Below are positions 1 through 64,000 of a stretch of DNA of 64,000 nucleotides, piece after piece; position 1 is the first letter of the stretch; the number at the start of each line of letters is the position of its first letter. Source of the stretch: Cyanophora paradoxa CCMP329 (lineage: Eukaryota > Plantae > Glaucophyta); assembly GCA_004431415.1 (NCBI GenBank), contig QPMI01000416.1, positions 558,001-622,000 on the forward strand, written 5' to 3'. Under the pieces are notes generated by a model. The model was not told the DNA's origin, did not search any database, and saw only the letters and a list, made by a program, of their open reading frames with translations. Position numbers and translations under genes: made by a program.

Positions 1-74
1 GATTCGAAGCGCGGTTAACGTTCGAATAATAAAAGCGGCGCCGGCCGGCCAGAAACGTAATCGCGAAAATTCAC

Positions 75-726
75 CGTCAAACATGTCGCGGATCTCGGAC
101 TCCGGCTGACACTCCAGGGCCCCTGGGCGCGCCACCCCAGCGTTGCAGACGACGCCGACTCTGCCGCCCTTGGCGGCCGCCTCGAGAACTTCGGGAAGCC
201 CCCGAACGTGCTGCGCGCGCGGCGTGTCGGCACAGAATCGGACCGGAACGGAGAAAGCGGATCCGGAGGGAAAGGCATAGCCGCTGAGCTAGCTAGCTGC
301 ATGCGCGAATTCGAAGGCTGAGGACCTGCTGAGATTTGGCGCGAAATGATTCTTTCGAATTCAGAGACCTATAGCTAGAGCTAGCTAGAGGCCGGCCCGG
401 CGGACCTGCTCATTCGTCACGTCGAGGAGGATGGGCCGGAGCCTGCTAGAGGCGACGCCGCGCCAGCGGTCGGCCGCGGCGTCGAGCTCGCTCGTGTCGC
501 GGATGCCGGCCAGGACAGTGCACCCGGCCGCGTCGAGCGCGAGCGCCGTCGCCTGGCCGATCCCGCTCGAGCAGCCGGTGACGAGCACCGTGTACGGCTC
601 GAGATTCGAGCGCCGGCCGCCGAGGAACGCCGGCAGCGTGAACGCACGCGCGAACTTCGCGCTCGCCGCTTGAGCGTTGAGTCGGCGGCTGCCAGCGCGC
701 ACGTACGCGTGCATATGCATATGCAT
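75..726 (-). CDS. Short-chain dehydrogenase/reductase, paralogue A (5' part; gene runs off the left edge of the window)
   Basis: Exon 1 (726-406) encodes [11 protein letters not shown] (TGxxxGxG) and LLDVT. After a GT-AG intron, exon 2 (210-75) encodes HVRGLPEVLEAAAKGGRVGVVCNAGVARPGPLECQPESEIRDMFD (NAG motif), followed by a GT donor at 74. Start codon uncertain. Confidence 0.8.
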
Positions 727-2610
727 GTCGCAAGCCCGACGGTCTCGGAACGTTGACACCCGCACAGTGCGACACTATATGGCCAAAGCTTCTCAGACTG
801 CAGCTATATACTATGATAGCTAGCTATAGGCCCAGCCCAGCCTGGCAGCTGCAATGCACGGAGTTAGATGCCTAGCTAGCTAAGCTAGATAGCTATAGGT
901 CAGCCTGGCAGGCCCTGATGCGTATATATACGTGAACGGTGTATGTATACCGTAGTACTACGGTACGTGGGCTGGTATACGTGTATACGTATAAGTATAC
1001 GTAAACTTGTGAGCGTCGCGAATTCGAAGCTGCCGGGCCGCGCGCGCGCGCTGCCCTACGTATATACTGATGCTCACGGCTAGCCTAGCTATAGCAGCGC
1101 TCAGCGCGCCGCCTGCCGTGCTGTGCTTCCGCGCCTTAAGCTTAAACTCCCGGAAGGTCCCCCCCCCCGCGCGCGCGCCGCTGTACATGTGCGCGCTTAT
1201 CGATATCGATGCGCGTGTACGGGTACTAGCTATAGGCTACAACTGGTACTAGCTCGAACTAAGCCTCGAAGCATCATGCATGCGTGCCATGCATGATGCA
1301 TGATCATGATTCATGATGCAGTCTCATGCAGAGCCGATCTAAGCTCGAGCCGTCGTGAGGCTTGTCGCCAAGCCTGGCAATTGCAAGTCGGCTCTGCTTC
1401 GAGGCTCCTAGGATCCTGGGAGTATGCCCGGCACCTGCGGCAGCCAAAAAAGCGTCCGGCTCCGCGAGACGTACTTGAAGTGTAAAAATTAAAATTTCTG
1501 CTTTGTTTTGGCTGCCGCAGGTGCCGGGCATACTCCCAGGATCCTAGGAGCCTCGAAGCAGAGCCGACTTGCAATTGCCAGGCTTGGCGACAAGCCTCAC
1601 GACGGCTCGAGCTTAGATCGGCTCTGCATGAGACTGCATCATGAATCATGATCATGCATGGCACGCATGCTTCGAGCTAGTACCAGTTGTAGCCTATAGC
1701 TAGTACCCGTACACGCGCATCGATATCGTCGATAAGCGCGCACATGTACAGCGGCGCGCGCGCGGGGGACCTTCCGGGAGCTTAAGCTTAAGGCGCGGAA
1801 GCACAGCACGGCAGGCGGCGCGCTGAGCGCTGCTATAGCTAGGCTAGCCGTGAGCATCAGTATATACGTAGGGCAGCGCGCGCGCGCGGCCCGGCAGCTT
1901 CGAATTCGCGACGCTCACAAGTTTACGTATACTTATACGTATACACGTATACCAGCCCACGTACCGTAGTACTACGGTATACATACACCGTTCACGTATA
2001 TATACGCATCAGGGCCTGCCAGGCTAACCTATAGCTATCTAGCTATAGCTATAGCTAGCTAGGCATCTAACTCCGTGCATTGCAGCTGCCAGGCTGGGCT
2101 GGGCCTATAGCTAGCTATCATAGTATATAGCTGCAGTCTGAGAAGCTTTGGCCATATAGTGTCGCACTGTGCGGGTGTCAACGTTCCGAGACCGTCGGGC
2201 TTGCGACATGCATATGCATATGCACGCGTACGTGCGCGCTGGCAGCCGCCGACTCAACGCTCAAGCGGCGAGCGCGAAGTTCGCGCGTGCGTTCACGCTG
2301 CCGGCGTTCCTCGGCGGCCGGCGCTCGAATCTCGAGCCGTACACGGTGCTCGTCACCGGCTGCTCGAGCGGGATCGGCCAGGCGACGGCGCTCGCCCTCC
2401 TCCAAGCCGGCTTCGATGTCCTCGCCGGCGTTCGGAAGCAAGCAGACGCGGAGCGGCTCCAAGCCCGCACAGGGGCCTCAAGCTCGGATGCTCCGCGGCC
2501 GCGCCTCCGCCCCATCCTCCTCGACGTGACGAATGAGCAGGTCCGCCGGGCCGGCCTCTAGCTAGCTCTAGCTATAGGTCTCTGAATTCGAAAGAATTAT
2601 TTCGCGCCAA
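336..2610. repeat. Long near-perfect inverted repeat (arms about 336-1449 and 1506-2610, 56-bp spacer)
   Basis: The arms are reverse complements with a few small indels, except for one diverged coding island (about 436-540 vs 2395-2510). Confidence 0.95.
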
Positions 2611-3852
2611 GTCTTATTTCGTGCATGCGCAGCACGTCAGGGAGCTGCCCGAGAAGGTCGGGGAGGCGGCCGCCGGCAGGCGGGTGGGTATCGTTAACAA
2701 TGCCGGCGTGGGATGGTGCGCCTCGGGCCCGGCCGCCGGCCCCTGAGGCCCTTCGCCAGCTTTAGATTTCCTTGCAATTGGCCCTTGATGAATTTATAAT
2801 TAACCCCTCGAGCTCCCATCAGGTTTGGTCCGCTGGAGATGCAGCCAATGTCCGAAATTCGGCACATGTTCGACGGTGCCAGCCAGGCTTGAATTGAATT
2901 AAGGCTACCCCGAAGTAAAGCTTACAATTAATTATATAAACTCGTTCGCAGTTAACGTCTTCGGGGTCATTTCGGTGACTCAGGCGCTGCTGCCGATGAT
3001 CCGCAGCACGCGCGGGCGCGTCGTCCTCGTCGGATCCAGTGCGCTTTGGAGCTTATAATTAATCGCAGAGCTGCAGAGAAAATATTCTTCTACATGCACA
3101 CTGACCGCAAATTCGCGTGCCTGGTTCTTGCAGTCAGAGGATTTCTGTCGGTTGATTTCAGCGGCGGCTACGCGGTGCGTCGGACGCTCGGCCGGGGGGC
3201 CTAGCTGTAGCTGTAGGCCTAGCCTGTAGCTGACCGTCGGGCACGAGGCCTCCAAAAGCATGGCGCGAGCTCTGGCGTCGCGTCTGTGCCAGGGCTTATA
3301 TAGACCTAGGCTAGCTATCTAAATATTATAGGTCTGCCGCGGGGCCGGGTCTTTAACAGGAAGCTGGTGCACAGGCGACGAAATACGCCGTGGAAGCGAT
3401 CGGTGACAGCTTGCGGCGGGAGCTCCGGCCCTTCGGCGTACCCGTCTCCATCATCGAGCCCGTGCGAACGCAGAGCTCTTCCTTCGGATGGCAATTGATT
3501 CGAAGGCATCCGACGCGCGAGCGCAGGCCTTCACGCAGTCTCATATGACCGACGAGCAGCACGTGAATGACTCTTACCGTAAGGTACAAGCCCAGCTGTG
3601 CCCCCGGGCCCCGAATTTTTCGCGATATTCATCAGAACGGGCGCATGCGCAGGCCGTGAGCCGGAGCGGGCCCTACGAGGAGTCCCTAAGGCGGAACTGG
3701 ACGATGTGCAGGCAAGGAATGGCGCGGGCCGCTCCAGCCTCGCTGGTCGCGGAATCTGTGCTGCAAGCTCTGACTTCACCCGAGCCAAGAGACAGGCACG
3801 CGCGTCTACGAATATATATATATAGCCACCGCTTCATCATCGCTTTTTGAAT

Positions 3853-3946
<94 letters not shown>

Positions 3947-4144
3947 GCGCTCTCCCCTTCGCTTTTGAATCACATATTGCGAGGCAGGTATCGCGTGGGC
4001 GCCGGGTTCTCCGCCGAGCGGGCGGCGTGGCTCGCTCGCCTGCCCGCCTCCATCGTAGACAAGATTTTAGCGGACGACCTACAAAGCTTCGAGCCATATG
4101 AAGAAAGCACCGGTACCGGTGAAGATGGTTATTCGACGAAATAA
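2208..4144 (+). CDS. Short-chain dehydrogenase/reductase, paralogue B (retinol/17beta-HSD-like), about 9 exons
   Basis: The spliced product contains [20 protein letters not shown], catalytic YAATK (split by the intron at 3175-3373), [16 protein letters not shown] and PRDRYRVG. Stop TAA at 4142-4144. Confidence 0.88.
3856..3943. repeat. (TA)n microsatellite in the last SDR-B intron
   Basis: About 44 uninterrupted TA units. Confidence 0.97.
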
Positions 4145-5275
4145 GTAGTTCGAATTCATATAAGAGATCTCGCTTCTTAAATAATTATTGAATGTAAAAG
4201 ATCAGGACGCGTCTCTGTTTTAATGTAATTGCATTTAAAGGATTACAAGCGCATGTACATTTCCACGCCCCGAAAGCAATCGCGAGCATCGCTGCGCACA
4301 AATGTGAACAAACGAACTTCGGAATATATATATAAGATGCTTAAGATTCTATAACATGCTATATCATGCCGGGGCATAAAAACCTAGCCGCTGAGCTATT
4401 TTAATATCTGCCGCGGGGCCCCGGGGCCGGGTCTTATGAAGAAAGCACCGGCACCGGTGAACATGTACACGGTTTTTCCATGAAATAAGTAACAATATAA
4501 CAGATGTCGCTTCTTACATAATTATTGAATGTAAAAGATCAGGAGCGGCTCTTTTTGAATGCAAAGGATTATAATTACATGCGCGCGTATCAGTATGCAT
4601 GAGGCACAATAAATCGAATTCCCGTTCCCGTCGTGCATTAATGGACGGCCCTCAAGAATATCTTCTAGCGTGCATTTGGAAGCGTTGCGGAAAATTCCCC
4701 CTGCCCAAGCTTGGCTCACGATCACGCAAATGTACATGTATTTGGGGCAGAAAGCGTACTACGGTAGAAATCGCAATCACAATACGTAGAAATAAATTAT
4801 AGATAAGGGAGTACGCGAACCAGAGGATGAAACTAAGGGAAGCTTGGTTGTAAGATCTAGAGAGAGCTTTAGCTACAGCGATATAGAAGACAGCTTACAA
4901 TTGATTATAAGATAGCGAAACGGAAAGTCCAAATACAATTAAGATCTAATGTAAACGAAACTACGGGACTGTAGCTACGCCGCTCGCGTTTGCAAGTGCT
5001 GCAAGATTCCACGCCCGCGCAGCGATGAAGCAACAGGCGGCTGCAGTCTCCAGTTTGCTCCGCACTCGCGATCGTGTGGTCGCGGGACTGGCACGGGATC
5101 AACGCCGTCGACGTCGGCTGGAGCGCGCGCATCGCCGAGAAACAACGCCTCGAAAACAGCGACACCAGCCTCTGCACAGAGCTCGAAGAATTTCTCGTAC
5201 AGAAGGCGCTCTGTGTGCGCCCTCGGCGTAAGCTTAAGCTTAATTATAAGCTTCGATTTCGGGAATTAATGCAGG

Positions 5276-7332
5276 CTAGAGCTCCAATTGCAAGGCCGGA
5301 TCCGGAGCGACGCGCGCGCGCGTACCAGCTGCAGGGTCACCCTTTGCGTCGCCGCGAGCGCGTGCGCCCCGAGTGTTGACGTTGGTGTCGCGTGCGCATG
5401 CAGAGTCGCCTTGGGGCGCGGCCTTGGTGAGCTTGGTCTTCTGATTGGGCTTCTTCCGATCCTTGAGCGTGCCGAGATAGAAGAGAGCGCCGTTCCACGC
5501 CCCCAAAGCGAGCATCGCTGCGCACAAATATTAATGCGAACAAACGCACTTCGGAATTGCAAATTGAGAGGTTGAAAATGCGTGCGCTCACACAAGAGGA
5601 ACAGCAGATGCAAGTAGTAGAATCGGAAGAAGAGAAAGCCGGGAATAATGCAGAGAACTTCGCGATCGGCGAGTTTGTCGTCAGAACGAAATCGAATCCA
5701 TCACGCGAAAAGCAATATTAATGCGGGCACGGCGGATGGCGTACCAGTGTAGGAGAACTGAACCGACATGAACGCCGTATTCATTGCGCCGGTTCCCTTC
5801 GCCGCATACGACAGGCACCCGCTCCCAACGCGTGTCTATGTAATTCTTCGGTAAGAGAGATACAGAACGGCTGGAGAGCTAGCGCTGGGGCGTTGGACGA
5901 ACACGAGAGTCAAAGGCGTGCAGACGGAACGAGGTCATGATGCTCGGATCCCGCTCCAGCTTGGCCCTGTCCAGGACCTCGGTTTTCAGGAGGTAGAGGC
6001 CTTGCCAGGCGCAGTACACCGCCACCGGCAGGACGATTGCGGCTGCGCATGCGCCCCATCGTGTCAGCCCGCTGCAGCTGCCGCGCCCCGGCCCGGCCCG
6101 CCTCGAGATACGCTTAAATTCGAAACAAGTATTGTGCGCTTGGCTCCGTGCACCATGGAAAGAGAGCCAGCCGCCATCACCTGCGGCGCTCTCCACCGCA
6201 AAGCCGGCAGGCGTGAACCAGCGGAGGCAGAAAGTCACTACACACGGCGTATTTCAGGCGATCGTAAAACCAAATGCAAGCTACGGCGGAAAGGGCGGGG
6301 GCGGAGCGAACCGAGCGGTGGGAAAGCGTGAACGAATAGTGTCGTCATCTTCTCGATGTCGTGGAAAATGAGCGAATTCCTGCACCTTCGCAAAGGGTCA
6401 GCTTTTCGTTCACGAATTCGCACTAAATTGTATAAAGATCAGAAACTTCGCACGATGGAATCGCGATCGCCAGCGGACCATTGATGCAGACGAAAAGGGT
6501 CTGCAGTTACTATTACCGTAGTACAGGGGCCGATCATCGATTATTCTTGAGGAGTGGGGCTTACCTGAAAAAGCAGCGGGCTGCGGGGCATGCAGTAGAT
6601 ATTGAGCAGCAAGAGAGCTTGTATAAAGTAGCAATAATCCTGCATATCGCATCATGATCATGTTAAGTCTTCGCGTCGATTTATCGCCGCGGAAAAAAAC
6701 AATCTTTAAAAAACCAGCCGCGGCGCACAATCAGGAAATAGAGCCCTGCGCGACAGAAGCAGATATCAGCATTATATTACGTTTAAATTAAAGCATCCTG
6801 GAAGCGGATACGCACATTTCCGAGAACGGTAGTCGATGAACCGCATCGTCATTAACTGTGAGCAAGGAATTAAATCGAAAAAAGAAGGTTAAGGAAGCCG
6901 AGAAGATATTAGCATTAGCCGCGGGTTTCGATTCGGGAAGTGTTGCGCACGACGCCGAACGAGACAGTGTACCACCGGAAGAAGCTGGACGGCTCATGCA
7001 CCAGGATGAACTCGGATAGGCAGACGAAGACGACGCCCGCCAGGAATTTGATGGCGGCCTGCAGCTGGGCGTGTCCGCCCGAGTTGCTCTTCGAGCTCCT
7101 CGCACGCGCGCGCTCAGCCCATTGTTGCTGCGAAATTCATTTCATGATCGTGTTCGTCTTTTGAAATTTCGCGCTGACGGCGCGCGCGCCCAGGCCCACG
7201 CGGGCTGACCCTTTCAGCCAGCTGGAGGCCCAGATGAGCGTGTGCCAGGTGTGCAGGCGCATGTGCTCTTTTCCCCTTCGAGTTCCCCTCGCTTTTTCCC
7301 TCGCGATCGGCCCTGCATTCCTCCACCTGCAT
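5276..7332 (-). CDS. GPC1: Glycerophosphocholine acyltransferase (GPC1/GPCAT, DUF2838 family), copy 1, multi-exon
   Basis: Spliced motifs MRFIDYRSRK-WLYFLI-DYCYF, NGPLAIAI, RNSLIFHDIEKMTTLFVHAFPP, WQGLYLLKTE, DPSIMTSFR and WNGALFYL match remembered GPC1 family motifs. Many hydrophobic segments. Confidence 0.8.
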
Positions 7333-7999
7333 GCGCGAAAGCGTTGTCAGCGGCTCGAATGAAACTGCGAATCTTCTGCAAGCTCGAGATTTGTAGAGGC
7401 GGACCGTTACTGGTATGTATATGTGCTTGAATGCACATGCGCGGATCGGGATCATGCACGTGCACGCCAGCCCACTCATAATATCAGCAATTGCGCTACC
7501 AACAACAATGATATCATGATCGATATCAAAACAATCTTGATCATGATGCAGACCTTCGTCTGTCGAACTCACTCCGTCTCGCATGTGCATCATGAATATG
7601 CATGCGCACCGCTGAATGATCAGGGACGTGATCGCACGATGGCTTGACAACCTCGCAGAACGATACCGAATTGCGCGAAAGGCCTGCAGGGGCCATGATC
7701 GTCGCTCAATTGCAAGAGCCTTGCGCGGCGATATAGTAGCCTATTTGGTCGACTATAGCTAGTACGTATACTGTCACATGTACAGTGTGCCCAGCTGCAG
7801 CCCTATATACTATCATATATATATATAGCTGCTACGTATACCGTACAGACGGCCGCGGTATACGTACTACGCCGTAGTACGGTCCAACTCTAGGCGCCGC
7901 TAGCCTACTACCTAGTAGTAGGCTACTAGTAGCTATAGGCGCCGCTACGTCTGCTACCAGTAGCTGGCTCTAAGCTGAGTATTATCTGCTGACTCCGTA

Positions 8000-8244
8000 C
8001 TGTAAACGTAGGAATCTTCGACAGCGTCTTTATTTCGTCTATATTCGTCAGACCCGAGCTTTGATCATGATGAATATTTGATGCTCTTGAACTGAATTTT
8101 TGTATGGAGAGGGGTACTAAGGGCTGACTCTTCTATGGCGGAGTCGCGGGGCTGACGAAAATATGATGCTGTCGAACCATATTTTCGTCAAGATTTTCAG
8201 GTTTTGTCGAAATTAAGTCTCGACGAACTTTCCTACGTTTACAG
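8000..8244. mobile_element. MITE, Tc1/mariner-type (TA target duplication)
   Basis: Perfect 15-bp TIR CTGTAAACGTAGGAA...TTCCTACGTTTACAG with TA on both sides; internal TTCGTC/GACGAA subterminal repeats. Confidence 0.85.
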
Positions 8245-8323
8245 TATTAGAGTCCGTAATGAGTCCGCAATGACTCCGTAATGACGCCATTACGGCGCGT
8301 CCGACGGTCATCCACTCGTCGTA

Positions 8324-8565
8324 CCGTAAAACACTTAATTATATAATTAAATATAATTAATGCGCCAGATATTAATGCGCGTTTTTGGACTCGGACCCCT
8401 AATATAAACTATTAATGCAGCATGATCATGAAATTAATGCGTTTTGCAGCTTTTTGGCTGCGTTAGGGGGGTACATACAGCGGCCTCTTATTAATGCGCC
8501 CCAAATCAATGCGTTTTGCCAGCGGAATGCGTATTAATTTGCCAAGTTGGGGGCACATTTAACGG
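8324..8565. mobile_element. Probable MITE with CCGT termini (Tc2-like), TA-flanked
   Basis: TA-CCGTAAAA...TTTAACGG-TA (7/8 TIR match); AT-rich with repeated ATTAATGCG. Confidence 0.55.
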
Positions 8566-8805
8566 TAGTAACGGTACCACACGGATCCGTAAGGGGGTAA
8601 AAAGGCTATCATAGTATGGCCCCACGGCCCCTACGGGCCCTACCCAGGTAGAGGTCAAGGTACCGTAGTACGCGTCTCGCCGAGTCGAGCTCACGGTCTA
8701 GCATATGCATTATAATGCATATGCATGCGCACGGTCTACTAGGCTAGGGCCAAACTAGGGGTCCCCAAGGTCGCTCGGAGTCGACGTCTAGATCTTTGCA
8801 AAGTT

Positions 8806-9032
8806 GGGGTCATTTCGGTGACGCAGGCTAGCTATAGGATTTCTCTCGCGATCGGTTGATTTCGAATTCAGCGCTAGCGGCGGCTACGCAGTGCGTCGGG
8901 CGCCCTCGCGGCCGGCCGCGGGGCTTAGCTATAGCTGTCAGTGTAGGCCTGGCCTAGCTATAGGCCTGTCGCTGACCGTCGGCTACGAGGCTTCTAAAAG
9001 CATGGCTCGAGCTCTCAGAGTCTAGCGTCGCG
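8806..9032 (+). pseudogene. Decayed SDR fragment (start of exon 4, exon 5, intron 5), resuming at about 10594-10611
   Basis: Aligns to SDR-B 2963-2984 and 3138-3283. The exon-6 start CAGGCGACGAAGTACGCC reappears near 10594. Carries deletions and many small insertions. Confidence 0.8.
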
Positions 9033-9087
9033 CCGGCGGCGCCGCCGGGCCGCGTAGTGGCCCGGCCGCGATTTTCGCGCCGGGGGG

Positions 9088-10564
9088 GCAAGGGGGGAAC
9101 TGGCCGCGGGATCTAACGAAAGAGTCCTAGTGGCGCGCACATGCGCGCGGCAGAAGTTGCCGCAGGTCGAAGGTTAAAGATAAACACAGATTATGATTGG
9201 AAAAATAGAAAAGGCCCGATGACTCCGGCGATGAGCACACGCTGCGATGGAAATCGAATATTTAATAAAAAAAGAGTAAATGAAAGGACAGACTCGAGCT
9301 CAGCGCACACTATTGGAAAGATTGTTCTGGAGCCAAAAAACGCTCCGCATCATGATCAACTCTCTTCGCACGGCGCCGGCCTACCGCTAAGCCTGAACAG
9401 CTGGCTAAAAGATGATGGTGCTGTCTGCAGAGGGCTCGTCGTAGATGTAGTCGATCCAGGCCTTCTGGAGGGGATCGGGGCGGAAGTCGACCTTGGGGGT
9501 GAGCGGCAGCCACTGGGCCAGCGGCGCCGGTCCTGAAGAGAGCCGTCTTGCAAGAGCATGGTGAGGCGGCCCGCCGCCTCGAGCGCCCGCAGCCTGGCAG
9601 AGCCGCGCGGCTGGCGCGCTGCTCGCTCCCGCCGCGCATCTGGTAGACAAGGTCTTGAATTTCGACGTCCGCGAGGCTGGCGGCGCGCAGGCGCTCCACG
9701 ACCCCCTCGTGGAGGTCCTCGATCGATGTCGCAGGCCCGCATCATGAACAGACATCAGCTATGGGCGATGCACTTCAATATCAATCAAACTGCGCGCACC
9801 CGACAAAGCGAACGACGAAGCGATCCTGCCGCCCAGCCGCGAGTGCGTCGACGGTCGCTAAAGCGAAGGCGACGGCTTGCTCGCGCATGGGGGGGAAGCC
9901 AGCCCAGTCGGGGAGCTCGCGGACGAGAATGAGCAGCGGCTTCACCGCTTGCGCCGCACGCGCTCCGTCCGCGTTGCAATTGTTGCAATTGGCCGCGCTC
10001 CGGATCCGCGCGCGCGCAGCACGATCGCGAGTGCCGGGCAGCTGCAGCGTGCTCGGCTGCGGGCAGCGGCGCGCGCCTCGATCCGGTTCTGCGGTGCAAG
10101 CTCGATGCATGCAGTCGAGCGTAGTCCAGGCGGCACGCGTACCGTGCGGCGTACGCGGCGCAGTGCGAGGAAGCCGAAATCTAGAGGAGACAGCTAGGGA
10201 GAAGTGCTTGCCATGCAAAACCGCCGCATGCATGCGCATATGCATATGACGCAGCGCACCGCCGCGCGAGCGAGAGCCCAGATCTAGATCTAGAGGAGTG
10301 ATCATGAGAGCGAAGTTGGTTCAACGGTTTTTTTCCCCTCGAAAACCAGTTTTCGCGAGTTCGAGAGAGCTCTCGCGAGCTTGACTTTGACGCTCGAAAG
10401 TCGAAGGCTGACCGGTCCACCGAGCCAGTCGGAACGCGAATAAGCCCCATTTTTTCCCGTGTTGCATACTGGCCCTCGGAAACGGCCTCATAGAAAAATT
10501 TTGCCTGAAGCGAGGGAACGGGAAGCAAGCTGGGAGAAGCCCTTCGGTCTTCTTCCCCCCTTGC
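9088..10564. mobile_element. Insertion bounded by 12-bp inverted repeats, carrying a degenerate minus-strand gene fragment
   Basis: GCAAGGGGGGAA (9088) and TTCCCCCCTTGC (10564); sits inside the SDR pseudogene intron; no clear TSD. Confidence 0.45.
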
Positions 10565-11604
10565 AATATACGCGCATGACCGATATCCGCGCGCAGGCGA
10601 CGAAGTACGCCTAATTATATATATATATATATATAAGATGCTTAAGATTCTATAACATGCTATATCATGCCGGGGCCTAAAAAGCTAGCCGCTGAACTAT
10701 TTTAATATCTGCCGCGGGGCCCCGGGGCCGGGTCTTATGAAGAAAGCACCGGCACCGGTGAACATGTACACGGTTATTCCCTGAAATAAGTAACAATATA
10801 ACAGATGTCGCTTCTACATATATAATTATTGAATGTAAAAGATCAGGAGCGGCTCTTTTTGAATGCAAAGGATTATAATTACATGCGCCGCGGCGCGTGT
10901 ATCAGCTGCAGTATGCATGAGGCACAATAAATTACATATTAAATTCGAATTCCCGTTCCCGTCGTGCATTGATGGACGGCCCTCAAGAATATCTTCTAGC
11001 GTGCATTTGGAAGCGTTGCGGAAAATTCCCCCTGCCCAAGCTTGGCTCACGATCACGCAAATGTACATGTATTTGGGGCAGAAAGCGTACTACGGTAGAA
11101 ATCGCAATCACAATACGTAGAAATAAATTATAAATAAGGGATTACGCGAACCAGAGGATGAAACTAAGGGAAGCTTGGTTGTAAGATCTCAGAGTCTAGA
11201 GAGAGCTTTAGCTACAGCGATATAGAAGACAGCTTACAATTGATTATAAGATAGCGAAACGGAAAGTCCAAATACAATTAAGATCTAATGTAAACGAAAC
11301 TACGGGACTGTAGCTACGCCGCTCGCGTTTGCAAGTGCTGCAAGATTCCACGCCCGCGCAGCGATGAAGCAACAGGCGGCTGCAGTCTCCAGTTTGCTCC
11401 GCACTCGCGATCGTGTGGTCGCGGGACTGGCACGGGATCAACGCCGTCGACGTCGGCTGGAGCGCGCGCATCGCCGAGAAACAACGCCTCGAAAACAGCG
11501 ACACCAGCCTCTGCACAGAGCTCGAAGAATTTCTCGTACAGAAGGCGCTCTGCATGCGCCCTCGGCGTAAGCTTAAGCTTAATTATTAGCTTCGATTTCG
11601 GGAA

Positions 11605-13655
11605 TTAATGCAGGCTAGAGCTCCAATTGCAAGGCCGGATCCGGAGCGACGCGCGCGTACCAGGGTCACCCTTTGCGTCGGCGCGTGCGCGTGTGCCCCT
11701 TGTATTGACGTTGGTGTCGCGTGCGCATGCAGAGTCGCCTTGGGACGCGACCTTGGTGAGCTTGGTCTTCTGATTGGGCTTCTTGCGATCCTTGGGCGTG
11801 CCGAGATAGAAGAGAGCGCCGTTCCACGCCCCCAAAGCGAGCATCGCTGCGCACAAATATTAATGCGAACAAACGCACTTCGGAATTGCAAATTGAGAGG
11901 TTGAAAATGCGTGCGCTCACACAAGAGGAACAGCAGATGCAAGTAGTAGAATCGGAAGAAGAGAAAGCCGGGAATGATGCAGAGAACTTCGCAATCGGCG
12001 AGTTTGTCGTCAGAACGAAATCAAATCGATCACGCGAAAAGCAATGTGGGCACGGATGGCGTACCAGTATAGGAGAACTGAATCGACATGAACGCCGTAT
12101 TCATTGCGCCGGCTCCCTTCGCCGCATGCGACAGGCACACGCGCCCAACGCGGGTCTGTGTGATTCTTCGGTAAGAGAGATACAGAACGGCTGGAGAGCT
12201 AGCGCTGGGGCGTTGGACGAACACGAGAGTCAAAGGCGTGCAGACGGAACGAGGTCATGATGCTCGGATCCCGCTCCAGCTTGGCCCTGTCCAGGACCTC
12301 GGTTTTCAGGAGGTAGAGGCCTTGCCAGGCGCAGTACACCGCCACCGGCAGGACGATTGCGGCTGCGCATGCGCCCCATCGTGTCAGCCCGCTGCAGCTG
12401 CCGCGCCCCGGCCCGGCCCGCCTCGAGATACGCTTAAATTCGAAACAAGTATTGTGCGCTTGGCTCCGTGCACCATGGAAAGAGAGCCAGCCGCCATCAC
12501 CTGCGGCGCTCTCCACCGCAAAGCCGGCAGGCGTGAACCAGCGGAGGCAGAAAGTCACTACACACGGCGTATTTCAGGCGATCGTAAAACCAAATGCAAG
12601 CTACGGCGGAAAGGGCGGGGGCGGAGCGAACCGAGCGGTGGGAAAGCGTGAACGAATAGTGTCGTCATCTTCTCGATGTCGTGGAAAACGAGCGAATTCC
12701 TGCACCTTCGCAAAGGGTCAGCTTTTCGTTCACGAATTCGCACTAAATTGTATAAAGATCAGAAACTTCGCACGATGGAATCGCGATCGCCAGCGGACCA
12801 TTGATGCAGACGAAAAGGGTCTGCAGCTACTATTACAGGGGCCGGATCATCGATTATACTTGAGGAGTGGGGCTTACCTGAAAAAGCAGCGGGCTGCGGG
12901 GCATGCAGTAGATATTGAACAGCAAGAGAGCTTGTATAAAGTAGCAATAATCCTGCATATCGCATCATGATCAGACCTCACTTCGACCACGAGTGATTGG
13001 ACGAAATTCGAAGCCGGCCGCGGCGCACGATCAGAAAATAAAGCCCTGCACGACAGATGCAGAATCAGTAAAGTTGATTCGATGAGAGAACATCGTGCAA
13101 ACAGAAACGCAGAAACGCACATTGCCGCGAACGGTAATCAATGAATCGCATCGTCATCAACTGCAGGCGAGGAAAAAGAGGAGGATAGGGAAGCCGAGAA
13201 GATATTAGCATTAGCCGCGGGATATCAATATATCTATATATATTAATTCCGGAAATGTTGCGCACGACGCCGAACGAGACAGTGAACCACCGGAAGAAGC
13301 TGGAGGTCTCATGCACCAGGATGAACTCGGATAGGCAGACGAAGACGACGCCCGCCAGGAATCTGAAGGGAGCCTGGGCGTGTCCGCCGTTGCCGCTCTT
13401 TGAGCTCTTCGCGCGTGCGTGCGCGGCCCACTGTTGCTGCGCGCGAAAATAAATGTGACGATCAGGCTCGATGCTTCGCGCGCGCCCACGCGGTCGTACC
13501 CTCTCGACCAGTTGCAGGCCTAAGTGTGTGTGTGCGTGCGCGTCCGCGTGCTGCAAATGTGGCGCACGGCATGATATCGCGATCGATCCGGATCCACGAT
13601 CGCGGGCGCCTTTCGAATTCCCCTCGAGCTCGGCCCTCCTGTCCTCCGCCTGCAT
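11605..13655 (-). CDS. GPC1: Glycerophosphocholine acyltransferase (GPC1/DUF2838), copy 2
   Basis: Same exon structure and motifs as copy 1. An indel changes the reading frame of the C-terminal tail. Confidence 0.8.
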
Positions 13656-15559
13656 GCGCGAAAGCTTAAGTCCGCTTGAGCTACGTATACACATCCTCTA
13701 CTAATTATAAATAGTGTATATATATATAGTCAGCGGAGTCGGACCGGTGCCGGGAAAGGCGCATGCGCATGCTTGGGTGCGCGGATCGCGATAGATTTCG
13801 GGGTTGGGCCGGTAAATGCGCTGCTCGCACATAAACCCGATCAGCAACGACGTTAACGTTGCCACCGATAACAAAAACAAAAAGTAACGCGGACCGAATT
13901 CTCGCATCATGCACCGCCGAATTCGAATGATCAGGGTCAAGCAGATTATCGCGCAATGGCTTGACAGCCTTGAACGACGACACGGGAAGGCTCGGGGCCA
14001 TGATTAGTCGAGAATCTTGTGCAGCTGGGTACTACGGTAACTTGTTCCCAGACGAGTACTAGTGAGCGCGCGCGCGCAAGATTGCTAATCGAATCGAAAC
14101 CAGAGGCTGTCACAATGTGCTCACTCGCGGCGAGAAGCTTAAGGCGGGCCGCCGGGCCGGGCCCCAAGCTGCAGGGCTGTAGGACCTTTAGGCTGCAGCT
14201 GGCTATCAGCGATGTTGTACCAGCGACCGAGGCACTGAGTCAGTGAGCCTCCTTTCGTCGGCCGGGCAGCGGCAGCGGTCGGCGCGCGGCTGCGGGCCTC
14301 TAGATCTGCAGCTGCAGCTGTCACAGTACTACTAGGCTAGTGCACGTGTGGGGATGCGGCGCTGCGCGCGGCTGCGCGAATACTACGTCGTACACTTATA
14401 TAAACTAGTACTAGTATACTACTAGCCTAGTAGGCTACTAGTAGTGGACCTTACTAGTGGTATACGTAGGCCCAACGGGTGGCAGGCTGGCAGCTGGCAG
14501 CTGCAGGCTGCAGCCTGCACTGGCCCTGCAGGCTGCAGCGGCCCCAACTCAGTGTGACTTGGCCAAGGCCTAGGACCCCAGCCGCCCAGCGGTGGCAGGC
14601 TGCCAGCGGCCCAGCCTCTATCAATATATATATATCCCGGGATTCCCGGCCCGCCGGCCGCGGCCGGGCCCGGCGGGTCCCGAGTCCCGACTCCCGAGTC
14701 CCGACCGTCGGACTCCCGAGTCCCGACTCCCGACTCGGCGAGTCCCGAGAGGGCGGCCCGGGCCGGCGGCCGCGGGAGCCTACCACTGCCTACCAGTATA
14801 TACGTATACGCCGCTACTAGCCTAGTAGGCTACTATACGGTCTATACGCGTACGTATACCGGTACTACGGTAGGCGGCGCCGGCGGTAGCTATAGCGCTA
14901 GTCACAGTAGTGTCGAGTCACTGAGTCACTGTCGACTCACTGTCGAGTCACTGTCGACCGTCGGACAATGCCTTTCATCGATAAATTGATCATGAATCGT
15001 TGCATTTTTTTGCTTGCTACAAGTTCGGCTAGGCTACTAGTAGCTACTTTGCAAACGTGACTCACGAGAACGTTCGAGCCTCGAGCTCGAAAGTCGAGAG
15101 TGGGCTGCGGACTCACCGTTGAACTCCGGATCCGCGGAGCCGGCGCGGAGGCTCGGATCGACTCCTGGGAGCCTTAAGGCCTTGGAGCGAAACTCGGATC
15201 GACTCCTGGGAGCGAACTCCTGCATGCGCAAAGCTCCACACTGTGAGTCTGTGTCGACTCTGTGACAAGCCATACGTGGAATCGTCGTACCGTTACTACC
15301 GTAGTACGCGCGCGTGGATCAGCTTGATCAATGATCAGCCTGCCGGAGACCCGCGGATCCGGAGGCGCCGGCGGCCGACCCGGGCCCCGGACTCCGGGCC
15401 GGGGCCCGGGGCCCGGGAGCCCCGGGAGGGCCGGAGCCTGCCGCAGTGCCGGAGCCTCGGAGGCTGCCGCGCGCAGTGCCGCACTACCGTAGTACCACTA
15501 GTACGCGGCACTACAGTACTGCCGCACTAGCCTAGTAGTACTATAGTAGTAGTCTAGTA

Positions 15560-15770
15560 CTGTAGGAATGCTTAAATTGCCGCGTAGTTAAATTGCCGAA
15601 TTCGACCAAAACCGGAATTGCCGTGGCGAGAAATTGCCGAAACTCTGGATTTCGTCTATGGCACCAGAGAGCCCTACCCCCTGAGAATTGCCGTGGCACA
15701 AAATTGCCGAATTCGGCCTCTCGGCAATTTACGGCAATTTAAAACATCGGCTAAAAAAGCAATCCTACAG
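15560..15770. mobile_element. MITE, TA-flanked, with subterminal repeats
   Basis: TIR CTGTAGGAATGCTT / AAGCAATCCTACAG (13/14). AATTGCCG occurs six times forward and CGGCAATTT twice near the right end. Confidence 0.82.
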
Positions 15771-16715
15771 TACTAGTACTGCGGCACTGCGGCACTGCGG
15801 CCGCCCGCGGCCGGGCAGACCGGTCACCGGGGCACTGCGGCAGTGCCACACTGCAGTGGCAGTGCAGTACTAGACTACTACTAGTGCGCAATGCGCATCA
15901 TGGCATGCGAGCTGCAGCCTGCAGGGCGCCGGCGCCGGCGGTCCGGCGGCGGACTCCCGGAGCTCCGCCGGGGCCCGGCCCGGCCCGGCCCGCCCGGGCC
16001 GATCAGCCTGGCAGGTTGCAACTTGCAACTTGCAAGCCTTGAAGAGGCCGGGCTCCGAGCTCGAGGAGCCGCGGCGCCGGGGCGCCGCGACGTAATATTC
16101 AAGACCCCAAAATAGTTTAGTAATTCCAATTGCAAGGTTCGGCCGGTTTAAAATTTAGTAGGCTGAAAATAATATCAAGAGTTGGCCGCGCCGCCCGCGC
16201 GGCGCCGGCCGCGGAGCGCTTTAATTTAGTAGCGGCCTTTAGCATGGGGTGGGCGCGGGGCGCGCGATTCGGTCGGCGATCGCGAGGAGGGCAGGACTCA
16301 GGAGCAACCCTGCGCGCTTTTGCGCTCTCTTCGGCGGCATGCTTCTCCCGCGCTGCAACTTCGGCTGCGCGGGCTACGTACCCCCCCCACCCCGACCTCG
16401 GGTTTAGTATACGATAAAAGTTAACCTTTTGTAATACCAGCCTTATTACCAGTCGTCCGAGACTCGAGAGTCGAGAGTCGAGAGTCGAGCCAATGAGTTT
16501 GCCTTGAGGCTCCAAGGAGGGCCGACGGCTAGCAGCGCACATGTCAGGCTATTCCAACGTTCCGAACTTGGAGTTCAGCTGCAGAATCAGTGCAGATATC
16601 GCTCCCGCGGCCGAGGTTCATCCAGTCTTACCGAAGTCTCTCTCTCGTTCTCAGAGTCACTCTCACACACACACACCTTCTCTCTCCCCACGTTCAAGTT
16701 CGCCTCACCACCATC

Positions 16716-17746
16716 ATGTCGGACTCTGCCCTCCTCGACCTCGTCAACACCGTCGCGGACGGCGGGTGCGCACCTCCCCTTCTCGCCGAGTCGCCGGCCG
16801 CTGCGCCGTTAACGTTACAAATATATATATATATAAAGCTCGCGCGCAAAGCCGTGCGATCCTTGAGCTCATGATCACGCTTTGCTTGTGGCTCGCGCAG
16901 CCCGTCCTACACCGCCGTTCCCGCCGACAAGGTCGCCGAGATCGGCAGCGAGTCGTTCCTCCCCGGCTGGCGCGTCGAGACGATCCCCACGGCCAGCGCC
17001 ACCCTGCAGCAGATCGTGAAGGTGCGGGCGCGAGCGCCGCTGCATGCGCACGCATAAATATGCGTCCGCCCCGCCCCATCTCGGCCTCGCTGACTTCGGT
17101 TCGCGCCCCGCGCGCCGCCCCGCGCAGACGTTCAAGTTCGAGGACTTCCGCCACGCGCTGGACTTTGCCGGCGACCTCGCTGACGACTGCGACGCGGCGG
17201 CGCACCACCCCGCCGAGATCGACATCGCCTACAACAAGGCCCGCCCCGCCCCGCCCCCGCCGCCGGCCGCAGCTGAACGCGGATCCGAGCGAATTTAAAT
17301 ATATTTTTTCAAAGCGGCACGGCTAACGCGGCGGGGGCGCAGGTGGCGGTCGCCCTGTCGACCTACGACTGCGGGTGCATCTCCAACAAGGACGTCTCCC
17401 TCGCCTCGGTCCGCCCCGCCCCGCCCCGCGCGCCCGTGATCATGACCGCCCGCTCGAGCTCCTGGCGTGACGTCAATTGTAACGCGGGGCGGCAGGTGGT
17501 GGACGCGACGGCAAAGGCGCTCAAGGGAACCGAGTACAAGGACCTCGCGCAGCTCGACGAGGAGATCGCCATGCTCGAGGCCGACATCGAGGTGCGAACG
17601 AAGCCCCGCCGGGCCCGGGCGCCGCGCGCGGGCTGAATGTATTCCGTTTCATGCCGAGTTCTGACCCGCCCTTCGTTCGCGCGCAGTTCGAGAGCCTGGA
17701 CGAGGCACCCGAGGCTGCGTTCGAGATCGAGTTCGCGGACTGCTAG
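16716..17746 (+). CDS. Pterin-4-alpha-carbinolamine dehydratase (PCD/DCoH/PhhB)-family protein with acidic C-terminal extension, 6 exons
   Basis: Spliced: ...LPGWRV...KTFKFEDFRHALDFAGDLADDCDAAAHHPAEIDIAYNKVAVALSTYDCGCISNKDVSLASVVD...; stop TAG at 17744-17746. Confidence 0.85.
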
Positions 17747-18039
17747 ATATCGATGCATATGGGCGAGGCGCCCGAGATCTAGCCCATGATCAGAAATGAT
17801 TCGCTGTGTTAGTCATGGCTTATCTCATAGTCGATCACTTTCTGCAAGTTTCGGCCCGTGCGACGGGCCTGCAGCTGCCGCAGCGCGCTAGATATAATGA
17901 ATCTTGTATTGTAATTTATAAACTTGAACTTCGGAAACACAATTGAGGAATCGATTTCATGTGAAGAATCAGATGGTCGATCCATATATATTAATGGGCC
18001 AATGCTATGATCATGATATGATGTATGATACCGGTCCAA

Positions 18040-18890
18040 GCGGCCGCCGGCGTTCCTGCTCGCCCGCCCGCCGCGGCGCCGCAGGAAGCGGCCCGAGCGG
18101 CCGCCTGCGTTCCCGCCCCGCTCGCCCGCCCGCGGCCCCCTTGGCCCGGCCCCGCCCGCCGCGGCGCCGCAGGAAGCGGCCCGAGCGGCCGCCTGCGTTC
18201 CCGCCCCGCTCGCCCGCCCGCGGCCCCCTTGGCCCGGCCTCGCCCGCCGCGGCGCCGCAGGAAGCGGCCCGAGCGGCCGCCTGCGTTCCCGCCCCGCTCG
18301 CCCGCCCGCGGCCCCCTTGGCCCGGCCTCGCCCGCCGCGGCGCCGCAGGAAGCGGCCCGAGCGGCCGCCTGCGTTCCCGCCCGCTCGCCCGCCCGCGCCC
18401 CCTTGGCCCGGCCTCGCCCGCCGCGGCGCCGCAGGAAGCGGCCCGAGCGGCCGCCTGCGTTCCCGCCCCGCTCGCCCGCCCGCGGCCCCTTGGCCCGGCC
18501 TCGCCCGCCGCGGCGCCGCAGGAAGCGGCCCGAGCGGCCGCCTGCGTTCCCGCCCCGCTCGCCCGCCCGCGGCCCCCTTGGCCCGGCCCCGCCCGCCGCG
18601 GCGCCGCAGGAAGCGGCTCGAGCGGCCGCCGGCGTTCCCGCCCGCTCGCCCGCACGCCGCCCCCTTCGCCCGGCCCCGCCCGCCGCGGCGCCGCAGGACG
18701 CGGCCCGAGCGGCCGCCGGCGTTCCGGTCCCGCCCCGGGCCCGCCCCGCCCGCCGCGGCGCTTCAGGATCCGGACGCGGCCCCCGCGGCCGCTGGCTTTC
18801 CGGCCCCGCTCGCCGAGTCGCCCCGCGCGCCCGCCGCCCCGGCCCCTTCGCCCGGCCCTGCAGCTGCCTTCCGCGGCCCCGCAGGACATG
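18040..18890. repeat. GC-rich minisatellite, about 88-bp unit, 8-9 copies
   Basis: GCAGGAAGCGG recurs at 18081, 18169, 18257, 18345, 18431, 18518 and 18606, degenerating to the right. Confidence 0.95.
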
Positions 18891-18969
18891 AACACGGCCC
18901 CGCGGTTCCCGGCGCTCCGCCCCCTTCGCCGAATTCGCGAAATATTTAATTGCCAAATCATATTATAAA

Positions 18970-21900
18970 TCAAACGGCCGCGAACGTCTCTGCATTCGCG
19001 TCGGCGTAACCATACACAGTGGCCAAATCCGCGACAAAGACGAGGTCCTGTAAGAAACCAAGATCAGAATACATTGGTTTAGTACGCCGAATCGCCTAAT
19101 TATAAGTTTGCTTAGGGCGACAGCCGCGGGGCCGGGCGCCGTACCACGCCTTCGTCGTCGAGCTCGAGCTCGTCGGCTCCCGCCCCGTCCTCCTCCGGAT
19201 CCGAACGCGCACCCGCCGAGCACTGCTCCAGGGCGGCATCGAGGGACTGCAGCTGCAGCTGTACCCCCCGTCCAGCGACGACGTCAGCCGCAGCTCGCCG
19301 AGTCGAGGAAATAGGCGAGCGAAAACGGCAAATATGTCTTTGGCGAAGAGGGGGGGGGGGGCCTAGGCCTTGAGCTCGCACCTGGACGTTCTGTGACGAC
19401 AGGAAGCCCTGGATCCTCTCGAGCAGCCCGCACGGTAGCTCGCGCGCGGGCCCGGGCTCACCTGAGCCCTCGCCTCCGTCGCCGGCCGAGGCCGAGGCCG
19501 AGGCGGCGGGCGAGGCCGAGGCGGCCAGCTGCAGGTCCAGAGACGCGAGGAGACCGTTCGCCTGCGATCAAATTCGAATCAATTTTGATGGGGCGTGTGC
19601 GCATGGTACCCTGGCCTGCGGACCTGAAGCACTTCGTCGCGAACGGCAATGGACTGCGCGCCGGTCGCCGCGGGGTCCTGCGCCCGTGATCGTCCTCGAT
19701 CGGCTCGAGGGCCGGGCGGCGCGCGCGCGGCGCCGCGGGGCCGGGGGTATCTGGAGGCACGGACCGCCGCCGGCTCGAAGAGGGTACAGGCGAAGCGCTC
19801 GACCTCGGGATCCGTCGCGGCGATGCTGCGGACGGGATGGGGCGGCGGCGGCCGTCAGATGCGGCTCAGAGAAAGCGGCGCCGGCGCGCGGGGCCGGGCC
19901 GGGCCGGGCCGGGCATGGGGCCTTCGGATCTAAGTTCGGGCTGGCCATAGGCGCCGACGCCGGCGCCGGCGGGGCCGGGCCGGGCCGGGCTAGCCACGGC
20001 CATAAGGCTTCGGATCTCTTTAGTTTTCGGAATTCCGCACGCACCGGACGGCGAGTCGGGCGAGCACTTCGTCGTGCCCTGCGAGGGCCCCGAGGACCTT
20101 GTCGGCCGCCCCGCCCGTCGCCGCGTCCAGCCCCGCGCGGGCCGCCTCCGCGTCCCGCCAGAGGGCACGCGCCTCGGACCGCTGCAAAGTCATATGCGTC
20201 GAAGTCAGCGAGTGGAGCTTAAGCTTCTTAAGCTTTCTGAGCCGATTCTTCGCTTAGGCTTAAGCGAGCTTCGAATTCATTTTAAGCTTCTTAAGCTTCT
20301 GAGCATCGAAGTCAGCGAGCTGAAGCTTAAGCTTCTTAAGCTTTCCGATCCGATTCTTCGCTTAGGCTTAAGCGAGCTTCGAATTCATTTTAAGCTTCTT
20401 AAGCTTCTGAGCATCGAAGTCAGCGAGCTGAAGCTTAAGCCTCTTAAGCTTTCTGAGCCGATTTTTCGCTTAGGCTTAAGCGAGCTTCGAATTCAGTTTA
20501 AGCTTCTTAAGCTTCTGAGCATCGAAGTCAGCGAGCTGAAGCTTGAGCCTCTTAAGCTTTCTGAGCCGATTTTTCGCTTAGGCTTAAGCGAGCTTCGAAT
20601 TCAGTTTAAGCTTCTTAAGCTTCTGAGCATCGAAGTCAGCGAGCTGAAGCTTGAGCCTCTTAAGCTTTCTGAGCCGAGCCGCCGCGGCGCCGCCCGCCCC
20701 CCCCCCCCCCCCCCCCTTCCCCCCCCCCCCCCCCCCCCTTCCCCCCCACCCCGAATCTTTGCACCTCGTTCATGGCGGCGATGAGGTCGTCTTTGGCGGC
20801 CTCGATGTACTGCGGCCGAAATTTCAGTGAACGGATCAGCGGCCGCGGCCGGGGCGGGACGCGGCCCCGCCGGCGCCGGCGGCCGAGGACGGCGCCGCGA
20901 ACCTCATCGCTCAGCGGCGGGTTTGGTGGGACGATCAGCTCCCCCCGCAGCTGGGCGAGCCGGGCCGCGCACTGGTCCGGCGCCCACGCGCCGCGCGCCG
21001 AGCCCTCCAGGGCCGCCCGGAGGGCGTCCAGGGCGCCCGGGGCGAGCGCGGCGGTCGGGCCCTCCGCCCCGCCGTCCGCCGCCGTGAGCACGAGGGGCTG
21101 CCCCGGCGTCAAATAAGATGGAAGGCAGCGCGGAGGGGTCGGGTGGATCCGGGATCGGACCGCATCGGGGCCGGCCGCGTCACAGGCGGAGACGATGGGG
21201 CCGAGGGCCGAGCGGGCCGCGTCGACGCGGGCCGCGTCTTCCGCGTCCGCACCTCCGGCGCCCGAGCCGATCACCAGGTCGCGGTAGTGGGACAGGAGGC
21301 GGTCCGCGAGCGCCGCGTCCCCGCAGCGAAGGGCGCCAGAGGCGCCCTCGGCGGAGAGGTCCGCCTCGAGCGCCCGAAATTTCACGGAGAGCTCGAGCGC
21401 TTGCACTTCCTGTTTCGAATTTGAATTTTCGAATTTGAATTCGAAATCGAGGCGCATGCACCTCCCGCGTGATTTCTTCGAGGTCCGCCATCGCCTCGGG
21501 TACGCGCTGCGCGCGGGCCGGGTACGGTAAGCTCCAAGGCCGGGGGGCGGGGGGGGGGGGGGGGGGCACTTCGTTCTCGAGCCAGAAGGCCGGCATCCCG
21601 GCCTCGAGCCAGTACGATTCGGCGTACTTGCAGCCGTAGTCGCGGTAGGTGCCGTCCAGTGCGATAGCCCTACGTGAAGAAAGATTCGACTCACTTTAGC
21701 AAGGAAAGGACGATTTCTTCAAATTTATATAGAGGGGCGATCGAATAGAAGAATCGGCTTGTATCAGCAATGATCATGAGGCTCGTTCAATCTGCCTTTT
21801 GAGGCGGCCCCGGGGCGGTCTATTTTCACCGAAACGCGTAGGCGTTGGATCTGAGCTAGGACGTCCCGGCCCGGCGGAGTCCCGGCTCGAGATAGATCGA

Positions 21901-23272
21901 GCTAGAGCGTCCACGAAGTCCAGCCCCCCTCTCTCCCCCTCCCCCCCCCTCCCCCCTCCCTCCCCCCTCCCCCCCGAGGACCGGGCCGGGCGTGCCCCGT
22001 GGCCGGGCGGGCCCCGGGGCGCACCGGGGCCGAGCGTCTAGATCGCGTCTAGAGCGTTTAGACGGCCTACATCTAAAGACGGCCCCGTTGCCCCGGGCCG
22101 TGGCGCACCCCCTTCGGGCGAGGCCCGCAAGGGACCTAGTTCCCTCGCCTCTTATATATCTGGCCGTGACTCACCGGGCGAGGATGTAGTCCAGCGCGTC
22201 CTCGCGCCTGTGGAGCATCTCGACGAGCTCATCGGCCCGGGCCCCCTCGCCCAGGGCCCCCGCCACGCCCCCCCGGGCCGCCTCCACCACCGCCGACGTC
22301 TCCTTCATCCGCTCCCGCTGCGTGCGCGGCCGATAATCTATAAGTTAAGGCTAAAGGCTAAGGCTAAAGGCTAAAGGCTGACGGCTGACGGCTAAAGGCT
22401 GAAGGCTAAGGCCGAAGGCTAAAGGCTTCATGCGCTCCCGCTATGTATACGTGCGCGGCCGATAAGCTAAGGCGAAATGCCAATTATAAGGCTTCAAAGT
22501 AAATGCCTTATAAGGCTTATAAGGCTTATAAGGCTTATAAGGCTGGGTGCGGCCTTTCATCCGCTCCCGCTACGTGCGTGCGCGGCCGATAAGGCTAAAG
22601 CTGAAGGCTAGAGGCTTCGAAGATAAATCAAAGGCTAATTTATGCCAAGGCTGAAGGCTAATTTACAAGGCTTCGAAAATGAATCAGAGTTGTAAGCACC
22701 GTTTCGATCATGTCGTCGTACCACTCTTCGGAGGCCGCACGCTCCTGTTTCGTAAATATTGTCAGTGGGCCTGATCATGAAGCCACGGACACAAATCAAT
22801 GAAGTTTTAAGGCACCTCGGGGCTGAGCGTGGTCTCGTCCGTGATGGGGAACTGTTGAGCATCTGCGTACTGCACAGGGAATCCGAATTAATTGCGCACA
22901 AGACGAGATCGCGAGACGCGGACTTGTCCCCAAGGGGGGGGGGGGGGGGGGGGGGGGGGTCAGGGAGAGCGGCGGGACGGGACGGGGGGCGGAGGCGGGG
23001 GCGGGAGCAGGGAGGGAGGAGGGAGGGGGGAGAGGGGGGTACTGGTAGGGAGGACGGCGGGAGGGGGTAGGGTAGGGGGCTAAGGGGCGCACGAGCTCGA
23101 GCCACATGCTGCAGCCGACTGCCTTGAGGTCCGAGTGGGAGAGGATGAGCTTCCGCGCCGCGCCCTCCCGCCCGTGGCTGTGCTTTGAGAGGAGCGTACC
23201 CGCCCACAGCGCCACCCGAGGGGCGAGGGCCCCCCGGATCGCCGCCTCTTCTCCAGCTCCGCTCCCCTCCAT
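18970..23272 (-). CDS. Multi-exon hypothetical protein, helical and Ala-rich, no family recognised
   Basis: GT-AG bounded exons such as MEGSGAGEE...MWLEL, ERAASEEWYDDMIET, RERMKE...DYILAR, AIALDGTYRDYGCKYAESYWLEAG, YIEAAKDDLIAAMNE, and a final DLVFVADLATVYGYADANAETFAAV*. Confidence 0.6.
20200..20677. repeat. Intronic minisatellite, 108-bp unit, about 4.4 copies
   Basis: GAAGTCAGCG at 20201, 20308, 20416, 20524 and 20632; rich in AAGCTT/CTTAAG. Confidence 0.95.
22080..22139 (+). mobile_element. Possible Helitron 3' terminus within an intron
   Basis: GC-rich hairpin CCCTTCGGGC-GAG-GCCCGCAAGGG followed by ACCTAG and then T. 5' end not defined. Confidence 0.35.
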
Positions 23273-24249
23273 TGTCCCTGCCAGGCTGACTTGCTGTTGT
23301 TCAACGGTTGTAATTGTGAGCCTACGCGGCTGCGCGCGCCACAGAAGATCAGTATACGGCGCAAAACTCGGTGAAAATCTAGACCTACAAGGCTAATAGG
23401 CTAATCGATAGCTCTAATCGATCATGAAGCTTGTGCGTGTGCATGCGCAATTGAAGTCGCCAAAACGCATGCATATGCATATCTATCATAGTATCGCCAG
23501 CTCTACGCTAGCGCGCGCGTACGTAGTCCGCATACGCATACGAGCACGCGCACGCGCATGTATAGGTTCACTTTTACATATGCATACGCACATCTGAATC
23601 GAAGCTAACTCTGCTCTTTGCAATTGCTGGCCCGACTGAAGTTCGCTGGTACTACGGTAGCGGTGCCACGGTGCTAGTTTTGGCGCTTGCTCAGCGGCTG
23701 TACTACGGTAACAGGCTAGGCTGTTAGCGCGCGCGCTGCGATGACTCTACCGGTAGCAGCGCTAGCGCCGCGGCGCTAGCCTAGACTCTCAGAGTCGACG
23801 TCTGCTGCCTATAGCTACTACCGGTAGGCTAGCTGGTAGCAGCAGCAGGCGCATAACTTTCGCTAAAGCTTCGAATTCACACGCTCCAGCAGCTAGCCAG
23901 GCGCCGGCTGCCAGGAGCAAGCTTGATCGAACTTCGGAAGCCGGCCGGGCTTGAAGCCAGCTTCAGCTTAATTCAAGCCTTGTCAAGTCAGCTCAAAGCC
24001 CGGCCTTGACCGTGACTCTCCCCGGGCCCGGCCCTTGAGTCACTGTGCTCCTAGTACCTCAACTGCCATTCTGGACGTGTCGGAAGACTCGGAACGACTC
24101 GGAACTTGAGTCGGAAGACTCGGAACTTTACGGAAGACGTCGACGCGCGCCAGCTGCATGGCAGACATTGGCAGTGCATGCCGCAGTGCAGACTCTGAGA
24201 TCTAGTTAGTAGCTAGGGGGGTACGGTGTCGGGAGTCTGGACCCGAGTC

Positions 24250-25665
24250 GCACGCGAGCTAGTACTGCGTGTACTACGAGCTCACAGACTCTTCTGAGAG
24301 CATGCATGCCGCCGGGCCGGATCGCCCAGCGCCGGGCCAGCGGAGATTTTCCTGTGGGCCGGCGCCGGCGCGCCGCCAGAGGAAATTTGCCTCTGGAGGG
24401 GGGTACGGTGTCCGGACCCAGAGGAAAATTTCCTCTGGATCAGAGGAAATTTGCCTCTGCCAGGGGGGTACACCCGTGCGTTGAGGCAGCGCGCCTTCTC
24501 GATCTTGCCTGCAGCTGTCTGCGCCTGGAAGATGCGCTCGATTTGGTACCAGTAGGCTCAGGAGACGAGCTTCCCGTGGTGCGGAAAGCTCGTGCTCGTT
24601 GCTGGAGTTCTCGAGTGACGTATAGCTATAGTGGCGCAGATCCAGCGCTCGGCGCGGCTGTTGCGACTGGCTTTCCACGAGCCTCTGAGAAGCTTGCAGG
24701 CTTCAGCCGCGCAGCTCCCGCTCGCGCGCGGCCTACGCTTCGGGACTTCGGACACCGGCGCGCTTCATCGCAGTGCCCAGTTACGTGTGTGCCACCAGGC
24801 AGCTAACACGCCCCTCTCGCTTCCCGTGCCTGCAGCCCTGCAGCCTGTCACGTTCTGCAGGATGCATATATATGGCGTGGGGCGGGCGGCTCACGGGCGG
24901 CAGCGGTCTTCACGCATGCAAGCATCCGGCAAAGAGCATCGATGGTCGCGCCGCGGGCAGGGCCGTCAGGCGGGCGTCAGCTGCAGCTGCGAATGCACGC
25001 ACGCCCTTCTGCAGCCGCCCGCCGCCGGCGCTCCCTGCGGTGGCGCAGAAACAGGCGGCGGCGGCGGCGCTCTTCCGAACAGCGAGCGAGCGGACTCGGC
25101 GGGGGCCGCACGCGCCCCTCCGCTTGGAGCTCTGCGCGGCGTCCGTGGCTCGCAGCTGCCCGCGGTGCGGTCGCCACCGGAGTCATCGGGCAAGCAAGGC
25201 GGCGGCGGCAGACGGCGGCCTTGGCGCCCCCACCGGTGCTCCCCGCGCCCGCCCTTCCATCCCCCCCAGAGCCCACCCGGGCCTCCTCCGGCCTCCTCCC
25301 CGCCAGGGCGCCCGCCTCTTTAGGCCAAGAATCCAGACCCGCCCCGGCCCCTCTCTTCCCCCGCCCCCTCCTCGCCCTCCCCCCTCCTCCCCCGGCTCCC
25401 CCTCCGACCCCCCGCCCCCTCCCCCAGACCCGCCCCGGCCCCCGGGCCCCTCACTTTCTCGCCCCGCTCCGCCCTGCTCCCCTCCCTTCCCCGCCCCGCC
25501 AGGCCGCCCGGCGCCGCCCCGTCCCCAATATTCAGGGTGACCCGCCCCGCCCCCCGGCCCCTCACCCCCTCGCTCCGCCCCGCTCCGCCCTGGTGCCCCG
25601 CCCCGCCCCCTCCCTTCCGGATCCCCTGGCCCCGCTTTCCCCCGCCCCGCCCGGCGCCGCCCCGC
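24250..25665 (-). repeat. Modular GC-rich dispersed repeat, copy A
   Basis: Reverse complement of parts of 54690-55590 and 57970-58850; 25225-25365 is the reverse complement of 39560-39695. Confidence 0.85.
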
Positions 25666-26125
25666 CCCCTCTTACTTGTAGCTAAGGCTACTTATACTAT
25701 CGGATGTGTATGCAAAGTCTAGGCCTTGCCTTCCGGATGCGGCCCTTATGTAAAGCCTATTACTTATTACTTGTACATGTGTAGCTATCATAGTGTACGT
25801 ATAGCTACTTCTACTATCGGATGCCAGGAAAGCTACTTGTCCTGCCCCCTAAGGGCGCGGGTTCAAAGCTACTTCTCCTGGCCCCCAAGGGCGGGGTCCT
25901 CGCCCTCGGGGTGCACGTGGTGCCACCTCTGCCCGCCCGCCACCTGCGCGCGCGCGCGTGAGGGCGGCGGGCTGGCGGCCGTGGGCGGGTGGGCGATCGA
26001 TCGGTCGCGTGCGGGCCCACGGCCTGCCGACTCGAGGGGCACGCGGTTGGACGTATCACCTCTTATCGTATCTCAATTGATAATTAAGAACTTCGGAAGA
26101 GCTCGTGTGTTATTCTAAGCTCGCC

Positions 26126-27605
26126 CTATATATGGATCTGGATCTGACTTCGATGTATATACCCGCGCACCGAGACGCGGTGGAGGACAGCCTCCTCGCC
26201 CGGCCGCCAGCACGCCCACGTGAAGCCTGCGGGGAGCTTCCTCAGAGACAGGGAACAGGGAGCGCTCAGATCAGATGTGAGCTTCTGAGCGCCGCACCGT
26301 CGTGCGTGCTGTAGGCCCCCGGGGTACCGTCCTTGTCGACGGCCAGCACCCCCGCCTGCGAGCCAGCGAGCGGGCGGGCGAGCGAGCGGGCTTCGTCACG
26401 GGCAGATCGAATCCGAAAGACCAGATGAGATCGGATCGGATCGAACCTGAGCGGCGGCCCCGCAGCGCTCGCGCAGCCTCCCGACCGCAGCCTCACACGA
26501 CGCGGCGGCCGAGCGCCCGGCGCGCATCCCCTCCACCGCCAACATCGACATACAGACCTGCCGCGCCGCGCGCGCAGCGCCCCCGCCGTTAGGAGGAAGA
26601 AAAGGAGGGGGAGGGAGGAGGGAGGGGGGGGCAAGCCTTCATGATCTGCTCGCCGTCTCCCGTCGCGACTGCCGCCCCGGCTCCGTCGTCCGCGTAGAGC
26701 CCCGAGCCGATGATCGGGCTGCGGCCGCCGTGAGACGGGGCGGGCGCGCAGGGGCGGGGCGGGGCGGGAGGCCTAGGAGGCCCGGCCGGACCTGTCCCCT
26801 ACGCGTCCCGCCAGCTTGTAGGCACGTCCGCTGCGATTGGATTCGATCAGGCGAAGAACGAGGGGTCGGGCGGGGCGAGCCGAGTCGCCTGGTGCTGCAG
26901 CCGGCCACGATGCGGCCCTGCCCGTCCACTGCGATCATGCCGATCGTGTCGTGGTTGTCGAGCCCCGCGGGGGGCGGCTGCGGCGCCGCCGCCGGCTGCG
27001 TCGCGCGCCATTCCTGCGCGGGGAGCGCCGTCTGTGGCGCGCGGATCGCGGGGGAGCGGGATCGGCGCGCCCGCCACTTCGCGGCGGCTTCGGGGGTGAG
27101 CGTCTCCTCCTGCGCCCGCTCACGGTCACCGGCGCGCCCTCGCGCGCTCCCTGGCGGGCCTGCGCACCGGCGGGAATCCGTTCTGCGTCGCGAACGCCGC
27201 GGCGCCGGCGCCGGCGAGCAGGACGTGGGGGCAGCGCTCCATGACCTTCCGCGCGACGCAGATGGGCGTGCGGCAGCCCTCGAGAGCCATCACGCCGCCC
27301 GCCCGCATGTCCCCGCACATGATCTTCGCCGCCGATCATCGGATCAGCGCAGCGGCGCGCCGCGCGCGATCGATCTGCCCAACGAGCTCGCGCATGCGCA
27401 CCGTGGCGTCGACCTGCAGGACGCCGTCGGCGTTCGGGAGGCCGCCGTGGCCGACGGAGGTGACGCTCGTGTCGAGCTCGGCGTGGCGGATGCCCGCCTC
27501 GACGGCGTCCAGCGCCGAGCCCGTGGCCTCGTACGCGCGCGCCGCAGCCTGCACGGCAGGGAGCCCGAAGGGCCAAGTCGCGACCACGCAAGGTCTCGGG
27601 GACAT
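26126..27605 (-). CDS. AGA: N(4)-(beta-N-acetylglucosaminyl)-L-asparaginase (glycosylasparaginase, Ntn-hydrolase)
   Basis: VVATWPF, SALDAVEAG, SVGHGGLPNADG, PICVARKVME, autocleavage site HD/TIG, STSG..YKLAGRVGDSPIIGSGLYAD, ATGDGE. 3' end approximate. Confidence 0.88.
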
Positions 27606-27795
27606 CGCTGTGGTCGGCTTGTCGCAGCTAAGCTAGGCAGTGCGCCGGTCGGCCCGCTGGGGGTACAGGCACGCCGTCAGAACACAGACGCTCTAGATCC
27701 GCCTCTTCGAGAATTCCCGCTCGGGGTTGCGTACGACCGCGCAATGGCTCTGCTGGCCGATCTTAGGCTGGAGGAGCGATGGCCGGTGCGCAGCA

Positions 27796-30700
27796 ATGCA
27801 CTGTTTCGCCCCAATGGGCCAAGACGCATTCGCCCCGCAGGCGTCCGGCGACGAGGAGCGGAGCATCCTCGCAGCTGAATTCGCCTCGTCCATTCGAACT
27901 ATGCTCCCCAAAGGCGATCCCGCGGGCTGTGAGCCCGCCCTCCGATCACTCCAGACGATGTTGACGACGGTTCCCGCGGCGTGGGAGGCGCTGGAGGCCG
28001 CGAGCCTCGACGTCGTCGGGGAGCTCCTCTCGCGCGTGCCGGTTGCGGCATCCGATCCATCGCGCGCGTCCGCGGCCCTCGAGGTCAAATCTCCCCGTCA
28101 ATCGGAAGCGTCAGCGCGAACCGGCGCTGACCGCGGCCGCGCGCAGCTGCTCGAGGCGTGCGCCGATCGCCTCTCGGCGCGTGAAATGCACTGCGCAATC
28201 ACCGAGGGATGGTCCAGCGTCCCCCGCGCGGCCCGGCCCTCGCTGCTTCCTTCCCTCCGGAAAGGTCCGACCCGCCCGCCGCGACCGCCGCCCGCCGCAA
28301 GCTGATGCGCTTCCCCGCTTCGCGTCGCGTCGCGCTGCAGTGCTCCTGCGCGTCCCCTCGCGGCGCGCGCGCTTCTACGAGGAGTGCTTCCCCCTCGTGG
28401 CCGGCCTTCTGGAAGGAGGAGGCGGCCGCGAGGACGAGGAGGGCGAGGAGGAAGAGAGCGAAGAATCGAACGCCGCGGACCCCGCCGTCCGCGCCGAAGC
28501 AGAGTGCGCACTTTCGAATTCGAAAGATTCGAAGTTTCGCGAGCGCCCGCCCTCGTTTCCTTCGCGAACTTCTGAAAGACTCTAGACCCCCCCCCCCCCC
28601 CCCCCCCCCCGCCCTCCCTCGTTTCGGTTCGGCGCCCCCGGAAGGGTCAAGGTGGCCCCCGCCGAGCCCTGCGGTTCGCCATTATCACACCTTCCAAGAT
28701 TCCGCCCTCCCGCCGGCCCTCCCGCCCGCCTCCCGGCCCGCCACCTCCCGCCCGCCTTTCCTCGTACCCCCGCACCTTCTTACCTTCTGGCGCCTTCTCC
28801 CCCCCCTCGCCTCCCTCCCGCCTTCTCGCCCGCCCGCCCGCCTCCCCCTGCCCTCTTCGCTTCGCTTCCTCGTGGCCCCTGCGCCTTCTGACGCCTTCTT
28901 TCGCTGCAGAGCGAAGGCGGCAGCCGGGTTCGTCTTTGCGTTCCTTGGGCCCCTGGCGGCCGAGGCAGGGAAACAGGTACCCCCTCCCTCCCCCCCCTCT
29001 TCTGCCGTCGCTGAGGACCTGTTGCTTTCGCCGCAGCCGTACCGGGGCCACCCCATCACGGACGCGGAGCGCGGGGCGGAGGAGGAGCGGCAGTGGGTGG
29101 CCGGCCTCGCGCTGCGGGCGGCGGCCGCGGCGGGCGAGGCCGGCCCTGCTCGGGAGCTGTTGAAGGCAGCGGGGCTCCCGGCGCTCGCGCTCTGCCGGTG
29201 GCCCGAGCGGCGGCGCGCGGGGGCGGCGGCCCAGGCCCGGAGGAAGAGCCTCAGCGAGATGGAGGGGCCAGAAGAGCAGGGGGGGTACGAGGCCGGCGCC
29301 GGCGCAGGCGCCGCCGCTTCGGACGGGAGCGGCGACGGGGACGGGGGCGAGGGTGGGCCGCTCCGGGCGCGCCGGCCCCCCCGGGCCGCCCCGCCCGGCC
29401 CCGAGTCCCACTTCTTCAGCGAGCTGGGAGCCGCCCTGGTCGCCCGCTCCCTCCTCCTGGATCCATCCCCCCTCCCCGACGTCCTCGCCCCGGGGTACCG
29501 CTTCTGCCTCGCCGCCCCGCACGCCCTCGCCCTCCTCCGCGCGTGCGCGTACCCACGCCCCCTTCCCCGTCCCGCACCTGCGCGTGACCCGCCGTACCCT
29601 CCGCAGGGGCCGCGGGGGTATGGCCGTCGACTTGATCGAGTCGGAGCTGAAGAGGGTACCCCCCCGCTCCCTCCGCCCCCCCGCCGGCGTATCCGGCTCC
29701 GGCCTCCTTGCCCTCATCCAGGTGCGCTCCTGTACCCCTCTCCCGCATAACGTGCCCCGGCGTCCGACGCCGTACCCCCCTCCAGGCCCTGCTGGACCAC
29801 ACGGTGGCGATCGCAGATCCCCGCGAGCGCTCCCGCGCCTTCGCCGTCTCGACGGGGGTACGCCATAATCCTCCGCCGTACCCCGTACCCCCCTCAATCC
29901 CTTTTTCAGGTCCTCTCGGCCCTGCGCGACGGCCCGCGCTTCGTAGCGCTGCGCGACCTCCTCGCCAGGCGCCCCGTACCCCCACCCCGCCACGACTCAC
30001 GTACCCCCTGACTCCCCGTTGCAGCGTTCCGTACCCGGCCCTGCACGGCCTTCTGATCAACCGCCTGAAGGACGAGATTCGGGAGGCGTGGCCGAGCCCG
30101 CGTACCCCCCACGACCCCTCCGAGTCCTCCCCTTTCGCCTCGGATCGCGTCCTACCCCTCCTCCGCGCCGTTCTCGACCCCAGGCGCGCCTTCAAGATGC
30201 CTGTACCCCCCCGAGCCTCCTAGCAGTCCCCTGAGCCTCTTTCTTTTTCGTATTCCGCAGGCTCTGCGACGTGGACGCGGCGCACGACGTGGCGATGGCC
30301 GCCCTGAACCTCTACCGATTCGTTCTCCTCCGGGTACGCAGAAAAGATCCGAAAAAATTGAATCACGCAGCTCACTTACTCACTCACCTGAGCAGGAGCT
30401 GGGCGAGGGGAGGGCAAGCGGCGGCCCCGAGGGTGGCGTCACGGGGTCACTGAGGCCCGGCGAGCTGCGGCGGGCGCGGGACCGCTTCCTTCGGCCCCTC
30501 CGCGACATCGTCGACGCCAGGGCGCGCGCGCCCCCCCTTCCCCCTAACATCAAGAATTCTAACATTCTAACATTCTTCTAGAATCTATAATCAAAGGATG
30601 TGGGGGCGCGCCTGCCCCCCGCCCCCGCCCCCCCCCCCAACCCACCCCCCCCCACCCACCCACCCCCCCCCCACCCCCATCCCCCCCCCACCCTCCAACC

Positions 30701-31215
30701 CACCCTATGCTTAGATGATCCGACTGCCGCCTCCCCCCACTCCCCCCTGCCGTCAAGGCGAATGAAGGGTTGGAAGGCTGACCCCCCGCGCCCGCCCGCC
30801 GCCCGCCCCTCAGGTGAAGGAGGCGGCGGAGGCGGCGGCCGCAGCGAGCGACGAGGCGCTCGCCTCGGAGCGCGGGCCGGCGCCCCCGCCCCCGCAGTTC
30901 GAGGTCGCGCTCAGAGGCCCGGCCTCCTCCTCCGCCTCCTCCTCGCCCAAGCCTGCTCCTACTGCTCCTCTGCCCTCGCCCGAGGCGGCGCGGAGCGCGC
31001 TGGCGCGGGGCGGGAGGCAGGCGCGCCTCATGAGCCTCTACATGATCCAGGTGCACCCCTCTTTCTGCCCAAGTCAACCTCGCTGATAGCGAGTCGCCCC
31101 CTCTTCTTCCCCGCCTTCGGTCGCGCAGGAGCCGCTGGGACGGGTGCTGGAGCTTGCGGACCAGGCCCTGGCCGCCGCCGCGGGGGGGGGCGAGTCGGCG
31201 TCGTCGTCTTCGTGA
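27796..31215 (+). CDS. ALF4/glomulin/Ybp-family protein, multi-exon
   Basis: Spliced motifs SAREMHCAI, PYPALHGLLINRLKDEI and DVAMAALNLYRFVLLR resemble ALF4/glomulin motifs. Stop TGA at 31213-31215. Confidence 0.65.
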
Positions 31216-31581
31216 GAGAGGGGTACGGGCGATTCGAAATGGGTCGGCCACCCAAGGCCGCCGGGCCCCGCGCGCCCCTCGGAGGAGTCCGGCGGGGTCG
31301 AAATATGTCCGGAGCGCCCGCGGCCGCGCCCGGCCCTCGAATTCGGAATGATTGTCAATTTTTTTTAAGCTTCCGGTCTCAGAGTCTCGTATTCCGCGAG
31401 TAGTCTCGCATTCTCCTATTCTGCTGTGAATATATTCTTCCATCTATTCCCTGCGTGTATGCTGCTCGTCTCGTGTTTATTTGTGTTGTCATATCTTTGA
31501 TGTCTTGTAATTTTCGCTTCGGGTACCTTCGGGGTTTCGCTGCATCGCAGTCAATTAAAACTTTGAAATAGCGCAGTTATT

Positions 31582-33735
31582 TCCAGTATGGGTGAGGCCA
31601 GCGGCCCCACGAATGCGTATTGGTAACAACAGGGGGCCCCCCCACCGCTCGAGGGATGGTCGGGGGCCTGATGAGGTAGGGCGCTAAGCGCCGACAAAAG
31701 AAACTACTGGGGCAGCGATTGGCCGAGGCCGAGGGGGAAGGCTGGGGTCCGGGGGAGAAAGGGCGAGGGCGGTCTAGACGCTACTGGGGGGCGTCGGGCC
31801 GGGGCTGGCCGAAGAGGGAGGCGAGGCCGTGGAGGACCGCGGCCTTCAGGCTCTCTCGGTCGGGCTCCTGCTGCGGCGCTGGGGCCGCGCCGGATGGAAG
31901 GAGGGCGTGGAGGAGGCCGAGGAGGGCGGCTGTCGGGCCCGGCGGGGCGGCGGGGGGCGGGGGAGCGCTAGGGGCCGCGGGCGGGGGGCGAGTCCTCCGG
32001 GGCGGCGCCCGGCGCTGGCCCCGGGACGGGGCCCGGCGCGGAGGGGTCGCCGAGCCGCTGGGCGTCTCCTGCGTTGTCGGCGGCGGGGCCGGCGGCGAGC
32101 CCGGCCTCGGCCGCGGCAACCTCCGCCAGGTTCGGGGCGGACTCCGGCGCGGTCCCCGGGGCGCCCGGCGCCGCCCCGGGGGCGGCGTCGGCACCGCCGG
32201 CGGCGGGTTGGGTGGCGATGGCGGTGCGGAGGGCGGCCGCGGCTTCGGGGCCGTTTTTTTTTTTTTTTTGCAAAAGTGGACGTCGCATTGATACACCACG
32301 GCACATGTATCAATGTTCTACGTGACGTGCCCTTCCGACCGGTCATCTATCTAGCCGAGGGTGCTAGCTAGGTGCCGGCCATGGGTCGCTCAATATGGGA
32401 GGTTCGCCTGAGTGGGGAGCCATGGTTTTCGGTGATAGCCGTAACCAGACCCACGCGCCCACCCCTTGATCAACTCCTCCATCCCTCATGAGCCCTGGAA
32501 GTGAAATGTCTCGCAGTCCGCCGCCCTCCCTTGCCGCCGCTCCGCCACGCCTCCTCCTCCCACTCCGCCTCCTCCCTCCTCCTCACCTGCGCCCCAGGAC
32601 CCCGATTAATCGGTGTCCCGTTTTGTCGAGGTGAAGAAGGTGGTAGGAGGAAGATATGAGGAAGGAGAGGGAGTGGGCGGAGGCAGCAGCTTGGGGCGGG
32701 CAGCGGATGCGGGGTAAGGCAGGGAGAGGTGCCGGGACGGCAGAGTGGAGAGAGCGTGGGCACTGACAGGCGACGCAGAGAGCTGGGAGTGCGGAGACGA
32801 GGCGGGCCGCGAGGGGTCGGGAGGGGTCGACCGGGTTAGAGGGGGGGGCCGAGGCCAGGGGGGTGGCCGAAGCCATGGGGTTGGCCGAAGCCAGGGGGGT
32901 GGCCGAAGCCGATGGGGTGGCCGAAGCCAAAGGGGGGCCGAGGCCATTGGGGGGCCGAAGCCATAGGGATGGCCGGAGCCAGCGGGGGGTCTGACACTTG
33001 AGGGCCGGTTGGGGCCGGGGGGGAGACCGTAGGGGGCCGAGGGGCAGCGTCTTGCGAGGTCCCGAGCGGGGGGGTCAGCTGAAGCAAGGGGGGGGAGGGG
33101 GAGTTGGCTGCTTGCAGCGTCGTAAGTGGTTTGTACACTCCGCGGCTTCGGGGCCGATCGCTCCGGTCATGGTGCCGGAGTAGCTATAGGCCTGCGGGAT
33201 GGGGGCGAGATCCGCGCCCGTGAGGCCCGCGGCCCGCGGCCTGGACTCCGTACTCCGCCAGGACGGACAGGAGGGCCGCGGCTGCCGCCGGCGCGGCGGC
33301 GGCGGCGGCGGCGGCGGGCGGGGCAGCGGTGGCGGCGGCGGCGGCGGCGGGGGCGGCTGCGGCGGGGGCGGCGGCGGCAGCGGCGGTGGCGGCGGGCGGG
33401 GCGGGGGCATGGAGGGGCTCGGGCTCGACGGCGTGAAGGGCCCCGCGCCCGCCACGCCCTGAGTAGCGCGTGTCAGACTGAAGCCGAACTGCCAGGGCTG
33501 GGCGGGGGGCGGGGGCGCGGGCGTCCCGGCTGGTGCGGGGAGGGCGATGCGATGGAGGGCGGGAGGGGCCGGTAGGGAACGACGGCGGGAAGAGGCGCCC
33601 GTTCTCCCGACTGCACCGGGGAGTTCGGGACCGGCTGGGCCGCGGGGAGGGGGGACGGGGCGCCTGGCCCGGCAGACCAGACCCGTTTATAATTAGATCC
33701 GGGGGCCGGGGTGGTCGGCGGCGCGGGCGCGGGGG
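31582..33735 (-). mobile_element. Insertion bounded by a 12-bp direct repeat, encoding a low-complexity Pro/Ala-rich ORF (ORF1/gag-like?)
   Basis: AGCGCAGTTATT at 31570-31581 and 33736-33747. No TIR or poly(A) at the outer ends. Confidence 0.5.
32254..33139 (-). mobile_element. Non-autonomous non-LTR retroposon with poly(A) tail and 17-bp TSD
   Basis: TSD CCGCGGCTTCGGGGCCG at 32237-32253 and 33140-33156; A16 tail (T run 32254-32269); 3' stem-loop with CATTGATACA/TGTATCAATG arms; internal 18-bp tandem repeat at 32850-32965. Confidence 0.88.
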
Positions 33736-34440
33736 AGCGCAGTTATTGTAACAGGTTGTAACTATGGTGTCTCGAGACTGGCCGGTATTTCACCAAAAAC
33801 AAATTTTAATTATACATGGTAGATGTGCAAGGCCAAGGAGATGGGCAAGCTAAAGGGTCATGATCGAGATCTCCTATGGCCAGGAAGTCCGGAGTTCAAT
33901 GCATGGGCTTCTGCGCATGCGCATCATGGCCACCCCGACTTCGAATTCGTGCGCGGGCTCAATTCTATGATCATGATAAGCTGTATTCTCTGTTATGTCT
34001 AATATAATATGCCTACATGCATCTGTACGATGAATCTGTACAATCTGCAGGTCGACATTGACGTCGATCGCGACTAACCCGGTGATCATATGCATCTATG
34101 CGGCTGCTTGCCTTAAGCTTGCCTAGGTATCTAAATAACGCACCGTGGCACGTCGATCCACATTGAAGATGAATCTCCTTCCCGCTCGCATGTCAAACGC
34201 TGCATTAATGTTGCATCGAGGTTTCTCGCCTCGATGCAACATTGATGTAACCGGGGGGCGTCGTTGATGTAACGGATGATCATGAGCAGAACACTCGCGA
34301 TCGGTCTGCTGGATGAAGATCTATCGTTTCATCTATTTGACATTTATTAAGCTTATGGATGCTTGCAATTGTGTACTCTACAAAGAGCCCGGGCCTAAAT
34401 GAAACGTTCAGTGATTGATCTAACCATCGATATCTTGCAA

Positions 34441-36040
34441 TTACACCGTACCCGGCGAGAGCGGCTTGGGTGTCCGAGAGGGGCCCGGAGTCGGAGAAGG
34501 GGAGGGGGTGGGCGGCGCCCCGCAGGTGGCCGTGTCGGAGCCAGTCACGTTCTTGCCCCCAGCAACGGCGGAATTGTTTTTCGAAGCCCCGGGTATCGTG
34601 AAATAGGAGCAGCCAGCGCGGTTCGTGACGCACGTCGACGTCGCGTTCACCTCATCCTGCGGGTACATGAGAAAAGGACCTCGAAGTCGCGGGGGTACAG
34701 TGTTCAGAGCGCACGCTGTCGAACCTGAAGTAGAGGAGCAGGTTCGGATCGCCCGCGTTCGCCTTCGTCGGCATCGTCGACTGTACCCCCGTTTCAGAAA
34801 AGGACGTACCCCTTTCGGGCAAGAAATGCGGTACCCCGCACCTGGATCTGCGCCGTGGTCCGCAGACTCTTCCAGATGCGGATCTCGCTGCATGCGCAGC
34901 GCGATTTCAGCGTTCGCGAGCTCAAATCCGAGCTCGTGAGGGGGTACGCAAAATCAAATTGCACTCGATTAGAAGCCGTTCAGCTTGCCCACCCGAAAAC
35001 CGACGAGTGTTGCGTTGTCGAAGGACGCGCCAATCATGGGGGGTAGTAGGCGAATCCGACCCCGGGGTTGGCCCCTGCCGTTCATCTGCCGGGGCGGGGG
35101 CTTGAGAATCCGAGGGGAGGGGGTACCGAATTCTTGGGCGGATTACCCAGGCCTAGGGGTACAGCTTGTCCCCGGGCCCGGCCGCGCCCGGCCGACGACG
35201 TGCACCCACGTGTTCCTGCCCCCAACCGTCAAGCGAAATCTGACGCGGAAGGGAGACGCTGGTACAAATTAAAGCACACAGGGGCCAGCCGCGGCCGGTT
35301 AAGCTCGCGCCAACGTAGTCCAGGTGCGCATGCCCGAAGCGACCGGCAACGTCCAGGAAAACCCGGAAAGCGTTCGAGGCGGCATCAAATACCGTGAAAA
35401 GCTGCGGAAGCGTTAGCTAATTGAAGTAGATCTATAGCTAGAGAAGCCGGGGCGAGCGCGCACCTGGTAATTCCAGATGCTGTCGACCACGCCGGACGCG
35501 CCAAAGGGGCGGAATTCGAACCCGTCGACGTCCACGGGCGGCGCCTGCGGCCGCACACGGCGCGCGCCGCTGTCAACGCCGGAGCTCTCGATAGACGGGT
35601 AGGCGCACCGCGAGATAGATCCACGCTTCGAAGGTCATGATCAGGCTGTCGCCGAACACGGGGACGGGGCTGACTCCCACTGTCGCCACGCCGCTTCCCG
35701 GCGACTCCAGCGCGAGCTCGGGGTCTGCGTCGTCCGATCGAGCGCTGAGGTCTTCGAAGGGGGCACGCGGGCGGGCCGGGCGGGCGCGCGAACCGGCGGC
35801 CGCAGACGAGGCGACGAGGCACGCGAGGATCAGGACGGCGATGGCGCCGCCTGCGCGCGCCCCCAGGGCGGAGGCGCGCTGTATGTGCGCTCCGTGCTGC
35901 GCGCCGGCGCGCGCTTGCGCTGCCCGGGACCGCTGGCCGCCGGGCGCAGCGCGCCGGCGTTCACGGCTAGCGCTCGGCGGTCTGCAGCTGGGCTCTCCCT
36001 TAAAGGGGCGCGCGCGCCCCGCCGCGCTCGACTCAAGCAT
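34441..36040 (-). CDS. Secreted LamG/concanavalin-A-like domain protein, possibly truncated
   Basis: Signal-like AIAVLILACLVASSAAA; MTFEAWIYL, TWVHVV, SEIRIWKSLRTTAQIQ and NLLLYFRFD are LamG/pentraxin-type motifs; Pro/Ser/Thr linker before the stop. Confidence 0.55.
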
Positions 36041-36359
36041 TCATCTAAGTTGATCAAGCACATCGCTGCAGCTAGCGCCGACTGCATCGGCTGCGCGGTT
36101 TGCGCCCCTCGGATGATCGGAGGAGCGCGCTCGCCGAACAGTTGATCCCACACCGGGAGCGCTCAGCGTTTGCCACTTGCGCTCGAATGGGAGCGCTGGG
36201 GAGCTCGAGCTCAAGTCCGCGCAAAGCTTCTTCGCAACGCCAGCCGTCCGAGTCGGAGCTGCGCGCCGCAGCTGCGTCGGCGTTCTGCACCGCGGCGCCC
36301 GCTCTCCCTCGAGCGCGATTCGCGCGACGGCCTCCCGGGACGCGTACCCCCGCGGGCCA

Positions 36360-39142
36360 ATGTCCCGCCCAGCTGCGCGGTACTCACTCTCCTCGCGCGA
36401 TGTTGGATCGCTGCCGCTGCCCCCATCGGTGCGGCAGAAACTCATCAAGGCGGGCTTCCGAACGCTCCGGTGCCGGCAGCCTTCCCGGCCCTGCGCTCAC
36501 GCGCGGCGCTCGTAGTCACGATTCGCATCATCCCGCAGGGATCTGGACAACGTTGGGCCCATCGATCTGTCGCGGGGTGAGCCCATTCCTGGATTTGATC
36601 CGCGCTCGCTCAACGCCAACCTGCCCGCGCAGAGCTCTCCATATCGCCGGACGATGCCGAGAGCATACTGAGGCAGGTGTTCCCCACCAATCATGCGGAC
36701 ACAGGCGTCGGTGCGCTCGCAGTCGCCTTGAGCCGCGCGACTCGCTCACCCGCTCCGCCCAGTCGGCATGTCCGCGCTCGAGATGCTCCAGAAGCGGGAG
36801 GAACCCATCATGACGTTCGTACGCGCAATCGACCTCATGCTCGGCGGCGGCGTCGCCCTCGGCTCTGTGACCGAGTTCTGTGCGCCGCCCGGCCCGCGGC
36901 CCGCGCCCTTGGCCCCCCGCCATCGCTGCGGCTAACAGACGCGCACCAGGCGGCGTGCCCGGCATCGGAAAGACGCAGCTTGGGTCCGCGTTCGAACCAG
37001 GCCGCGCCGCGGCTGTCGTGCGCGCTTCGCGCCGCGCAGTCCGACCCGCGAGCCGAGCGCAGCATGCAGCTCGCGCTCAACGTGCAGATTCCGCACGGCT
37101 ACGGCGGAGCAGGCGGGGCAGCGGTCTACATCGGTGCGCGCCCGCCGCGGCGCCCGCCCCCTCCGCGCCGCTCACAGTTCGTGCGCGCTCGCCGCTGGCA
37201 TGTGGCGCAGACACGGAGGGAAGTTTCATGCTCGAGCGGCTCGTGGAGATGGCCGAAGCAGTCCGCGCGCACCTGCAGACGCTCCAGGCCCGCCCCCCGC
37301 CCCGCGCCCGCCCCGCCAGCGCGGCGCCGGCCTGCGCCGAACCCCGCGGCAGGAGAAGCACGCGCAGACGTACGAGGGCCTTCCCATCCCGGCCCTGGAT
37401 GACGTGCGCGCCGGCCGCCGCCCGCCGCCGCTCGCCCCGCTCCGCCCCGCGCCGCGCCGACTGGAGCCGCGCCGCGGCGCGCCGCGCCGCAGATGCTGGC
37501 GAACATACACTACTTCCGGCCCTACAGCTCGACCGAGCAGCTGGCGCTCATGCACGTCCTCCCGGCCTTCCTCTCCGAGCACCCCGAGGTGCGGCTCCCG
37601 CGGCCGGCCGGTCCTCCGGGGCCCGCTCGCCTGCCCGCCCGCGTCGAGCGTTTCGGGGACCGACATGCGCGGCCGCGCGGCCGGCCGTCTCCGCAGGTCC
37701 GGCTGCTGGTGGTCGACTCCGTGAGCTTCCACTTTCGCTACGGATTCGATCGCGAGGACATGCCCCTCCGCTCGCGGCTGCTGGGTACAATGGCGCTCGA
37801 GTTCATGTCCCTCGCCCAGTCCCACCGCCTCGCCGTGCGAGCTCGTACCCCCTCCCCCCCGCCTCGACGCTGGGTCGAATCCGCGCAGGTCGTTTTCATG
37901 AACCAGGTCACGACGAAGATAGGGGAGCGCGAGCCCCGTCCCTCCCGCGGCCAGGCTCGCCCCCTTACCCCCCCCATTTTCCCTCCCCCCACTCCCCTAT
38001 CCACCTCCTCCCTCCTCCTCCCGCCCCTCTTTCTCAACCTGCCCTGCCTGCCCTCCCCCTCCCCCCCCCCTCCTCCTCCCCATCTCCTCCTCCCTTTCCC
38101 CCTCCCCCATCTCCTCCTCCCTTCCCCTCCCTTTCCCCCCTCTCGTCATCCTTCGCCCGCCCCCCCCCCCCCCCCCCCCCGCCCCCCTTCTCCCCCTTCC
38201 CCCTCCCCCTTCCCCCCCCCCCTTCATCCCATTCCCTCTCTTCCCCATTCCACCCCCTCCCCTTTCTCTCCTTTCTCGCTACCCGTCCGCCTCGTCCTCC
38301 TGCCCTGCCCTCCCTCCCCCCCCTCCCCCCTCCCCGCCTCCTCCTCCCTTACCCCCGCCTCACTGAACCTTACCTCCTCTCCTTTCTCCTCTCCTTTCTC
38401 CTCTCCTTTCTCCGTACCCCCCCCCACCTCGCTGAACGGGCCCGCAGGGCAACGTGAACGAGCCGCAGCAGCGGGACGGCCCAGACTCCTCGCACCTCGC
38501 CCCCGCCCTCGGTACCCCCCTCGCCCTTCCTTTCCATCTGCCTGTGTACCCCCCGCCTCCGCCTCCGCTGAGCGTACGCAGGGGAGTCGTGGGCGCACAA
38601 CTGCGTCGACCGCGTCTACCTCTTCTGGGAGGGGGGCGCCCGCATCGCCCGCCTCTTCAAGTCCAACGCCCGCCCGGTCCGCTCGTTTCCTCGCTGCATG
38701 CGAGGGTCTAGTTTCAATAGGGCCGGGCGCCGCGCGGCGCGGCCTCGAGCATAGGCTTTTTTTTCCCGTAAGCCCTCGTATATTTGGTAACACCGCGGTA
38801 CAGTCTCCGCTACCTCCCTGAGTGGCCAAATATACTAGCTTGCCTAAGGCACCTACCCCCACCAGCCCCGACGTTCGGCCTCGAGCATAGGCGTTCAATC
38901 TCGAGCTCGCGCCTAGCATCCCGTTCTAGCTCGGGCTCTCAGCCTCGGCCCTCAGCTTAAAGCCTTTGCGCCTAAAAGGGCCGCAGACCGCGCAGGTGCC
39001 CTACGCGGTGACGGCGGCCGGGGTGCGGGACGTCCCAAGGCAGAGAGAGTCCGAGGGCGGCGGGGGCGGGGGCGGGGGCGCGGGGGACCACTCGAAGCGC
39101 GCCCGGCCCTCCGGAAACTTGCTCAGCGTCGGCCGCGGCTGA
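36360..39142 (+). CDS. RAD51C: DNA repair protein RAD51 paralogue C
   Basis: IDLMLGGGV, Walker A CGVPGIGKTQLGMQLALNVQIP, YIDTEGSF, Walker B LLVVDSVSFHFR, MNQVTTK, PALGESWAH. Stop TGA at 39140-39142. Confidence 0.92.
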
Positions 39143-39394
39143 GTGTTGCCCGTCTGGTCCTCTATTATTATTATCATCTCTGGCGCGCGCACGCTCTTTC
39201 TCTTTCTCGTATTTCGCCTACTACCGTCTAGGAGCTGGAGCGTTCAATTAGAGGTAGCTAGCTAGCTAGTTCAGGAAGCGAGAGCGATAGTGATTTCAGT
39301 GGTCAGTGGCAGGTGCACAGGACAGTTTGAGAAGAGGACAGCACTATGTTCTGCTATAGGGAACTCGGAAGGCTCGCGTCACGTATAGCTGTAG

Positions 39395-41418
39395 CTATAG
39401 AGGAGGGGAAGGAGAGGACGGGGGGAGAGAGGGGGGCGTGGGGCAGCAGGGCGGAGCGGGGCGGGGCGAGGGAGCGAGGGGCCCGGGAGGGGGGCCGGAG
39501 GAAGGGGAGGAGGGGGCGGGAGGGGCGAGGGGGGGGGGGGGGAGCCAGGAGAGGGAGGGGGAAGAGAGGGGGCCGGGGCGGGTCTGGATTCTTGGCCGGA
39601 GGAGGCCGGCGCCCTGGCGGGGAGGAGGCCGGAGGAGGCCCGGGCGGGCTCTGGGGGATGGAGGGGCGGGCGCGGGGAGCGCCGGTGGGGGCGTCAAGGC
39701 CGCTTGGGGCGTGGGAGATACCAGGGTAGCTGGCGGCCGCCGCTGAGGCGTGCGGAGTCAGCGCCCGAAGCCTGGCCCCGGAGAGCAGACGCGGCGCCGG
39801 CGCCGGCACGCGCACGGCACGAATCGGTCCTGGCCTTGCAATTGACGCCTCGCCCTGACGCCGGCGGCGGGCCGGGGCTGCCCTGCCAGGCTGAACGCGG
39901 TCAAGGCCGGGCGGCCGGGCGCGCGGGGCAAGGCCGGCCGGGCTGGACGGGGCGCCGGGCCGCGAGCTCGAGCCCGGCCGCTGGGGGGCAGAGGGGCGAG
40001 GCGCCGAGTGGGGGGCCGGGCCCTCCCCGCGGATGGACGGCGGGGCCGGGGCCGGGGCGGTGCGGTGCCCCTGCGCCCCGCGGCGCGAGGCGCGAGGCGC
40101 GATGGACGGGGCGGGCCGGCGGGCGCGTGGAGGCCGCGGGGGGGACCCTGGTGAGGAGGCGAGTCTCGAGGAGGGAGGAGGCGTGGTAGGCGGGGAGCCG
40201 GCGGCGGGCGCCGGCGTCGCACAGCGCGGGCGCGGGCGGCACTTCGGAGCTTCGGACTCTAAGAGCTGCGCTCGCCGGCGCGCGCCGTGCGCCGCGGCGG
40301 CGCCCGCCCGCCGCCCGTCGACGCCGGCGGGGAAAAAGGTCGAGAAAAGGTCGGACAGGGGACCCGGGGAGTTCAGCTGCGCTTCCCGCGGCCGCCGCGC
40401 GGGGCTTCGGTTCAGGGCTCCGCGACGGGGCCGGCCGGCCGCCGGCGGCCGTAGCACCGCGGCGGCCAGGTCGCATCCGCGGCCTCCTCCGCGCTGCCGC
40501 CTCGAGCTCGGCGGCGCCGCCCCGCAGGCGCCGCGCAGCGCCGCGAGGCGCGGGGCGGGCGGGGCCCGGGGTGCGCAAGACGCCGGAGCGCGGCCCTCTC
40601 GGCTTCGTCCTCCGCGGCCCCGCCTTGCCCGGTCGGCCCCCTCCGCGCTCCTCTCCGCCTGCGGGGAGCGCCGCATCAGCGCGGGCCGGGCGGGCAAGCC
40701 TCGAAGAGGCCGGCGGAGCACCCGGGGCCAAGCGCACCCGCTGCAGAAGCGCGTCGCTGCGCCCGGCGTCCCTGTACACGTCGACGTCAGCGTCGGCGCC
40801 CCGGCCCACGCACGGGCATCCCGCGGCGCCGCGCAACGTGCACCCGCTTGTTGCCGATCGTGCACGGCCGGGCATTGGAGTGGAACAGCACAGCGACTGA
40901 ACCTGCAATCACGCGAGCGACTCACGTCCTCCCGGCGCGCGCGGCCACGGCGCGGAGCCGCGAGCGCTGCGGAACGAGGCCGGGCGCTTGCGAGCAACAC
41001 AGAGCGCGCCCTGAGAATGAGCGCCTCCACAGCTGGCCATGGGCGTCGAGTGTTGTAAGCGTGGCGCCGGCACGGTGTGTGCGCATCGCCGGCGATGCTC
41101 CTCGCTGCACGGGAACGCTCAAGCCCGTGGGGTTGAGAACTAGTACTCGCAGGGAGAAGCCGGACGCACCGTCATCGGCAGTGCTCCCAAGAGGCCCTCC
41201 GCTTGCTGCCGCGCAAGCTAGCAGCCCGCCATACGCTGCGATCCAGCTGCTGTGCAAGCCAGCAGCTGCAGTGGCCCGCCCGGCGCGGCTTGGTCAACGT
41301 CCCCACCAAAGCGCCCTACCCCGTAATAGCGTTGCCAACTGGCCTACAGGAAAACCTGCAGGGCCAGTGCAGGCCTGCAGGTTTTCCTGCAGGCCAGTTG
41401 GCAACGGCAAGAAAATTC
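39395..41418. repeat. Modular GC-rich dispersed repeat, copy B, ending in a T-shaped hairpin
   Basis: Shares modules with copies A, C, D and E; palindrome at 41331-41405 followed by GGCAAGAAAATTC. Confidence 0.85.
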
Positions 41419-42150
41419 GGCTAGCTCCTGTAACCCCCGTTCTCGCTTGAAGTCTGCGCTCTGCGCCGCCCAGCGCGTCGAAGGCGGCGCGCGTCGACTT
41501 CAAAGCATCTCGTTCGAGCAGCCACCGCATGCCGCCTTTAGGTACCTCGTCCGGCAGCTACGCAGGCTCCGCTTCCGCCCGGGCGCAGGCTCCTTCGCGG
41601 CTTTCCGAGTCGGCTCGAGCTCGAGCTCGGGCGCGCGCAGGCACGCTTGATCATGAACCAGTGGCGCGCGCGGCCAGCTCGCGCGTGCGGGGCTCCCCGC
41701 GCCTTGTGCGGGCTCATATGCATGATCACTAGCTATAGCACTGAATCAGCGGTCCGGTGCTCTGGCGGAGGTGAGCGTGGGACCGGAGGCGCGGGACTCC
41801 ACCTCAAGCCCGAACAAGGCCTAGGTCGCACCCGCGCTGCCGTTCCGCGCGCGCGCCCCGTCCGGCCTGGACTGACCCTTGCGCTGCGCGCGCAGCGCCG
41901 GGCGCCGGGCAGCGCAGCGCCGGGCGCGGCGCGGCGGATCCGGAGGGGCGCGAGGCTGCGGGCGCCGGCGGGCTCTCGCGGGCCCGGCCCCCGAGCTCGA
42001 GCTCCAGGACGAGGCCGTGCCCCCGCCCCCCGAGCGCCCCTCTTCCGAAGTTCCCCGCGCTATCTCCTGCCCATTATAATTCAAGTAGCACGGCTCGGTC
42101 AGCGGAATGTTCACTTGTTGTTCGGAGGCGAAAGAGAGGGATCCGGCCCG

Positions 42151-45100
42151 TCAAGGGCCGACTGGGGCAAGCTGCGGGAGCTCTCCGGCCGGCCGGCCAG
42201 CCGGCCCCGCCCCCCGGGGCGGCTCGGGCCCGGTGGGGGCCTGGCGGGGGCCGGCGAGGAGGCGGGCCCCCTCGGGCCCCGCCTCGAACTCGAACTCGCC
42301 CTCGACGAGCGCCGCCGCTGCCGGCGCCACCTGCGCAACCCTAGGACTCAGGCGCGGGCGGGGCGGGAGCAGGGCGGGGCGGGGCGGGGTAGGGCGCGCC
42401 AGGCATCGGCCCGGCAGCGAGCGGCGCTCCATGGCAGCCGCCTGGTCCACGGCGGGGCCGAGCAGCTCCCACGTCCAACGGCGCGCCCCCACCACGGCCC
42501 CGCCGCCCGCCCATCCCACGCCGAAGCGCGCCGTCAGCTGCGCCCCCGCACCGGCCCCGGCCCCCGCGCCCTCAGCGGGCGGAAACAGAGCCTCGGAGCC
42601 GAGGCGGGGGCGGCGCCCGGCGGACCGTCTCGTAGGCCCACCCGCGGCTGCCGCGCGGCGTCTCGCCCACGCCGTCGATCTCGAAGCTGGGGCGCGGGGA
42701 AAGGCCAGCGGCCGGGCGCCTGGCCAGGAGGCGCGTGCGGGCGTAGACGGCCCGCATCTCGTGGGCGGCGCGCAGCAGGTTCGCCACCTCCCGCGGGCCC
42801 GCCGGCCGCTCCAGCCCCACCGCCCCCACCCAGGCGTCTGCATCGGCGCGGCCCGGCCCCGTCGACTCAGCACGGGCGCGCGGGGGTGACGAGACGAGAC
42901 GGGCGCGCGTGCGGACCGCCCACTGTGCGGAGGGTCTGGACGCCGTAGCGCTCGGCGATCTCGTCGCAGGCCGCGAAGAGCGCGTCTGGCGGGGCCCGGC
43001 CCGGGCGCCCGTCAATGTCGGGTCGCGTAGGGCAGAGCATGGCGGGGCGGGGCGGGCGAGGGCGCTCACTGAGGGCCTCGACGAGGCGCGGGGCGTGGGC
43101 GCGCGGGGTCAGCCCCGAGAAGCCGACGATGTCGCTCTGCAGCACGCAGACGCGCTCGAACTCCATCGCCCCGCCGCTGCCTCGCTCGCGTCGGCGGGCG
43201 GCGGGGCGGGGCGGGCAGGCGGGCGGGCGGGCGGGCGGACGCGGGGAGGAGGCCGAGCGCGGCCTTCGGGAGGCACAGGTCGAGGAGGGCATCCGCCTCG
43301 GCTCCGGCCTCAGCGGCGGCGCGGGCGGCCCGGCGGGCGGCGGCGCGCAGGAGGAAGCCGCGGCGGGCCTCGCGCTCGCGAAGGAACGCGACGCCGGCCA
43401 TGGCGAGCGCCACGACACCCACCCACAGCGGGACCGCCTGCGCGCGCGCCTGCGTCAGCGCCGCCCGGCTCGGCGGCTCGGCGGCTCGGCGGCTCGGAGA
43501 AGGCTACCTTGCGGTCGGCGGGGGCGCCCGGGGCGGCGGCGGGGACGACCGAGGCGGCGAGGGGCAGGGCGCTCCACGGGAGCTTGTGGCCCAGCGGGAG
43601 CTGCCCGAGCGTGCACACGAAGATCGTGGCGAAGCAGGCGTCCGCGTCCGTCATCTGAGCCGCCCGTCTGAGGCGGGGGGTACAAGCAGGGCGGGGGCGC
43701 GGGGGGTAGGAGCGGACGGTAAGGGCGGCCCAGGAGAGGGGCGAGGCGAGGGGTCCGCGGTGGAGGAGACAGTAGGCGAGGGCTGGCGGCAGCGCGGCGG
43801 CGGCGGCGGCGAGGTGGAGGGCGAGGGCGGCGCGGCGCCCGCGGGCGAGGCGAGGCCAGAAGAGTACGGCGGCCAGCGGGAGGAGCGCGGCGGAGCGGAC
43901 GGCGTAGCGGCCGCCGAGGCGCGCCCCGCCGTCGCTCAGGTCGTTCGCAATGTAGACGAGGGCCTGCAGGGCCGGCCGGCCTTAGGCAAGCCTTAGGCGG
44001 GGCGGGGCGGGGCGCACGGGCATGAGGAGGGAGTGGAGGACGAGGACGGCGAAGAGGGCGCGCAGGGCCGCCGGGTGCGAGCGCCGCGCCGCGGCCCAGA
44101 ACGAGGCCTCCAGGGACGCCTCGGGAAAGGAGAGGCGCCACCTCCTCCGGGCCCGCCCCGCCGCCGCCTCCGCCGCTGCCTCCGCCTCCGTATCCGCCAC
44201 GTCGCTGGCCACATCCGAAGCGCCGCCGGCGCTGCTGCGTCGCGCCAGAGGCTCTGCGCCCTCTGCCCAGGCGCCAGCGGCTGCGTGCACGGCGATGGCC
44301 TCGGCGGCGGGGTCCATCGATACGGAGATCCGCCGCGCGATCCCGACGAGGCGGGCGCTGGAGGAGGACCGGGGTACGCCCGCGCCCCCCTTGAATCCAC
44401 CGCCGGCGCCTTTCTCAGCGTCGCCGCCGGCGCCCCCGACCGCCTCCTCTCGAGAGGGCGGCGCGGGGCCCGGGGCGTCCGCGGGGGCGGCCCAGGCTGC
44501 GTGCGGGCCGCGGGCCGAGTAGCCCGCAGGGGCGAAAGGGCCGCCCGCCTCGCCTGCGTCCCCGTCCCCCGCGTCCTCCTCGTCTTCTTCTTCATCGGCG
44601 CCCGAAGGGAGCACGGCGGCGCCGCGGCGGAGGGAGTAGCCGGCGGAGAGGCGGGCGACGAGGGCCGAGCTGGGCAGGTACGCCGCCTCCGCCGTGCCCC
44701 GCCGCGACCGCGACCGCGAGCTGTGGCTCCGCCGGCGCTCCCGCTCGGTCTCCGAGCCGGCGCCGGGGCGGTGGCGGGAGCGCAGGGAGTGCGCCCCCGC
44801 GGGGTCCTCTTGACCCCGCGCGCCGTCCTCGTTCAGGCGGACGCGGGCCGTGCGGGCGGATTTGCTGCTGCTGCTGCTGCCGCCGCCGCCGCCGGCGACA
44901 CTGGAGGCGGCCCGCTGGACGACGGCGATCGCCAGATCGAGGCCTAGGCTGCCACCAGCGCTGGCGCCGCCGCCGGCGCCGCCGGCTGAGCTCGGGGCGC
45001 GCGAGGCGAAGCAGGTGGACCACTCGCCGCGGCCCTTGAGGGCCGTGGCGGCCGGCTCCGTGAAGCGGAAGGGGCCGGCGGCGCCGGCCGCCGTCATCGC

Positions 45101-47220
45101 GTCCCGCGCCGACGCCGGCAAGTGAACCCGCCCGTCTTCCCCGTGCGCGCACATCCTGCCGCGCCCCGACCCGCCTCGCCGCTCGCTCGGAACGGGGGGT
45201 ACGATCGCGAAGGGCGGCAGGCGAGGGCACCGCTGGGCGAGGTTGCAGGCGTCGCCGAAGACGTCGAATGCGAGGCGGCAGCCGATCACGCCCGACACCA
45301 GCGGGCCCCTGCGCGCCCCACCGCGCCAGCGGGGCGTGAGGACGAGCGCGGAGCGGGGCGAGGCGATCCGGCGGGCGCACGAGAAGAGGCCGGCGCGGGC
45401 GCAGGAGAAGCCGGCGCGGCCGGCAGACTCAACGGCGTCCAGGGCGAACGCAGCGGCCCGCGCGGCGTGGCGCCCCTCCGCCGTACCCCCCTCCTCCGCC
45501 TCCGAAGCGGCGCCCGATACGCTCCCCGCCGCCCCCGCCTCCGCCTCTGCCTCCGCCTCGACTCCATCATCGAAGCCTACTCCGACGACGCCCTGCGCCC
45601 GGCGCCGCCCCGCCGCGGGTCAACGCCGGGCGGGCGGGAACGCAGGCGGACGGGAGCGCGGGCGGGCGGGCGGGCGGGCGGGGCGGGCGGGGCGGGGCGG
45701 GGCGGGCGGGGCGGGCGTGCCATGAAAGTGAGGCCGATGGACTTGATCTTGAGGACGCCGTGCGCGGCGGCGGCGGCCTCCAGCACCCCGGCGAGGCGCC
45801 CCGCCGCCGCGAGGGCCTCGCGCGGGGCGAGGGCCGCCGCGGCCGCCTCGGCCGCCACGAAGACAACGGCCGCGTCGCCCTGCACGCGGTTGACGCGGGA
45901 CCAGTCCCCAGCGCGGATCGCCTCGATCACCTGCGCGCGCGCGCGTCGATCAACAGACGCCGTCGCGGGCGCGGGCGCTGCGCACGGGGTCCGGGAGTAG
46001 GTTGCGGAGGAGGCCGGAGGAGCGCTGGTGCCGTTCGACCGCCTCGCGCCGCCCTCGCTCCGCCGCCCGCGACAGCGCGAAGCGATGGCGCACGTCCATC
46101 TCGTACGCCAGGCCTGAGGCCAGGACGGGCGGGTCGGGCGGGGCGGGGCGGGGCGGGGCGGGCCGAGGGCGGGCGGGGGCGGACCGGCGACGAGGAGGAG
46201 GAGGGAGAGGGCGGCGACGAAGGTCTGGACCGAGGCCGCGGCCAGCAGGTCCAGGCGGCGGCCGGCCCGCAGCGCGCCGACGACGTCGGACGCGGCGCTC
46301 AGCGCGAGCAGCGGAGGCAGCAGCGGCGCCGCGACGCGCATCGGCACGTGGAGGTAGAGCAGCACGGCGAGCAGCAGGTAGCAGATGATGAAGTCGTCTG
46401 CGTCGGCGTCGGAGGCGGATCGGAGGGCGCGCGCGCGGGGGCCGGGGACGGGGTCGGAGGGCCGCGCGCGCACAGACGACCTCGCTGTCGCTGATGAATA
46501 GGGCGCGACGCGCGAAGAACATGCCGAAGTGCACGCCGATCGCCTGCGCATGCGCCGCGCCGGGCGCCGCGTAAGCGAGGGCGCCGTGCTCGCGGAGGGA
46601 GGGGGCGGCGGGCCGGCCGCGGGGGACGCACGGAGAGAACAGCGGCGTAGAAGGGGACGGGCCGCGCGCGGCGGGAGGCCGGCGCGCAGGCGAAGAGGAG
46701 GAAGCCGAGCGTGGTGGCGAGCGTGAAGAGGCGGATGGCGAGGTTCGTGGCGTCAGGGCTCGTCGCCGACCAGTACGCTGCGCGCGCGCGCGCGGAGGCG
46801 AGGGAGGATCGGTCTCTGATCATGAGCAGCTCCACGCCCGAGGACGGGGCGGGGCCGCTGCCGTGCACGCGGCGCACCGGAAGCGACGCTCGCCACGAGC
46901 ATGGCGATCTGGAAGCGAGGGCGCGCGTCGCGGAAGTACTGCTCCAAGAAGGCGGCCTCCTCCTCCGCGTCCGCGAACCGCAGCGCTAGCCGAGCGCGCG
47001 AGCGCCATGGCCATCGCTTGAGCTTGCGGCTCGCGCTTTCAGGAGTCGCGCGGCTCATGGGCTGATCCGGCTGCAGATCTATGACCTCGCTGGCCTGCTC
47101 GCTCTCTGCCCAGCCGCGCGCGCCTTCGAAGCGGAAGGGCGGAATGCCAGGCGAGCCCGGATCCACATGTACAGCTGGGAGTGTCGAAGTCGGCGCCGAG
47201 GGGACGACACGCATGCGCAT
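42151..47220 (-). CDS. Membrane class III nucleotide cyclase (TM cluster, cyclase, TM cluster, cyclase), predicted adenylyl specificity
   Basis: LLRNLLP. Domain 1: KIKSIGLTFM, GPLVSGVIG, FDVFGDACNLAQRM, LKGRG. Domain 2: VLQSDIVGFS, LFAACD, TLRTVG-DAWVG, WELLGPAV. Confidence 0.88.
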
Positions 47221-47494
47221 CCGGTGACAGCAGCTCCGACAAGCGTGCTGCGATAGTCCAGCGGCGCGGGCTCCGCCGCCCGGCGGCCCGCGCGTGCACA
47301 CCAGCCACTTCGCCGCCGACCTCCGATAATTGCTCACAAGCTCAGCAACTTGCACAAGCCCGCGCCCGAGCAGCTCCGCGAAAAACGCTCCGCCTACGCT
47401 CCGCCCGCTGCTGCAGCCTGCAGCTGCAACTCGCCGCTGCACGCCGCAGCAACGCCGGCTGGATCCGGAGGTTGCCTTCACGTATACCCCCTCT

Positions 47495-48790
47495 GAATTT
47501 TCTTGCCGTTGCCAACTGGCCTGCAGGTTTTCCTGCAGGCCTGCAGGATTTCCTGCAGGCCAGTTGGCAACGCCAGGCGTCGCCAGCGCGGGCCGGGGCC
47601 CGGGGTAGGGCGCTTCGGAGAGAACTGGGGACGCCGATCAAGGCGTGCCGGGCGGGCCGCTGGCTTGCACAGCAGCAGGGCCGCAGCATCGGGTGGGCTG
47701 CTAGCTTGCGCAGCAGCAAGCGAAGGCCAGGCCTGCAGGCCTCGTTAGAGCACTGGTGATGACGGTGTGTGCATGCGGCTTCTCGCCACCGGCGAGTACT
47801 AGCTCTCTTGAGCCTACGGTCGAGTGAGCGTTCCTTACGGACCACGTGCAGCGAGGAGCATCGCCAGCGATGCGCATACGCCGTCCCGGCGCGCGCGCGC
47901 GACGCAAACAACACACGACGCCCATGGCCATGGCCAGCTGTCGAGGCGCTCATTATCAGGGCGCGCTCTGTGTTGCTCGCAAGCGCCCGACCTCGTTCCG
48001 CAGCGCTCGCGGCTCCGCGCCGTGGCCGCGCGCGCGCGCGCGCCGGGAGGACGTGAGTCGCTCGTGTGATTGCAGGTTCAGTCGCCGTGCACGATCGGCA
48101 ACAAGCGGGCGCGTTTGTGCACGTTGCGCCTCGCCGCGGGATGCATACTCTCGTGCGTGGGCTGGGACGCCGACATCGACGGCGACGCCGCGCGCAGCGG
48201 CACTGCCTCAACGGGGGCGCGGGGCGCTGGACGCCGTGGGGGCGCAGCGACGCGCTTCTGCAGCGGGTGCGCTTGGCCCCGGGTGCTCCGCCGGCCTCTT
48301 CGAGGCTTGCCCCCCCGGTCCGCGCTGACGCGGCGCTCCCCGCAGGCGGAGAGGAGGCCGACCGGGCAAAAGGCGGGGCCGCGGAGGGCGAAGCCGGCGC
48401 GCTCCGGCGCCTGGCGCCCCCGGGGCCCGGCCCGCCCCGCGCCTCACGGGGCTGCGCGGGCATCGCAGGCGGCGGCCGGGCGCCTGCGGGCGATGCCGCC
48501 GAGTCGAGGCGGCAGCGCGGACGAGGCGGCCGATGCGACCCGGCCGCTCCGCTCGGCTCGGCTCGGCAGCGGAGGCCTGCGGCCGCGACGCTACGACGGA
48601 GGCCTGCGGCGCGGCGGCCGCGGGGAGCGCAAGGCGGGAGAAGGCGGGAGAGCGGCCGGTGGCGGCTGCGGCGGTGGGGCGGGCGAGGAGCCGGAAGAGC
48701 GGGTGCTGGTGCAGGGGGGCGAGCGCGGCCCCGGCCTGCCGGCGCCCTCCCTTCCCTTTCCGGCGGCGACGCCGGCCCCGGCGGCGCAGC
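47495..48790. repeat. Modular GC-rich dispersed repeat, copy C (inverted relative to copy B)
   Basis: Reverse complement of about 40430-41418, including the terminal hairpin at 47508-47571. Right boundary approximate. Confidence 0.88.
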
Positions 48791-51008
48791 GTAGCGAAGT
48801 TTTCTTCTCCGAAGTCGCTCGAGGCGCTCGCCGTGGGCGCCCCCGCCGAGCCGTCGTTTTCATCGTTGTGGGCGCTGCGAACCTCTCTAGGCCGGGCTTC
48901 GGGCGGCCCCGGCCTGAGCGCGCGTACTACGGTAGAGCTAGGGAGTGTGCCAGACTAAAGATCAAGGAACGGAACTCATTTTCCCATGGACCCTCTGCCG
49001 TAAACCTTCCGACCCCCTCCCCCGGCCTTCTTTCGTTTTGCTAGGCCTCGTGGTCAGCCCCCTTCAACGGCGAGGTCAACCGTTTGAACGGTGGGGAGCG
49101 TCGGGCGGCCGGGTACGGCGTTATCCGTACAGGGTACGGGGTACCATACCAATCGGGGTACTGGGCCTGAGTCTGGATCTGGTACTGGCGCGGCCTCCTG
49201 GGGGCGGAAGGGTACGCCGGCTGCGGAGCCGGAGGCGGGCGGCGGGGGCGATACGACAGATCTAGAGGGAATGCGGAAGCGGCGGGGCCGCGGCCGGCCG
49301 CGAGGGACAGCGGGAGTGACGGTGGCGCGGGGGAGGCCACCGGCCCGCGGGTCGCCGTGGGCTCGACGGGTCACGGGGCTGACGCCCGCGCCCGGCGAGC
49401 CTGCTCCGTCTCCCAGAGCAGCATTCTGCACGGGAGTCGGACAGGGCGCGGGAGGGGCGCGGGGCGGTTGGGCACCAGGGCTCTCTGGAGCATCGCGCGG
49501 CGAGCGGTCGAGTCTGCGCGCTGGGCCCCGAGCGGGCCGCGGCGCCTCGTCCGAAGGTAACGATCTGGGACGTCATCCTCTTTCAGCGCGCGCGAGGCGC
49601 GAGGCGCGAGGGTCGGCGGCGAGGCGCGCGCACCGAGCATGGCGTGGCGGATCGGGGATGCGGCAGCGGCGGCCGCTGCACGTGTGGCCGACGCGTAGCG
49701 CCCCGCCGCCCCGCCCCGCAGCCGGTGCCGCCGCGCGTCGGATCTCGGGGCGCCGGCGAGCTACCGTAGTACGACGCGCAGCCTGCACCGAGAACCGCCG
49801 AAGCCGCGCCCCGGCTTGAACGAGAACAATTGCAAGCGGGACCGCCGCTCGAGCTCGCTGCAGCGAATCGGAGTAGCGCTGCGTTGCAAACTGAGCTGCC
49901 AAGTGAGAGCTAGTACTTCGGACAGCTGCAGCGGGCTCGGCGTAGAGCAGAAGCTGCACGCTCGTTCATGGCGTTGTCCAGACTAGTACTCCAGACGCAG
50001 GCCGCGAGCTGTCAAGCGGCCGCTTGGGCTAGGACACGACGCCCCGCGACTGGGCGATGGGCACGGCGCCGATCCCCCCCAGCAACGCACGAGCCGCACT
50101 ACCTGTAGCTGCGGCTGCCGGCTTCCCAGCGATGGCGTCTGCGGAGCCGGCTTTGACCATCCAACGAGGCGCGGCCATCTGCGGTTTCCGGGGACTCTTG
50201 CCTGCAAGGGGCAGCTCCCGGGTTTGTCGTGCGGCGTTCTCCGTTGAGCGAGAGACGCGATGCCAGCTCTCGCCTGCGCGGCTCCGGCTGCCTATCTTCC
50301 AGCCTTCAGCGAGCCCTAATACGTCGTTGGAGCCGTCCCGGACGCGAGATCGCTTCTCCATCGAAGGGGGGCTCAACCCTGGCGGGGTACGAATTAGGTA
50401 GAAGATCGGTTAGACCAGCTGCCAGCCTGCCACACGCCTGGCCGGTGCGTACGCTTGCTTCGCATGCTTTGAGGGCCTAGTGGGAGATCTCGCGTGCTTC
50501 GAGGGCATAGTCGGAGATCTCGGCCGACGAGCGCTAGCGCGTCCTCGCCGGCAGCCCGGGGCGGCGGCGGTGCACGGATTCGGATGCGCTTAGAAGCTTT
50601 TTATCCGCTAGATTGCCGTGGTAGGCCCAGCCGAGCCGTGCTTGCAGCGCGTGTTGCCGCAGTGCCGCGCCGCGACCGGTACCCGGGCCCGCGCCGGCGC
50701 CAGCGTTCTAGTCCGCGCCCGGCGACCCGCCGTGGGCTCTCTGGCAGTAGAGAAGCGCCACTAGCTTTTCGCTAGACGTATATGCGGCACTCCCGCTCCC
50801 GGCCCGTTAGGCTGCAGCTGCCGTTAGGCCGCCGCTCTTGCAACCACGACACTCCTTTGCCACTCCCTGCCTCGACACTCCTTTTCTTCAGTACGGCGTG
50901 AAAGCTGTCTCAGATCCTAGATCCTAGGCCGACGCTCTTGCAACGCGCTGACAGGTCTCGCTCGAGCAGCTCGCGAGGCGCAGGATCCTGAACGTTAACG
51001 GCGCGAGC

Positions 51009-53035
51009 ATGGACGTGCGCGCGGCTCCCCCGCACCTCGCATCGCCGCACTAATCGCGCACCGCGCGGATTCGAACCCGAAGGAGGTGGCGGACCAGCTG
51101 GCGGGCATGATCATGAACAAGACGATCCTCCGCCTCACACACGAGTTCGCGGTCGGCCCCGCCCGCTCCGCCTCGTACCCCGGCGCCTCACTCACTCTAC
51201 CCCCCGCGCGAGCGAGCAGGAGCAGGGGGCCGCACGGCTCGACGATCGTGAGTTCGAGGGCCGGCTGGCCGGCAAGGACAGGGAGCTGGCACACAAGGAT
51301 GGCCAGCTGCAGGTCGGCGCCCCCGCCCGGACCCACCCGCGCGCCCCGCCCTCCTCCTGGCTTCACCTCCTCCCGCGCAGGAGGCGCAGCGGACGATTGG
51401 GGCGCTACAACGCCGTCTCGAGGAGGTCGTGCGCACGCAGCAGCCCGACAAGGAGAACAGGCCTCCGCCGGGGGTCCGCCCAGCTCGCCCTGCCCCGCCC
51501 CGCCCTGCCCTGTCTCGCCCCGCCGACACCCGTTGCCGCAGGAGGCGCAGGGGGCGGTCACGCCATCGCGGGCTTGGAGCCTCGCGGCGGCCTCGCCGCT
51601 CCAGGCGCGGGGGGTGGGGTCGGGACCCGCCATGCCGCGCCGTCCGCAAGCCATGGCAGACGACGACCGGGCGGTGGGCCCTTTACAGATTCACGCTCCT
51701 TCGCGCTCGCCCGACGGTCCCTCGCAGACGAAGGGCCGCGAAAGCCCGACGGAGGCGGTGGCCCGGACCGAAGAGGAGTCGACCGAGAACGTTCGGATGA
51801 AGCGCGAGCTCGCCCGCTGCAGGGACGCCCGCAAGCAAACTCGGCAGGCGCTCGCTATAGAAGACTCCAAGGTGCAGATCTTCGAACTTGAAGTCTTTGC
51901 CTCCGTCTTGGCTCGACTGACGATCGCGAGCGAGCAGCTCGCCTCGTTCTGCTGTGGCCTTATCTGCGCCCTGCTTCTCATCGTGCCCGTCATGTCTTGT
52001 TTCGCCTATCTGGCGCCCTCGGTGCGGCCTCCGGATCCTACGACCCCGCTTCTGGCCATGGACGCCTCTGCTGATTTGCGTCGCTCGGAAGCGCGGGGCG
52101 GGGGTCGGAGGTCCCGCGTACAACGTGCACACGGCGCCCGCGGTCCGGCTCCCCTACATGTACGAGGCCGTCCGCCCCGCGGTGCGCATGCGCCGCACGC
52201 GCTCCGGATCCAGGCCCGGCCGCCCGCGGCCGCGGCCGATGCGCTCTGTTCCCGCAGTGCTCCACCTGCCCCTCCGAAGTGGCGGACGGCCGCACGGAGG
52301 CGGCGGGCAGCGCGGCGGCACGGGCCGAGACCGAGGCCGCAGCCGAGGCGGAGGCCGAGGCGGAGGCGGCGGGCAGCGCGGCGGCAGAGGTCGAGGCGGC
52401 GGCCAAGGCGGAGGCGGCGGCAGAGGCGGCGGCCGAGGCGGAGGCAGCGGCAGAGGCGGCGGCCGAGGCGGAGGCGGCGGCGGAGGCGGCGGCCGAGGCG
52501 GAGGCGGCGGCAGAGGCGCGGCTCAAGGCCAAGGCCGCAGCCAAGGCAGAGGCGGAGACGGAGGCAGCCGCTGCTGCGGAGGCGGCGGCGGCGGCGGAGG
52601 CGGCGGAGGCGGTTGCCGCTGCGGAGGAGGCGGCGCGGAAGGCGGCGGCGGCGGCGGCCGTGCAGCTTCAGGCGGCGGCCGCCGCCGCCCGCGCAACGGC
52701 GGCGCGTGCGAGGGCGGCCGAGGCTCTCCCCCGCGCCGAGCTGGAGCAGGCCGGCTCAGCGGAGAATGCGAGGAAGTCGACCAACTCGCGATCGACGTCG
52801 AAGAGCGCCGTGGTCCGCCTGATCGAACACAATTCTTGCTAATCTTGAACGGCCAATCCTGAATGGGCCTTCCTGAACGCAGCAGGGCGTGAGGACGACA
52901 GCTGGATTCACATCTGTTCTCTTCGTGGGTCTCCTTGCTCTCAGCGGCCAACCGGCGTTGGCCTTGGGCATGATAGTGATCCCCACGACGGTGTTCTTTG
53001 GGGCTATTCAGTTCGTCCCATATCCCGCCCCGTAG
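51009..53035 (+). CDS. Hypothetical coiled-coil membrane protein with an EAAA-rich repeat
   Basis: Spliced exons EVADQLAGMIMNK..., EAQRTIGALQRRLEE, hydrophobic FCCGLICALLLIVPVMSCFAYL, (EAEAAAEAAA)n and a C-terminal hydrophobic exon ending VPYPAP*. Confidence 0.5.
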
Positions 53036-53677
53036 CTATCATGCATTGTATAGGCTTCCGCTAGGTTTCATCGGCTATAGCTACCTGGACTCAATTGCAA
53101 TTGCAAGTTAGTCGATGTCGTCCTGAACAGACCGGAACAGGGACACTGCAGTTGCACTAGCTATATTTAAAGCTTATAATTAGTAGTACTGAATCCCGGA
53201 CCTGTCGGAGGAAATTGAAGGAAAGTTTTAGCGCTCGGCCGGCCGCGGGCCGCTCGACGGCGAGCCCTTCGAATTCGCGAAGGGCGGGAGCCCCGCTGAC
53301 GCCCACGTGCGCGCTTCCCGAGGGGCCCTGGGGGGACCCCCCCGCGACCCGCGATTTCGACAGTGCTGGCGATGCTTCGGTGCATATAAGACTGATCCCG
53401 GATGCTGGCGCTCCCGCCGCCGAGAGCCTCGGAGACTGGCGGGATCGAGCGAACAAGGAGCCCTAGCATTCAGAGTAGGCTGCATATGCGCCGGCGCCGA
53501 GGCACCTCCGGCACTGCCGAGATCACGACGTCAGGGGGGTACGCGGCGCCGCCGCCTCTGAGGGGCGCTCCAGCCAATTTCGAAGGCGTTCGAGGACGCG
53601 CGTTGTGGCGCAGGGACATCTCGATTGGGCCCAAGACTCTGCAGGCGCGGGGGGGGGCTGGCACCGCCGCGCTGGTG

Positions 53678-56465
53678 CACGCCGCTTCGTGCTGCGGGGC
53701 TGACCGATGGAGGGGACGGGGGGGATGGGGGATGCCATGGTAGAGCGGGTTGGGCAGGGCAGGGCGGGGCGGGGGAAAGCGGGGCCGGCGGGGCGGGGGA
53801 AAGCAGGATCGGAGGAAGGGAGGGGGCGGAGCGGGGAAGCGGGCCGGGCCGGGCCGGTTCTGAGAAGAGCCTTGGCGGGAGGGGCCCGGGGGGCGGGGCG
53901 GGTCTGGGGGAGGGGGAAGAGAGAGGGGGCCGGGGCGGGTCTGGCCATGGGGGAGGGGCCGGAGGAAGCCCCGAGGAAGAGGGGGCGGGAGGCCCCGCCC
54001 CGGGCGAGCGCAGAGGCAGCGGCCGCCGCGGGTCGCCGTCGCCGTCCGACGGATGCCGCGGCGATCGCGGCGCGCCCCTCTGATCTGAGGCTCTGAGGCT
54101 CAGGCACCGACACGGCGGAAGGCGGGCGTGGGGGGCGCACCGAAGAGGCTCCCCACTGAGTCCCCAGTGCCGCGGGCGCCGGAGACCGGTGCTGGAAGCG
54201 CCGGTGCGGACGCCGAGACCGCTCAGGGCGTGTGAGAGGCACGGGTCGGCGGGCGGCCGCCGCTGAGGCGGGCGGGATCAGCGCTCGAAGCCCAGCCTCG
54301 GAGGGCAGAGGCGGCGCCGGCGCCGGCAGGCGCACAGCACGAATCGGTCTCCGCCTCGAGGGGCCGGCGCCGGCATCGGCCTTGGCGCCCGCTGCCGGGC
54401 TGCGCGGAGGCGGGAGGTCAGCGCACGCCGGGCGCACGCGGCGCCGCGCCCCGCGAACAAACCCGGAGGAGCGGGAGTGCTGCCCCGCCGCGGCGCCTCA
54501 ACGACGGAAGGCGCCCCGGCGACGGAGGGCCGCCTCTCTGCTACGGCTCCGCCGGACGCGGCGGCTCGCGGGCGGCCGCGGGCCCCGAGAAGGGCGCGCG
54601 CTGCGGCCGGCGTTCAGCGCGTCGGGCCACCGGCCGCCGGCCGCCTCTCCACCGCGACTCCGATCCCCGCCGCAGCGACCCTCGCCGTCTGCCGCCGCCG
54701 CCTTGCTTGCCCGAAGACTCCGGTGGCGACCACACCGCGGGCAGCTGCGAGCCAGAGCCACGGACGCTGTGCAGAGCTCCAAGCGGTGGGGCGCGTGTGG
54801 CCCCCGCCGAGTCCGCTCGCTCGCTGTTCGGAAGAGCCCCGCCGCCGCGCGCCGGGCGGCTGCAGAAGGGGGTGCATGCGCGGCTGCAGCTGACGCTCGC
54901 CTGACGGCCCTGCCCGCCGCGCAAGCGACCATCGATGCTCTTTGCCGGATGCTTGCCTGCGTGAAGACCGCTGCCGCCCGTGAGCCGCCCGCCCCACGCG
55001 TACGCCTACGCCTAATGCATCCTGCACAACGTCACAGGCTGCAGGGCTGCAGGCACGGGAAGCGAGATGGGCGTGTTAGCTGCCAGGTAGCGCACACGTA
55101 ACTGGGCACCGCGACGAAGCGCGCCGGTGTCTCGAAGTCCCGAAGCGTAGGCCGCGCGCGAGCGGGATCTGCGCGGCTGAAGCCTGCAAGCTTTTCATGA
55201 TCAGAGGCTCGTGGGAAGCCGGTCGCAACAGCCGCGTCGAGCGCTGAGTCTGCGCCACTACACGTCACTCGAGAACTCCAGCATCGAGCACAAGCTTTCC
55301 GCACCGCGGGAAGCTCGCCTCCCGAGCCTACTGGTACCAAATCGAACGCATCTTGCAGGCGCAGATCTAGACAGCTGCAGGCAAGATCGAGAAGGCACGC
55401 TGCGACGCACGGGTGTACCCCCCCTGCCAGAGGCAAATTTCCTCTGATCCAGAGGAAATTTTCCTCTGGGCCCGGGCACTGTACCCCCCTCCAGAGGCAA
55501 ATTTCCTCTGGCGGCGCGCCGGCCCACAGGAAAATCTCCTCTGGGCGATCCGGCATGCACGCTCTCGTAGTACACGCAGTACTAGCTCGATTGCGACGCT
55601 CGCGGCCTTCGGGGAGTGCAGCTGGAGCTTCGCAGACGGTCGCGTTTGGCCGCGTGAACGAACGTGAGCGGCCTGCAGCTTCACAGCAGTCGCTCGATCA
55701 ATCCGCGTGGCGACCTCGCGTTCGCGGGGCGCGCCGCGGCCGCGGCCGGCCCGGCCGCGCGCGGGACCGGCCGTCTGCGGGGCCGCGGAGTGCAGCGGGA
55801 ATCCAGTTCGGCTCCTTCGGCCTTCGCCAAGCTTTTAGCTAAGGCGGGGAGCGCCTTGCGATCGGTGCGGCACGCAACGTCCGCTTTTCCTCTTGCAGGG
55901 CATCTGCACGTGCACCGATCTGGCGCTTACACGAGTGCCCGCAGAACGAGACGCTGCGGGCGGGCACGAGGCGCTGCCGCCAATTGATGCTCCTGATCAG
56001 CTGAGAAAGAAACGCCTGCATGTGAGCGCTTCTCTCGATCTGGGGTGCGAAAAGCCAAGCCGCGCGCCTCCGAACTCTGACTCACTGACTTGGCCATGGG
56101 CGCAGCTCGAACGCGCGCGCTCGCGTCGCAACAGCAGAAGCGGCGCAGCGGGCCCGCGGCCCGCAGCTCCTCGGGCGCCCGGGCCCGTGCATTACGGCTC
56201 GCACCTGAGGCCACGGCCAGGAGCTCGAGCTCGCCTATCGAGAGAGATCCGGTGCGGCCGCCTGCCCCGCACACGTACGTTCCCCGCCCGAGCGTCCCGC
56301 CGATGCCGCCCGCGCAGTCGCCGGGCCGCGCTGTAAGACGCGCTTCGCCGCATGCCTCCCCCTCGAGCTCCACGTACGGATTCCGGCCTGCAGCACTTCG
56401 AGAGTCGTCCGCAGGCGCGCGGGGCCTCAGGTGCAGCACGGCGCCTTGAAGCTTGCTTCTCGTTC
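53678..56465 (+). repeat. Modular GC-rich repeat, copy D
   Basis: Direct repeat of 56854-59688. Confidence 0.9.
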
Positions 56466-56853
56466 CGAAGATTTGAGAGACGCGCGCGCCCGCACGCTCC
56501 GCTACGGTGCGCCCGCTGGAGCCCGCGGCTGCTCCTGATCAGCTGCAGGGGCCAGCGGCGGCCGGGAGCTCGAGGGCGGCCGGGCGGCGCATGCGCAGTG
56601 CCGCTGCACGCGCAGTCCAGCGGACATGTTCCTCGTTGTATACGGTCAGAAGCACCTAGCTCGCCCATCGATATCCGATTGCTGAATTCGAATCGATGTT
56701 AATTCATACAAAAGGCTACGGTGGCCGCCCAGGCTATAGATCTAGAGACTCTAGCTACCGTGGTTCCATGCCCACCTTTCATTTGCTGCGAGGGATCTGC
56801 AACTGGGCGACGTTGGCCGCAGGGCCCGTCGGGTGCCGAGCCAGCGCAGCACG

Positions 56854-59800
56854 CACGCAGCTTCGTGCTGCGGGGCTGACCGATGGAGGGGGCGGGGGGA
56901 TGGGAGATGCTATGGTATAGCGGGTGGGGCGGGGCCGGGCGGGGCGGGGGGAAGCGGGGCCGGCGGGGCGGGGGAAAGCGGGGCCGGAGGAAGGGAGGGG
57001 GCGGGGCGGGGAAGCGGGGCGCGTCGGGCCGGGTCTGCGAAGAGCCTTGGAGGGAGGGGCCCGGGGGGCGGGGCGGGTCTGAGAAGAGCCCAGGAGGGAG
57101 GGGCCCGGGGGGCGGGCCGGGTCTGGGGGCGGGACCGGGGGAGGGTCTGGGGGAGGGGGAGGAGGAGGGGGGCGGGAAGGGGGATGGGGAAGAGAGAGGG
57201 GGCCGGGGCGGGTCTGGCCATGGGGGAGGGGCCGGAGGAGGCCCCGAGGAAGAGGGGGCGGGAGGCCCCGCCCCGGGCGAGGGCGGAGGCACCGGCCGCC
57301 GCGGGTCGCCGTCGCCGTCCGACGGCTGCCGCTGCGATCGCAGCGCGCCCCTCTGATCTGATCTGAGGCTCTGAGGCTCAGGCGCCGACACGGCGGAAGG
57401 CGGGCGCGAGGAGCGCACCGGAGAGGCTCCCCAGCGCCGCGGGCGCTGGAGACCGGTGCTGCAAGCGCCGGTGCAGGCGCAGAGACCGCTAAGGGCATGT
57501 GAGAGGCAAGGGTCGTCGGGCGGCCGCCGCTGAGGCAGCGGGATCAGCGCCCGAAGCTCAGCCTCGGAGGGCAGAGGCGGCGCCGGCGCCGGCGCGCGCA
57601 CAGCACGAATCGGTCTTCGCCTTGACGCCTCGCCCTAGGCCTGCCTCGAGGAGCCGGCGCCGGCACCGGCCTTGGCGCCCGCTGCCGCGCTGCGCGGAGG
57701 CGGGAGGTCAGCACACGCCGTGCGCAGGCGGCCCCGCGCCCCGCGAACGAACCAGGAGGAGCGGAAGTGCTGCCCCGCCGCGGCGCCCCGGCGACGGAGG
57801 GCGCCCCGGCGACGGAGGGCCGCCTCTCTGCTACGGCTCCGCCGGACGCGGCGGCTCGCGGGCGGCCGCGGGCCCCGAGAAGGGCGCGCGCTGCGGCCGG
57901 CGTTCAGCGCGTCGGGCCACCGGCCGCCTCTCCACCGCGGCTCCCCGCCGCAGCGACCCTCGACGTCTGCCGCCGCCGCCTTGCTTGCCCGAAGACTCCG
58001 GTGGCGACCACACCGCGGGCAGCTGCGAGCCACGGACGCCGCGCAGAGCTCCAAGCGGTGGGGCTGGGGCGCGTGTGGCCCCCGCCGAGTCCGCTCGCTC
58101 GCTGTTCGGAGGAGCGCCGTCGCCGCCGGGCGGCTGCAGAAGGGCGTGCATGCGCAGCTGCAGCTGACGCCCGCCTGACGGCCCTGCCCGCGGCGCAAGC
58201 GACCATCGATGCTCTTTGCCGGATACTTGCCTGCGTGAAGACCGCTGTCGCTCGTGAGCCGCGCGCCCGCCCCACGCCATATGCATCCTAGGCCTGCACA
58301 ACGTCACAAGCTGCAGGGCTGCAGGCACGGGAAGCGAGATGGGCGTGTTAGCTGCCGATAGCGCACACGTAACTGGGCACCGCGACGAAGCGCGCCGGTG
58401 TCTCGAAGTCCCGAAGCGTAGGCCGCGCGCGAGCGGGATCTGCGCGGCTGAACCCTGCAAGCTTCTCATGATCAGAGGCTCGTGGAAAGCTGGTCGCAAC
58501 AGCCGCGTCGAGCGCTGAGTCTGCGCCACTACACGTCATCGAGAACTCCGGCAACGAGCACGAGCTTTCCGCACCGCGGGAAGCTCGCCTCCCGAGCCTA
58601 CTGGTACCAAATCGAGCGCATCTTGCAGGCGCAGACAGCTGCAGGCAAGATCGAGAAGGCGCGCGCCTCCAATGCATGGGTGTACCCCCCTGCCAGAGGC
58701 AAATTTCCTCTGATCCAGAGGAAATTTTCCTCTGGGTCCGGACGCCGTACCCCCCTCCAGAGGCAAATTTCCTCTGGCGGCGCGCCGGCGCACAGAAAAA
58801 TCTCCTCTGGGCGATCCGGCATGCATGCTCTCGTAGTACACGCGGCACTAGCTCGCGTGCGACGCTCGCCGCCTTCGGGGAGTGCTGCTGGAGCATCGCA
58901 GACGGTCGCGTTTGGCCGCGTGAACGAACGTGAGCGGCCTGCCGCAGCAAAGCAGTCGCTCGATGAATCCGCGTGGCGACCTCGCGCTCGCGGGGCGCGC
59001 CGGGGCGCCGCGGCCGCGGCCGGCCCGGCCGCGCGCGGGACCGGCCGTCTGCGGGGCCGCGGAGTGCAGCGGGAATCCAGTTCGGCTCCTTCGGCCTTCG
59101 CCAAGCTTTCAGCTATCGCGGGGAGCGCCTTGCGATCGGTGCGGCACGCAACGTCCGCTTTTCCTCTTGCAAGGCATCTGGGCTTACACGAGCGCCCGCA
59201 GAACGAGACGCGCGCTGCGGGCGGGCTCGAGGGTGCAACGCTACCGCCGATTGGCGCTTCTCTCAATCTGGGCTGCGAAAAGCCAAGCCGCGCGCCTCCG
59301 AACTCTGACTCAGTGACTTGGCCACGGGTGCAGCTCGAAGGCGCGCGCACGCGTCGGAACAGCAGAAGCGGCGCAGCGGGCCCGCGGCCCGCAGCTTCTC
59401 GGGCGCCCGGGCCCGTGCATTACGACTCGCACCTGATCATGAGGTCATGGCCAGGAGCTCGCCGATCGAGAGAGATCCGGTGCGGCCGCTCGCCCCGCAC
59501 GTTCCCCGCCCGATCGTCCCGCCGATGCCGCCCGCGCAGCTAGCGGGGCCACACTGTAAGACGCGCTTCGCCGCATGCCTCCCCCTCGAGCTCCGCGTAC
59601 GGATTCCGGCCTACAGCACTTCGAGATCCGTCCGCAGGCGCGCGGGGCCTCAGGTGCAGCACGGCGCCTTGAAGCTTGCTTCTCGTTCTTTCTTGAAGCT
59701 AGCGGGGCCGCACTGGATGAGCGGGCGGCGCTGCAGCAGCGGGTGCGCTTGGCCCGGGTGCTCCCCCGGCCTCTTGCCAGCCCGGCCCACGCTGATGCGG

Positions 59801-60620
59801 CGCTCCCCGCAGGCAGAGAAGAGCGCGGAGGAGGCCGCTGTGACCAGGGCGGGGCTGCGGAGGACGAAGCCGAGAGGGCCCCGCTCCGGCGCCTCGCGCC
59901 CCCCGGGGCCCGCCCCGCCCCGCGCCTCGCGGCGCTGCCGCCAAGCTCGAGGCCGGGCGGCAGCGCGGAGGAGGCTGCTGATGCGAACTGGCCGCCGCCA
60001 CCGCCGCCGTCGCCGCGTCTGCCACCGCCGCTCCGCTCGGCTCGGCATCGGATCCGGAGGCCGCCGCCCGGCCCGCCCCGAGAGCCCCAGGCCGAAGCCC
60101 GGCGGGGGGGCCGCGGGGAGCGCAGCTGTGCTCCCCTTCCTGGCCCGCATCTCTCCGCAGGCGCACTACCAGCCTGCGTCGACGGGCGGCGCCGCGGCGG
60201 GCGGCGCCGGCCGCGGTCTTGCGAGTCCGAAGCCCAGGCTCGCCGCCCGCGGCCCCGCTTTGCGACGCCGGCGCCCGGCCCGCCCGCCGGCTCCGCACCT
60301 ACCACGCCCCCTCCTCCTCATCAGTGTACATGTCCCCCGCGCGGCCTCCCCGCGCCCCCCGGCTCCGCCCCGTCCATCGCGCCTCGCGCCGCGGGGCGCA
60401 GGGGCACCACACCGCCCCGGCCCCGCCGTCGACGTCGACGTCCATCCGCGAGGAGGGCCCCCCCACTCGGCGTCTCGCCCCCCTGCCCCCTTCCCCGGGC
60501 CCTCGTTCCCTCGCGCTGCCCCGCTCCGTACTGCTGCACCGGCCCGCCCCCTCCCTTCCCCCGGCCCGGCCCCGCTTTCCCCCGCCCCGCTCGGCGCCGC
60601 CGACTCTCGGCGAGCCGCCC
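56854..60620 (+). repeat. Modular GC-rich repeat, copy E (longest copy, imperfect inverted ends)
   Basis: Matches D for about 2.8 kb, then the B/C module at 59735-60480. GGGGCGGGGGAAAGCGGGGCC near 56965 is inverted to GGCCCCGCTTTCCCCCGCCCC near 60568. Confidence 0.85.
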
Positions 60621-61161
60621 CGCCCCCATTTATACATGTCCATGCAAATGCATATACTATATATGATACTATGATATGGTGGCCGCCGGCCGCGGCCCCG
60701 ATCTGGCCTCCCCGGGCCGTGTACATGTGTATATATACCCCCAGTCCTATAGCTAGGCCTCCTCCGAGGCTCCGATGCTCGAGCGCTGAGCTCCTCGATC
60801 GCGCGCCCGCCCCTATATATACTATGATAGCTACAGCTATAGCTCTATAGCTAGCGCTAGGCCTCGGTCGTTGTATCATGATTGATCATGATCAGGATCA
60901 CCCCACGTGCACCCATGGCCAGGGATTCGGACGAGTCTGAATCTCCGAGGCTCGCATATATATCTAGATTTGCAGGCTCGAGCTTCGCTAGCGCTGCAGG
61001 GTTTCGTTTCAATTTTCTTCTTCAAGTCGCTTGGGCCCATATCTAGCTAGAGGGCGCCTGTAGCCATGGCCAGTTGGTACAGCCCGCGCTTATGGCGTCC
61101 GCGCCCTATCTCTGCTGTCTCCCTCTACCGGCCGGGCGCCGCTCAGTCGCTCCGGCTTGCC

Positions 61162-62930
61162 TCAGGGCCTCCGCGGCCGCGCCCAGAGCGGCCTAGGGGC
61201 AGAGGGCCCATAAGCCCTGTCCCAGCTGTCCAGGCTGTCGACGTCATCGTTCTCTTCTTCCTCGTCTTCTTCCTCGTCCCCGTCCTCGCCGTCGTCCTTC
61301 TCTTCGTCTTCGTCCTCGTCATCCTCGTCGTCGTCCTCGTCAACGATGCACGTGCGGACGAGCTCGACGGTCGCCGCCGGCAGCATCTCCTGCAGGCCGC
61401 CCGGGGTCAGGGCCGCCCCGGGCGGGGCTCTACACTGACGTAGTCACGCGCCTCGAGCACCCAGACGAGCAGCTCCCCGCTGAGCTGCGGGGCAGCTAGG
61501 CTCAGCTTCGAGTCCAGTGTACCCGGCAGGGCGCGCACCTGCTCGCCGCACCCAAGGCGGAGTTGAGGAGGGCGGGGCTCCACGGGAGGGGCGAGTCGAG
61601 CTTCAGCCGCCGCAGCAATCGCGCGTCGGTCCCAAGCCGCTGATGAAGGGCGCGAGGTGCGCGGCGGGCGGGAGGGACGCGGGCGCGGGGACCGGGCCGG
61701 ACCTGGATGAGGTTCGCGGGAAGCATCTCATCCTTGTCGGGGTAGCACGCGAGCTGCAGCACCTCTGCTGAGCGGAAGTTGAGAAGGAGGGAGGGGAGGG
61801 GGAGGGGGCTGGGGTGAGGGGGGGGGAGGGAGGGAGGGGGGACTACCAGGACAGGGGCCCGGCCGCGAGCTGCTCGAGGCACGGAGAGGGTGCACTCAGG
61901 TCGAGCGCCTGCGAAGGGCGCAGATCAGGTGGGGGGGAAGAAAGTACGTCGGGCAAGCGTGGGCCTGCAGGCGGGAGAGGCGGCGGAGGACAGAGCAGAG
62001 AGCAGCAGGGTCGGGCGCGTTCTGCGGGGTACACGGTTTTAGGACGGGGCGAGGAAAGGGGGGTACACCGGTGGTCGGCGGGCCTGGGCGAGTTTGAGGG
62101 AGCGGAGGGTGGGGGCGAGGGCGGCCAGAGGTGCGATGCCCGTCCCGTCCCCCACGTTCAGCGCCAGATGCTGGGGGGTACGTGATCATCATGGGGAGGA
62201 GCGAGCCGGGCGGGCGCGTGCAGGCCTCGAGGCGGGTGAGGGGGGAGAGGAATCCGATCCACTCGAAGGCGCCCCCAACCTCCAGCGCTGCCGAGCGAAG
62301 CGAAGGGGTCAAGCTCGCGCCGGGGGTCGCCCGCCCACACGCGGGGCGCACTTTGCAAGGACGTGAGGCGCGCGAGGGGCGCGGCGTCGTCGCGTTTCAC
62401 CCGCGGCCAGTGCTTCGCGGGGCTGCGAGGCAGTGCCCGTTAGGGTCCGGGATGGGGGCGGGAGTCGGGGGCGTACCCGAACCGCAAAGAACGCCAGAAC
62501 TCGACCTGAAGCCGCACGAGGGCAGTATGCCTGCTCGCGTCCGCCCGGCATGAGCATGGTGCGATCGAACTACTTGAACGCGAATGCAGCACACCTGCAA
62601 GCGTCGAACTCCGCGCCGCGCCGCATCGGGCGCCCGCAGCAGCGCCTCCAGGTCGGCTGGCATCATTGATTCGAAGGGCTTATGTAGCGCGACCCGATCC
62701 CACGCGCTGGGGTCCTCGCACAGAGAGCGGAACCGACGAAAAGGGGTCGGGTCGAGCGTCGGGAGCGTTCTCGCGGGGATTCAGCTGCGACGTCGACAGG
62801 CCTAGGCCAGCGCAGGCAGGCTGGCGCGGCCAATCCCGCCGCGCGGCCAGCACGAGAATGCGAACAAGGAGCTCGTCGGGGAGCGCGTCGATCGGGCAGC
62901 TCTCTCCCGCAGCGCCATCGGGCCGGGCGA
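61162..62930 (-). pseudogene. F-box protein with LRR-like segments and an acidic tail, apparently frameshifted
   Basis: IDALPDELLVRIL and RRFRSLCEDPSAWDRV lie in different frames; no in-frame ATG directly upstream; FLSPLTRLE and LRRLKLD segments; D/E tract at 61250-61345. Confidence 0.5.
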
Positions 62931-64000
62931 GTAAGCTGGAGCTGCTGCTCTCTGCTGCATCGCCGTCACGCGTACGTCGCTCTTGGTTTCATCTCGCACA
63001 AATTCAGCTCAGTCGGCCGAGTCGCGATGTCGATCAAATTTCACCCGAGATTGGCCGTACCCCATCTGACGGGGATTGGAGCGGAAGGGGTTACAAGTTC
63101 GAATTGATCGGCCTGCCTCCGATCGGTTCACGTTCGCGCTCGTACTTGTCTCGCAGTGCTTGCCCCGGCTCATTCCAGCCGATCCGAGCGCCCGCTGCCT
63201 TGCTCGTCCGGATAAGCTTAAGGATCAGCAGCAAACTCTTTGCTGGCGGCCCCCGGCGTCCGGTTTGAAGCGTACGCCTTCCTCGGCGCAGTACAGCATC
63301 AAAGCGCCGGCTTGAATAAAGCCCCGTTTACGTGTCAACCCGACCTGATTTGAGCCCGATTCGGCCAGGTCCGCCCCGTCCCAGCGATCTGTCGACACTC
63401 CTCTCGCTCTTAGGAGCACAGTGAACCGTGGGAAACGCTCACGATCGCGCCTCGCAGGATTCAGGCGGCCAGCATGACCACGCTCGGGTCCGGCATCTGG
63501 GGCGTCGTCGCCGTGGCCACGCTCGTCAACCCGCACGCCCGCGGCGCGCTCGTGTCGGCCTTCGAGAACTTAAAGGGCTCACAGCACGTGCAACCGGAGC
63601 GCGGACAGCACTCGGGGCAGGCGCTGGCGGCGCCGCCGCCGCGGGCTCGCCCCCCAGTGCCGGCGCCGGCGCTCGCGGCCCCGGGGTCCCTTATCGCCCC
63701 GGAGCGCAAGCGCGGCTCGGCCTCGGGCGAAGCCTCTTAGCGAGGCACCGGCGCCGCTGCAATGCTTCGGGCTCCGCGCAGGGCCCGGGCCCCCTAAGCG
63801 GAGCCGGCTCCTCCGTCGTCCTCTGCTCAGCGGCTGTAGCATAGTATGATAGTGGCCGTGGTCGTACTACGTGGCCGGCGGCTCGGGGTTCTAGGCTAGA
63901 TCGTCGATTTCGGCTCGACTTAATTTGCGGTCGTGGCTGCTCAGCGGCTCAGCAGCTCGTCGGCTCGCTTGCTTTGGCGTGTACAGAATTCGAAGAGGCT

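Follow-up and report, generated by a model that had tools for sequence, protein, structure and literature searches.

In the 64-kb window analysed here, two genes are arranged head to head and point outwards from a large palindrome, and each arm of the palindrome contains the beginning of one of them, from its upstream region through exon 1 to nucleotide 70 of intron 1. A previous sequence-only reading had placed this palindrome at positions 336-2610 and given its spacer as 56 bp. A repeat search together with an alignment of the arms gave exactly these values; the palindrome has 2,275 bp, and the spacer, which is unique sequence, lies at 1450-1505. Palindrome, spacer and the divergent island described below were delimited by global alignment of the left against the right arm, with the spacer at the centre of symmetry. 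Blastn and tblastn searches of the 64-kb window with every exon, the two islands, one arm and the spacer revealed neither a third copy of the gene nor a further copy of the arms.

Exon 1 is an open reading frame in both arms (726-406 on the reverse strand for the left gene, 2208-2540 on the forward strand for the right gene) that starts with MHMHMHAYV and ends with LDVTNEQ immediately before a GT donor. Its first 62 codons (541-726 on the reverse strand, 2208-2393 on the forward strand) are the same in all codons of the two copies; they encode a 45-aa N-terminal extension, strand betaA and, after betaA, the Gly-rich cofactor motif TGCSSGIG. Both exon 1 products exceed the gathering score of 26.6 for the Pfam family adh_short (PF00106), the left one with 34.9 and the right one with 33.3 bits, and both align to solved structures as ordinary N-terminal halves of short-chain dehydrogenases/reductases (SDRs). 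By these features we assign the two genes to the classical SDR family. Searches against NCBIfam with single exons returned generic 'SDR family oxidoreductase' models alone, all far under their cut-offs. Exon 1 of the right gene (117 aa), used in a word search, found one distant SDR fragment, P0001, at 46% identity and no sequence from Cyanophora paradoxa; the open reading frame containing exons 7 and 8 of the right gene had no match, and neither word search returned transcript evidence for either gene. Both genes start with (ATGCAT)x3 (709-726 and 2208-2225), a self-complementary hexamer repeat encoding MHMHMH. Ahead of the Rossmann fold there are 45 residues with many Arg, Ala and Ser and with the first acidic residue at position 43, a composition that would suit an organelle-targeting presequence.

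The right gene comprises eight exons on the forward strand, exon 1 being followed by exons 2-8 at 2633-2715, 2823-2875, 2952-3038, 3134-3174, 3375-3461, 3527-3583 and 3653-3850. Every intron is of the GT-AG type, and the summed exon lengths predict a protein of ∼312 aa. These exons were read by eye, and the searches were made exon by exon. Exons 4 and 6 match adh_short more weakly, each at the part of the profile where it should fall, and the predicted product has NNAG, a Ser 13 residues ahead of a Tyr and a Y-A-A-T-K motif spanning the exon 5/6 junction. For the left gene the window holds exons 1 and 2 alone, the remainder lying past the left window edge. Exon 2 (75-210 on the reverse strand, HVRGLPEV...EIRDMFD) has its acceptor AG at 212-211 and its donor GT at 74-73 and contains CNAG; the catalytic exons of this gene are outside the window. 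Intron 1 of the left gene covers 211-405 on the reverse strand, and of its 195 nt the first 70 (336-405) alone belong to the palindrome. Among the seven donors of the right gene (2541, 2716, 2876, 3039, 3175, 3462 and 3584), five start with GTGC (GTGCGCC, GTGCCAG, GTGCGCT, GTGCGTC and GTGCGAA), an unusually uniform word, and two of its acceptors have GCATGCGCAG in common.

The arms are nearly identical over most of their length. Nested repeat searches resolve them into four inverted pairs, with 100% identity at 1296-1449 / 1506-1659, 99% at 883-1163 / 1764-2044, 97% at 500-882 / 2052-2434 and 97% at 332-441 / 2505-2614; the 154 bp flanking the spacer on either side show no difference at all between the arms. 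Alignment of the inner arms (541-1449 against 1506-2393) revealed two substitutions, at 901 and 1146, in 878 aligned columns, and five indels of 7, 5, 3, 19 and 7 bp at 883, 1159, 1201, 1259 and 1289 (left-arm coordinates). All five indels fall within low-complexity or self-complementary words (TAGCTA units, a C5/C10 run, CGA and CATG units). None of the five conformed to a six-base rule of the form X-revcomp(X)-X. The non-coding parts of the inner arms, 727-1449 on the left and its mirror image 1506-2207 on the right, are common to both genes and are presumably their 5' UTR and promoter. The outer repeats (336-435 on the reverse strand and 2511-2610 on the forward strand) consist of the final 30 nt of exon 1, that is its last 10 codons, which on the right extend to 2540, plus exactly 70 nt of intron 1. 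They contain 1 mismatch in 100 bp, at 348. Substitution density in the outer repeat (1/91) was not significantly different from that in the inner arms (2/878, p = 0.26), so that a different time of conversion for the outer patch cannot be claimed.

Folded as single-stranded DNA, the palindrome centre reaches a predicted -230 kcal/mol (z = -40 against shuffled sequences), which is far beyond chance. If this centre were ever transcribed through, a long double-stranded RNA would result. At 1374-1580, Rfam lists solely sub-threshold look-alikes of plant miRNA precursors, with MIR841 reaching 92 of the 200 bits that its gathering score demands; we rejected a miRNA precursor, as these matches most likely reflect no more than the shape of a long perfect hairpin.

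Within exon 1 the identity of the arms is broken by one stretch of coding sequence. It had been reported as an in-frame island, and so it is, with 105 nt in the left gene (436-540, reverse strand) and 117 nt in the right gene (2394-2510, forward strand); the peptides cited for it agree with the translations of the open reading frames. Blastn of one island against the other finds no match, and a forced alignment gives ∼58% nucleotide identity with the length difference of 12 nt. Alignment to solved SDRs places the island over the end of alphaB, betaB and alphaC, in accordance with the proposal that it covers the betaB-alphaC part of the Rossmann fold. The right island aligns with the FabG structure 6nrp (AGFDVTVHARSRQAEAEQV) and the left island (LDAAGCTVLAGIRDTSELDAAADRWRGVASSRLR) with structure 9pvq, and both look like working SDR sequence. 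In classical SDRs an Arg directly after betaB accompanies NADP(H) binding. This Arg is kept in both islands (VRK in the right, IRD in the left), hence there is no sign of a cofactor switch, and a change of cofactor between the two is not evident from the residues. The main difference lies in helix alphaC and in a loop that is four residues longer in the right copy. The island does not end abruptly on either side: its borders fade out through silent differences, which lie at alignment codons 63, 68, 100 and 102, as would be expected of the ends of homologous exchange tracts.

To compare the age of the different parts, we restricted the comparison to positions with an identical amino acid in the two copies, counted the codons that differ there and applied the Fisher test. 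In the island 9 of the 16 codons at conserved residues differ, and in exons 2/3 this holds for 18 of 29. In the rest of exon 1, comprising the 62 codons before and the 10 codons after the island, not a single one of 72 codons differs. Silent divergence of the island is therefore clearly distinct from that of its exon 1 flanks (p = 2e-8), and it is not distinguishable from that of the gene body (p = 0.76). The second exons are diverged, as had been noted from the letters, with 63-67% nucleotide and ∼65% amino-acid identity. Outside the palindrome intron 1 is unalignable, and its total length is 195 nt in the left gene against 92 nt in the right gene. The right gene has a 107-nt intron (2716-2822) that splits a Trp codon after NNAGVG, a place where coding is continuous in the left gene; the intron after MFD-G agrees in position and phase in both. 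Judged by this divergence, the two SDR genes are old paralogues. Since silent divergence is saturated in the island, equal to that of the gene body and zero in the flanks, the island would be old and the flanks would have been homogenised recently. Silent sites therefore give island and gene bodies the same age, and the remainder of 336-2610 was made identical recently.

The arrangement of the gene pair, the geometry of the arms and the mosaic of old and young parts can be read directly from the DNA, and from them we infer both gene conversion as the process and the reasons why the island escaped it. In our opinion the locus probably represents an old head-to-head pair of SDR paralogues whose 5' module was homogenised by intrachromosomal gene conversion, with one old patch escaping. 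Arm-to-arm conversion that leaves an island had been one of two explanations offered by the sequence-only reading, and it is the one that the silent sites (9/16 in the island and 18/29 in the gene body against 0/72 in the flanks) speak for. Homologous repair between the inverted copies would have overwritten the shared 5' module, possibly repeatedly. Upstream of the start codon this module would measure ∼720 bp; in exon 1 it would cover codons 1-62 and the final 10 codons, and it would reach 70 nt into intron 1. Both genes would thereby have come to share one upstream region and one N-terminal extension. The betaB-alphaC stretch of 105/117 nt would not have been overwritten and would have retained its original divergence. 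Since a single conversion tract is normally continuous, the identical 100-bp patch beyond the island would have to come from a further event or from a tract with gaps, or else selection would have to be involved. It might be possible that tracts were discontinuous or separate, strand exchange being hindered by the ∼58% identity and the 12-nt length difference of the islands. Another possibility would be that converted variants arose and were removed by selection.

Gene conversion is well documented for head-to-head paralogues (PMC3966223) and for palindromes (PMC8327919, PMC8600007). The inverted hsp16-1/hsp16-48 modules of C. elegans and adjacent inverted hsp70 pairs lie head to head and are kept alike by conversion (PMC3966223). 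Like these pairs, the SDR genes are divergently oriented adjacent paralogues whose partial near-identity would stem from interlocus conversion and not from a recent duplication (PMC3966223). Unlike them, the SDR pair is homogenised in its 5' module alone (upstream region, most of exon 1 and the start of intron 1), divergence of its gene bodies is saturated, and inside the converted stretch one old patch remains. The palindrome also resembles those of primate sex chromosomes, which have arms of >99% identity, a unique spacer and gene pairs in the arms (PMC8327919, PMC8600007), and in which recombination between the arms can invert the centre (PMC8327919). However, primate arms measure from 10 kb to 1.5 Mb and those of the SDR palindrome 1.1 kb, the host of the latter is a probably haploid alga, and the SDR arms end within genes, so that each arm represents the head of a gene alone. 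SIGLEC11/SIGLEC16 offer a similar case, in which the 5' part (there the N-terminal domains) is homogenised and the rest of the genes is different (PMC5701461). That pair belongs to another gene family and another organism. The SDR locus appears as a clean and small case in which conversion between inverted duplicates would give two diverged enzymes one upstream region and one N-terminal extension, and in which an old functional patch survives within the converted 5' module. Taken alone, it leaves existing knowledge of gene conversion and of SDRs unchanged.

The other explanation of the sequence-only reading was an inversion that joins each exon 1 to the other gene body. Geometrically this holds. 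The outer repeats are an inverted pair with 99% identity, and a crossover between them would turn 436-2510 around and exchange the islands between the gene bodies; frame and splicing would be kept, since codons and GT donor do not differ between the two repeats. With inverted repeats around alternative coding segments that inversion would re-pair in frame, the locus is similar to bacterial shufflons and other invertible switches. In those bacterial systems inversion is the work of a dedicated site-specific recombinase that acts at short specific sites, and a culture contains the two orientations side by side. The outer repeats of the SDR palindrome, in contrast, are plain homology (an exon end and an intron start) with no recognisable site, and the locus is known in one orientation, from one assembly. 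Moreover, homology amounts to ∼900 bp on the spacer side of the island and to 100 bp on its outer side, hence most crossovers between the arms would flip the silent centre alone. The silent divergence of the island matches that of its own gene body, which suits simple retention, and with the Arg after betaB kept in both islands a functional gain from a swap is not clear. It is known that the arms of a palindrome can recombine and thereby invert the intervening DNA, and in about half of the primate X palindromes the orientation of the spacer differs between species (PMC8327919). An inversion event may therefore have happened at the SDR locus in the past. That the 2.1-kb segment is flipped at an appreciable rate, with cells alternating between two enzyme pairs, we consider very unlikely. 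We would give hardly any credence to an occasional, reversible inversion that swaps the betaB-alphaC module, such that a clonal culture would harbour both configurations and up to four isoenzymes. If it were true, the locus would correspond to a bacterial shufflon, but one that resides in a nucleus and is driven by homology.

The mosaic could also have arisen in the reverse order, if the 5' module had been homogenised as a whole and ∼110 nt of one copy had then been rewritten by ectopic conversion from a third SDR. Short ectopic tracts of ∼100 bp are common, and one long plus one short tract would explain the identity on either side of the island. The right island is close to VRKQADADRL of the unrelated fragment P0001, a similarity that shows family-typical sequence only. 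A third SDR copy is, however, absent from the 64-kb window, and the equal divergence of island and gene bodies, which is expected under retention, would be a coincidence here. A patch from a third paralogue accounts for the island less parsimoniously, and we regard it as unlikely. An artefact of assembly or polishing, either a fold-back chimera or a wrong join of dispersed paralogues, seems very improbable to us. Palindromic chimeras do occur in long-read assemblies, and the present one is an early build made with Canu 1.0 / Quiver. A fold-back chimera, however, would yield identical arms without distinct flanks, whereas the arms observed here differ by an in-frame coding island and five indels and are flanked by distinct genes that both look intact. 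The sequence of the spacer is unique and presumably unlike the PacBio hairpin adapter. The contig continues for at least 38 kb to the left of the palindrome and 61 kb to its right, which makes a contig-end artefact unlikely, and an inverted junction cannot arise from an overlap mis-join. The assembly of Cyanophora paradoxa, a probably haploid genome in 712 contigs, was made with Canu and Quiver from PacBio RSII data with inserts of ∼15 kb (PMC6704402), so that reads would span the 2.3-kb palindrome.

Further repeats were noted in the rest of the window. An (AT)n microsatellite of 91 bp (3853-3943) immediately follows the right gene's stop codon, and behind it a unit of ∼120 bp occurs at 4090-4207 and again at 4428-4544, with 337-bp spacing and 87-94% identity. 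A dispersed inverted-repeat family links 24362-25452 with 54683-58791 and 39427-39657, and a second one links 40552-41289 with 47633-48356 and 59845-60277. In both families pieces of 60-250 nt share 75-99% identity; probably they are transposon remnants or multi-copy genes. The window also shows a step in composition, G+C being 51-62% in 1-16000, where the SDR pair lies, against 60-79%, mostly ∼70% or more, in 18000-64000.
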